From: Moniliella sp. 'wahieum' | Taxonomy: Eukaryota | Assembly (NCBI GenBank): GCA_003971905.1 | Contig: RSEE01000009.1 | Coordinates: 744,001 to 808,000 of the forward strand | Reading direction: 5' to 3' | Length of the DNA stretch: 64,000 nucleotides | Shown: positions 1 to 64,000 of the stretch, one piece after another | Numbering within the stretch: the first letter of the stretch is position 1 | Layout: the number at the start of each line of letters is the position of its first letter | Notes under the pieces: generated by a model | Seen by the model: the letters and a program-made list of their open reading frames with translations, nothing else | Told to the model about the DNA's origin: nothing | Databases searched by the model: none | Program-made: the position numbers and the translations under genes

Positions 1-789
1 TGACGGGACAACATCGAATACTGACAATGGCAAAGTGCAAAACACTCTCAACGTTCAAAACACTCTCCCGAAGAGGGTTTTGGTGTGTCCCTTTATCAAG
101 TAACGCGTATAATGCGCGTAAATTGTAACACCGTCGTCTTCGGGATATATACTACCTGCTACCGCTTATCCCCTCATTAATCATCACACATGTCGCATGC
201 ATTATTGCCAAAACTCTCCTCAGACTGTTTGCTGTGGATGACGCCGATATGATAATAGTAGCCTGTGGGCAGTAGTGACATCATTGAAGCAACAGTCGCA
301 TTTTAGTGATATCAAAATGACCGACAACAGCGGCTCAGGCAGGCGACCATACGCAATGACTCTAGTGACTGCAGGATCTCATCGCCAAGCCCGGGGCCGA
401 CGCGGTATTTGTTATAGATACCTCAGGACGTGCGTGATAGCTCTTCTCGGTGACGGTCATTAGATTGATCCGAAAGTCCAGAGCCGCGTAACGGGGGGAT
501 GTACATGTAATCCGCGGGAATTCGAAAGGGATAGAAAGATGAGTTTTTCAGAGTATCTTTCTATTTTTCTTCCTCGCGGCGTTACAACGGTGCAATGGTT
601 CTTTCGTCTTCCCCGGTCATGCATCATGCATCATGGGATTATAGGGTCACCCACCACACAATGACGACTGTGTTGTTCCTATTTAATTTCCTTTGTGGAG
701 AGCGATACCATACTATTCCTCTCCGGTCTCTCACTTGTATATATATCCTTCTCGTCTTGTCCGCGCCAAGCCAATTATTAAACCAGTGG

Positions 790-1545
790 AGTCGCCAGCA
801 GGTCAGGACCCTCTATTGGTGCCTGCCATTCCCTTCCCCACCGGATGTACTAGCACGTGAGAATGAGAGAGGTATAATATAGATAGGCATATTGTGAGCG
901 ACGGTGAACGTTGAACCATCTCCAAGGCTCATCATGCATCACCCGACGACGGTTTTTCAGCCCCCATACAGGTTATTGGCTGTCTTCGTGGCATAGTATC
1001 CGTGCGTCGTCATGACCAAGGGGAATAAAGCTTGAAGACTCTTCAGCGTGCCCCTGGTGCTTGACATTCTTGTCGCATTTCACTTGTTCCAACAGTCATC
1101 GAAGTAACTCCAACTCGTTATTGTACCGGCATTTCAAAAGACGTTACGGTTCCCTCGTGTACCACCTTCCGGTACGCAATCGTCGCCTCGAGTCCTTTGT
1201 GCCCGGATCATGCAAAATTAAGATATGGTTCACTCCTATTCCTGATCCTCCAAAGGCTCTAGGTCCCAACATCACTCGATCGCTATAATATTCTGTGATG
1301 TACGCCTCAGCGCCTGTCGCCCATGCCTCTCGTCTCTCGTCTTCCTCTGGACCGTAGACTCGTTATATTGTACATATATCAGTGTCCGTGTTGATGAGCA
1401 GTGTGTAACGATGGGGGGCGGTGAAAAGGTGAATCATGAGATGGAATAAAACTGTAGACAACGGAACGGTGGGACAGTGGACAATGGGACGATGGAGCAG
1501 TGGCCCAGCGCCCAATATAAGCCGGACCGTGGGCCCTGTAGTCTG
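790..1545 (-). mobile_element. Decayed, internally deleted copy of the CRE-like non-LTR retrotransposon (5' motif joined to endonuclease/3' region)
   Basis: 978-1350 aligns colinearly with the copy at 1933-2260 (e.g. gctgtcttcgtggcatagtatcc vs gctgtcttggtgccgtagtatcc; cttgacattcttgtcgcatt vs cttagcgttcttgtcgcatt). tcaggaccctct at ~803 matches ~1789. The reverse complement of 1520-1545 (gactacagggcccacggtccgg) resembles the element 5' motif (gaccaccgggcctacggcccgg). Ends approximate. Confidence 0.65.
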
Positions 1546-1654
1546 CTATTAGTTTACTATCTCAGAAAGGCTGTAGTACTGAGAGGTGGAAAGGTTCCCA
1601 ATATCTCGCTGGAGCTGGACCGAACAAGCCAAAAAGAAAATGACTTTTTTGCTA

Positions 1655-2545
1655 CTCTGCATCCACATATCATTGACAGAGCTTAAAGCTGGGACAGGGG
1701 AAACGCCACGCCTAAACCGACCCGTTCATCTTGCGTGTTTGCTTGGTAGCGCCACCCCTGTTAGGGAACCAGGGGGATCGCCAGGATATCAGGACCCTCT
1801 GGTTCTCGCCATCCGGTCCCGTACCCTAGGAAGCGCGTGTGGACACGAATGAACGTGGTTGACATCCGAGCGAGGAACCATTTCCATTGAGACTGAGTAG
1901 CCAAATCCTCCCAATGCGCAAACATCTTGCCCGCTGTCTTGGTGCCGTAGTATCCTCTCGCGTCGTCAAAACCAGGGGGAAAAACGGCTCTTGAGTGCGT
2001 TCCTGGTACTTAGCGTTCTTGTCGCATTCTGATTTTGCTCCATCAGCAGCCGAAGGAGTTCCTTCTCCCGGCGTTCCAAAGGCGTCACAGTACTCTTATG
2101 TACCACTCTCCGGTACGCGCGCTCTGCGCCTCCTGCGATCCGGTGCCGCGCAGCGTGTAGTCCACCACCATTCCGGATCCTCCAATTGCTCCGGGCCCCA
2201 TCACCCGGTATAGTCGGTGCGCAGTGCCCTCCGCCCGCCTCGACCCATCCTCTTCCTCCACAGTAGGTTCGTTGCGGACGTGGGTGTCGGGGATGGAGCG
2301 CACGAGCTGGAGAATGGGCACCTGCACTGCCTCATGCAACGCACCAAACTTGGCTTGGGAGCGGATGCAAGCCATGATGTGCTCCAGCGAGAGGACATAA
2401 CGCCGCACTTGCACATGCTGCGCGTGGAGCGGCACAGCGTGCGGAGCTGGAGACCAACCTGAACCTGCTGGTCAGAGAGCTTTGAGGCACGGGGCGGAAG
2501 GAATGGCGGAGAAGAGCCAATTGTGGCTCAGCTGGTTGCGGTGCT
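1655..2545 (-). mobile_element. 5'-truncated copy of CRE-like non-LTR retrotransposon (zinc knuckle, RLE endonuclease, 3' UTR)
   Basis: The reverse complement closely matches ~14965-15835. Translations include CKCGVMSS/LEHIMAC..HEAV and RTDY..MGPGAIGGSGMVVDYTLR. The 3' UTR ends in aagctctgtcaatgatatgtggatgcagag. Confidence 0.88.
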
Positions 2546-5094
2546 TATATAGTACAAGGAAATCATGGGGGACACAAAGTCCACTGATTATATCATGTGC
2601 GCCATCACTGATGGTTCACGAAAGAATGCGTTAGTCATATAGGGTCAGGATGTGGAAGAGATGTGCCCAAGGCAACAATAACATCTCTTTATACCACCGC
2701 ACTGAACGGCTATATAATCCATTTGGAAACCAATGGCAGAAGCCACACACATCGGCTGGACTTGTGCGCGGTATGTCCACATAATTTTTGCCGAAGTATT
2801 TTCGGAAAATGCTGTGCTAGCGATAGACGGACACCCTCAAATTGTTTATAGCTGTGTATACTTCTTTTCCCGAAGGAGCGAGAGGAAGCGGCTGCCGTAA
2901 AAAATCATGAATCATGTAAAAATACATACGACCACACACCAGGCTATATGTCGGAGACGCTGGTCCGTTAAAATAATTTGACCATACGGAAACAAGCTTG
3001 AAGAAGGTACTAAGGGGTTGTAAGGGGTTGTGTTTGAAATTTGACCGCAGCAACGATAATATGGAGCCGCTCATTGTTCCAAGTTATCTTGTTGCTGATC
3101 ATTGCTCTCAGGGTCATACTGTGATCATTAGATCAGACTATGACCATCACTACCTGTCTTCTCTGTGCCATCATATGTCTGTGCATCTCTCTATTGTTCA
3201 TATTAGGCGGCGACAGCGCGGTCGCAACCTTTCATTGTACCACACAACGGAGCACAGCAGTGGTCAGAGAACTTCAAGTGTGGATACTGGGACGTGTCTC
3301 GTCTGTCATTACCGTCTCTTCAGTCCATACTCCATCCTCTCAGCAGGGGATGTCTTGTGTCGAGCCGATTCCCCAAAAGCGCCATCCCGCGTGACGGCGT
3401 CATCCCTCTTATCCGCCCGGACTCTCCCTCAGCTCCACACGGTACCTTCCGCTATATAAGGCCCTACCCTTCTCTTAGCCTCCTGTACCCCTCCTCAGAG
3501 CCACATCCTCCATTCCATTGCATCTTGCAGTAGTAGTGTGCGTGAAGTTACGAAGAAGAACATGAGAGTGTGCGAATGTATTAATAGTTGGAACTCCTCA
3601 GATCACCACTGCAACCGCACTCCCCCTTTCGCTCTCCTTTCTCATGGCACGGTCGAATTACATGAGGTAGACAAAAGGGAAGTTATCTACACTCTCTGTG
3701 TCAATGTCTGTGGCCGATAGGATATTGCGGTCTGTGTGGTCAATGACGAGCAAGATGCAGAATGATCGAGAATGTGTGTGTTAGGGGGGGGGGGATTGGC
3801 AGAGGTGTCTAATGCAGGAGTAGGGACTACGATACCATATTGGAATTGGTTGTACCGTTGGGGAGAACCCCATTGCTTGGCCACACGAAAGACGGTGTGG
3901 ATTATCTGTTCCAGGGGTTTATATGCGGTGTATTTAGAGGCCGTGTTGGACCTGATATGGTCTGATCCGAGGTAAGGCTTTCCAGCTCTACTCACATGCC
4001 CAGTAGAGTGCACTCCCAAGTCCAACCAAGTTTGACCTTTTGGGCAAACCTTGTACGGTGACCAGAGAGGCCACACGCATCCGTGCCACAATTGTTTTTT
4101 TCCTCGCCCAATTTGAAGCTGCTGTGTGGCCATAATGATGAGAACATCAAGGCTTTTCTCGTATCCCCGTGACAATTGTTGCCGCGTCCCCACGCTTACC
4201 TCTATCTTCTTCTTCTACGTTGCGCCTGTGGAAACCAACCCCCTCTGTTTTTATGTCTTCCTTCTACCCCTCATTGCATTCGTTTTCCCTTTTACATCTA
4301 GCCTGTATACACCCCTCTGTGGTTGGTGGGGATCTTTCCCCACCTTCCATTTTCGTCTCCTTCCGCCTTTCCTATTCACCGCCTACCCGTTTCCAGCCAA
4401 TTGATCCAGCACAGGCAACCTCGTCTCCACTTAGTTTACTCATCACCTTCCATCCTCGTTTTCAATTCCCGTCTCCCCCCCTCCTCTCACAGTTTTCTAT
4501 CTAAAGTCGCGTAAGCCCCTCCTTTCTGGTCACGTCGAGTTTTCCGTCCTGTGGTCTTGTCATGAATTCGTTTCCTAGGGGGGAATGCCGTCCTGTACAG
4601 TCCCGGCTCTAGCATTGTTTACCTCCCCGCTGCCTCTCCCCGTCTCTGAGTTCCGGCGGTTTCGCTTCGGTCACGTTACTATTACTGCACAAGCCGGTGC
4701 ATACCCAGTCTTTTGCCACACCTGTGACTCTGCTATACGCTGGAAGCTACTTCTGTTGTCCCTATTAGCTCCGCTCGGATCCACCAACCAGCTCAAGCAT
4801 GAGACAAGCGTGAGTCCTCGTTCCATTCTCCAAGGTCTGGGTGAGCCCCCTTGCGGGCCTGTCCGTGACAGCCTGTGCAACTGAAGAGGAAACTGTGGTT
4901 GTGGCATCAACTATATATATAGCCCACAATATAAGCGCGACGGTTCCCTTATTTCGGTGCATTCCGGATTATTCTTTCCTGGTGGGGAGGAATCTTCTCT
5001 AGCCACTGCAGCTCATATTCGTGCAATGTATAACACCCCACGAAAATTATTTGCTCGAGTCTGATGGCTTTCTACAGCCTTGTGAGTTATAGGA

Positions 5095-5548
5095 GCGTAC
5101 CGGAGGGTGGTGCACGAGAGCACCGTGATGCCTTTGGAACGCCGGGAGAAGGAGCTGCTTCGGCTGCTGGAGCAGAATCAGAATGCGACAAGAACGCCAA
5201 GTACCAGGAACGCACTCAAGAGCCGTTTTCCCCCGGTTTTGACGACGCGAGATACTACGGCACCAAGACAGCTGGCAAGATGCTTGCGCACTGGAAGGAT
5301 TTGGCTACTCAGTCTCAATGGAAATGGTTCCTGGCTGGGATGTCTACCACGTTCATTCGTGTCCACACGCGTTTCCTAGGGTACGGGACCGGATGGCGAG
5401 AACCAGAGGGTCCTGATATGCGGGCGATCCCCCTGGTTCCCTAAGGGGTGGCGCTACCAAGCAACACACGCAAGATGAACGGGCCGGTTTAGGCGTGGCG
5501 TTTCCCTGTCCCAAGCCTTAGCTCTGTCAATGGTATGGATGCAGAGTG
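5095..5548 (+). mobile_element. Short 5'-truncated copy of CRE-like retrotransposon (ORF C-terminus + 3' UTR)
   Basis: Matches 15388-15835. Encodes ECDKNAKYQERTQEPF..YYGTKTAGKMLAHWKDLATQSQWKWFLAGMSTTFIRVHTRFLGYGTGWREPE and shares the 3' end ctctgtcaatggtatggatgcagag. Confidence 0.88.
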
Positions 5549-5559
5549 GTTACCCGGTT

Positions 5560-5945
5560 ACGCCCAGTCAGAACCCGACGAACCAATGAATGTTTCCGTA
5601 CCGCTGATCGCTGATCGCTGATAAGAGAGGTAGGGTTACGCCAGTTACCGGTGATCTCACCGGTTATCGGTTCTGCGGATGCGTGCCGATGCATGACTGT
5701 GGTGCATGATGCATGATGACGCCGATGGGGGGCTGAGGCTCAGCTGCGCAGGCCCACTGATCGTGATCGATGATCATCGATTGATTGATTACGGATTGAG
5801 GATGTGCGCAGAGGGCGCTGCGCTGCACGGCACTGCACTGCACGGCACCTGTGCACGCCTGGTCGGCGCTACGCTGAGCTCAGCGCCGGCGATGGCATCG
5901 AGGCCGCTCAGCCCCTCAGCCGCTCAGCCCATCATGCATCATGCG
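5560..5945. repeat. Cluster of 7-bp-period quasi-palindromic microrepeats upstream of BSD2
   Basis: gctgatcgctgatcgctgata (~5603), tgcatgatgcatgatg (~5703), gatcgatgatcatcgat (~5765), gctgagctcagc (~5873), catcatgcatcatg (~5930). Confidence 0.8.
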
Positions 5946-6055
5946 TGTGCGTGTCACGCTCAACCTCATTGTTCTCGTCCACATCCGCCTCCTCTACTGC
6001 CTAGCAGCCCCTCTCGCCACCTTCTCGCCCTCTCCCTTTCCCTTGCACCTCGTCC

Positions 6056-7377
6056 ATGCCCCCGTCTGCGTCGGATCCCTTCCGGACAGAGGCAGTGGAT
6101 CATCCCCTGCTCTCCCCGCGCCCAAGCACGTCTGCGGCTGCAGACAGTGTGTATTTTGATGCCGGCGCCTCGCTCGATGCCTCCCTCGACCCTGTTGGCC
6201 AGTCGCACGACCTGCCCTCCGACCCAGGTCAGGTGTCCCCCACGACCTACTCCCATAGTAGACTTGATCGGGTCCGTCTCGCCCTCGGCCGCTTCGGTCG
6301 CGTCGTGGGCATGCGCATGCCAAGGGCCGTGTACACGAGTGTGGCTCAGGAGGAGCGGCGGCCGATGCGCAGGGTGGTCGGCTCGGGGCTGGGACAAGAC
6401 GGTGTTTTCTCCAATATGAACGCCAAGCCCGAGCGCCGCAGGCACCGCCCCAATGCAGGCATGGAGGGTGACCGAGGAGAAGATGATGATCTGGTATGTC
6501 TTCACCCTTATCTGTCCAGGGTGAAACTGACATTTGGCTTGACTGCACAGGCAGATGACGAGGCGCCTCCATCATACGCTGCTGCTGCTGCGGATGCAGT
6601 CCCACCCTACTGGGAGACGACCTTGTCCACCGTTCTTCCTCATCCGCTTGCTCCTGGCGGCAGTGGCTGGACCCCCGACTCGGCCACGGTCGGGGCAGTA
6701 GAGGATTTGATTGTTGAGGGCTTGCCAGTAGGCAACTTATTTGGCTTGATGTGGAACCTGCTGGTTTCGGTCAGTTTCCAGTTTGTTGGCTTCCTTTTAA
6801 CCTTCCTACTTCACACACCACCCATGCGGCCAAGACGGGGTCGCGGGCCGGCCTGGGGATCACCTTGGTCCAGTACGGCGCTTCGCTTCGAGCCTCGTCG
6901 GAACGGCTACGTACCGATTCGGGCAGCGGGTCAAGCCAATCCTCGGGTCACAGTGGGGACGCTGGACATGGCACACAGGACGCACCTGACGTGGGGACGG
7001 CCGAATGGCTTTCGTGGACCTTGATTGGCCTTGGCTCCTTCATTTTCCTTGCCAGTCTCGTGTCGTACCTCAAACTGTGGCGGATGGGTTCCAAGCTGGT
7101 TCTGGCGGCACGGCGACAACAAGCTGATACGGAGGCGGCAGCTGCACCCTCGGATGCTTCTCCCTCTGCTTCGTCTCCCGAGCGGAGGAGCGTGATGGAT
7201 GTGTTCCGCGCTGTCATGAGGCACAATCGCGAGCGCGCTGGGTCAGTCCGGCAGGATGGCGAGCGATGGGCTGTGCCGGCCCCTGTGTTCCAACTAGATG
7301 AGCTCGAGGAGGCGGGGGGGTGGAAGAGGTGCCTCTTCGCCCAGCATCATCCTAGTGCCTTTGGCACCTTCACTTGA
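6056..7377 (+). CDS. BSD2: Bsd2/NDFIP-family Rsp5 (HECT E3) adaptor membrane protein
   Basis: Motifs DGVFSNMNAKP, PY motifs PPSY and PPYWETT, VEGLPVGNLFGLMWNLLVSVSFQFVGFLLTFLLH and (second frame) THAAKTGSRAGLGITLVQYG. 57-nt GT-AG intron at 6494-6550. Frameshift near 6820. Confidence 0.88.
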
Positions 7378-8128
7378 ATGCCCTGTTTTTTAACCTTCTC
7401 TCAGCCCTGCCTGTGGACATTTGCATCATGCATACACTGTACCCTACCTCTTCTTATTATTAGCCACCACTGTGTAACCAGTGTTGCAGCAGTCCGTGGA
7501 ACCACGGGCATGATGGATAAGGAAAACGTTGCGAGCTGTGTCATGCAGGAGACACTAAGGGATACAACAAGGGCAGTGGGTGTAGATATAAACAGAATAC
7601 GCATGCATGATAGGAGGCAGAGAGCTCCATTCGTTCTTCCATGTCACGGGAGGAGGGCGCCCAGATGTGCAGACCTGGAAGCCAGAACAAAGAGGATGGT
7701 CAGAACCGCCGGCAGAGGCATCGAGCGGGCAGGGGTCAGACAAAGCGCAAGGTTGATGCCAGGGGGCGCACGAAGGCACCCGGGCTCTAATACATGTCTG
7801 AAAATACAAGCATCATATGGGCTGAGGCGGAAGGGGGGCGGTGCATACCCAGCAGAGATGGTGGAGGTGGCAGCCAAACCACGAAGGCAGGCCGAGGGGG
7901 ACGCGACAGCTACCCCGGAACCCTACCGCCGTGCGCCGGGCTGCTCTGAGGCGGAAGCCGGAGCGGAAGCGGAAGCGGAAGCGCCCGAACTGAAATTGCA
8001 GCTGACATCAGCCGGCCGCCGCTGGGCAGGCCGCCCAGAAGCGACGCGTCCCAACTCGACCCGCGCCGCCGTCGTCGTCCGTCCTTCTCTCGGCGCGCCA
8101 CACACTCGTCCCTCGCCTTGGCCCCACC

Positions 8129-11100
8129 ATGCCACGGAGAACACGCGCTGCTGCCGCCTCGCCCGAGGGCGACACGCAGCCCCACCTCCCCTCCGATGGC
8201 CACGAATCCACCCCAGACACGTTCCCCGGCGAGAGCAGCCCTGCCACCGCTCCACCGCTCCACCCTCACTCCCGTCCACGCCGCATCCGCATCACAGCCC
8301 ACTCTTCCGGAAGCCAACAGGCTCAGGCTCAAGCCTCCCTCGAGCCAGGCTCCCCGCACGCTTTCACTGACCCCGATCCTCCCGGCCTCGCTGATGACGA
8401 GCCTGTCCACACCCGCACGCTTCCTCGCGCGCTGCTTCGCGCATCGCCTCCACAAACTATCCAATCCGCACGAGTCCGACCCTGACGCCGATGCCGACCC
8501 TGACGCCGATGCCGATGCCGATGCCGATGCCGATGCCGATGCCGGCCGATGCCGATGCCGATGCCGATGCCGATGCCGATGCCGATGCCGATACTGATCG
8601 TGACAGAGAGATGGCGAAGGTGATCATGGGGACGATTATGTGAATGAGGACGAAGCGCAGGCCGGTGTGCGCACCACTAGAAACGGGCGAATCACTCGCC
8701 GGTCGCAAGCATTTCACGCCAACAACGCTGATAACCAAGCGGACGAGACGGACGACAATGATGATGGCCCTTCTCACCCTTCGTCGGTCCAAGCGAGACT
8801 CGACTAACATGCACAATATGGACGCAAACGATATGGACGATGAAGATATGGGACCGATCCTAAGGGCCCGCACGCGCCGTCGCAGCTCACAGCGCACCTC
8901 TGATGACCAAGAGCAGCCTCGGCGGACGAGTACGGCGCGCGAGGGTCCAAGAGCTGGCGCGCACACGCAAGGCGGCGCTCAAAAACAAGAGCGCGCAATA
9001 TCAAGGGCCTCGGTACAGTCGTGCTACCAGCGCCGAGGAACCTGAGGATGACGAGGATGGGCCCGTGGTTGGCGGGCACCGACTCCGCAGTCGAAATAAG
9101 CCCAGAGGGAAGCCCAAGAAGAGCAAGGTTCGCCTGTCGGACGAGGAAGACTTTGTTAGTAGCGACGCGGCCAGCGCCACCTCCACCGAGTCAGAAGCGC
9201 TTGATATGACTGCTTCAGAGGAGGAGGTACCCGAGAGCCAAGGTATGCGCCTTCGGGCCCGCAAGGAGGTCAACTATACGGCCCCCCAAGTGGTTGCACC
9301 CAATGCCGGTTCCCCGCGTCGTCCTCGCCCCTACACGGGACTTAATGGCCCAGATGGGCTAATCCGGGCGCGCAACGCGGCGGTGGCGACCTTCCTTTTG
9401 GTGGAGCAGCGACCTGGGACCAATTGCCCAAGTCCATGACGGGAAAGGACCTAGCCCGTGCGTTTGGTGAGCGCACAGAGTCTTCGGATAGCGACGACTA
9501 TGCCAAAAAGACCCGAGCTGGGGGGAAGGGGAAGCTTCCTGGGGTTGGGCTGCGGGTGCCTGGAGCCATCCCAGGCGGCTTGTTGGGCAATGGAGATGCC
9601 GGGGGGACGGGGGTGCAAGGCGATCTGTCAGGGAATGGTGCAGCAGACACAATGGGTCGATTGAAGACGGGTGGTGACCCCATGGCGGATATTGATCCCC
9701 TGGGAACCAACATGCAAGTCGACTTTGATGCGGTCGGAGGCCTGGATGACACATTGCAACAACTCAAGGAAATGGTCACTCTGCCTCTCCTTTACCCTGA
9801 GCTGTACCAGCGCTTCCACATCACCCCGCCCGAGGCGTCCTCTTCCACGGCCCCCCGGTACAGGTAAAACACTTGTGGCCCGTGCACTGGCCGCGAGCGT
9901 ATCGGGGACCCAGCCAACTGTTCCCGACGCCAAGGAGGCATCCACTTCACAAGCTACCGAGGGCGCTTCTACTTCGACCGACCGGCCGGCACCTCAAGCT
10001 GTACAAGAAGGCCAAGGCCAGAAAGTTGCATTCTTTATGCGCAAGGGCGCCGACGTTTTGTCCAAATGGGTTGGCGAAGCGGAGCGGCAGCTCCGCCTTC
10101 TCTTCGAAAGCCAAACGGTCCCAGCCTTCGATCATCTTTTTGACGAGATTGATGGTCTTGCTCCTGTACGGAGCAGCAAGCAGGACCAGATACATGCTTC
10201 CATTGTGTCCACTCTTCTCGCCCTTATGGACGGTATGGACGGTCGTGGTCAAGTGGTTGTCATTGGTGCTACCAACCGACCCGACTCGGTCGATCCTGCT
10301 CTTCGTCGCCCTGGGCGATTCGATCGCGAGTTCTATTTCCCCCTGCCCTCTCTGCCGGCCCGCGAGTCCATCTTGCGTATCCATACGCGCAAATGGGACC
10401 CTCCCCCTGACCCAGCGATGCTCCATCGGCTTGCTGAACTCACCAAAGGCTACGGCGGTGCTGACCTGCGAGCCCTCTGCACTGAGGCGGCACTTAACGC
10501 CGTCCAGCGCACTTATCCCCAAATCTACCAGACCACGAACCGCCTGCTGCTTCATCCTGAGAACGTCAAGGCAACGCCTAAAGACTTTATGCTGGCCATT
10601 AACAAGATTGTTCCTTCCTCAGCGCGCTCTGCTTCTTCCCAAGCCACGCCCTCTCAGACCACCTCAAACCTCTTCTTGCCGATGCAGAGACGGAAGCACA
10701 GAATATGTTGGAAACGCTCTTGCCGCCCGCCAAGCAGCGTACTGCATTGGAGGAGGCTATGTGGGAAGACCCGTCGCCCCACCTTGGGGGGGACACGTTC
10801 AGTCACGAAATTCTCCTGCAACAGTTTTCTTCCCTCCGTGTCTATCGCCCCAGGATGCTGATTCATGGTTCTGGCGGAAATGGACAGAAGGAGATTGCAC
10901 GGGCATTGCTGTACAAGTTGGAAGGATACCACGTCTCCAGCTTAGACCTCCCGGCCTTGTTAGGCGATTCCAGCCGCCCCCGACACAGCTTTGGTCCAGC
11001 TCTTTGTTGAAGCACGGCGGCATAAACCAGCGGTGCTCTTTGTGCCTTCGCTCCAGTCTTGGACGATTGAGACCATTCCCCGATCTACGATCACTCTTAT

Positions 11101-12905
11101 GCGTTCGCTGCTTGATGGTTTGGCTACTGATGAACCGGTGTTGCTCCTTGGCGTGGCCGACTGTCCTCGGGAGGAGCTCGATCCTGAGGTGGCAGGGTGG
11201 TTTGCTGAGCGGGGAATGAGGCTTGAACCGCCCTCGCAGGCGAAGCGTCATGCTTTCTTCTCGCCTCTCCTCTCCTACCTTGCTCAGCCCCCGCCTTTCT
11301 TCCCTGGTGGTGTGCCCAAGGTCCGCCGCATTCTACCCGACCTTCCATTGGCTCCCGCTCTGCCGCCGCGTCAACCGACCAAGGCAGAGTTGCAGGAGCA
11401 AATTGCTTCGGACGAACGATTGCTGGAGCAACTCAAATTCAAACTAGGACCTGTCCTTGCAGAATTGCGCAAGAAGTTCAAAGTGTTCACCAAGAACGTC
11501 TGGGTACGCATCCCCCGCTTATTAGGTGCCCTGAATGCGAAGCTGACGTTGATGTGCAGGAGGAGTACAATCTCACCTATCTGACTTCTAACTTCCCCTG
11601 GAAACGCGAGAAGGGGCAGTACATTCTGGACCTTCCCTACGACAAGTCCCCCGAGGAGATTGAAAAGAACCGTCGTGCCCGGGCTGCCGCCAAGCGGGCA
11701 GAGACGATGCGGAAGAAGCAGGCCAAGCAGAGCCGACGGATCTCCATCCACCAGCTGACCAACCCAACTCCAGACTCCGCCTCTGGCCTGGATGGGAACG
11801 GGGAGGAAGCGAATGGCCAAGCCCAGTCGAATGGTCATGCCATTGCCGCAGAGGGCGATGTGGCTACGGGCGAAACCGCTCCCCTTGCGGCTAATCCAAC
11901 GATTTCGGGCGATCGGGGGGAGAATGAGTCTCCACTGGACGTGTCGATGCAGGAAGCCGGCGCTGAAGATGCCGAGGCGAACAAAGATGTGGACGAGGTA
12001 ACGGCGGCAGCACAAGCAGCTGATGAGGAGGAGGCCGATACGATTACCTGGCAGCGCACTGTGCTCTACACGACAACGCTGGAACGGATGCAGAAAAAAC
12101 TGTACTATGACCAGTACATGTGTGTATCGGCCTTTGTCCAGGACCTCCAACAGATCACACACAACGCGCGAGGCGGCCGAAGTGGTGGATGGCGAGCGGG
12201 CTCTCAAGGCGCACCAGATGCTCAACATGGCCAGCATCCTCCTCGACCAATTTGTCGAGCCTGCCTTCCGAGCCGAGTGCGAACGCATGGCAGTCCGAGT
12301 GGCCCAGCGCCAGTTGGCTGAGGGGTCGAAGGAAAAGGAAAAGAATGAGGAGGAGGAAAAAAAAAGGGCAAAGGCAAAGACAAGGGCAAGGAAAATGAGA
12401 ACGACAAGGGCAAGGAAAATGAGAAGGAAGAGAAAAGGAAAAGGAGCAGGAACAAGCTACTGCCCCAGTACCAGGGAGTGTGCCCGGCGCGGACCAGGTT
12501 GAGATGGGTCCCACTGCCCCCGTCCCTATCGGCCCAGGGACTGTAAGCCCCCCAAGACTCAACGGCTTCAAACGCCTGCATGATGACGGGCCAGAGGCGA
12601 CGTTGGCGTCCAAGAGAACCCGCTTGGTGGAGCTCTTGTCCCCTGCGCCCACAGCCGAAGCCCCAGCTGTTGTCCCTGAGCATCGCCCGTCTTGTCCCCC
12701 TCTGGTCGCTGAGGTGCAAAGCAAGCTCGATGGTCTGGAAGGGTTTAGTGTCGAGGAACTCGAAGCGGTGCGAGCGGCGTGCTTTGACCGGCTCTGGGCG
12801 CAGCGATCCAGCTGGGATCGAGACCCTGTGGCGCGGTCCATGGTGCAAGCGATTGCCCAGGCAGTCAGTGCATGGCAAAGCCGATTGGAGCGCGAGGTGG
12901 AGTAG
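8129..12905 (+). CDS. YTA7: Yta7/ATAD2-type AAA+ ATPase with bromodomain (histone chaperone); several frameshifts, start approximate
   Basis: DPMADIDPLG, VGGLDDTLQQLKEMVTLPLLYPE, Walker A (G)PPGTGKT, FFMRKGADVLSKWVGEAERQLRLLF, DEIDGLAPVRSSKQDQIHASIVSTLLALMDGMDGRGQV, SRH DPALRRPGRFDREFYF. Second degenerate AAA (VYRPRMLIHG) and bromodomain-like C-terminal part. Intron 11504-11559. Confidence 0.92.
8479..8592 (+). repeat. (GCCGAT)n hexamer microsatellite encoding an Asp-Ala tract in the acidic N-terminal region of YTA7
   Basis: Tandem gccgat run visible at 8505-8592, preceded by gaccctgacgccgat variants. Confidence 0.9.
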
Positions 12906-13352
12906 GGCAAGGCGCATCGCATCCCACTGCTTTCTTCTTCTACGAGTAATAGTAATTGCATCGATCAACATATCGCGGGCTGTTAGACGCAGGTGTGGTG
13001 GATGTGTTCTCTGATTCCATCCCCACCGCCTGTGTGGGGATGTAGATGTTGTGCTATCTATCATACTACGCCATCCACCAGACATAAGCTCAGACTACAG
13101 GCGTTTTGCAAGCAGAGGACTTTTTGTTCCACGAGAGGGACCAGCACGCAGGAATATACAGAGAGAGAAGAGAATGAAGAATTTGTCGAAGTGGGTGATG
13201 TGGGCATCGCAGAGAGGCTGACTTCCTGGCGGAAGGACGTTCTTCGCGCTGGCTTCTTGCAACAGTAAGTGTCTGCACCTTCTCTTTCTGCTTCAATGTT
13301 GTGTACAACTACGCGGGGTGGACGCTTCTTGTGAGAGGTGGTACAATGATGT

Positions 13353-13569
13353 TGTTGGGACCCGTGGTCCCGTACTTAGGCCAAGGCGCCTCATCACCCT
13401 TCACCCCTGATTTGTCCTCCGAAGCCTCCACGTGTATACTCAGGCTTGTCTGAACCCCTGTCTCTAGGTGTGGCACAAGGCTTAGACCTCAACCACCACC
13501 ATCGCGATTGCATTGCTCTACATTTCCAGAGGTTCTTCACCCAATCCCTTGGGTTCCTCCGGTCTTACA
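13353..13569. mobile_element. Solo LTR (family B), 217 bp
   Basis: Starts TGTTGGGACC and ends GGTCTTACA (TG...CA). Flanked by a perfect 5-bp TSD GATGT (13348-13352 and 13570-13574). Internal gcttagacc..caccacca..gcgattgcat is shared with the family-A solo LTRs. Confidence 0.8.
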
Positions 13570-13769
13570 GATGTTGACGCTTGAGACAGTGTGTGTGTGA
13601 CTCGGACCTTAGTGCGGAGGCCTGTGCGGGCCTCTCATCTGGAAAGATGGTGACGGGCTTCACCAAATGATCATTTATGAATGATGACCCGCGGCCCCAC
13701 CTTCTTTCTCAGTTCTCAGTGCTGTGCTAGCCCATATCAACATGGGCATATGTATAAAGCTTACAAGGA

Positions 13770-15835
13770 GAACCACCGGGCCTACGGCCTGGTCAGCTGG
13801 GGCTTTGCCCCAGCTGCCGTTCCCCCTTCGCCACCGTAGCCACCGTTCCACCGTCGCCAACACCGGCATAGAGAAATAATATCACCGATGCGTGCTGCTG
13901 GCTGTGGGTGGGGGTGGTGTGGGGTGGCGTGGAACGTGGCACGGGGCAGCTGATGTAAAAAGTGCACAGGGCGAATGGAGGAATAATATACAGCCACGTC
14001 GCCATGCTCGACTTTACCAACGCGTTCAACACCGTGCGCCGTCGCACACTCGCCAACGCGCTCCATGCCTACGCCCCCATCTCCTCACCTTGGGCCGATG
14101 GATCTATGGTTCCCCCACCCAGCTTTGGGTTGCGTCGGGCGGAAATGAGACCAGCATCCTGTCGGCAGAGGGCGTACGGCAGGGCGACCCCCTCGCCCCC
14201 TTTTCTTCTCCATCGCAGTGCGGCCCACGCTAGAGAAGTTGAGAGATGCTCTGCCACCGGGGCACCTGGTGATGGCATACCTGGACGACATTACGATTTT
14301 CGGTCCAGGGCCAGGCATTACCGGCCAAGCCGCGGAGATTTTGGAAGACGACGCGTCAGGCCTCAAGCTCACCTGCGCAAGTGTGTCGAGCGGGACCGGG
14401 ACCAGATTCGGGAGGATGGTCTGCAGGCTCTGGGCACTTGTGTGGGAGGGGTAGACTGTCGTCGATCGTGGCTCCGGGCCCAACTGGCCAGTCTGAGGGA
14501 GAACATGCCTAAGTTTGATGGCATCACCCGCCAGGGACGCCTCTTACTATGGCGGCTCAGCACTCAGACCAAGCTGCGCTACCTGCTCCGCGCCATGCAG
14601 ATGGAAGGAGAGCTAGACGACGTGCTGGCCGAGATTGATGCCTTCATCTGTACGGAGTTCAGACGGATCCGGGGCGACGAGGATCCCCAAGGTGCCAAGG
14701 ACGACCACTTCGACATGCTCATGAGCCTGCCCCTCCGGCTGGGAGGATGTGGCAGCCCGCTTTACTCGTATATCGCGCCCCACGCCCGTGCCGCGGCCAA
14801 CGAGGTCAACGACTATCTTATTACCACTTATGTTGACCGTTCGGGACCGCAAACGGCAAGGGCCAACGCATTTACGAAGCAACGCCAGCGCTGCCGCGAG
14901 ATGTGGGAGCAAAGTCGACAGGAGCTGCTCCAGAAGCTGGACGCTGCCGATGGTCGCCATGTGGTTGAGCACAGCAACCCGCTGAGCCACAACTGGCTCT
15001 CCACCATTCCGTCCGTCCGTCGTACCTCAAGCTCTCCGACCAGCAGGTCCAGGTCGGTCTCCAGCTCCGCACGCTGTGCCGCACCACGCGCAGCATGTGC
15101 AAGTGCGGCATCATGTCCTCGCTGGAACATATCATGTCTTGCACCCGCTCCCAGGCCAAGTTTGGTGCGTTGCATGACGCAGTGCGGAAGCCCATTCTCC
15201 AGCTCCTACGCTCCGTCCCGACACCCACGTCTGCAACGAACCTATGGTGGAGGAAGAGGATGGGACGAGGCGTGGACCGAGGGCACAGCGCACCGACTAC
15301 CGCGTGATGGGGCCCGGAGCACTCGGAGGATCAGGAATGGAGGTAGACCACACGCTGCGCGACACGGGATCGCTGGAGGCGCAGAGCGCGTTCCGGAGGG
15401 TGGTGCATGAGAGCACCGCAACCCCCTTGGAACGCCGGGAGAAGGAGCTGCTTCGGCTGCTTGAACAAGCAGAATGCGACAAGAACGCCAAGTACCAGGG
15501 ACGCACTCAAGAGCCGTTTTTCCCCCTGGTTTTGACGCCGCCAGGATACTACGGCACCAAGACGGCGGGCAAGTTGTTTGCGCATTGGAAGGAGTTGGCT
15601 ACTAAGTCTCAGTGGAAATGGTTCCTCGCTCGGATGTCAACCACGTTCCTCCGTGTCCACACGCGCTTCCTAGGGTACGGGACCGGATGGCGAGAACCAG
15701 AGTCCTGATATGCGGGCGATCCCCTGGTTCCTTGACCTTAGTGGCGCCCCCAAGTAACCCCCGCAAGATGAACGGTTAGCTTTAGACGTAGCGCTCCCCC
15801 TGTCCCAGCCTTAAGCTCTGTCAATGATATGGATT
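13770..15835 (+). mobile_element. CRE-clade (Cnl1/MoTeR-like) non-LTR retrotransposon with RT and restriction-like endonuclease; N-terminal ORF region missing or degenerate; longest copy in window
   Basis: 5' double-hairpin motif at 13775-13816. RT motifs GGVE, LDFTNAFNTVRR, GVRQGDPLAP, YLDDITIFG, thumb SLPLRLGGCG, HNWLSTIP. CCHC knuckle CKCG..EHIMSC..HDAV and RLE motifs RTDYRV..EVDHT..KNAKY. The 3' UTR is shared with other copies. Confidence 0.9.
13962..15708 (+). pseudogene. Frameshifted RT-RLE polyprotein ORF of the CRE-like element
   Basis: Motifs are spread over ORFs 13962-15410, 13892-14233, 14218-14454, 15095-15307 and 15244-15708. An in-frame TAA at ~13955 lies in the degenerate region just upstream. 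Confidence 0.8.
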
Positions 15836-16074
15836 CGGAAGTAGAGATGAAAGAGTCCTTCATCGATCAATCTGCAAATTTCAAGCTTCAAAAGCTGCCT
15901 CTTTGAATCAACCAGACAAGTGGCTTCCACACCTTCAGTTGCAAAACCTCCAGCCCCCCGTGGCTTCTCTCTACTGTCATAAAATACGTTTTTTATGCAA
16001 TGGCATATGTATACTTTTAGCGACGACGAACGACGCAAATAAGAAGCGTATCTATCAGCAGTCTGGGCGCAGTA

Positions 16075-16278
16075 GAGGGAGTCGGAGGTCAGATGGTACA
16101 GTACTACTGTAAACAGAAGTGCATCCGCGGCACAACCACAGACGATTGGCTGATAGAGGTGCTAACCGCGCTAGCCGAGGGAGTCGGAGGTCAGATGGTA
16201 CAGTACTACTGTAAACAGAAGTGCATCCGCGGCACAACCACAGACGATTGGCTGATAGAGGTGCTAACCGCGCTAGCC
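16075..16278. repeat. Perfect 102-bp tandem duplication
   Basis: 16075-16176 and 16177-16278 both read gagggagtcggaggtcagatggtacagtac...gctaaccgcgctagcc. Confidence 0.92.
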
Positions 16279-16624
16279 TCTGACATGCACAGCCAATTCA
16301 GAGGATGCGTTGTGAGCGCCATAGCAAACACATAACTGCTAGAGTGCGACTTGGGAGCACTCGCGATCCTATGGATCAGCTGCAAAGCAGCCTTCAGACA
16401 AGGGGTGAAGGCAAAGTGGTGAGCCACAAGTCTTCAAGCAACGTCTGAAGGGAAGGAGAAAGGAGAGAGAGAAGGGAGATGGAGCGAGCAGGGCGTGCGC
16501 GGCCTGCGAGCGGAACGCTTCCGCTCGGCTAGGCGAGCGTCACCGATCCATTGAGGGCCGCGCAGGAGAACCCTAGCAGTACCCTCTAACAATAACAAGC
16601 ATAAAGGAGGTAGATCCCTAAGTC

Positions 16625-17000
16625 ACGTCCATTTCATTGACAGAGCTTAAGGCTGGGACAGGGGGAACGCTACGTCTAACCGTAACCGTTCATCTTGCGG
16701 GGGTTACTTGGAGGCGCCACTAAGGTCAAGGGTTAATAAAAGAGACCCGTTTTTTCTTTACGTAAAGTTACACAAGCATACCACCTGGCACGTTCAACCC
16801 GCGCGTTCCAGGCGGGCGCAGCCAGGCGGATGCACATGGGTGATAAAATTCCGCCCAAGGCGTAGTGGTGAATACAATTCCGCTCTCCAGCGTGGAACGG
16901 TGGAGTGGCGACGGGGGGAACGGTGGCTAAGGTGGCGACGGTGCACCAAGCACCAAGCTGGGGCGGCCCAGCTGACCGGGCCGTAGGCCCGGTGGTCTTC
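16625..17000 (-). mobile_element. Short (~375 bp) non-autonomous internally deleted derivative of the CRE-like element (SIDE-like)
   Basis: 16634-16731 is the reverse complement of the element 3' UTR (15730-15827, near-identical). 16866-16999 is the reverse complement of the 5' motif at 13770-13886. No RT sequence lies in between. Confidence 0.8.
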
Positions 17001-17626
17001 TAGTCTTCTAGTCTTAGATCTTATTGGCTGCCCCATATCCTTCTGGGTAGTCGCTCCGCGATGCATGACTAGCATGGTCGTTAGTCAGCATGTGTGTCGT
17101 GCTAAACTGTCTCACTGTTTCATGTTGCGGTTGTTCGCATTATTGTCAGCCGCTCGCTCTCAGCTGGCAAGCGTTATCCCACTGCTATCCCTCCTGCGCC
17201 ACCATCCCGCAGACCTCCACAATCTGGACCAAGACTCGGTCTGTGCTGTCTGTTTACTACGCGAAACTAAGCTGAGCCAAATACGAAAAGGCGTTGAGTT
17301 GCAGAGGGGCCTACTGGCCCTCTCTGTGAGATTTTGTGCTACTGTTGATGATATAATAGGTTACCGATCCTCGGCGACTGCCCGTCATCGATCATCTGGC
17401 AAGCTTCCAATCTCCTGTCGTTCAGCCTCAACCGCACCCTGTAGGACATCCTTTACAGCATTTTACCTCTCTACTCACTACTTCCGCCACCGATACCTTC
17501 GCCTCCCCTCTGGAACCCATATAATAATACCCGTCCTAACTCACGGTCAACAACTGCGTCAACCCTCAGCAGTCATCTCTTCGGTTCTGGTGTACTTCCG
17601 TCACCTAATTTCCTTTCCTTTTTGTC

Positions 17627-19567
17627 ATGAACTCACAAAAGGAAGTTACGGAAAGCGCCCAGGCGTCAACCGAAAACTACGCCAAGAAGGACTTTACCGG
17701 CGACATTGCCACTGCTAAAAACTCAAGCGGGGATCTAGACGCGCCTACGACGCATGTCGTTGCCGCCGAACCAGGCGGAGAGTACGAAAAAGCGAACGGC
17801 CATGACGAAGACGACGACTTGGAGGCACGCATGGGCTACAAGAGCGAATTCTCAAGAGAGTTCAAGAGCTTAAGCACCATCTCGTTTGCTTTTTCGATCA
17901 TGTTAGTCGATCCCTTCTATTTCCATTGTTGCTACGTTGCCAAAGAATCATCCACTGACCAGTACCTTTAACCAATGCAGGGGCCTGGTGTCTTCAGTCA
18001 CTTCTACCTTCAACACGCCTTATCAAGCTGGAGGTCCCACAGCTGTCGTATGGTCTTGGTTCATGGGCTCATGCTTCAACATGGCGCTTGGATCAGCCAT
18101 CGGTGAGCTCGTATCGGCATATCCTTCTGCTGGAGGGTTGTATTCAGCTTCTGGCCTTGTCGTTCCACGCCGGTGGGCGCCCATCGTTGCCTGGATCACA
18201 GGCTGGCTCAATTTCACTGGACAAATCGCCGGCATTGCGGGGACGGGGTGGGGCCTTGCATCTATGCTCTGGGCATATGCATATGTTGCCAATGGGTACA
18301 TCCCAGCACCCAACGTCTACGAAACCAACACAGGCGCGTACGTTGGTCTCTACATTGCTATCATGTGCATCCATGGTATGATCTGTAGCTTCCCCAATCG
18401 TTGGCTAGCCAAGTTCACTTCAAGTTACGTCTTTATCAATCTGGGTGCGACTGTTGTCACGGCTATTGTGTGCCTGTCCCGGACGCCCTCAGACGAGATG
18501 CTAAGTTCACATGATGCAGTGGGAAATTTGCAGGATTACACCGGGTGGGGGTCTAAGGCAATGGCGCTTTTTATCGGTCTTCAGTCTGTCCAGTTTGTAA
18601 TGACAGGTACGTCCTTTTTTCTTTTTACCCTATAGCCTCGTATGTGTAACTGACTCGTGTTCTCGTGTCGAATCCCTCAGACTACGACGCTAGCGCTCAT
18701 ATGTCCGAGGACATTGCTCGGGCTTCTGTTGCAGCTCCTGTTGCGATCTTTGTCGCCATTGTCGGCACCGGCTTGTTTGGGCTATTCCTTAACATTGCGA
18801 TGGCCTACAGCTCAGGTGGGATTGATTTGAGCAACACAGACAACATGCCCGGGGGCCTGATCTTTGCCCAGATTCTTCGTGTGCGCGCCACCAAGACAGG
18901 GTTTCTCATCATTTGGCCTTTCATCATGGCCGTTGCATGGTTCGTAATCCAGACCTCTCTCCAGGCCAATGCTCGATCATTCTATGCCTTCTCTCGCGAC
19001 GGCGGTCTGCCCGACAATAAGTTCTTTGCTCGGATCAACAGCAAGACTAAACAGACCGTCAACGCCGTCTGGCTCGTCGTCGCTTTAGACATTCTCATCA
19101 TCTTCTTGGCGTTTGCCTCCCGTGTAGCCGTGGAGGCTGTTTTTTCCCTCTCAGCCCTAGGTATGGATACGTCGTACCTCATCCCCATCATCTGTCGGCA
19201 AATCTTTCAAGACCATCCAGAGGTCCAATTCCAGCCGGGTCCCTTTTATTTAGGCCGGGGGTGGTTTTCATACCTGGTAAACGCCATCGCAATCGTTTGG
19301 ACCACGTTTGAAGTGACTGTCTTGTCCTTCCCTACCGTTCGGCATTACGGCGCAACAACGTTCAATTGGAGCTGGGTTATTATGTGGGGCGTCTTGGTTA
19401 TCGCCATGACGTGGTATGCACTCTTCGCGTGGAAGACCTACCACGGTCCCATATCCACTCTCAACAAGTCCCAGCTGGAGAAACTTGGAATCGTCGACCG
19501 TCAGGAGGACGGCAGCAATCTTGCCGTGCCCATCGAGCCGCAGAAGGATGACGACATCTCAAAATGA
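17627..19567 (+). CDS. APC-superfamily amino acid/polyamine permease (GABA/choline permease-like, Uga4/Hnm1 type)
   Basis: LEARMGYKSEFSREFKSLSTISFAFSIMG, GGPTAVVWSW, GELVSAYPSAGGLY, TDYDASAHMSED, RSFYAFSRDGGLP, FQPGPFYLG, many hydrophobic helices. Introns 17902-17980 and 18607-18680. No frameshift needed. Confidence 0.93.
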
Positions 19568-20068
19568 TCACAGGTGAGGGTACCTGCATCAGGCTGGGCA
19601 TAAGTTCGTCCTCACCTTCCCTTCCATCTCTACACTACCCCCTCTTTCCTTTACTTCATTTCTGATTCATCCTGTCCTGCCTGTCTGGACTCCCCTGTGG
19701 GGCATTCGCGGTACCCCATCGTTGGCCCGTATCTCTTCCAACTCTGAACATGATGCGTGCTTGGACCCTACTTGTGCCCCTTCCCGCCTACAGTCCCTCC
19801 CTTTGAGCCACGCACTGTATATACCTGCTCGAGGCCTACGTTGCGTATATGTATCTCCCCTCGAGGCCCATTTGTCCTAAGATTGTGTCTTCATCATACT
19901 GTTAACGCAACAGTATGAATCCCACCATCATAAAATCAGTTGCAGTTCAAGTTAATACTCGGGAGCACGGAGCAACGGAACCGGTCGCAGCAGGAGCTCG
20001 AGTGTTGATGGGACGGACTTGGTAAGGTCTAGAATTACATTACACGGAGGCGCCTGAGAGCGATAGAC

Positions 20069-20798
20069 TCAGACGACCGACATGACCAGCTTTTCGTCGA
20101 GAGCCTTCACTTCCGTGTGAATCGCATCGTACTCGGCTTGGTAATCCTCCTTGGCTGGTGCCGCCTTCTTGCCGCCCGAGGGAACGATCATGATGCAGGA
20201 CGTAGCCCGCTTGGTCGACGAGGCAGATCCGAGACCGTCTTTGGAGGCAACAAAGATGTAGGGAACGCCATTGTCTTCACACAGGATGGGCAAGTGAGAG
20301 AGGATGTCCATGGGGCTGATGTCGCCGGCCAGGACCACCAGGCCCTTCTCGCCTTTGCGGAGGCTCTTAACAACCTCTTTGACACCGCGGCGAACGTGGC
20401 CACGGCTCTTTCCAGCCTTCTTGATGGTCTTGAAGAGCTTCTTGGTAAGCTTCTTCTGGGCAAGAGGGTCTGGAAAGAGATGAGCTTGAGTTAGTCCTCG
20501 GAACCGGGTAGGCTATGCCGCAGCAGAGGGCACAGAGGAGGGAAAGAGAAGGCAAAGAAGCATAATACGCACGAGCAATGGGGCTCAAGTTTTCCGGCTC
20601 GGCCAGCTTCTCATCGCCCTCGGTGTCAATGGCAAACGTAGCGTCGCCGGCAGTGGTGTCAGCGTCCTTGGCCTTTTTGTCCTTCTTCTCCTTCTTGTCC
20701 TTCTTAGACTTTTTGCTGACGTGGGAGGCGTCGGCAGCAGAAACAGTGGAGGCATCAGCCATGGCCACGTCCTCGTTCTTCTTCTCGTGCTTGCCCAT
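20069..20798 (-). CDS. NHP2: H/ACA snoRNP subunit Nhp2 (L7Ae family)
   Basis: SPIAHPLAQKKLTKKLFKTIKKA..RRGVKEVVKSLRKGEKGLVVLAGDISPMDILSHLPILCEDNGVPYIFVASKDGLGSASSTKRATSC. Intron 20470-20572. Confidence 0.95.
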
Positions 20799-20954
20799 TG
20801 TTGGTTTGGTCGGTGGTGGAAGCGTAACGAAGCGGCAGGGCTCGGCCCTCCAAATTTTGTCCACGGCTGCGGTTGCTTGCTTAGGGCAGGGGCGGAACAA
20901 TTTTTTTCTTGGGGGTGCATTCCGCTCTGACTGAACGCCCGCCAAAACCTTCAT

Positions 20955-21180
20955 CCGTTGATGCATGGTGTGTGGTGCGTGGTGCGTGATGCATCTTCAA
21001 TCTTCAAGCTTCAAGTTTCAACAGCTTCAAGCTGCAAGTTTGGTTGCATATTTCAAAACTGGATGCAATATCATCATCACGCATTATCATCGCTCTTTGA
21101 TCCTCGGCCTCATCGCAAGCGTTGTGTTTTGCTGATGAACCAGGTGGGTCGTTGATGACGTTGATGTTGATCTTCAGCAT
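20955..21180. repeat. Cluster of 7-bp-period microrepeats upstream of NHP2
   Basis: cttcaagcttcaagtttcaacagcttcaagctgcaag (21002-21038); gatgcat motifs at ~20960 and ~20988. Confidence 0.7.
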
Positions 21181-21754
21181 CCTTTGACCATCTCGTACTC
21201 TCCCCCAACGCAGCTTCAGGCTTCAGATTTCTGGCCTCGAGAATCTTGAGGCCCAGGCGGTTTCATAAACCCATTTATTCTGAACAGGTCCTAATCGACG
21301 GAAACATTATTATCGCGAAGGCGGCGCCTCTTTTTTCGCCTGTACGCACTGCTTCTTCTTCACCTGCCTGGCAGGGACGGTAAGAAGCTCCTGGGCGTTC
21401 AGACAGGGACAAATTAATTAGCGCAGTCGCTTGACCTAAGATGATCTCGATGATCGATCCTAGAGCAAGAAGAGCAAGCAGCAAAAGCAGTGGTGCACGG
21501 GTAGGGGCAGGGAAGGTGGCGTTTTGGGAGGGAGGGGGTAACATTAAACGGATAGCGGATGACTTGATTTGACAGTGCCCAAGTAATAGGGGTTCGGCGG
21601 AGTGAGTAATTTCCTCATGGGGAGGGTGGGGGAACCAGGGTTAGAGGCGATCGAATCTGAACCTCAAAGTAGGGAAGCACCTCCAAGGCGGCAACCCATA
21701 ATCCGGGAGTGAGTGGGAGTAAGGCTGCGTAGGGCGCGGGGGAGAAACGGAAGG

Positions 21755-23002
21755 CTACGAAGTGGGAGCGGAGGCGGAGGCGGAGGAAGAGGGATATGAA
21801 GGTAGTGCCACTGGTTGAGGAGCAAGGAGGTCGCCGTTTGGCTTCTCATATTCAAACCGCATTTGGCGTCCAAGCTCCCCGTTGGGGTGGTTGCGGGCAA
21901 AGTGAGCCTTGCCATGACCCAACGATTGGGCCACCGCAAACACAAGCGCATCCCCCATGGCCAAGGCGAGGGTCGTCGAGCTGCTTGGAGCTGGCACGGC
22001 CCCCCATGCCTCTGGCTCTTGCGCGCTCGGTTCCTCGCGCCTCACCAGTGACGTAGGATCGTCAAGGGGGACAAGGAGAAAGAGCTGCATTCGGACGAGA
22101 CAGAGGAAGACGAGTCGTAGGTATCCTCGCTTGGCCTGTCCGACTCGGGAGCGAGGCAGGGACAAAGCAAGTGGGAAAAGCAGGGTGGAAAGGGAGGGCG
22201 CGGTTGATGGGCCCAAGAAGGCGGGTGGGGCGAGGGGAGTAGGGTGGTGCAGAAGCGGCAAACGACAATCGATTTATGCATCCGCCTGCCGAACAAGCTC
22301 CGACTCGGGTTTGCCACACAATGCAATCATCTTGGCGCCCCTCGAACGAAGGTGAGGGGTCAAAGCCAATAGTTCCCCCGTCGCACCAGAGTTGGACAGA
22401 ACCAAGACCAGATCCCTGCGATCGACGACACCCAAGTCGCCATGAAGCGCCTCGATCGGATGGAGGAAACGCGGATGGGATTCCAAGGGAAAGGGAGGTG
22501 GCATGCAACTTCGTCCAATCAATCCCGATTTTCCCACCCCACCAAAACCAGCTTTCCCTTGGGCCGACGTACGCGTTTGCCATCGAGAACGGCGGGGCGT
22601 ACCGCTCGAGCCAAGGCAATCGCAATATCGAATGGCTTCCCGGGGACGGCTGAGGGGTGAGAGGGATCGTTGGAAGGGCCAAACGATCTGCGGCAGCCAA
22701 AAGAGCGCGCGCCTCGCTGCGCAACACATCAATCGCCATGGAGCGTGCGGGAGGGATGGGAGCAGATGGGCGGCTGGGATCTGGCAAGAAGGTATTGGGG
22801 GCGCACCGGTAGAGGGTGACGCAGGACAGGTGCACGTGGAGGGTAGGAGGAGAGGGGAGGAGGCAGCACTGGAGGACGTCGTCGCGTTGGACAAGGAATC
22901 GGGCGAGGCGGTCTGGTTGGAGGGGGAATAGGTGTCGGAGTGGGCTTGGGAGCCCGATCGGCCCCAATGGGCGTGAAAGGTACAGGATGCGAGGGTGGAC
23001 AT
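21755..23002 (-). CDS. SIS-domain sugar-phosphate isomerase, KpsF/GutQ (arabinose-5-phosphate isomerase)-like, without CBS domains; frameshifted, start uncertain
   Basis: AIDVLRSEARALLAAA, GVGKSGLIGR, SLGIPSAF-LHPIEALHGDLGVV, LSNSGATGELL, APSSSTTLALAMGDAL, FARNHPNGELG. Confidence 0.85.
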
Positions 23003-23139
23003 GGCGGGGCGAGAGGACGAGTGGAAGTAAGTTGGGAGGAGCGCCCAGGCCACTCAGGCGTCTGGTTGTCCAAAAGGGCAATTGGAGGAAGCTTGGCTGC
23101 TCTGGCAAGGCCGCAGCCGGCGCTCGGGGTGGTGTTCGC

Positions 23140-23410
23140 CAAGCATCATGCATCATGCATCATCATCGTCATCATCGATCATCGATCGGGGCGGGCCGTC
23201 TTGCATCCGCCGGGAGCGGGGCTTGCAAGGGCGCTAGCGAGCACTAGCAGGCACTAAACGCTAAGTGCCGGAGCCCACGTGGCTACGTCAAGCTTCAGCG
23301 CTTCAGCTTCATCGATCATCGACCATCGATCATCGATCATCTGATCGTACAAACAAGCGCTTTAAATATAAAAGCGCTAAGCGCTAATTTGCGCAACGAT
23401 GCGCGTCACG
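23140..23410. repeat. Cluster of 7-bp-period microrepeats upstream of the SIS gene
   Basis: gcatcatgcatcatgcatcatc (23143), catcgatcatcgatc (23173), tcaagcttcagcgcttcagcttc (23288), catcgatcatcgaccatcgatcatcgatcat (23310), aagcgctaagcgctaa (23372), cgcgtcacgcg (23402). Confidence 0.85.
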
Positions 23411-24510
23411 CGTTGCGCGCTAAACTCCTAGCACCAGCTACTATTTTCGTTGCACCACCCACGGATGCACACACGGGGATGGCCCTTACGAAGCAGCGCC
23501 AGCGCTGTCGGAAGATGAGGAAGACGAGTCGCCATGTAGGAACTAATAATCGAGAACCTCTCAACGGGACCGATGGGCGCGACGTGGTTAAGCACAACAA
23601 TGCGTTCAACTACACTTGGCTTTCCCCTATGAATGCCATCGAATGAGCATTCGATTAAGTGTCTTGATCTAATCGACAAGCAGGTTTGGATCGGACTCCA
23701 GTTCCGTACTCTGTGGCGTTTTCCTCTTGCGCAGAAGTACAAAAGCATGGTCTGATGTCATCTCTTATTGAGCACAACCTTTTTGGCTTGTACCCGCACC
23801 CATCAGTCTAAATTCACGAGACCTCGCTGGTGCCGATCCTCAAGCTCTTGGTGCGTTTCCATGCCCCTGCACCCGCATCCACAACGAGCCGCGGGTGGAG
23901 AAGGACGATACGAGACGGGGAAGGAAGATCAGGCACATGAACTGCCGAGTGATGGTATTTGGACCATTTTGGTAGGATCACAGGAATGAGGGTGGGCCAC
24001 ATTGTACGGCACTCGGGAATAAAGGAGTCTATGATTGCGTACCTCAAACGGGGATATACACGAGGGAACCGCAACTCCTTTGGAATTCCAGGAAAAGGAG
24101 CTTCTTTGACCGTTGGAGCAAATGGAATGAGACAAGAACAACTCCAAGTACCACGGTGGCCCATTTAAGAGCCTTTCTTCCCCTTGGTCATGACAACACA
24201 CTGATACTATACCATCAAGGCGGCCGACAATGTTTGGGTACTAGAAAGAAGTAAATAACGAGTCTCATTGGAGGTATATGGTTCGCCGCCCACATATCTA
24301 CCACGCTCATTCGCATCCACGCGCGCCCCCTCCGGATTGGAAGCGAACGGCGGGACCAAAGATTTATGACCTTCCTCTGGGGGCTCCCCTGGTGCATTAA
24401 ACGAGACTTGGTGCCATCAAGCAATACATGCCGGATGTGAGCAGGTCGGTTTAGGCGCAGTGTTTCTTTGCCCCACTGGTCTGTGAAAGGTATATGAATG
24501 CAGCAGTAGG
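23400..24510 (+). mobile_element. Old, decayed 5'-truncated copy of the CRE-like retrotransposon
   Basis: ttacgaagcagcgccagcgctgtcggaagatg (23486) matches 14872. TKQRQRCRKM, gacaagaacaactccaagtacca (24131) and decayed 3' UTR ggtcggtttaggcgcagtgtttc..ctgtgaaaggtatatgaatgcag (24444-24503). Confidence 0.75.
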
Positions 24511-24572
24511 ATGTAAGCGATGTGAGATGTGAGCGTTGAACTTCAACGTTGAACGTTGAACCAGCTCTGTAG

Positions 24573-24805
24573 TGTTGAGCCAGGTGGCTCGTGCTTTGGC
24601 CAATGTCCCTTCAGTTCCTCCTCAGGCCTAGGAGTTCCGTTGTTTTTTCTCTCTCCTGTTTTTCCTTGTTCCGCAGCTTAGCCCCTGGTGGCGACTCGCT
24701 GTTTGGTGTTCCTCAGTAGGCGTTGCTGGTTGGCTTAGACCATTACCACTACCACTAGTGCGATTGCATCACCCTCGAGGACCACCTGGACTCCAGGTCT
24801 CATCA
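24573..24805. mobile_element. Solo LTR (family A), 233 bp
   Basis: Starts TGTTGAG and ends CTCATCA (imperfect terminal inverted repeat). Perfect 5-bp TSD TGTAG (24568-24572 and 24806-24810). Near-identical second copy at 62578-62811. Confidence 0.92.
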
Positions 24806-25179
24806 TGTAGGGGCACCCTGATGTAGGCGCTGTAGACTTGCAAGTTGGTGTTGAGAGAAGGTGCGTCCAGGCACTGAACTATATGCCGTAGTAGCCTGGG
24901 GGAGAGGTAGTGAGAGTGCGCTGAACGGCTGACCGCTGATATGCTGCAGCCCATCCTGCATCTGCCCAGCCCGCATTCCGCCAGTATGACTCTGCAGGCC
25001 CAACGGAATTCCGCACCGAGGCCCCAGCTGGCACGTGACCTGCTGTGATTCCGCTGGGCGGTCAGGCCGTGGCCGCTGCCGCGCGTTCAGGGCTGCGCGC
25101 ACAGACCAAGTGGCGGTAACATCAGGGATGGCGGAGGCAACCCCCGATTGCGGTTGCGCCACCTCCACCACCGACCAGC

Positions 25180-26272
25180 ATGTCAGCCAACCCCCTTTCT
25201 GCCAGCCAGCTTCTATCCACCCTCGACAGCATTCTTTCCGCTTCCTCTGGGGCAATCCTGGCCACTCCCCAGGATGCGCTGGCTGCCCTTTCCCACGTCA
25301 TCCTCGCTGCCCTGGGGTTTCGCCTGATCAACCTGGGAGAAGGCCGTCCTGTGCCGCCGCCGCCGGAGACCGAATCGGCCCATCAGCCTCTCCCGTCCAA
25401 CTGGAATGCTTCCGGTCCCGACCTCTATACATTCGGCTACCGACATGACCAGAGCAGTCTCGAGTTCATCATTAAGCTCGTCAAGATGGCCGATCGGATC
25501 CTGATCACAGCCTCGGCCGTCGAACACAACCGCACTGCGGTGTGGGAAATCACGACAGGTGACTTTACCTCGAGTTCTTTCTTTCCTTATACCCCGACGC
25601 AAGGCGAGGCGGCTCCCCTCGCTGACGGCTTCATCACCCTTTCCCCGCCCAAGACTTTGTCGCCGAGTTCAACACGCGTATCGTTCAGCAGATTCTACCG
25701 GGTCTACAGAAAGAGGGCTACGAGCCCATCCCTTCGGGATCGACTTCAACTTCAACTTCTTCCCCTTCGCAGCCTTTGCCAACGTCAGAGCATCCGCCTC
25801 GTGGCCAACCTGTTCCCCCCCTCGGCCCTTAGCACCACCCTTGTCAGGCGAGCCGGATGACCCTACCCTCCCGGATTCTGTTCACCCTCCCTTCGGGTTA
25901 GGACAGCGAGACTTGGATCCCTTTGCTGCCAATCCGCTTCCTTTGCCTGGTCGAGGTGCATTTGGTGGCAGCTTTGCCCCGCCTCCGCTCTTTGGTGGCG
26001 CAGGTGGAGGCGGAGGGATGCTAGTGGGGCCCAACGATCCTTTGTTCCGCGGTCGATTCCCCCCCTCTGGTCCTGCCGGGATTGGTCTGCCTCCCGGCGC
26101 TGTCCCTCCCGGCGCGAATTTCGATCCGATCTTCCCTGGTGGCGCCCGATTCCCGCAAGGGCCAGGCCGAGGCGTGGGACGTGGCGGAGTTCGTGGGCCA
26201 TTGGGTGGCGATCCGGACTTCGATGACTTCCCACCCCCAAGGAACAGCGACTATGACAACATGTTTGGTTAA
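25180..26272 (+). CDS. PI31 proteasome regulator (PSMF1/Fub1 family); frameshift near 25640-25850
   Basis: N-terminal FP domain (ALAALSHVILAALGFRL..YTFGYRHDQSSLEFIIK) and C-terminal GGMLVGPNDPLF, PPGAVPPGANFDPIFP, DPDFDDFPPP..YDNMFG. Confidence 0.88.
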
Positions 26273-26672
26273 TCACAACTAGGCAACCCACTTCGTCATC
26301 TATCCCTCCTCGACCTCATCTTGTACATCGGTGTTTATGACAGTACCTTTTTTGATTCGAAAACCCAATGAAATCTCTGGTAAAATGTCGTGCGCATCCA
26401 TAGAGGTTGGGAAGGGCTGGGAGTAACTCCCTTGACCGCTTGGCGGGGAGGCCATATATCTTTTGACCCGTTCACAGATGCAGGCGTGAGCAATTAACTC
26501 GTTGCTGGTTGGCCGATAGGTAGTTGAACTTGAACGTTCAATGTTCACAGCAGTACCCATGCGCCACGTCGAACGATCCATTTATTCGGAGACTGAGCGG
26601 TGGCTATGATGCTGCTGCTTGCGATGGACATCGCCCATCGTCATCCCGTCGCCACCCCGCCACCACTCCACC

Positions 26673-29055
26673 ATGCTCTGGCTGGCGGTCGTCGCCAGCC
26701 TTTTGCCGCTAGCGGCCACCCGTGTTCTAGCCGACAGCTCCTACGACCAGCCCCCCGCCCTCGACTTTGCCGATGTCCGCCTCGGTCGCCCCGGCCAGGG
26801 TGCGGGCTTACTGGGTCCCCGCTTCCCCGAGGACATGTATGCGCAGCCGGCCTTTAACATGGTCTACGACGAGGCCCACCCTGTAAAGCGCAGCGTTGCT
26901 CTTGCGCTTCTCGAAGGACCTACCACTCATCATACTCTCTTCTCTCCCTCGGCCTGGCCACTGCCCATCTGTGCCATATCCCGCAGCCGCGGCCGCTGCA
27001 GCCGTGGCAGGAGCCTCACTCGGCCGCTGCCTTTCTCCACCGCCATCTTCCAGCGGACCAGGTGAGCAAGGTGGCCATTGAGGATGCACTCGAAGAGGAG
27101 AGAAAGCGGGTCATTGTGCGTGGGCTGGAGCTTCTGGAGCCCATGAAGCTATATTGCATCTACCTAAAGGCCCAGACGGAATGGTTTACCTACTCCTTCT
27201 GCCATGGCCATGCCGTGCGCCAGTTCAGGGCGAAACCCCAGACCTCCGCCGCTCTCATCAAGGCAGTGCAACAGCACATGGAGCAGACAAAAACCAGTGG
27301 TGCAGCAGGTGTCAAGGGCGACTATCGCTTGGTAGGTGGCATGCCCAGTCCGAACAATGATGGTACCACGTACAAATTTGCCATCTCTTCGCCTCAGGGA
27401 GAGGAATCGTTTGTCTATGTGACACCCAAGGATCCACTGGAAGACAAACGTCCGACTCGTACGTACTTGGACATTGGAACAAGGGAGTCGAGCGCGTGGC
27501 CGGAACGGATCTGCATTTCTCCCAACTCTCTCACTCCCCTTTAAGCCACCCAGTCGAGCATGTATCCGACACACTGTCCCAGGGAACGGAGCTCATTGAG
27601 ATTGTTCGTCTCGGGTCAGGAGGACAACAACGATACCTCTCTCAACTTTGGGTGGACGGAACAAGGTGCAACCTTAACGACGAGCGTCGCATGGTCGAGA
27701 TCCAGGTAAATACCTTTCTTTTGTGCTGGTAACTCGAGTAGCTGACACCTGCCCCCTTTGATCAGTATCACTGTATTCAGGAAGGGGATGAACGTATCGC
27801 ATTAATCAAGGAGGTGACCACATGCAACTATGTGGTGGTGATTGAAACGCCTAGGTTGTGTGCCGAACCTGCCTTTTTTGTAGGCCAACAGGACTCGGTC
27901 GAGTATATTACCTGCCGGGAGATTGTGCCGGATGATTGGCAGGCACCTATCCCCTCCCCCGAGGAACCTCTTCCGAGTATCAATTCCACGGAAACCGAAC
28001 CTTTGCTACCCTCTTCTTCAGAGGCCAGCACGTTGGACATTGACCAAACAACAGATCAAGTCGTACTCGCCCCCCAGCTGGATGAGGATGCCCCAACCGA
28101 AGACGCGGGTATTGTTGCAATGGACGCGACAGCGTCCCAGCAACCGGATGCGCCGCAGGGCTCAGAGGGAGAAGCGCCTCTTTCAGAAGATACTACGAAT
28201 ACGGGAACAACTGAGCACAGCGCATCGCCGCAACAGACTCAGGCAGATGCTCCCCCCGACTCGGCTTCTAAATCCGGCCCGCTCAAGGAGAAATCATCCA
28301 AATTAACCGACTTTTCCCCACCTGAGGACGAAGAGGAACTGGTTCTTACATTTATTGCTTTCAACGAAGACGGTCAGGAAGAAGAACAGGACTTTGTCGT
28401 GACGGCTGACGAACTGGAAGCGCTGGGACTAAAGGACCTGATGGACCTCGCCCACAGTGAGCGGGTGGCTGAGATGGAAGTCGGATGGGACCTGTTCGAA
28501 TACCTCCAAGAACGGGAGCGGGTTAACCAGGGGAGCGAGACGCCTGCTGCCGACAAGCCAGTCGAGCCAGCCGAGCCAACCGAGCCGAACAAACAGGTCA
28601 AGCCGGCCGCACAGGAACTGGATCCACAGACAGCCAAGTTAATGAACGCCATGGTTGATTGGCTGCACAACGTGCAAGCTGGGGGTCCCGTGGACGATGG
28701 GCAAAACTTGGTAGGGGATGCGTTGGAGCAAATGAAGGAGAGCCTCCAGCGACAGCAACACCCGAAGCCCCAGGGTGCCCGTTCTGGGGAAAAGCAAGAG
28801 AACCCAGAGGAAGGACAAGTTCCGGTTAACCCCCAGGTTTCGACGCCCAGTGAGGTGAACCCAGTCGGCTCGGACAAAGCTAAGACATCACCCTCAACTC
28901 GGACCACCCAGCCCTCGCTTTTCGACCGTATCTCGGAGTTTTACAAGGAGGATCCACTTGTCCCTGCCTCAGCCGCTATCCCAGCCTCCACTCTGGCTCC
29001 ACAAGAGCAGAGGGACCATACCAAGAGTGAAGAAGGGGACGCCATCTCAAGGTGA
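26673..29055 (+). CDS. YOS9: Yos9/OS-9 ERAD lectin (MRH/PRKCSH domain); frameshifts in N-terminal half
   Basis: Signal peptide MLWLAVVASLLPLAATRVLA. CIYLK..WFTYSFCHGHAVRQFR, YLSQLWVDGTRCNLNDERRMVEIQ/YHC, IKEVTTCNYVVVIETPRLC, followed by a long acidic C-terminus. Intron 27706-27765. Confidence 0.88.
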
Positions 29056-29984
29056 GCCACAAACCGGGGCTGTACGAGAGATACATTCATTGGACTCGTC
29101 CGCTCCCTCATTATCTGGTCTTTCGTGCCTATTTTATGATGGCGATCTGATAGCTGGGTTGCCAGCAAGCCAAGAGAATGATGCGGAGGTATAGGAAGCA
29201 AGATAAAGCGAGCTCAACTCAGGTGCGCCATCGTCTGGAGAATAAGGTCGTGGGAATGGTAATGCCATCCAGCACCACTAGGCAGATAGGTCTGTGAACA
29301 CTTTGGTCCGGATCTGCTACTAGCGTTGCGCGCCGTGACCCGTGACTGGCAACTGGCCGCAATCAGAGGGCCCATAGTGGCTGACAGAGCTAGGGAGCTG
29401 ATCACGAGCACGGAGAGTGAACGAAGTATCGAATGGAAGCGTAGCCAGTCGTGGAGAGAAGACAGGAGGGGACGCGAATAGGAACACAGAAAGAAGGCGC
29501 AGGTGCGCGTCTAGAGCGCTATCCTAGTGCCAACGTGGCATATGGTTTATCTATAGGCCAAGCTAGTATCATCTCTACGTCAAACACTAGCACACTATTC
29601 TGCCTGTTGTGGCCATAAATGGCGTTTGGGGGGTTTGACGTTTATATATGTCCCCAGCACCCCCCTCTCCGATCTGCTACCCGATTGGCACAACCTTTGT
29701 TCAGCGCCAATTCAGTCCATGCGCAAGTCTCCAGACCGTCTCCTCTGCTGGGAACGTGGGGTAACTAGGACGCCCTTTCGGATAATTCTAACAAGTCGCG
29801 GGCAGAGACCATACGCGTAAGCGCCGGACGGGGAGAGGGGCGGAGGTACTGCAGATGATGACATCCGATTGTGAGGTACGGAGAGGTAGCAAACGACTTC
29901 AACTGTCATACATAGAGAAGCTAGACAGGGGGGCAGGTAGGAGAATTGATCGAGCAGGCAAGCAAGTCGGAGAAAGGGCAAGGA

Positions 29985-32900
29985 CTAGTGACGGTACGAG
30001 TCGCCCCTGGACGAAGTGGAGAGGGAATTGTACACATCTGAGCGGCGGTGTTCCCGCGAAAGGTGCGCGGGCGAATGGGGGGGACGTGAGGAGGGCAGGC
30101 TGTTGCGGCCATGATGGACCGAGTCTGAGGACGCGCGGCCGGCACGGCGATGTTCGCGCTCCTCGCGGCTTCGGTACCGGTCTTCATTCGACAAGAGAGT
30201 CCGATCGTGCGAGTGACGAGCGGACGAGGAACGTTCACGGTCCCGGTCCCGGTCCCGACCTGAGCGATGACTTTCCCGTGGTGGGGAGCGTTCACGGTAT
30301 CGTTCATCCCTTGAGCTCGATCCCGCCCCCTCCGAGCGATGCCGCCCTCCGGAGGACAGGCGCGTATGTTCTCCCCGGGCATGATGATCCGATTCCCGTT
30401 TCATCCGCTTATGGTTTGACGAGGCAGGTGGGCTGGCGTCAGACCCTGCTAAGCCCGATGACTTGCGCTTTGACAGACCAGAAGCCGGCGGAACGGTCGA
30501 TGTGGACCGACGCTCGTCGCGCCCCTTATCGAGAGGACTGGATTTGCGCTTCGGCTTGCTCTCTACAGAGGGGCCTGCTGCAACTTTGTTGAAAATCTCT
30601 CGCATCTTGGATGCTTTGAGCTGTCGGAGAGATATGTTGTCAGCGCATCGCAAATAGAAAAGGGAGAAAAACATACCTCAGTAGGCCAGAAGTAGGAGGC
30701 AAACTTCCAGAGATGAAGCTCATGTCGCTCCTTGGCCGCTGGCGATTCGCGGGAATAAGTGGTTTGAAGCACTTCGGCGATCCGCTGTCCAATGGAGGAA
30801 AGACACTCCTTGAGCATGGCCACCTTTCCTCCCGCTCCAGATGGTCGGTTCCTTGACGCAGGCGTTTCAGTTCTTTGCGGCAAGGCCGCATCAGCTCCTT
30901 GCACTCGGCCTCATCCATACTATCCTCGTCAGAAGAGTCAGAGTAGTCCACCGTGGCGCGTTTCTTTGTGGGCGGGGGAGCCTGATGAGAAGCGGCACTG
31001 CCGTGCCCATTGGACATCACGTTACCGCTTGATACGTCAGGCGTGTTGCTACTAGGCCGTTTCAACTTCAACTTCAGCTTATACTCCTCAGGCTCCGCAT
31101 TCATGGCCTTGACGTGTTCGTCATGGTCACGGAGAACCTTGAGCATAGTCAGCCCGGCGCATCAGATGCACTCCGCTTGGGATAGGACGGGAAGAGCGTC
31201 CTCCAGTAGCAGGAGTATCCTTGGTGTCCTTGGCGTCTTGCTCAGGCGAAGCATCCTTCTTCGATGAGCCTTCCGACTTCTTATTCAATCCTTTCTCCTT
31301 TTCTTCCAGGAAAAACTTGCCCGCAAACTCAAGGTCAGGGTCCTGTTCCATTTGATCCCAGGCACCAACGCCATAGCGATAGCATCCAAGGAGAAGATGG
31401 GCGTCGTCCTTAGCGTCCCACGGAACAGACCAACTCATCGTTGTCTTGAGTGACCGGACCGGGATACGCCACCGCACCTGCTCCGGAGGCGTGAGAGGTT
31501 CCAGCGTATCACTCAAAAGCCGCAGGCCGTTGAATCGTAGGTCCGTCGTCTCTGCGTTGATTTTGTCCACCCCACGGAACTTGACAAGCACTGCCTTTTG
31601 ACGCAACTTGGACACATCCTCCCCCTTGGCCATCATGGCCGACATCAAATCATTGTGCTCCTCAACAGCAGCAGTGCAGATGCTCATCAGCTCCCGCACC
31701 GCCTGCATCACCACTGCACGATTCTTACCAGGAAGGCGAGCCTCCTCGATCATCTCGTCGTACCGGTACTCCGGATCGCCCCACTTGTGCAGTCCACGAA
31801 GAAGAGTGCGAAGGTCACGGTCCTTGAGTTCCATCGACTTTTCAGCAGCTGTCTTCATTTTGCGCCGGGGTCCTTGCGCTCCAGCGGCGCCTTTCTTGCC
31901 ACCAGGTCCCTCATCGTCAGGTGAAGCCGACATCGAATCACGGTGTCGTCCGGCGGCAGCGGCCTGGGCCTTGGATTGTTCACCTGCTTTCTCAGCAGCT
32001 TTGCGACGGCTGGTGAGCGAAGCTTGGGCCCTCCTCCACCGCGCGTTGCCGCTCTTCCTCCTCCGCTTTGCGACGGTCCTCGATCGGAATAATGTCCTCC
32101 CACTTGACATCCGTCTTGAAATCAGAAACCTGAGCAAACTGCTTCATGAAAGCCTCACCGCCCGACGAAGCACCTCCACCCGGGCCTTCCGTGTCGATGG
32201 CATCAGCGTGTTTCAGAATGTCATCCAGATCCATATCGTCCAGTTTCTTTTGCTGCCCCGAATCGTCCTCCTTGAACAAACTTTGGGCACCAAACTTGAG
32301 AATCTGGCCCAACTCCTCCTTGGATGGCTGCTGTGCTCGGGCCTGGGCGGCTGCTTGGGTCGAAGAAGCAAAGCTGCTACCCGACGTGTCCATCTGGTTG
32401 ATGATCGCGTACTCAAGCACAATCTTGCGCTTCGCTCGTTCAATCACGTCCTCCTCCACAGTGTCCTTGGTCAAAAAGCGAAAGACCGAAACGTGAAACT
32501 TGGAGTTGAGACGATGAGCGCGCGCCATAGCTTGCAAGTCGTTTTGCGGGTTCCAGTCCGAGTCGAAAATGATCACTGTCAGCCGTGGCGAGGTTGATAC
32601 CCAAGCCACCGGCGCGGGTCGAGAGCAGGAAGGCGAAGTCGGGCGACTCTGGGGCGTTAAAGTGGTCAATCGCCCGACGACGCTTGTCCGAAGATACAGT
32701 GCCGTCGAGGCGCTGGAAGATGTAGCCACGTAGCTGCATAAAGTCGCCAATGATGTCCAGCATCCGCACCATTTGGGAGAAGATGAGAACGCGGTGACCG
32801 TCGGCCTTGAGGCGAGCAAGAAGCTTATCGAGCAAGACCATCTTGCCTGCGTGCATTACCAGTCCCTTGAGCTGCTCATCTCGACCCTCAGCGGGAGGTT

Positions 32901-35210
32901 CAGCGCCCTGGAACAGAAATGGGTGATTGGCCGCCTTCTTTAGCTCCATCGCAATGTTGAGAAGCGAAATCTGGGCGCTGCTGTCTTGACTGAGGACGGA
33001 GAAGTTGCGCGAAAGGATAGCCTTGTACATTCGCCGCTGCATGCCCGACATCTCAACGCGCAGGATCTTCTCCGTCTTGCCTGGCAATTCTTTGATCACG
33101 TCCTTCTTGAGCCGTCGAATCATCACGTTGCCCAACTTGTCATGCAGCTCTGTGACCCGGGCTTGGTCAACCGTGTCAATGTCAAAGTCTGTCTCCAGGG
33201 CAAATTCGTCGGGACGGAGAAAGTGAAGAAGAGCGATGAGCTCCTTGACGTTATTCTGCAATGGAGTACCGGTGATGAGCAGCTTGTTGGCCGTGTGGAA
33301 CGACGAAAGCGCTTCATACAGCTGCGAATCAGAGTTCTTGAGCCGATGCGCCTCGTCAACGGCGAGGTACTGCCATTTGATGTGACCCAACTCGGCGCGA
33401 TCCTTAAGTACAAACTCGTAGGTTGTTACCAGCACGTTGAACTTGATCTTCTTGCCCTGCCCAAACTCGTATTGTCGCATAGTTTCGCGCGACGTCGTAT
33501 TGCCAATGTAGGCAATGACGTTCATGTCGGGGGCCCATTGCTCGAACTGCTGCACCCATGCCGGAAGGGTCGAGAGGGGCACAACCACCAGAAAAGGTCC
33601 ATACTGGTGAACCGAATGGAAGAGGTAAGAGAGAAACGCGACAGTCTGGACCGTCTTGCCCAAACCCATCTCGTCTGCCAAGATGCCGTTTTGGTTCTCG
33701 CGCCAGAGATAGGCAAGCCAATTGAGGCCAGTCATCTGGAACTCCTTGAGCTGCCCTCCAACATTGATGTATTCGGGCTGCTCCGTCATGCGGGTGTACT
33801 TGGGCCGCCCATTAAGGTAAGGGGTGCTGTTGATCGGTACCCGTCTCGACTGGGTACGGGCAATGTACGAATCGATCGCCGGCTTGGCCGAGTCCGGAAG
33901 GGAATGAGACGACTCCCAAGTAGCTTGGTCGTACGGTAGCTCGCGCCATTTGCACAGATATTGCAAGTCATCCCGGCCGCCATTGTCAGGTGAACGCTTG
34001 ATCACGCGCTCCGACACAATCCGTTCCACTTGCTCGTATCGCTCAACTAGCTCCCTGCGTCGTTCCTTCTCGATGGCCAAAGCCTCGATGTCCTCTTGCG
34101 TCGAGAGTGGATTGGATAAGACAGCCTTCTCGTACTCAAACGTCTGCTTGATAAAATTGTCCACCTTCTTGATCCCCAGACACGTGTCGCGTACAAACGC
34201 GTAGCTCTCCTCTGTGTTGTGCAGGTGAGAATAGCCCTTCCACTTGATCGTGAAAACCATGTTGGATTTGGGGTCGTCCTCGGGATCATCGACTTGAGAA
34301 GGGCGGAGTTAATATCATATGTCAGGGAGCCGATGAAAAAGGGGAGAGGAGCGGGAGGGGGGAGGAACGAAACGTACGCTTGGTATCATCACGGGAAATG
34401 GCCAGACTTGGTCAACGACGAATTCGGGCTGTGCATTGTCTTGCCCTTGCTGCTGTTGCCCTTTCTGCGCCTCGATATGATCCTCGAACGGGTCCGAGTC
34501 GGAGCCAGCAAGGTGGGAAAAGTCTTCATTGTAATTGGGCAAAGGTTTGCCGTTGCGGGACGAGAAACGCATCACTCTTCGTCCGTCTCCTCACTCACGG
34601 CACGGGAGCGCGCCGGCTTGGCTCCGCCACGGCGGCGCTTCGCCGCGGCCGACTTGGGACCCGGACGGGTGGTAGGTTTGCGTGCTCTCCGGCGGCCTGC
34701 TTGGCGAACTCGGTCCTCGTCCTCGTCCTCATCGAGTTCGACGTCAGCGTCCAAGTCCTCCTCCTCCTCTTCGAGGTCCGCATCGGACATGTGCACGTCT
34801 TGATCGCGTGCATCGTCTGGCTCCTCGTCCGACTCGGTGATGTAAGATCGCTTGATCGCCCTGCCAGAACGACGGAGCCCATACAGGTCGGGATCCGCTT
34901 CGGCGGCATCGGCCTCGCTGCGGTCGATACGATTGCGCCCTGCCCGACGCACAGGAGCCGACGTTCCTGAAGCCTCGCTGCCAAGCGGAGGCGAGAGGAC
35001 GCGTGCGACGTGATCGGCGGGCGCGGATTCCGAGAGGGGAGGAGGGGGAGAGGCGAGCGCGTCGGGAACGGATGCGGACGCGTTAGCGAGAGCGTTGGCA
35101 GAGGCAGAGGTAGAGACAACAGCAGAAGCAACAGCAGAAGCAGGAGCAGAGACGGAGACGTCGGTGGCCGTCCGCTCATCCTCCGTGTCGCTGGCGGGCG
35201 GGAGACTCAT
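29985..35210 (-). CDS. CHD1: Chd1 chromodomain-helicase-DNA-binding chromatin remodeler; several frameshifts
   Basis: [13 protein letters not shown], chromodomains [14 protein letters not shown] and [19 protein letters not shown]2 motifs [52 protein letters not shown], then SANT/SLIDE and C-terminal regions. Introns ~34293-34377 and 30621-30676. Confidence 0.95.
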
Positions 35211-36702
35211 GCTGGCAGAGAGCCACGTGGGGTTGCTGCTGCTGGCGGAGGGGGCGGTGGCGGTGGTGGTGAGGGTGGTGGTGCTGGTGGGGGAGACGAG
35301 GAAGCAGATGGCGGTGGTGCGTGGGCTGGGCAAATGCTCGTGTGCTCGCGCGGACCGGAGAGAGCGGCGGATGGCTGGGACGGAGGGGAGCGTGTCGGCG
35401 ACGCTGTGCGAAGGGGCGGAATTGGATGGATGCGCAACTGAGCAGTCCAGATGTTCCGGCGCGGCCATCGCGGTTCGTTTGACGCCTGACGCCTGAAAGC
35501 TTCGCCTGGGCCTCCCCTCGCCCCTCGACCCAGCTGCGGCGGCCAGTCGCGCGGGGGCAGTCTCCACCCGCCCGCCGCCCGCGTCCGCTTCCACCGTCGA
35601 CGCCTCAGCCCACTACCGTCCCGCGGCTGCTCTATTGCCCATCCTCTGCCTGCCACCGCTATCCACCCACTGCGTCTCCAAAAATCGTCATTCATTTCGT
35701 CCTCTCGAGCCCCCAGTCCTTCCGCCCGCAGCTGGTCCACGGCTCGCATGCCTAGTCCGCCCGTCGGCCTCCACTGCCAGCGGGGCCGAGGTGACTGGGC
35801 ATGGCAGTTTGCTCCTCGCCAGCGCGTAAGCATACAAGCGCAACGGAATCAGCATGCAACTTACCAGACAAGGAGCCAGTGCACAGCGACAGGCACAGCT
35901 CCGTCACGAGAAAAAGGCCATGTCGAACATCGAATGGCAGATAGGAACGAGAGCCGTCGATGTTGGTAAGACGAACGACTCCAATGTCGAGAGGGTTCCA
36001 GACAAACTTGGGTGTGGCCCGAATCCAACTGAAAACGGACAGTTAGCCCACGATCCAATAAGCCGGCCCAGTGACGGGACGACGGTACCTGTAATGAGAG
36101 GGAAAAATCAACACAAGACGCATTCAGTATCTAAAACAACAGAAGGGCAATGCAACACTCATACGGAGTGGAAAAGCATTCCGTTTCGTCTTGGGGACCA
36201 CCTCGAGGAGTAAGACGAGCTCATGGAGCAGTAGCCTCTGAAAATACCGGTCAAGTTGTGTATTTTTCCATCGAAGCACGAAGGAGGAAACGGCAGGCCT
36301 TGAATCAAGGAGAGCCCAGCAGAAGAGCGGCCATGCACGATCGCGAGGAGTAGCATGGAATAGCAAACAATGCCCCCACCCGGTGGAAATAAATCGAATC
36401 GCATGGCACAAACGCAGAGCAGAAAGACAGGTATCACGGGGCCGTGTAGGAGACGTTGAACGATGTCCCCGTTAAGAGGTAGCATCGCCGCAACTGAAAA
36501 GAGAATCCGGACAACAAAGGCAATCTTGGCTACTTGGTCCAGACGAGGCTCGATGGCTTGGAGTTTGGAAGTAACCGTAGACAATGGGGGTGGGTGGGCG
36601 AGGGTGTGCTGTACCAGCAACGGCAGAGGGAAAATGGTTGTCGGTGACACGACTCGATGTAGTCGTGACAGATGGGACGATGAGCACAATAATGCCCACG
36701 GT

Positions 36703-36783
36703 GGGTGCGACGGGTGCGACGGGTGCGACGGGTGCGACGGGTGCGACGGGTGCGACGGGTGCGACGGGTGCGACGGGTGCGAC
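36703..36783. repeat. Perfect 9-bp minisatellite (GGGTGCGAC)x9 in the CHD1-CDC55 intergenic region
   Basis: Nine exact tandem units read directly. Confidence 0.95.
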
Positions 36784-37516
36784 GGCGGGCAGGCCACCGA
36801 CGTCGGCGGTGGCGGGAGAGGAGAGGAGGGAGATGGCAGCTTGGAGCGAGTGGGGAGCAGAGCGGAGAGATGGAAGGACAGGTGAGGAAGGTTGGAAGCC
36901 AATCGGTCCACAAAGAGCAAGACCGAAAGGGCGTTCCCCTACGTTTCTTGCCTGTTCATGTTGGGAATGGATGAAGGGAAACGGAAAGACGCGAGCAGCG
37001 CACACCGGACCTGACTGCCCAGGCAAGCAGCAAGCAAGGGAGGAAGGAAGGAAGGCCACCCGCACAGCTGCCACAGCCCAGCGGTCCACCCAGCCCGCCC
37101 GCGCGGCAGAGGGGCAGTGATGCCTACCCTCAGGCAGCTGCCGTTGCTGCGCCCACCCGGGCCACCACTGCCCCCCTGCAGCCGGGCGGACGAGCCAGCC
37201 ACCTTCGGTTCAAACTGCCCAGATGCATTCCTTCCGCCAATACTGATTCCGCCCAGGGTCACTTGGCAGGCAGGCACTTCCTACCCCTCTCTCAGACGAC
37301 CACGTGACTCGCTGGCAAGCCAGTTCGCTGACAGAGGCAGGCTGGACAAGGCACAAAGGACCAGCTAGCCCCACCTACACCTGTCCCCAGAGTATATCCT
37401 GACCTGCTCGGCCGTGTTGAACTATCCCATGTACAAGTCGAGCCCATTAATGGGCAATGGGCCATCCGCAAGAGCTGTGGTGCATTCGTCTGATTACCTC
37501 GTTCTGCCTCCCAGCC

Positions 37517-39320
37517 TCAGATAGCCGGGTCAACCGGCATCGTCTGGAACGCCGGTGGCTGCACTGCTTGCACCATCTGCGGCGCCTGCCCTGACCCTGC
37601 GGCAGAAAAGATGAACAGGTTGTTGGTTGCCGCAATGGCGGCCGTGTGCTCGCGCGGTGGTAGGACGCATGGAGGATCTTTTGGTAAAGTCCACATTGTC
37701 TACATCCACTTGCGTCACCGGCCCCGGACCGGCTGTCTTGCCGCGGCCCTTGCCGCCCAGCTTCTTGTTCTTGAACGCACTCTTATCCGCCTGCAGCGTC
37801 ACCCCACTCGCGGCTGGGTCGGGCTGGTCCTTGTCAAAGATATGGAGGTAGTTGTGTAGGAACCCGTAAGGACTGCTTGTCGTCAGGGCCCCACAGCGCC
37901 TCAAACTTGTCAAAGATGCAGTCGTTCTCATACAGGTCACACAGCTTCGAGCGGATGTGCTCGTGGATTGGAATGGTAGCCACAGGGGCTCTGTCCATGT
38001 TGACGTCCCATACCTTGAGCGTGAGGTAGTCTCGCGACAACAGATAGCGGCCGTCGTGGGAGAACTTGACGTCGGATATACTGCTGATGATCTCGGAAAA
38101 GAAGGACTTGGACGCTGCATCCCCTTCCTCCTCCTCAAACAGCTTGGCGTGCTGGTCGCACAACGCTGAATCGCGCATGTCGGCCAGCTTGATAGTGCCC
38201 TTGGACGAGGAGTAGACAAAGTGGTTGCAATTGATCGGGTGGAACTCGGCCGCGGTGATCACCTCCGTCAACTCCTCCATATTGACGGGCTTGATGTCGA
38301 CCATGTTGAACGACTGATCGGATATGTTGAGATTCCACAGATTGATCCGCAGGTCATCTGCTGACATGTACGTTTCCGCATCAGAGTTGACCGAGATGGA
38401 GTTAACGTGGTAGGCGTGCGCGTTGGCATAGATCTTGCGCGGCACCGCCGCCACAATGGTGTCATGGACATTGATCCGGGGTAAGTGGAGGTGCATCCCA
38501 CTACCAGGAACTACACTCCCTGGGTCAACAAGCGTGCGGGTAGCGTACGCGCCAGGGGGGACAAAGCCCTGGGATAAGTTGTTCTCCGCCACCACCTGCA
38601 GAGACTTTTCAAACACCTTCCAAAGCTTGATTGTCTTGTCTGTCCATCAGAGGTTTACAGCGTTAGCAAGTGGGTTAAGCAGGTTGATGGAGCATGGGTG
38701 GAGGCGGGACAAAAAACCACCATTGGTGCTAAGCAAGAAATGGGCTGCGTTCTGCCTCCGGCACCACTTATCTTGTTGATTTTCTCTTCGATTTCAAGCG
38801 ACTTGAGGTAATCGAATTCAGGCTCGTGAGACTGGAACTCGGTGTAGAACTTGTACTCGCAGCCCTTCTTCTGTTTACTCCCGCAGTGTCAGTGATCCAA
38901 CTCTTGTTTCTCGATCTCATCACCCTCTCTGACTGTTCCTCCCTCCTTGGGCAGAGGCTATTCCGGGCAAAAAGCAGACCAAGACGGCAAGCACGTACCG
39001 AGTCATTGCGCTCGAATAGGACCACACGTCCTCCCTTGTCACCAGTAGCAAGGTAGTCGCCAGTGTGGTCAAACTCAACAGCAGAGATGATATCGGCTGG
39101 GGCCAGGAGACAAAAAAAGAGTCACATGTTAGTCATTCATGGGAGCTGATATGCCATGCTCTCCTACGCTGCGCTGGCCTCAACCGATGGAAGAGAGGCA
39201 GCGTGCAAGGTGGGGAAGGGAGCAAGTGTGACAAAACGCACCCTCGGTGATCTCCTTGACCTCGCCTTTGTCGCCAAAGCATTGGGCAAAGCGCCAGCCA
39301 GCATCGGGGTCGCTCGCCAT
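37517..39320 (-). CDS. CDC55: PP2A regulatory subunit B55 (Cdc55/Pab1)
   Basis: [93 protein letters not shown]. Introns 39097-39241, 38871-38998 and 38640-38720. Frameshifts present. Confidence 0.95.
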
Positions 39321-41725
39321 CGTCCCACCTCGAGGTAGAGCACAGTACTGGCAGGGGGGCGGGAGAGCGGAAGGGGGGAGGGGGTTACTTCGGGAGAGGG
39401 GGGGACAGGGAGAGGGGTGGAAGTGGCAGTGGCAGTGGCGGTGGCGGTGGTGGCGGCGGGGGGGGTGGTGGTGATGGTGGTGATGGCTGGGCTCTGTCCG
39501 CCTGACGCGTGCGTTCGAGCCCAGGCGCTGGGGCTGGGCTGCGCTAGGCTGGCCGCCTGGCAGACTCGGTCTGGGTTGGGGCAGTGTCGGGGCGCCTCCT
39601 CCGCCCCTCCGCCCCTCCGCCAATCCGCCACACTCTCCTGGCGCGAGGACGGGCCGTGGCGCTCGACACTCGCCCCGCGCTGGCCCAGCCGTTGGAGGCT
39701 GCCCCTGTGCGCTTGGCTCTGGGCCAACCCTACCGTGCGAGAGCCTCTTTGCTGCTCTGCACGTCGCACGGACCCAAGAATTTCATTTTTGTTTGCCCAG
39801 TGCCGCCGGGGTGGGCACAGGTGTGGAGAGCCAGCAGTAACTAGTAATAGCAGCCACCGTGTGAATATAAAAGGTAACCCCCATATGCCCGCCCACAAGT
39901 CAGTCAGTTGCTCCACCCTCCCATCCACCGCTCGCTCATCACGCTCCCCTTCGACATGTCCTTGTCAGCCTCCGCGACGGTGCGTATCGAGTATCGGCAA
40001 TGCCACCATCCCATACTACGGTATTATCCAAATGACGATGTCACAGTCCCAGTCGCGTGCAGTGAGAAGCTTCAAGGAACTGTCTCATCGTGTTTTTTTC
40101 GCCACCTTCATCCCGCGTCAAATAGGTCAGAGAGGCTGATTATTGGGGCGTATCAAGTGTAGGATAATGGTGTACGCAAGACTCTCCGTATTTCGATCTG
40201 CGCAACTGGCCTTCCTCTTCTTGGTGACATGTGACAACCATTATACAATGCCACGAAACCCGGTTTTAGATTTTGAAGCAGTGTGTGTGTGGATTCATTT
40301 TCCGGAAGGCAACAGAGGGAATATTACACCCTTTTGCTATACACATGTATGCTAGAATGGGGGATCTCCTTCTCATTACCACACTCTCTCTTTTGGCATC
40401 ATATTACTGCGTAGAGCAAACCATATCCCTTCATGCATCGCGTGAAGAAGAGAGGCATGGAACAGGGGTGGGCCGGTATGAAGTGCGTGTCCAGCTTGCT
40501 CTCGAAAAAAAGAGAAGTGATGGGAGGGGGACGTGCCGGGGCGGCTCACACACAAAGGGGTCGAAGAAAAGCTAGAACAGGGTCATTTGCACAGCCGGTG
40601 GGTATATTTTGCGTGTGCGTGACCTGTCAAGGTACGGATGAGATCGATGAGGTGCCAGAACAAGATTGAAAGAAGGGTGGGATCTACAGCATAGTAAAGG
40701 ACAAAGTGCTTGGCCTCTGTTCTGTCAAGCTTCAATCCCGCTGCATAGTGATTGGCCGCAGCAGGTGAAGGGTTCTCTTAAGGCTAGGCGCAGCAGTTCC
40801 GAAGCTTCATACCGTTGCATTATGCATAGTCGCTCCTGACCCTCTAGGGGAAGTACATCCGTGGCATGTGTAAAAAGTTGCCCACGCTGACTCCCGCTCA
40901 CTTGTCTAGCACAGAGTTGGCATGTGCTTCGATGAGATCGCCTCCGAATTGCTATTAGGCTTGGTGCCCTCTGGATAATCGGCCAACGGGAGCGCCCCAG
41001 AACTAAATTGTGTCAAGAACATCAAGCTAGTGCCAACAGAAGGGGCGCTCAAAATCCATTATATCCCTTGTTGGTCTGCATGACGCGGAGACGCGTGAGT
41101 ACTATATGCCACACCATCACTAAAAACTGAACACCGGAAATGTGCCTTAATCCTACTTTGAAGAAGCCTTAACGTGAAGGCGGATTTGGAGCTGATCCAA
41201 TAGGATCCCTGAGTGCTCCCAAATCGCACTCTAACACAACGGCAGTGTACAATTCCTACCGGATGGCATGAGAGGTTCTGGCTTGGCAGGGGGGTGCACA
41301 GCCTGTAGGTTCCCAATATTCAGTCTCTCGACCGAATGATTAATGAGGAGCCAGTTTATGTGCTTTGGGCAATGCCCTTTCTCCTGTGACAGTCACCTTA
41401 ATTTCCACGCCACTCGCCACTACAGGTACGCAGCCAGTTCGGGCTATAGTAGAAACAGACCACGTTCCTACTTGTCTACTCTCCTTTACGCTTCAGGTCC
41501 TATTGATCCAAGCTGGATGGGAAGCATAGTCAAGAAGCTAAGCCCCGCAACGTTGGGCCCGTGGGCAAGAGATTGTAAGGTTCTACATCGCGCGGTGCTA
41601 GAAGGGTACATTGCATATGTATAACGAACCCCTCCTAGTCGGGGAACAAAAGGCAGAGGGAGGCGGAGACAAAGGGCCCAAGAAGGCGGCAAAAAAACGA
41701 AATGCGCACACAAACGATGAAAACG

Positions 41726-43320
41726 TCAGGGAATGATGAAAGCGGGAGGAAAGAGACAGATATGTGATGGGATCAGTAGGGTATGGCACGGAGGCTTCAA
41801 TGTTGGGCATATGCCCATGCACGAGGCGCATCGTCGTGGAGGATCGGGTACGATTTGGCAGATTCGGAAGAACGTGGCGCGGCAGAGGCGACGGCAGAAG
41901 ACGGGAGTGGAGGTAAGTGATAAGATCGTACGGGGGGGTAAACATGTGTCTCCATCGCCACTGGACGGGTAGTAGAGGGGGTGGTCCTGTGCATTGGGCG
42001 TGGGCGGTAGAAAGGAGGGAGAGATGGGAGTGTGGGGTCTGTGTCCCACCCGGCGCACTAGGCGGTGTAGGGGTGGATCCGCGGGGGCTGGAATAGTAGG
42101 GCGACGAGTGGGAAGCCCAACGAGAAGGTGGGGGAAGGGTAGGGTGGGGGAAGCACGGTGAGTCGGGCGCGCATAGTAACTGTCTTCCTCACCCAGCGAT
42201 CCCAAGTGGCCAGAGCCGGACACGGTGCGCATGGGCTTGGGTAGATGGGGGAAGAGTGAAGGTGGGACGCATGCGTTGGGCCCCCACGGGTGTAAGGGTG
42301 TGGTAGGTTTCGGCCATGAGGCGAGAAGGAGGTTGGAGCCAATCCTGGGGGTGCACGGGAGTGGATGGGTGGGCCAGTAGGCAACGGTGAAGCGACCATA
42401 GGAGGCTCATGGGTAGACACTGACGGGATGGCTTGAATCTTGGCGGAACTGGAGGGAGGGAAGGGGAGGCCAAGGAGGCAGGAATCAGAGCCGTCTTTTG
42501 AACCAGATCGTTGCCTTCCCCCGATAATGCGGGATGCCATTACTGTCGACCTCAATACGCGGGGGCACACGAAAGTGCTTTTCGTTAAGAAACATGGGTG
42601 ATATACTAAGCGAGAAAAATTCGGGCATGGACGATGGTGCACGCAACTTGCCGCTGCACACATCCTCTAACGAGTAGTAGGAGATCAAGTGGTGTGTGGT
42701 GCCATCAACCTCAAGTGAAATGGTCTGGAAAAATAGTCAGGAGGCGAAGCAGATATGTGGAAACCGGGTACACACCTTCTTGCAAAGACCCTTTTCAACA
42801 AAGGGATAGGAAGTGTTGAGGCTCCCAACCAAGCTGCGCTGTAGGTCCGACTTGCGCCGCTGTGTCGCATCCTTCGAGGTAGTGGCGGGCGAGCGGGCTT
42901 GCATGGCCGCAAGGCCTGAATCAAGACTGGTGGAACGGTCACGGGCAGCTTGGAGCTCAAGCTCGGCAGGGGTAGGAGCTAGGTCTGAATTAGCTGTACC
43001 CGGGCGTGGGGCTACGTCATTGTGGTATTGAAGCGAGGCAGCCTCGTTGGAGACGCGGCGGTTGATTTGACGGTAAACAAGGAAGTTATGGAGGATGCGG
43101 CTGGGGCTCCAGAGGCCATCGGTCCAGCGCTTGATGCCACTTTGACGCTCGTCAAAAACAAAATCTGGCCACTGCGAATAAGGCGTTTGCGCTCGTCCTG
43201 CTTGAGACGGCGGTATACTTTGGGGATGTGGCCCCGCTGAGCAGCCTCGAAGAGGAGGAGAGCGTCCTGGGTGGTGGCGGCATAGCCTTGCCAGCTGCTC
43301 TGGAGGACGGCTTCTGGCAT
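41726..43320 (-). CDS. Gti1/Pac2 (WOPR-domain) transcription factor; 3' end uncertain
   Basis: WQGYAATTQDALLLFEAAQRGHIPKVYRRLKQDER..IRSG, FVFDERQSGIKRWTDGL-WSPSRILHNFLVYRQ (WOPRa). GLCKK/TISLEVDGTTHHLISYYSLEDVCSGKLRAPSS (WOPRb) across intron 42725-42775. Pro/His-rich C-terminus with frameshifts. Confidence 0.9.
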
Positions 43321-43989
43321 TGGGCGCAGGTGGGGCTAAGGCGGAGGGGGAAGGTGAAGAAAGAGGTGGAGGGAGAGATGGAGATGGAGATGGAGATGGA
43401 AGGGGACGGTGGGGAAGAACGACAGCCAGTAGTACATAAAATGTTCTCACGCACGCAGCAACCTCTCAAAAGTCGGAGGTAGATAGTGGCCTGTGAATAT
43501 GTAAGTTGCATGTGAATTGTGACACATGAAGGTGCGGAGGGCAGTGCGTGTGATGTATAACGCGTGACGGCACCAACACATCATCGATCGGTAGCCAACT
43601 AGTCAATCAATTATAGCAATCATCAACGTGTTCACGTTCAAGCTGCTCAAAGTTCGCGCTCACCGCCACGCGCCACGCACCACGCTCGTGCAGAAGGCAT
43701 CGCAGGCGGCAGCTTGCTTGCCAACAATTGTCAATTTTACTCCGACCTCTGAGATCTGACACATGTTTGCGCTTCAGGACCAGAGCATGCGGCAGGCCAT
43801 CGGCGTCGGCCGCCAGACACCGCTGCGTAGGCGCTTTCGACAAAGGACCGGAGAGTCTGATCGATGATCCAAGGATCCAGAACCAGTGGTGCACCAAAAC
43901 GCTCAGGCGCTCAGGGCCAGCCTGGGCCAGCGTGGGAGCCGAGCAAGACAGGCCATCAAAGTTGGCTCACTTTGGAGTGGGGGGTGTGT

Positions 43990-46900
43990 GATGGGCTCCT
44001 CACGCGTCACGCGCACGAAACACTACGTTCTAAGTTTACGCTATTTACTAAACCGGTTAAACGTTAAAACGCTAAACACTAAGTACGTTAAACGTTAAGC
44101 GTTAACCACTGCGATCGTTGGAGCATCTGCGGGAACCTCCGGAGCAGACTGGTACCCCGCTCAGCTGAAGCGTACGCGCGAAGCACTGGAGCAGCTGGAA
44201 CACAGCCAGAGAGGGCAAGAGCATGCTGCAGGTTGCCTCTAGGAACAGACTCAATGCTAATAAGCGCTTCGGTGGTACGAGCTAGCGTGCGGTTCCAGTA
44301 CGCGCTACGCATTATGCGCGTGCAGGGGTCCCGGGTAGAGAAATGTACGTTTTCTGCGCCGCCGCTTGTTGATAGTGTTGAACGTTGAATATACGTGCGC
44401 GTGAAGCTTCAAGTGAAGCTTGAGCTTAAAGTTTAAGCCAGCGGCTAGTGAAGCTAGTGACTTGCGAAGCTTGAAGTTTGAAGCTCTTGAAGCTTGAAGC
44501 TTGAAGCTTGAAAGCTACAGCGCTAGGCGCTAGAGGTTAATGTAATCCATGGACCCTTGTGGACCCCGAGTCGTTTGCCGTTGGGGATTTGCTCCCACGA
44601 TGCACGATCCCACGCCCCACCTGCCCCACCATATACTGTGGACCGGCACCTGCCTGTACCGGTCACCGGTCACCCCTGTTATATGATCATCGGTTCGTAA
44701 CGCAGTCACCTGGAGCGCCTGAGCAGCCGCTCTCCAGTTCAGGTGTACATGTCACGCATGCCATAACCGCCTCATTAATTCGACAAGCTTATTGAATTCA
44801 AGCTCAAGCTTTAAGCTCAAGCACTGCTCAAGTTGAGCCTCAAGCTGCTCAGCCTGAGCGCTCAGGTCAAGCTCAAGGTTCAACTTGAATTTCAACACGT
44901 TCAACGTTAACGTTCACTTGAACTTCAAGCTGCAAGCTTCACGCGTCACACGTCACGCGTCACGCTGCTCAAGCTCCCAAGCTTCAAGTGAAGCTTCAAA
45001 TCCAGCAATGCATCATGCATCATGCATTATGCGCATCGTGTGAGCAGCTGGAGCAGGACTGAGCGCACCGAGCGGCTCAGGCTGAGCTCAGCTCTGGGCT
45101 CTGGGCTCCAAATTTCCGACACCCAATCATTTACATCACTACTAGTCAGTACTCAGTTACTCAGTCCCAATTAAGGCTCGAGTCAAACCCCTGGCCTCCT
45201 TCGGCCCCTGTTACTTGTTGCAGCAAACCCCAAAAAATGCATGGAACAAAAGCACAAAAAATGTGGCAGTTCTGGCTGCTCTGGCGCTGTTTCCGGTTGC
45301 CTGTCACATGCATGTCACATGTCGTGCATCCCCCATGTTCATGCCAATCACTTACACCCCACGTCACACGTCACCGCGTCCAACGTGTGATTTACTGATT
45401 ATTGGACTGGCTCCCCAACTAAGCGATATGCCTTTAATGGGCATAGCAGGGCATATGTGTAGCCCCTATATGCAAGATACTAGATGGCCATACAAGCCGG
45501 CCCCACCTGTCTTCTCGGAGCTGACGCGCTAACGTGTGTGACATGTGACACAGCGTTGTCCATCTTATTTCCGTGTCCACATCCCCGCATCCCGCAATTG
45601 CATTAAACACGCCAACCATTTACTATTCATCGAATTCATCTCTCAGCCACAATAAGACCACAGTGTAGAATTTATATGTTGTGCATCTCCCCGGGTTGCC
45701 GTAACGCGTAACGCGTAAGCCCTGTGATCTTATGTTTGACTTTTGACTGGAAAGCTGCTTGAGCTCGAGCTTCCTCGAGCTTTCTCATGCCTTTTTACTG
45801 AGCCAAAGTTTGAGCTTTCCGTCCAGCGTTGTTGCGCTGCGTATACTGTTCTGCCACTCTTTCTCCCCTGTGCACCCTACATGGAATCGATAACAACCGT
45901 GCCTGGACAAGCTTGACAACCCTGGCGGGCCTTGGCAGCCTGAGATGTGGTCGCATCCCGATGTCAAGGTTAAGCGGAACGGCAATCAAGGACTTTGGAT
46001 ATCAATAGACGATATAAGGATTGAATACTGTGGTGAGCGAAATAGTGCCCGTGTGTTGTTCACCCAAATCCGCTCGAGGGGGTGGGTCATTATTTTGGGA
46101 TGCAGTAGAGGGCCTTCTTTTTCCAATTGGAAAGCAACAGGCTATTAGATCCAAGCACGTGCAGGGGAGGTCACCTCTCCCAAGGATGCCCCGTACTAGT
46201 ACCTACATACGGATTCCCCACAGCCCTCAGAGACCCCCCCCCCCCACCCGTGCCGCGTGCCGCGCGTTCTAAGAAGTAACATGTAAGCTCTGCAAGCTCT
46301 AAGATCAACAAAAGGTGAGAACTGATCGATGATCGATCGACGCGGAGCAGCGAAAACGCCACCAGTAGCCGGTAGCCGGTAGCCGGTAGCCGGTAAACGG
46401 TTAAGCTTTAAACGTTAGCGTACGTTAAAAACACGGTTCACATGTTCACATCGAGCATCCGTGTACACCCCGACATGTCAACAACTGAATCTGCATGCAC
46501 AGGTCGTGCGCATGAAACAAGTCATCCTCTGCATGTAGATGCATGATGCATGATGCATGATGCATGGACGGTGGTATGTATGCACCACTTGTGCTTCGCA
46601 AGCGCGAGGAGCAGCTTATGCTTTCCTGCCATTAGAACACGCATCTGTATTTTAGCGGCACGTATATAGCGCGTAGACCTTGGCGCTTAGCCTATAATGA
46701 AACACATTTAAGGCTTCGTTAAAGTGATTCTTACTGTAGTGTTTCGAGTACTTAAACGTTAAACGTTAAGCGTAGCTCTTAGTTCTTAGTTCTAGTTCTT
46801 AGTACTCATTAGGACTTTCCTCTTCACAATTTGCAGCGTAGCCCGCCGGAGATAGACGATCATCGATCACTGATCACTGATCATCGATCATCGATCATCT
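43990..46900. repeat. Densest field of mixed 7-bp-period quasi-palindromic microrepeats (upstream of the WOPR gene)
   Basis: (CTTGAAG)x3 44486-44506, (TGTGACA)x2 45537-45550, (CGTAACG)x2 45700-45713, (GGTAGCC)x3 46371-46391, (ATGCATG)x4 46539-46566. Also GTTAAAC arrays at 44056-44104 and 46751-46770, CGTCACG at 44937-44964, GATCATC at 46858-46898. Confidence 0.9.
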
Positions 46901-47449
46901 CTAATTTCTATATCGGAGTGGGCACAGAATCCGCTAAAAACCCTATTGCTCGCCGACCTGCACGTGACGGGTGGGTGGGGGCTGATTACGCCAACAATCG
47001 ATCGGGCATATGACAAGAGTCGCGTAGTCGCATCGACGCGTCCCTCCACTACGTTAAAATGCCCCCCCCCCCCGTGCTCACTGGCGGTTCCCCATTGCCG
47101 CACCAACGCCCACACTCGCGCACAGTGTCCCTCCCATCCACGCCGAGAGTTGTAGTGTCATGCCCTCGCCCTGGTCACAAGACTGCCGACTGTCCACAAT
47201 GCTTATGTTTTGCAAGACGGATGACCACCCGACGCGTCTCTGCCCTGCCCCTAGCTCCGTTCGGATCCTCCAATGATCGGGAAGGATGGATGAAGGATGA
47301 TCGGTGGTACCGAGGATGGTGGGCTCGATCCATGCAACATGAATTACGACGACCCTGTCACAGGCGGGCCCTGCCAGGGGGCTCGCCCAGGTTTGTGGGG
47401 TACAATCCCTTATAGGTGACGGAAGGACGACTCACGGTAGTGTCGGGCT

Positions 47450-48700
47450 CGGGCTACTTGGTGGATCCGGGGGAAGCTAAGGACGAGGAGGGGCCTTGGG
47501 GCGTGAAGCCGAGGCGGCTGCAGTGTGACAGAAGGCGGCGTATGCACCCGCTTGGGCCGTAGTAACGTGTGTGAAGCCCCTCGTACTTACCGGACGGGTA
47601 GAGGTAGTGGAGGACAAATACTACCAGAGCTGAGGCTGGGCAGGGGCTGCTGTCAACGTGACCGGAAAAGGAACCCACAGGGCGGATGGAAAGGTAGATG
47701 GTGAGGTTGGAAGATGAAGAAGAGGCAGCTAAGTGGGCCGGGGGTTGTCTGTACTGAATCAATTGGCTGTGTGGAAACAGTCAGGAGTTGGACAGGGAGG
47801 CGGGAAGGGACAAGAATGGACGGTGGAGAAAGGATCCCCATGTCGAAGATGCTGACTGTCGGTTGACCCTTTAATTATTGGTAACCCCCTCCTGTCGCCG
47901 CCCATCGTACTGGCATAGATGTTGACAAGAGCAAAGCAGATGACGCTGCAAAGGGTGCGAAGGTACAGAATATCATCCGATAGCACTTCCTCGTGCGTTA
48001 TATATGGGAGGGAATTAACAAATTGCAAGGTACCGGGTAGCCTTGAAGAGTAAACGAGAAGAATGGAGAGGGGAAAATGTCGGCAAGCGTAAGGAAGAGT
48101 CTTCTACACAGTATAACTGGAAGGCGAGTCAGAGGATTATTAAGGGGAGGAGAGGACGTGTCCTGATTTGGACTGTCGGGGAAGGAGAGGATGCTGGGAG
48201 GACACAAGCCGGACAGGAATGAAAGGGAGGAAGGCGCATCACACAGAAAAGGACAACATAGGCTCCAAATCGGAGATGCTTCAACAGCAAGATCGTCGGA
48301 GGGACCTTTGAAGGTCGGACGAATTGTTCCACCCTTTGTTGATGACGATAAGAAACGGCGATGGTTATTGGCACAGTGGATGTTGCGTGGGTAATCCTTT
48401 ACGGGCTGGCTCCCAAAGAAACGGTGCTCCAAAATGCTGCTGGGCCGTGATGCACTTTCTTTTGGGGTCGAGTTCAACAATTAAAAAGTTGATGAGACGG
48501 ACAAGGTCTTTGAACGAAAAATCATACTACAACATGTATTGTGCTTGGTCGTTGTCGCTGTGCTTGAGCAAAATGGGGTGTGATGGACGAGCTTTTGGTG
48601 ATGCGCACGGAATATAGCGTTTTGGGAGAAGAAGAGTGCCTCTCGCTTCTCGGGCGACCGGCGATCCAAAATACAGTCGGGCATCCCCCTAGCGCGTTCT
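47450..48700 (-). mobile_element. Possible highly decayed Ty3/gypsy pol remnant
   Basis: Degenerate look-alikes in pol order: PFCSSTATTT..SMIFR (cf. PFGLxNAPATF..NxIF), AVEASPIW (cf. ETDAS), PSGKYEGLHTRYYGPSGCI (cf. integrase KL..xGP[YF]). No intact motif, so this is weak. Confidence 0.3.
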
Positions 48701-49884
48701 GAAGCTCAGACGAGAGAGGGAAGTGTCGCTCTGGTCAAATTCCGGTGCCTCTGGGTTTGGCACTTATGGGCATACGCCTCTTGATTGGACCAGGATACAT
48801 TCCCCTCAGGCCCTAAAGGGTGTATGGCCCTAGCTATAGTCAGCTGCCTCAGAGGAGGGAGCATTGGCTCCATCAGGGCCGACATTGCTCATCTTTTGAC
48901 ATACGTCTATAGCAGGTAATAATACATGTGGGATTGGGGCTCGGTACATGTCGTGTTTATCACTCGTGTTGCATGGTAATGCGATCTGTACGTCTATATA
49001 CTTTTGACATAAAAGGCCATCATAAATGAATGCACGCGTCTCTCGTCATGGAAAACATGCAAATACGACTGGCTTTTGAGGTGGACCATCAGCGCGCGCT
49101 AATAGGGCGCAACTTGGGAACACTTGGGGTCCTATGGGAGAGATTAGCTGTAAAGCAGCCCTCATCAGACAAAAGCCGTGGAGGTAAAGTGGTGAAGAGC
49201 CACATACGTCTTCTGATTGTTAAGCACATCCAATTGCAAAAGGAGCAATCATAGGTCAAGAAAGGTAACAGATGTGCACCTTCAGACAAAAAGGCGTTAA
49301 GCCAAAGTGAGGAGCCCAAGTCTTCGAGCAAAACATTTGAATGGGGAAAGAAACATCAGGAGACAAAGAGGAGATGGGGAGCCAAACAGGGGGTGCGCAG
49401 CCTGGAAGCACAGAACTCATCCATCCAAATAAGTCAGCGTCACTCTCCGATCAACTCAAGGACCGTGCACAGGGGAACCCTCGCCCTACCCTCTCACATC
49501 CACTGGCGCACCCCATCATGGGGATTGGAGATGTTGGGGCTGCACCAGCTCCGACGATGCCGACAAGTCGTGTTGCCTCTCAGATCTCAGAGGCACATTG
49601 TCCGCGAACGCGTAAAATAATCTAAAGGGCGCTGAAAGTCAATCTGCCTCGTCCTCCACGCCCTTGGCATATTCCTCATGATCGGGACATAATATGTTGT
49701 TGGGGAGACGTCTCATGACAACGGCCACAGCAACACCAATATACAGTGGAGACGGGCGATGTTCACCCGAACGTTCGTTCACAGGATGTTCAGGACGCTT
49801 TTATTAGGAGGCTGCATTGTCTGGGTCATAGCAGACCATATCCTTCTCCCGATTGATCGGCGCCCAGCTGAGACAGCCACACCA

Positions 49885-50325
49885 GGCGATGCATGATGCA
49901 TGATGGTTCCCATTCTGCAACGCCGTGGTGCTCTCCCGGCACAGCAGGTTCAACGTTCGCGACGTTCGCGACGTTTTGACGCGTTAACGTGTTAACCGCC
50001 TTGCAATCGAAGGTCCGACCGAGAGAGGTGGGGTTTTTGTAGTCAGCCGGTCAGGCCCGGTCATCAGTCACGTGTCCTGTGGCTGACCCGGCTGCCCAGT
50101 TCCGCTACGCGTTGCACGCTGAAGGACTGCGTGGACCTGGCGCGCAAGCCATGCGGACCTGGCGGATCCGGAGCAGACGGACGAAGCGACGGGCTGGGAC
50201 AGCCAAGGGCGGTCACCGGTCACCGGTCATGCATCATGCATGCTGGTGAGCGGAGGACCCGGGGGCACACTGCGCCCGAGCTGCAGGCAGCGGTCATCGA
50301 TCTGATCTCAGAGAGCATCATGCAT
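49885..50325. repeat. Cluster of 7-bp-period microrepeats upstream of PTC7
   Basis: gatgcatgatgcatgatg (49888), gttcaacgttc (49948), (GGTCACC)x2 50211-50224 running directly into tcatgcatcatgcatg. Confidence 0.8.
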
Positions 50326-50654
50326 GGCGGCGGCGCGGAGGCATGGGGCGGGTGTGCACTACCGCCGCAAACCAAACTTTGTGGATGCGCCGTTAAGCGA
50401 TGCTCGATACGCGCCGCTGGAACGGCCCATTGGCGGGCAGGCTGGGACAGCACGGAACTGTGCCGCGTGCTGGCAGCGTCGCACCCGGTACGGCCCCTTG
50501 CCTCTGCTTGTCTGCGCCCGCCCGCCGCATTTTTTTTCGGGTCCCCTTGCCGGCGACGGCCGTAGCGGCTGCGGCGGCTGCGACCCCCACCGCCACCTCC
50601 TCCTCCTGCCCCACCACCCTCGCCTCTCCTGCGCGCCCGGTGCGCCCCGCCCCG

Positions 50655-52425
50655 ATGCCACCCATGCGCATCCTCGCTGCTGCGCACCCCTCACGGCCGC
50701 CGCCGTTGTGCGCCGCGTGTGTATATGCTGCCCGGCCCCGGCGCTTCCCGCCCCTTCTCCTCCCGCGCCGCCTTGCCACCTGCGAGCGGCCTGCCCCGCT
50801 CCAGTTCCAGCATGGCGCCTATGGCATTCCCAAGCGCGTGCCATTAAACTCGCCCCTCCCTGCCGCCGCTCGCCCCGAACGCAAGACTGGAGGTGCGCTG
50901 GGCAGTGTTCTGGGCTGGTTCCACCCCCCCTCGCCTCCTCCCGAGCGCGATCCGGACCGAGCTGATGACTCTTCCCTAGCCCCAGCCCCCGCTGCTGGCT
51001 CCGATCCTTCTGCTCTCGCTTCTTCCGCCACATCCCTTTCATCCCACCCCTCCACCTCTGCCTCTCTGCAGACATCACACATGCTCCCGCCTCTGTCCCC
51101 GCCCCCGAGCGGGTGCCCCCTATACCCCGCGACCATGTGGCGCCATATGCGCTACCTCCCTGTCCACCTGGGGCGCCCGTGCGCGATGCACAGGGACGCA
51201 TCTTGCCTGATCATCTGCGCAGCGTACAGGTGGGGGAGGATGCGTTCTTTCTTCGTCCCGATGCCATGGGTGTGGCAGATGGGGTGGGCGGATGGACCTC
51301 TCGGCCGGGGGCCAACGCCGACTTTTTTCGCGACTGTTGATGCACTTCACCTCGGTCGAGCTCTCCCGGTCCGCGGGCTCGCCGACCGTGTCTGCCTGGT
51401 CCCCCACACCTTTTCACCCGCGTCCCTAGTCACTGCACCTGCGGCGGATGTGTGGGCCCTGTGCGACCCTGTGGAGGTGCTGCGCTTGGCGTGGCGGCGC
51501 AGTGTGCGGGTGTTTATGGAAGAAGGCTTGCTTGGTTCATCAACTGCGCTGATTGCGGTTCTCAAGCAGCAGGAGATGCGGATCGCTAATATGGGTGACT
51601 GTGTTCTGCTCCTCATTCGCGATGGAGACATCCTCTTTCGCTCCACCGAACAGCAGCATTCGTTTAACTTTCCACTGCAGCTCGGCATGATGGGAGATAC
51701 GGCGGATGCAGCGCGGACGCGGATGCGAGAGAAGGCGAAGATGGCTTCGATTGCTGCGCGCCTCCGACGTAACGCCCAAACCGCCTCCGAGCAGGGAAAC
51801 AGCGAGCAACACAACATGCTTTTGGCTCAGGCAGATGCCTTGGACCCTGCGCAACACGACCCTTTGGCCCATGAGGACTTGAACGCCCCCCTTCCTTTGC
51901 ACAAGGATGGTATCGACCCCAGCAGGTTCGTGGAGGACGACCTACCTTCCCTGCCGGCCGATCCCGAATGGGACGAGCCGCGGCGAGATGCCGGCCGTTG
52001 GACGATCGCTGTGGTGCCGGGACATTGTCATTTTGGGTTCGGATGGATTGTTAGACAACTTGTTCGACGATGACATTCTCGAAGAGGTTCTCCGTTTCAC
52101 CTCCCCACCTGGCGCTGAAACAGCAGAGACCAATTTCCCTGCAGGAGTGCCGAGCGACTTTAGTCCACAGGCTGTGGCGGAAGCGCTGTGCCGGCGGGCT
52201 AAGTTTGTCGCCGAATCGTCACGGACGATCACGTCGCCGTTTCAGGAACGTGCGATGGAAGAGGGCTTGAATTACGTTGGTGGCAAGAACGACGATATCT
52301 CGGTCCTTGTCTCGGTCATCCAAGCTGCCCCGTCTGCTTCGGCCCATACTGCGCCCGAAACAGGTTCGGCCGACCCGAACGACAATCCCACGCGATCCTG
52401 GTCTCCTATGGCAGCTACGCCTTGA
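50655..52425 (+). CDS. PTC7: Ptc7/Azr1-type PP2C phosphatase (likely mitochondrial); frameshifts, start approximate
   Basis: GEDAFFLRPDAMGVADGVGGW, GSSTALIAVL, IANMGDC, EQQHSFNFPLQLG, DIVILGSDGLLDNLFDDDI, SPFQERA..GGKNDDISV. Confidence 0.88.
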
Positions 52426-53482
52426 CACTGGGCCCATTTCCTCCTCTCTCCCTTACTCTATGGTTGGTCTTCCCACCCAAGCCTCGCACGATTATGCTAC
52501 CTATCTCCCAACGCTCTTTCCCCCCTTTCACTTGTCACCCGTCACCCCTGGCTCCGGTCTACATGTCATCTCTGCCCGCCCCTACTGCCTCTTTAGGATG
52601 GGCGTGGGTGTCATTTGCATTTTCCCTTTTGTTTGTTATTCTCTAACACTTCTTTTCCTGGCAGTGTGACATGTAGTAGGCATACTGACAGAAAGCCTGA
52701 AGAAGAGCAGGATAGCTGAGGACAAGCAGAATCACTGAAAACTAGCAGAACACACAGTAGTGTTGATAACGTTGATGCCAGTGCATGGTAATGCAGCGGC
52801 AGGTCGACGATGAGGCTCAGCGTTTCAGCGCAGGCTGAGCGCCCCTGAGGCTCTATTTTGTCGTTGCTTTGATAACGTTGATACGTTAATATTCCTGTGT
52901 GTGTGGGAACTGGGCTTGGCAAAGCGACCTGAGGGAGACCTGACCTCTTGCGACGTACGGAGGCCCCCGCGGAATCGTTGATATGATCTGTTAGACAACA
53001 GAGGCTGTAGTGGTGCCTTGCAGGCATAGACGGATGAGGCCGACTGAAGTGGTTGAGGTACAGCGTACAGCAAAAATACAGCAAAAGCCCTTCGAGATAT
53101 GCCAAGGCCAAGGGAGATCTGAGATCGGACACATGATGCATGATGCCCTCGTGATGTCACATGTTACCTCACATTCTCACATTCCATCTGCTGAGCTCAG
53201 CCTGAGCCATGAGGCTCACGCGCTCACACGACCTCGTTCTCCATCGCCGGAATGATGGTGGGGGGTGGCTTGAGAATCGTCTCGGTGATTGATTGTTTGT
53301 TTTAAATGACCCTAGCCGTCATGCTTCATGATGCATGATGCTGAAGAGCCAACTCTGCCACGTGGCATATGGCTTGGGAACTTGTTTCAACGCTCGCCGC
53401 GGACTTCGCGCTCTACTTTACGTCGAAGCGGACGGACGCGGCCCCTTCCACTCACTGACTCACCACCACCTCTTTCTCCCCC

Positions 53483-55022
53483 ATGCTGGAGGCGGTCAAA
53501 TCTTCATGGATCACGCCGAGAAATGGGCGGACGACGAGACGGTGCCCTGGAAACCGGTCATTCTCGCTACCGTCCTGCTCGTCTGGGCGTTCGAGACGTA
53601 CGTGGCGCTTCGACAGTACCGCCTCTTCTCACGTCCCACGCCCCCGGCCGCGCTTGCGACCCATGTGGACCTTGACACCTACCACAAGACTTCTTCCTAC
53701 AGCCGCGACAAGGCGCGTTTCAACTTTGTCAAAGGTGCTGTTCATACTGCCACCGTCTGACCCTCATTTACACCAACGGGTTTGCTGCCCTCTGGCGTGG
53801 GGCCGGCGAACTGCTGCAATGGACAGGACTGCTTCCCGACAATGAGGTATGTGGTGGGCACGGAACACTGGGGAAGCTTTGACTGACAGTTCCTGATGTT
53901 GATGTGGTTGCAACTTGGATCCAGATTGTGCGTTCGATCGTCTACGTTTCGGCGATGTTCATCGTCCGGACGATCCCGGACATGCCGCTGGAGATCTACT
54001 ATCACTTTGTCGTCGAGGAGCGGCACGGGTTCAATAAGCTTACGCCGGCGATCTATGTGAAGGACACACTGATATCCGGGTGATGAGTTTTATCATTGGC
54101 TCGCCGTTTATCGCGGCCATTGTTGGATCATCCGATGGGCTGGCGATGCTTTCGCTACGTATGTGGCAGCATTCCTGTTGGTCTGGGTCCTGATTGCTCA
54201 GGTCTCTACCCTTTGTTGATCCAGCCTCTGTTCAACAAGCTCACACCCTGCCCGATGGTTTGCTGCGCGAGCGTGTCTTTGCTCTGGGGCTCGCTCAAAT
54301 TCCCTTTGAAGCACGTCTATGTGATTGATGGTTCACGTCGTTCATCCACAGCAATGCTTACTTATGGCATGATTCCTGGCGGGCCCAAGCACATTGTGCT
54401 GTATGATACCTTGATTGAAAAAGCTACCCCAGACGAAGTGGAGGCCGTTGGCGCATGAGCTGGGTCATTGGTCTCACAAGGACAACCTCAAGCTGTGTGC
54501 GGTTGCCCAGCTGCAAATTTGGTTCCAGATGGCCCTTTTGGCTCTCTTTATCCACAATCACGCCCTCTTTCATGCATTTGGCTCCCCACAGGCCCAACCA
54601 ACGTCCTTCCAGTCCTGGTGGGGATGGAATTGTTCCAGCTGGTTGTGTCGCCTCTGGATACGGTAATTGAGTTTGTGCTGAACGCGATTGTGCGCCGGAT
54701 CGAGTACCAAGCAGATTCGTTCGCATGCCACGCCGCACGCCCTGCTCCTACGCCCTCGAGGTGGAGGAGACTACGAACCAGGCAAAAGCGGTCAACATGC
54801 CGCCCAAGGACGCATTGGCTGTGCTGGAACAGACACTGCCAAAGGATATGCCGAGTTGCTAAAACAAGCGCTGATCAAACTCGGCATCCAAAACCTGTCC
54901 GCCATGCACAATGACCCCTCTACTCGGCGATGCATCACTCGCATCCTACCCTCGCCGAGCGCCTGTTGGCCATCGAACGGATCCAGATCCAGATGCGCGA
55001 ACAGGAGCGCAAGGATCAGTGA
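53483..55022 (+). CDS. STE24: Ste24 CAAX prenyl protease (peptidase M48); many frameshifts
   Basis: VWAFETYVALRQY, FVVEERHGFNKLT, YPLLIQPLFNKLTP, FPLKHVYVIDGSRRS, KHIVLYDTLI, zinc motif AHELGHW, RRIEYQADSFA, HHSHPTLAERL. Confidence 0.92.
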
Positions 55023-55541
55023 TGAGCGATTGGGATCAGTCATGTCCTTCTTTTTTTCTTGCCTGCCTTCTTCCTGGCCGCTTACCTTTCTCATGATCCC
55101 CTCCTGTTCCCTCACGCATTGCTGGCCTCGTCTGCATCGCATTGTGGACAATGACCTCAATCACTCCTTCCTTCTCGTCTCGTCGCTAGCATTCGTCCGC
55201 TGCCACCTTTTCCAATCGTCTTGAATACTGTCTGGATACATGGTACCCACAATGCATCCTTGCAACCGCCGTCATACCTGCTATGCAAGTCCAGACTTAC
55301 GAAACAAATCGCCTACCCTGTGCAATCATCCTCCCCAATAATCGGAAAGGGCAGCCAAGGCAAGCATCCGAACGTACGAACCTGGATGTTAAGGTAAAGC
55401 GGTAGCGGAGGTGTACGTATGCGAAGCGCTCGTCCTGCTTTCGGCTGAACTGAACGCCAAGCGGCGATCGCGCAGGAGCTAGATAGACTGCACGTCCAGC
55501 GAACCAAGCGGTACCAAAAAGGAAAGGACGCCTTGTCGGCT

Positions 55542-55622
55542 CGAACGACGCAGGGGTCGAACCTGCAACCTCCTGATTACAACCAGTCGTAGTCAGACGC
55601 GCTACCATTGCGCCAGCCGTCC
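55542..55622 (-). tRNA. tRNA-Arg (anticodon ACG) with 9-nt intron
   Basis: Reverse complement GGACGGC TGGCGCAATGGTAGCGCG TCTGA CTACGA [ctggttgta] A TCAGG AGGTT GCAGG TTCGACC CCTGC GTCGTTC G folds as a cloverleaf. Intron 55578-55586 follows position 37. Oligo-T terminator at 55516-55520. Confidence 0.93.
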
Positions 55623-55894
55623 CATGGAGGGGATGACGCCTTCTGTGTGTCATGCTCATTCGATCCTGTGACGCCACACTGGTGTAGTGGCGCCGGTAGC
55701 CCAAGTCCGGAACCTTCTGGTTTGTTCCGTGCAATATTCCTTCCTGGCTGGCAGGAATATTCTCTAGCCTCTGTAGCTCATGTGCAATGCAATACACTAC
55801 CAACTGCCTGCTCTCTGGTCTATACAGATCCACCGTCTTGATGCACCCACCGGATGGAAGAAAACAATGCCCATGTCGATCTCGTCCTTCGGAT

Positions 55895-55975
55895 GCGCGA
55901 TGATCGATGATCGAGTAACGCGTAACGTGACTGGGCTGTTCAATGTACAACGTACAACGTTCAACGTTCAACGCT
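55895..55975. repeat. Cluster of three different 7-bp-period microrepeats upstream of the PKA regulatory gene
   Basis: (GATGATC)x2 55899-55912, gtaacgcgtaacg 55915-55927, (GTTCAAC)x2 55959-55972. Confidence 0.85.
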
Positions 55976-56200
55976 TGTCGCTTGTCTGAGAGGGTTCGTG
56001 TTCAATTCTTCAATGTTCTATTCTGCTGTGTCTGAGCAGCGCTTAGGTTGCCCTTAGTATTATTGGCCAGGCCGCGGCAAGCCACCCACGACAGGAGACC
56101 TGGGCGCATTGGCTGGCCCGAGCGAGGAACCTCGTTTCAGCCTGCCATCTTCTTCGATTTTTTCCGTAGCCCCACCACCCCTTCCTGCCATCTTCTCGTC

Positions 56201-57872
56201 ATGGCAGCCTGTCCAGACGAGTTTATTCTCATTCTCAACGAACTCAACCGCGACGTTGCCCGCGCCCGTCCCTCGGACCCGCTCCAATTCTGCGCGAATT
56301 GGTTCCAACACAAGCTGGCGCTCCAACGGCAAGCCCTGCGCAAAGACACCCCCCCTACAACCCGTACCTCTGACCCTCCGCAAGCAGGCAACCCGCCCGC
56401 TCTCGATGTCGCACCAGATGCAACGGGGCCTAGTGAGGCGGAAAACCCTTTCGCCGGGTTCGGTTTCCCGCCCGTTGCGGCCCCTGCCACTAGCGTTCCT
56501 GCCGCCGACGCACCGCCCCTGTTCCGCAACTCGTGGGACAGCAATGCCAGTACCGAGTCGACTGAAGAGGAGGCCGACTTGCCTGACCTTGTCCAGTTTA
56601 ACCCGGGTCTTCTAGGCCTCTCCCGCCGCACCTCTGTCTCGGCCGAGTCGATCCGCCCCGATAGCCAGCCTGTCACTTCGTCCCGCGCAGCCCGACGGGC
56701 TTCCATGTTTCCCAAAACGGATACCCAACAGCATCGCATTCGCGAGGCGGTCGGTGACCATCTTCTCTTCCGCAATTTGGAGGAAGAGCAGTACAACGAG
56801 GTGGTGATGGCCATGAAGGAGATGCAAGTGGCCGAGGGAGTATCGGTGATCCAACAAGGCGATGAGGAAGGAGACTACTTTATGTGGTGGAGAGGGGGTC
56901 GCTGGATGTGTTCAAACGGGACAACGAGGCCGACTCGGCGAGTGGTCTGGGGACCAATGTGACCAGTTACGGGCCCGGTGCTACGTTTGGCGAACTGGCG
57001 CTCATGTACGCCCAGCCGCGGGCGGCGACCGTGCTGACCACGTCGCCTTGCACTCTGTGGGCGGTGGATCGAGTGACATTCCGAACTATTTTGTTGGAAA
57101 GCTCCTCGAGGCAGAGGACGTTGTTTGACAGCTTCCTCAAAGAGGTGCCTCTGTTTGACCATATGCGGGATGAGGAACGGGCAAAGATTGCGGATGCGCT
57201 CGAGGTGCGCGTCTATTCCGTTGGCGACCGACCCATTCAGCAAGGCGAGCGGGGCAAGGACTTTTTTATCATCATCGAAGGGTATGCCGAGGTTCGAAAG
57301 CGCAAGACAAAGGCAGTGCCGAGTACCCCAGGTCGCACGGGCTTTACCGGGGAGGGGGAAGTGGTTGTTGGTCATCTTGGTCGAGGCGACTACTTTGGCG
57401 AGTTGGCCCTGCTGAATAATGCGCCGCGCGTGGCATCGATTGTTGCGGCTGACCGGCCTGGAGAGGAGGAGAGGAGGAGGAGGAGGAGGAGGAGGAGGAG
57501 GAGGAGGAGGAGGAAGATGGGTCGCGAATGGAGGATTTGCAGACCGAGGATGGGCCCGTGGAGTCACGGCCAACAAAGCGGATCAAGTGCGGCGATGGGA
57601 AACTAAAAGTGGCGCTGCTGAGCGAACGGGCATTCACGCGTCTGCTCGGCCCGCTGGCAGGTATCATGAGCCGACATGCTAGGGAACGGTATGGAACGGG
57701 ATTGACCCCTTCGTTTCCCGACATCAAACCCGATCTCAACCACCGTGCGCCTGACGAAGTTGGGCCAGCGGGCGAGGCAGCAGCGGGCAAGGCAGGCGGC
57801 ACCGATGTGGAGCTGGTTTCCGAGTCGGTCTCGGCGGCTCAGGGTTGGTTTGAAGGATCGCCATTTGCGTAG
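56201..57872 (+). CDS. BCY1: cAMP-dependent protein kinase regulatory subunit (Bcy1/Ubc1/PkaR); frameshifts near 56882 and 57470
   Basis: D/D domain ELNRDVARARPSDPLQFCANWF and inhibitor site RRTSVSAES. CNB-A: FGELALMYAQPRAAT. CNB-B: YFGELALLNNAPRVAS, AFTRLLGP. Confidence 0.95.
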
Positions 57873-58404
57873 CTTCCAATAGCGCGTACTGGCCGACCAA
57901 CACGCGCATGGCAGGTATGGCCGATAACGGGACGGGGACGGGGTTACTGCGGTGCAGATGGAAGATTATCAGTGGCGATGTCTGCCTGAAGCCCGAGGGT
58001 CTAATCAATCTAATCAACGTGATTTAGGGCCTTCCCTTCTCCTTTCCCTGGCATGCTGCTACCGACGACGGGGCTCTGCCACTCTGCTGCACAGAGCGTA
58101 GTTAAACAAAAGAAGCTTCCTCGCAACAAACTTACCTTTGCAATTGCATGACGAATGGGCGATGGGGAAGACGATGGAAAGAGCTAGGTGTGGGACAGGG
58201 GGGCGCAAACGAACATTGGGGATGGGGATGGGGATGGGGATGGGGCTGTACCAGTGCTGTGCCGGCTGTACCAGGAGCGATTGGATTACGTGTACATGAG
58301 GGCGAGAGGTACTGTTGGTGAAAGGGAAAAATGGGGTAGAAGAGGCTGGGGCAGCAGGCACCTGTCGGGGCCAGTGGGGGGAGGAGGTCTGCGATACCAG
58401 GATG

Positions 58405-58805
58405 TATGGTCACCGGTCACCGGTCATCGATCATCAATCAGGTACGATCTGCGAGCCTACTGAGTTGTCCTTCGTGCCAAGGTGCGAATGACTGGTACGG
58501 CTGATGTAACCTGGAACGCGTAACGCCGGTAACCAGTAAGGCCTAAAGCTTAGGCCCAAGGCCTATGACTAAGAAACTTTCCCTCCGCCCGGTGCTGTGT
58601 GTTGCGGTCTTCCGGTTGGTTGGCTGGGGTGGCCGAGGCGGGCAGGCAGGCGGGCGGGCGCCGGGGACGCGGACGAAGGAACCCCAACCATCAGCGCCAG
58701 CAGCGCATCAGCCATCCCCACCCGTCCAGGTGCTGAGTGCGGGAGCCGCCCAGACAGTGCTCGCGCCTGTGCAATCACGCATCGGTCATCATGCATCATG
58801 CACCA
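58405..58805. repeat. Cluster of 7-bp-period microrepeats upstream of the acyl-CoA synthetase
   Basis: ggtcaccggtcaccggtcatcgatcatc (58408), aacgcgtaacg (58515), taaggcctaaagcttaggcccaaggccta (58537), tcatcatgcatcatgca (58786). Confidence 0.8.
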
Positions 58806-59217
58806 ACCTATCAGCATTCAATTATTCAACGCAGCCGTGCGGGGCACCGCCTCCTGTGCCTCCTTGCTTCTCTCGCCCATCTGCATCAATATTCAATCCG
58901 TCGGGTGGCCTTCGATGCTGCACCACCACAGACCTGCCAGGGGGCATGCCAGTGGCTGTACCCCGGCACACCCCCCGGTGCACTAACCCCGCACCACTGC
59001 CCTCGTGCCGCAGCAAGCATGCATCATGCTACTAACCCCGCCCATATATCCATCCAATTACCCCACCAGCGCCTGCGCCCGGCCTCCCGCCATGTCCGCC
59101 GCCTCCGCCTCTTCTACTTAAATGGCCTACCTCCTCCGCCTCCTCCGCCGCTATCAGCACCATCCCCACCCACCCCCACTCCTTCCCCTGCCTCGGCCAC
59201 TGCACTCGCTAGCCAAG

Positions 59218-61380
59218 ATGGATTCGACAGGCTTCGTGCCGCTGCGCTCCTCCCAGCCCCCGACAGACCGCCCCTTTGTCCCCGCATGGCTATCCGCGCC
59301 GGCACGCCTATCAACCACACCCCGCTCACCCCCGTGTCGTTTCTGTTGCGCTCCGCCCTCATTGCGCCTACGGCCCAGGCGGTCGTCCACCCCGAACGCA
59401 GCTACGGCTTCACCTACGGCCAATGGGCCGCTCGCTGCCTCAGCCTCACCTATGCCATCCGCTCTGCCCCCTCCTTCCGGCCGGGCACTCCAGTCGCCGT
59501 GGTTGCTCCCAACTGCCCTTTGATTCTGGAAGCCCACCAGGCCGTCCTAGCTGCAGATTCCTTTGTACTTCCTGTCAACGTCCGCAACACTCCTGCCGAG
59601 ATTAGCTACATCTTGGAGCACAGTGGCGCCAGCCTCATCCTCGTCGACCATGCCTTTACTCACCTCATCGAGCCTTACCACACCGAGAAGCGAGGGATCA
59701 CAGTGGTTGTCAGCCACGACACGGGCGGAGCTGAGGGGCTGTCGGTCGACCCATATGAGCAATTTCTCGATCAAGGCTGGCTTCAATGGCAACAAGCCAA
59801 CGAACACGCGGCTCAGCTGGCCCAATCTCAGGGTCGCAGTCTAGCCACTGCCCCTCGTGATTGGGAAACGGTACCAATGCCCGAGTCGGAGTTTAATCCG
59901 AGTTCGCTCTGCTACACCAGCGGAACAACGGGCAAGCCGAAAGGCGTCATCACCACCCTGCGCGGCTCCTACCTAGCCGCCTTGGCCAACGGTAAGTCCA
60001 GAGCCTCTCTTTTATTGCATGTGCAGGTTCAAAAAGCAATGACCCGCTGACGCTTTTTTTCCTGCTTCCAGCTTTTGAGATGCGTATGGACCACAATAGT
60101 GTCTATCTCTGGATTCTCCCGGCGTTCCATGCGAGCGGCTGGACGTATCCTTGGGCGGTGACGGCAGCATTGTCGTGCAATTACACCCTGCGTCGGGTGG
60201 ATTACGATGCGATCTGGGAGGCCTATCTGCACGGAGGCGTTACCCACGCCTGTGGTGCTCCCACGGTTCAAGTAGGGATCGTGTCCCACCCGAAGGCCAA
60301 GAACGTCAAAACGCCCACCCGTGCCACGATTCGCATCGGCGTAGCCGGCTCTGCCCCGACAGCTGCCCTGCTGGGACGGATGGAGAGCCTGGGCCTGATG
60401 CCCGTACCGCTATACGGTATGACGGAGACTTACGGCCCCATCACGCGGCGGTACGATGAGAAGGGCGGATTGGGTGAGGCATGGCAGCATCTCACTCCGG
60501 ACCAGCGAGCTCGTTTGATGGCGCAACAGGGACACGGTTTCTTGACTGCCGATGAGGCCCGTGTGATCCGGATTCCCAAGGACTTTGATGGTGATTGGAG
60601 CAAGGTCAAAGAGCCTGCGGAGGACGTGGCGGAGGATGGAACGGAGGTTGGAGAGGTGGTCATGCGTGGCAACATTGTCATGCGGGAGTACTTCAACGAC
60701 CCTGTGGCCACGGCCAAGGCGACAAAAGATGGGTACCTGTGCAGTGGTGACTTGGCTGTCCGTATGCCGGGGGGTGCGATTGCCATGCGGGATCGGTCCA
60801 AAGACATTGTCATCTCGGGTGGAGAGAACATTAGCACCACCATGGTCGAGCAAGAACTTACGGCGCATGAACTGGTGCGGGAATGCGCAATGGTCGCTCG
60901 CCCCCATCCTCGCTGGGGCGAGGCGGGACATGCGTGCGTGGTGCTTACCCCGGTGGGGCTGCGGACGCTTTTGGACAAGATGCATGCCCAGGCCAAGGCC
61001 GCCGGTCGTCCCTGCCCCAGTGTGAAGGCAGCGCAAGTACCCGAGGCAGATGCAGACAGCCACGACCGGGGCTTGGCGGCAGCTTGTGAGGCGCTGAACG
61101 CTGATCTGGACTGGCGCTTGGCTCTGACGCAGGAAATGAGGGCTTGGTGCAGGGAGCGGATGAGCCCCTTTGCTGTGCCAGCTTGGGTCGAGCTGGTACC
61201 TTACCTGCCCAAGGTCCCGACCGGCAAGGGCAGAAGAACGTGCTGCGTGAAAAAGTGCGGAAGTTGGACGCCGATTATCCTGTTCCCCTTGACCTGGTTA
61301 CTTCCAGTGCCAGTACCCACCAACCTACCGCTGAAGCCTCCAGTGGTTTCGTTCCGGACATGCCTGTCAGCAAGCTCTAG
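59218..61380 (+). CDS. AMP-binding acyl-CoA synthetase (short/medium-chain AAE-like), predicted peroxisomal (C-terminal SKL)
   Basis: NHTPLTPVSFLLRS, P-loop YTSGTTGKPKG, WILPAFHASGW, YGMTETYGP, SGDLA, DRSKDIVISGGENIS. Intron 59992-60071. One missing base at ~61229 restores PKVPTGKxQKNVLR and ends in VSKL-stop. Start uncertain (frameshift near 59285). Confidence 0.88.
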
Positions 61381-62577
61381 AATGGACATGCTCCACGATG
61401 AAGAGTAACGCAGCGTGTAGGACTCGTTCCTCATCCACTGATGTATACTTGTGTTGATATGAGATGTGTGCAGATGTGCTTGCCTATATATACGCTTATG
61501 TTCTCCAACCCACCATTCAATTGGGTAGTTCCTCAGGCCTTGTGTTCACTTCACCTCTTCTCTTTTACCTAGCCCGCTGTTTTCCGTCTCGCGACTACTT
61601 GAACGTAAGGGAGCGACACCTGCATGGCTGCTAGTACCGAGCCGACACGAAGGACTGTGGCGCCACAGAATAACACGGAGCCTTTCGGTGAAACTGAAGC
61701 GTCACTCGGGGCTTTTGTAAATATGAGATGCCACAGCCACCAGCGTTTGTCGACAGGCGTGTTATAGAGAACTGACAGATAGCATTAATCCATTTTGTCA
61801 GCGTCAAGATCCAGAGCATCTTCATCGTCGTTCATCGTTTTCTCGTTTGCTGGTTCGATTGACGCCGCATAATCATTTCACGAATCAACAGGGGAACCCA
61901 GGAGGGAGGAGGGACTACAACTCTTGGTTTGTACTCCTCTCTTCCCTCTCCACCGTCGGAGCCGCTGTTGGTCCCACTGGTGTCACCAGGTGGTTCTTCA
62001 GAGGGCGGTTCGTCAACTTCGACAGGAGTCTCACCACGGGCTCCGGCTCAGGTATCAACGTTGATACGTCCTGTGTCCCTCGGGCGGCGAGAGGCGTGTG
62101 TTAGTCCGACTGGGACCTCCTTTTGGTGCAGGAGGAAGGCATTCCGGAGTGGCAGTGCTGGCTCAACAGAAAGATGATGTGGCGGGAAAGGTGGTGGGCA
62201 GGGGCATGCGGTCCGCGCAAAAGGGATGCAGCTCTGTGGTCGCTTCACCACCAAGGGTCGAATTGAGGGCCTGTGGCGCCGCTGATTCATGGATCATCGA
62301 TCATCATGCATCACCCCAAAAAAGCGAAGCATAATGCTGGAGGTGGAATCATTAATCAGCGATTATCGATTAGAACACAGAGAGTAAGTTAGTACCTTGG
62401 CGCGCTCAACGTGCTCAACGTTGAGCTCAACGTTGAGCTCACCAGAAACACAAAGGGGTGGTTGATTATGGCATACTGTGCCCTGCGACGTGAGGCGCGT
62501 GTGAGGGGTAGGATCGCTCGAGGGGAGGAAGCATTATTTACCGTTCATCTCGCTCGTCGCTCGTGGCTCGTCCCGTT

Positions 62578-62811
62578 TGTTGAGCCATCAGGTGGCTCGT
62601 GCTTTGGCCAATGTCCTTCAGTTCCTCCTCAGGCCTAGGAGTTCCGTTGTTTTTTTCTCTCCTGTTTTTCCTTGTTCCGCAGCTTAGCCCCTGGTGGCGA
62701 CTCGCTGCTTGATGTTCCTCTGTACGCGTTGCTGGTTGGCTTACACCACCACCACCACCACTAGTGCGATTGCATCACCCTCGAGGACCATCTGGACTCC
62801 AGGTCTCATCA
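62578..62811. mobile_element. Solo LTR (family A), 234 bp
   Basis: TGTTGAG...CTCATCA with perfect 5-bp TSD CCGTT (62573-62577 and 62812-62816). Near-identical to 24573-24805, same orientation. Confidence 0.92.
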
Positions 62812-62854
62812 CCGTTGCCCTCGGGCTGAAGTGCAAAATGAGCCCCACATACTG

Positions 62855-62906
62855 CCTGAGGCCCTGAGGCCTGTGGCACATGATGCATGATGCATGATGC
62901 ATGATG
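62855..62906. repeat. 7-bp-period microrepeats (CCTGAGG and CATGATG types)
   Basis: cctgaggccctgaggcctg at 62856 and (CATGATG)x4 at 62879-62906. Related clusters at 62285-62312 and 62405-62440. Confidence 0.85.
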
Positions 62907-63311
62907 GCGCAGCCCGTCACCCGTGGAGCTGCCGCGATGTGGAGTAGGATTCAACCAGAAATCGGGGAAATGAACGCATGCGAATTTGGCAGATATATCC
63001 CTGGCGCAAATGCATGAGGCCTGATGAGGTTAAGCTAAACATTCTATATAGAGAATGGGACAATGGTGTGCACACTACCTTCGTCATATGTGACTTTAAA
63101 GCTAAGTGTGCCGGGAACTTGGGTTCATCCCAGACAATTAAACCCCGCAGCCGTGAAAGAAGGGACAAAGGTGAAATGGTGGCCTGCGTCATTCTCTGTA
63201 GCGCTGCATATATTGTATTGTCACCGCGTGTACGAGAGAGAAGAGAAACCAAGAAAGCGATGATACGTAAGTGAGGTCTGGCAGACAACGATGAAATAGT
63301 GCAAACATGGA

Positions 63312-64000
63312 TTACATCTTGGACAAGTCGCGGCCAAAGATGCCACGTTTAACATAGTCCACCGTCAAAAGCAAGCGGGTACGCCAATCAACTTGCTCCG
63401 AAAGGTAAAATGAGCGCCACACGTACATGGCCACCAACCTCCAGCAAATTGGCCCACCCTTTCAGGCAGGAATGGAATGTCAAACGCTGCTGCATTGCCA
63501 ATGTAGGCCAAGCTGCCCAAGTTGCGGAACTTGAACGGAGGATAGTTGTTATCCTCCCACTTGGCAGGCTTGGCCACCGGGTTGACGGAATTCAAGTCGT
63601 CAGATACACTGGAATTCCTGGTCGCAAGCTCCTGATCCCGAGCGGTGGCTAGGTCGTTGAGCATACCCCCTAAATACGCCCCTGCTGTGATGCGGTCTGG
63701 GCGGTGGCAGGGTAGGCGGTAATGTTGTTCTGCAGACCGAGGAGGAGGGAGGCAAGCTCATTGATAGACAGCTGTTGTCCTGGTCTTCGTCGTATTTTTG
63801 GAACAGACGGTCCAGTTTCTGGAAATGGCGTGTGGCCAGCGGGTAATGCACACTGATCTTGTTACAACCGGACGAATTCTGAGTAGGACAAGAGGCCGTT
63901 GCAGTTGCCGTCAAAACGGTCCACCCACTCGTACAGATGGTCAATCAACCGATTGTCAATCGTTGCCGCATCCCCAAGTGCGTACATCGTGCCCGGAATG
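63312..64000 (-). CDS. C-terminal part of type II (alternative) mitochondrial NADH dehydrogenase with EF-hand insert (Nde1/64-kDa type); 5' part outside window; frameshifts
   Basis: IPGTMYALGDAATI at the window edge, EF-hand-like DEDQDN, PATAQTASQQG, PFKFRNLGSLAYIGNAAAFD, MYMWRSFYLSEQV..RLLLTVDYVKRGIFGRDLSKM-stop. Confidence 0.88.

Follow-up and report, generated by a model that had tools for sequence, protein, structure and literature searches.

A flank-complementary 7-bp insertion in a decayed non-LTR retrotransposon copy, in a window rich in period-7 arrays

A non-LTR retrotransposon family in the window

The window, by which we mean the whole 64,000-nt stretch of DNA analyzed here, has a G+C content of 56%. 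It includes an ORF for the AAA domain of a YTA7/ATAD2-type protein (coordinates of all features are given in Table 1). Ranked by identity, the best named matches of this ORF come from Ustilaginomycotina (Tilletiaria anomala, 70%; Sporisorium, 69%; Exobasidium, 67%), with one further protein at 81%; ranked by E-value, animal ATAD2 proteins come first, at 54-58% identity. Judged by identity among named matches, this single gene is closest to Ustilaginomycotina, and on this basis we treat the host as a basidiomycete related to the smuts.

Searches with blastn and alignment with MAFFT placed six pieces of one retrotransposon family in the window: three young copies (y1, y2 and y3), a short end fragment, and two strongly diverged copies, referred to below as the old copy and div. 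The RVT_1 profile matched a frame-shifted piece of y3 at E = 0.0018, which is below the Pfam cut-off, and two long ORF pieces of the element matched no Pfam family. An exhaustive phmmer search with the family's 176-aa C-terminal ORF recovered 26 proteins, one at 78% identity and the others listed at 27-38%. A word-index protein search with the same ORF, at the 'longer' setting, gave no match, and a search of metagenomes for its relatives gave 138 pattern matches with none confirmed. Pfam identified RVT_1 clearly in all three of the long relatives tested (E = 3e-20, 2e-13 and 2e-12), and found no match in a fourth relative protein (P0121, 279 aa).

In the long relatives, RVT_1 is followed by a region homologous to the 176-aa ORF (alignment A4). 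The conserved columns of this region (C..C..GHD..C, RTD, E.D and K..KY) matched no profile; we take them to resemble the restriction-like endonuclease of R2/CRE/NeSL-type non-LTR elements. The reverse transcriptase domain that such an element should carry was found. A search for target-site duplications of the copies, whose 5' junctions are uncertain, found none.

The first-pass annotation had called the old copy a decayed retrotransposon copy, and this was correct: it is homologous to y1-y3 and div, and several stops break its frame when the aligned sense strand is read by eye. Its identity to the other copies is 68-69% over the best ~200 bp (blastn) and 56-62% across the whole multiple alignment. 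The old copy and div are at roughly equal distances from the young copies, so the family resolves into three deep lineages. Both diverged copies are strongly insertion-biased, with 12 insertions versus 1 deletion in the old copy and 13 insertions versus 4 deletions in div. This bias is unusual, and it depends on the alignment at such divergence.

Table 1. Features of the window discussed in the text.
Feature	Position	Strand	Remarks
(ATGCATC)2.7 array	617-635		just past 3' end of old copy
Old copy	~690-1420 (731 bp)	-	decayed 3' fragment of non-LTR retrotransposon, region after reverse transcriptase; stops and frameshifts
Zone with 13-17 extra bases	889-916		placement ambiguous; holds period-7 run TGAACGTTGAAC (905-916), = GGTGAAC-GTTGAAC
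Net 8 extra bases	924-954		includes TCATCATGCATCACCC (929-944) and period-7 run CATCATGCATCA (930-941)
18-nt quasi-palindrome GC(T)TGAAGA-C-TCTTCAGC	1030-1047		insertion plus downstream flank
Private 7-bp insertion CTTGAAG	1031-1037		equivalent placements 1028-1034 to 1032-1038
Private 9-bp insertion GTTATTGTA	1117-1125		with flank ACTCGTTATTGTAC, resembles ACTCGTTATATTGTAC at 1358-1373
y1, young copy	1666-2545	-	alignment reference; blastn, MAFFT
y2, young copy	5095-5547	+	blastn, MAFFT
ORF, AAA domain of YTA7/ATAD2-type protein	9665-10861		protein matches; family also recognized in ESM Atlas
y3, longest copy	13900-15850	+	5'-truncated; RT motifs LDFTNAFN, GVRQGDPLAP and AYLDDI in shifted frames
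End fragment of family, 104 bp	16628-16731	-	blastn, MAFFT
div, second diverged copy	23486-24520	+	distance to young copies about the same as that of old copy
Private 14-bp insertion in div	23645-23658		inverted copy of upstream flank

Private insertions in the decayed copies

The letters on which the first-pass annotation had based its reading of the old copy were found at 1016-1046, 1972-1995, 906-924 and 1875-1886, and at ~15507-15530 on the other strand. One of its claims, a discrete 7-bp insertion at the site we place at 1031-1037, was borne out: a gap of seven bases was returned by seven of seven formal alignments, at 1031-1037 or 1032-1038. These comprised all three MAFFT alignments and all four informative pairwise settings (six were tried, of which two collapsed to a 1-base alignment and were uninformative). 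The placement of the gap slides by as many as 3 bases because AAG is repeated.

The seven bases are absent from y1, y2, y3 and div, the four paralogous copies. At the protein level, the KYxGRTxxPFxPLV block that spans the site contains no indel in 11 aligned family proteins, nine of which are relatives at 29-33% identity. Lacking a counterpart in the four copies and the 11 proteins, the insertion is therefore derived. We found neither of the two observations that the annotation had named as speaking against its reading of this site, namely the presence of the seven bases in an older subfamily, or a formal alignment with the gap somewhere else. Its view that the motifs are derived rather than ancestral also stands, as the young copies, div and the family proteins all lack them. 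At 1031-1037, then, this dead 3' fragment of a non-LTR retrotransposon does carry an insertion that is both derived and private to it.

The new bases are complementary to the adjoining downstream flank. Together with it they form an 18-nt quasi-palindrome, in which GCTTGAAGA pairs with TCTTCAGC at 8 positions with one bulged T, around a perfect 13-nt core, TGAAGA-C-TCTTCA, at 1033-1045. The annotation had described the site as templated by the local flank, with AAG converted to AAG-CTT-G-AAG. Seven flank-complementary bases were indeed gained, but the template is mainly the 8 downstream bases (TCTTCAGC) and not just the upstream AAG, and the product is the 18-nt quasi-palindrome rather than a heptamer array unit.

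Across its 731 bp, the old copy contains only one inverted repeat with arms of at least 6 and a spacer of at most 10, and this repeat overlaps the insertion; by hand arithmetic, the chance of such an overlap is ~(13+7)/731, or 3%. In our templating tests, the insert was swapped for random 7-mers and the products were scored for stem, bulge and energy. A perfect stem of at least 6 in which the insert pairs with its flank was uncommon among random inserts (p = 0.03), and the observed bulge-tolerant score of 8 was rarer still (p = 0.003), this score having been designed post hoc, with the structure already seen. The single-strand hairpin energy was not unusual relative to random inserts (p = 0.12), because a 1-nt center cannot form a loop. 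A search for an exact-match donor near the insert found none that was significant (p = 0.64). The arm TCTTCAGC itself differs from the other copies at two of its eight positions, at one of which all three lineages differ; its presence before the insertion is therefore assumed. Identity between the old copy and its relatives is only 56-69%, so the palindrome could owe its existence or its quality to substitutions that followed the insertion.

We surveyed the lineage-specific insertions of at least 4 bp, of which there were 16 (nine in the old copy, seven in div and none in the young copies). Two of them carry an inverted-flank signal by the bulge score at p ≤ 0.003, and the other 14 have p ≥ 0.18; by hand arithmetic, two such results among 16 tests would arise by chance with a probability of ~0.001. 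The second case is the 14-bp insertion in div, the largest private insertion of that copy. It creates ATCGAATG-AG-CATTCGAT (23638-23655), a perfect stem of 8 that was reached by none of 500 random inserts, with a hairpin energy at p = 0.005 and a bulge score at p = 0.001-0.003.

Insertion lengths show no peak at 7 bp: private insertions measure 1, 3, 3, 4, 5, 5, 5, 6, 7, 8, 9 and 13 bp in the old copy and 1, 1, 2, 2, 3, 3, 4, 4, 4, 4, 4, 6 and 14 bp in div, so that lengths of 7 and 14 bp account for one insertion each among 25. Gaps in the young copies are 1-5 bp only. None of the 16 surveyed insertions bears a significant tandem-duplication signature (lowest p = 0.066), and the decayed copies have no overall excess of short inverted repeats (old copy, 1 versus 1.7 expected; div, 5 overlapping versus 2.8 expected). 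We conclude that a minority of the insertions in dead copies are inverted copies of adjoining sequence, a signature of template switching.

Period-7 arrays and the two neighboring sites

The window contains 66 perfect period-7 tandem runs of at least two copies, compared to 3.7 expected from order-3 Markov simulations; runs of period 8 and period 9 number 10 and 9, respectively. The unit consists of a 6-bp palindrome plus one base in 36 of the 66 runs, as opposed to 10.4% of all heptamers. The palindromes are ATGCAT (12 runs), ATCGAT (7), AACGTT (4), ACCGGT (3), ACGCGT (3), AAGCTT (2) and five others represented once each. Runs with a non-palindromic unit, 30 in all, likewise greatly exceed expectation. 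Period-7 runs cluster in non-coding stretches, where their density is approximately one per kb, and they are densest at 43.6-47 kb. The arrays are a striking feature, and duplication with period 7 is plainly common in this genome. Each array holds the same center base in every unit, which points to direct duplication or slippage, since repeated inverted copying would alternate that base with its complement.

We looked for homology upstream of a 233-bp repeat pair (24573 and 62578) that could polarize the adjoining arrays and found none. A literature search for reports, from fungi or Ustilaginomycotina, of palindromic repeats with period 7 or of 7-bp duplications returned nothing relevant. Heptamer repeats have been reported in bacteria (PMC4692102); those repeats belong to another domain of life, and no mechanism shared with the arrays of the window is known. 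In metagenomes, 118 stretches of about four (ATGCATC) units were found; none matched the window both in G+C and in the diversity of its palindromic heptamer units. Certain metagenome loci, such as L013, are rich in period-7 runs of other units, and could come from unrelated organisms.

Two further sites in the old copy had been proposed as 7-bp events. For the first, GTTGAAC at 910-916, a discrete 7-bp gap was obtained in none of the seven formal alignments, which instead gave gaps of 10, 13-14 or 17 bp. MAFFT aligned gaacGTTgaacc ungapped to gagcGAGgaacc, and to GGCGAACC in div, and set a 13-14-bp gap at 891-903; the pairwise alignments opened 10 bp at 904-913 (three settings) or 17 bp at 889-905 (one setting). 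Split by hand as 7+3+3, the segment has 11 of 13 identities to div, versus 9 of 13 in the MAFFT version. A 7-bp reading would therefore be possible, although gap scoring does not favor it. When read in this way, the site is GGTGAAC-GTTGAAC, an imperfect tandem copy with 6 of 7 positions identical. The heptamer preceding the insertion is non-palindromic and pre-existing (div has GGCGAAC, and the young copies have GAGGAAC). An imperfect tandem duplication fits the letters as well as the palindromic templating that the annotation had suggested here. The run TGAACGTTGAAC is itself derived, there being no period-7 run at this position in any other copy, and its 12-nt length class is six times as common in the window as expected (11 versus 1.7).

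The second site is tcatcatgcatca, at ~929, which had been reported as additional sequence. All alignments do contain a net excess of 8 bases at 924-954, but its placement varies. The 16-mer TCATCATGCATCACCC recurs exactly at 62301-62316, and its 12-mer core is identical to 622-633, within the (ATGCATC) array next to the old copy. Arrays of the (ATGCATC) type occur at ~13 loci of the window, and motif sharing with TCATCATGCATCACCC is therefore expected. The motifs at 905-916 and 930-941 are both derived, with one 7-bp step, a larger insertion, or a tandem duplication followed by substitutions as candidate routes.

All three sites contain a unit composed of a 6-bp palindrome plus one base (AAGCTT+G, AACGTT+G and ATGCAT+C), and these are units of the listed arrays. 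Placed as AAGCTTG, the insertion at 1031-1037 is identical to the repeat unit of the array found at 44486-44512, and TGAACGTTGAAC and CATCATGCATCA resemble the arrays in being runs of array-type units. All are below two tandem units in length, with 1.43 units at 1028-1037 and 1.7 units at both 905-916 and 930-941. The count of single 3+1+3 palindromic heptamers in the window (1042) falls within the simulated range (969-1071), so that they show no enrichment, and the 10-nt class to which AAGCTTGAAG belongs is at chance (11 seen versus 8.8 expected). Because the 3+1+3 heptamer class occurs at chance frequency, the likeness of the insertion to the (AAGCTTG)n unit is probably incidental. We think it unlikely that the process behind the insertion is linked to the heptamer arrays. 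The annotation's proposal that such motifs accumulate with age is not consistent with the two decayed copies: period-7 runs of at least 12 nt number three in the old copy (4.1 per kb, versus 2.8 per kb in the window) and zero in the equally diverged div.

Origin of the insertion

The alignments and the templating tests establish that there is a gap at 1031-1037, which way it is polarized, and that the inserted bases are complementary to the flank. From these we infer that one event produced the insertion and that a polymerase switch was responsible. On balance, the insertion probably stems from a single short-range template switch and adds one more example to a known class of error. In the course of replication or of repair synthesis, the strand being extended would for a short time have used the opposite strand of the 8 downstream bases as its template, converting TCTTCAGC to GCTGAAGA with one slipped T. 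It would then have returned to its own template, such that 9 bases replaced ~2 and the 18-nt quasi-palindrome was left behind. The template-switch reading is favored by the finding that two of the 16 surveyed insertions, including the independent case in div, reach p ≤ 0.003.

Template switching yields reverse-complement copies and hairpins, according to three reports on short template-switch mutations: the four-point model of Loytynoja and Goldman (PMC5453318), a study of hairpin creation (PMC8794818) and one of a yeast lineage (PMC8604942). As in the mutations described there, the derived cluster at 1031-1037 is the reverse complement of letters that lie within a few bases of it, and the result is an inverted repeat capable of forming a hairpin; the cluster lies in non-functional DNA, and a second example is present in a sister copy. 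Unlike the cases presented in those sources, ours comprise two events, they were polarized with paralogues rather than orthologues, and one extra T is unexplained. Taken alone, the insertion is a neat if modest case of a template-switch insertion in neutral DNA, its polarity being established. The absence of an inverted-flank signal from 14 of the 16 insertions weighs against template switching.

A process specific to this genome could instead add palindromic heptamers (X3 to X3-rcX3-N-X3) to neutral DNA as 7-bp insertions and thereby seed period-7 arrays, with all three sites of the old copy as snapshots. In its favor are the excess of period-7 runs (66 versus 3.7) and of palindrome-plus-one units among them, and the identity of the insertion, placed as AAGCTTG, to the unit of one array. 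Derived period-7 runs of palindromic type lie at both 905-916 and 930-941, and their 12-nt class is overrepresented; the old copy is denser in period-7 runs than the window, and the two flank-templated insertions measure 7 and 14 bp. Against it, these two lengths occur only once each among the 25 private insertions, the young copies have gaps of only 1-5 bp, the 7-bp gap at 910-916 was recovered in none of the seven alignments, and the 10-nt seed class of the insertion is at chance. Moreover, div lacks period-7 runs of at least 12 nt, and the constant center base of the arrays fits direct duplication. We therefore regard such a heptamer process as unlikely.

A broader version is more doubtful. 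In it, a mutational process particular to this lineage would supply non-coding DNA with short palindromes and with units of 7 bp; 1031-1037 and 23645-23658 would be snapshots of single events, and the 66 arrays, mostly built on A-N-(GC or CG)-N-T palindromes, would be amplified end products. Such sequences could be made by copying from a hairpin or after a template switch, or through staggered cuts of 7 nt, possibly made by the putative restriction-like endonuclease of the retrotransposon, with subsequent filling in and rejoining. If the same process does feed the period-7 arrays, the birth of an array could be read directly from decayed repeats.

It is also rather unlikely that the insertion is an ordinary untemplated indel, with the palindrome a product of chance or of subsequent substitutions, the copy being heavily mutated. 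The hairpin energy at 1031-1037 is unexceptional, the p = 0.03 for the perfect stem precedes any correction for 16 tests, and 13-nt odd palindromes outside arrays are not rare in the window (26 versus ~17 expected); a divergence of 31-44% leaves room for later changes. Such an account must, however, accept that the only palindrome of the old copy coincides with an insertion, that div repeats the coincidence with a longer stem, and that two results at p ≤ 0.003 among 16 tests are improbable by chance.

The hairpin model of DNA-transposon excision footprints yields palindromic nucleotides. By eye, the letters fit the footprint of a cut-and-paste transposon with a 3-bp target duplication: AAG, an inverted CTT (the hairpin-derived palindromic nucleotides), one filler G and the duplicated AAG. 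This explanation leaves the longer complementarity to the downstream flank unaccounted for and requires an additional G-to-A change at 1038, and the 14-bp insertion in div would need 7-8 palindromic nucleotides. Nor did a scan of the window reveal a convincing element with terminal inverted repeats. The scan, which also sought 7-bp target duplications, returned four hits with flanking duplications of at least 6 bp, all in or beside repeats and taken as artifacts. An excision footprint is thus very unlikely.

Least credible of all is a 7-bp tandem duplication of AAGGCTC later blurred by substitutions: period-7 duplication is frequent in the genome, and when AAGCTTG followed by AAGACTC is compared by hand with the ancestral AAGGCTC, the two heptamers match it at 4 and 6 of 7 positions, respectively, but in our test the 4 of 7 identities were not exceptional (p = 0.14), three of those four are forced by the sliding gap, and the palindrome is left as pure coincidence.

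One other private insertion may have been copied from nearby sequence, in this case in direct orientation. Alternative end joining, through the 'snap-back' synthesis of polymerase theta, produces short inserts copied inverted or direct from nearby, with microhomology. Although the insertions differ from products of that pathway in that no break or repair context is visible at them, the 9-bp insertion at 1117-1125 resembles such products in its likeness to a direct-orientation sequence 250 bp away: it has an exact 9-mer match to 1358-1373 (p = 0.047), of which it may be a copy.

Insertions in two decayed retrotransposon copies

Two copies of the non-LTR retrotransposon family in the window are decayed: a 3' fragment on the minus strand (the old copy, 690-1420) and a second, diverged copy on the plus strand (23486-24520). 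When each was aligned to other copies of the element, the old copy showed 12 insertions (69 bp) versus 1 deletion (8 bp) and the diverged copy 13 insertions (52 bp) versus 4 deletions (11 bp). These alignments, which are only 56-69% identical, point to a strong insertion bias in both decayed copies, whose direction is opposite to the deletion bias that is usually seen.

Of the events in the window, the one that most clearly resembles a template switch is a 14-bp insertion private to the diverged copy (23645-23658, absent from the other copies of the element), which is an inverted copy of its upstream flank and yields ATCGAATG-AG-CATTCGAT. The old copy carries a 9-bp insertion, GTTATTGTA, that together with its flank reads ACTCGTTATTGTAC (1105-1125) and is similar to ACTCGTTATATTGTAC (1358-1373), located 250 bp away within the same copy; this may be a templated insertion in direct orientation. 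The old copy also shares an exact 16-mer, TCATCATGCATCACCC (929-944), with an unrelated intergenic site (62301-62316) that adjoins (GATCATC) repeats. With up to 2 mismatches allowed, 0.06 chance matches to this 16-mer are expected.

Period-7 runs in the window and in other DNA

Perfect period-7 tandem runs of at least 2 copies number 66 across the whole window, versus 3.7 expected, while neighbouring periods are represented by only 10 (period 8) and only 9 (period 9) runs. The repeated unit is a 6-bp palindrome plus 1 base in 36 of the 66, and these palindromic heptamers mostly follow the form A-N-(GC or CG)-N-T, then C or G. Literature searches turned up no account of such runs in fungi. Four unrelated metagenome contigs retrieved by the pattern (ATGCATC)4 (L013, L029, L032 and L051) are likewise rich in period-7 runs and contain few of period 8 (for example, 10 versus 0 in 6 kb); the excess is therefore not unique to the genome from which the window derives.

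The interval 44400-45100 is of low complexity and consists of a chain of 13-15-nt odd palindromes, including GCTCAA-G-TTGAGC, GCTCAG-C-CTGAGC and GCTTAAA-G-TTTAAGC. Further occurrences of GCTCAG-S-CTGAGC lie at 44847, 45075 and 53195, with a permuted version at 5732.

Repeat arrays and sequence features in the window
Feature	Position	Strand	Remark
Period-7 runs	43600-47000		highest density
Period-7 runs	20960-21040; 23140-23390; 24519-24561; 49578-50241; 53132-53341; 55898-55986; 58408-58802; 62287-62906		further sites
Heptamer arrays	617-635; 5602-5622 and 5703-5718; 24519-24561		near element 3' ends
YTA7/ATAD2-like AAA ATPase gene	about 8860-12500	+	reading spans several frames, taken to mean short introns
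Hexamer array (GCCGAT)18	8487-8592		beside or within the AAA ATPase gene
Hexamer array (AAGGAA), ~20 units	12329-12445		beside or within the AAA ATPase gene

Surroundings of the element copies

Heptamer arrays lie ~20-170 bp downstream of the 3' end in 3 of the 5 element copies that have one; the element may either insert preferentially at these arrays or give rise to them. No target-site duplications could be defined for the element copies. Two 3' fragments (1654-2118, minus strand; 5095-5547, plus strand) form a head-to-head inverted pair, 91% identical and 3 kb apart. Elsewhere, a 102-bp unit is perfectly duplicated in tandem (16075-16278, 100% identical); its neighbour is an end fragment of the element, inverted and 104 bp long (16628-16731). 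Among named relatives of the YTA7/ATAD2-like gene, the top matches by identity (67-70%) are from Ustilaginomycotina.
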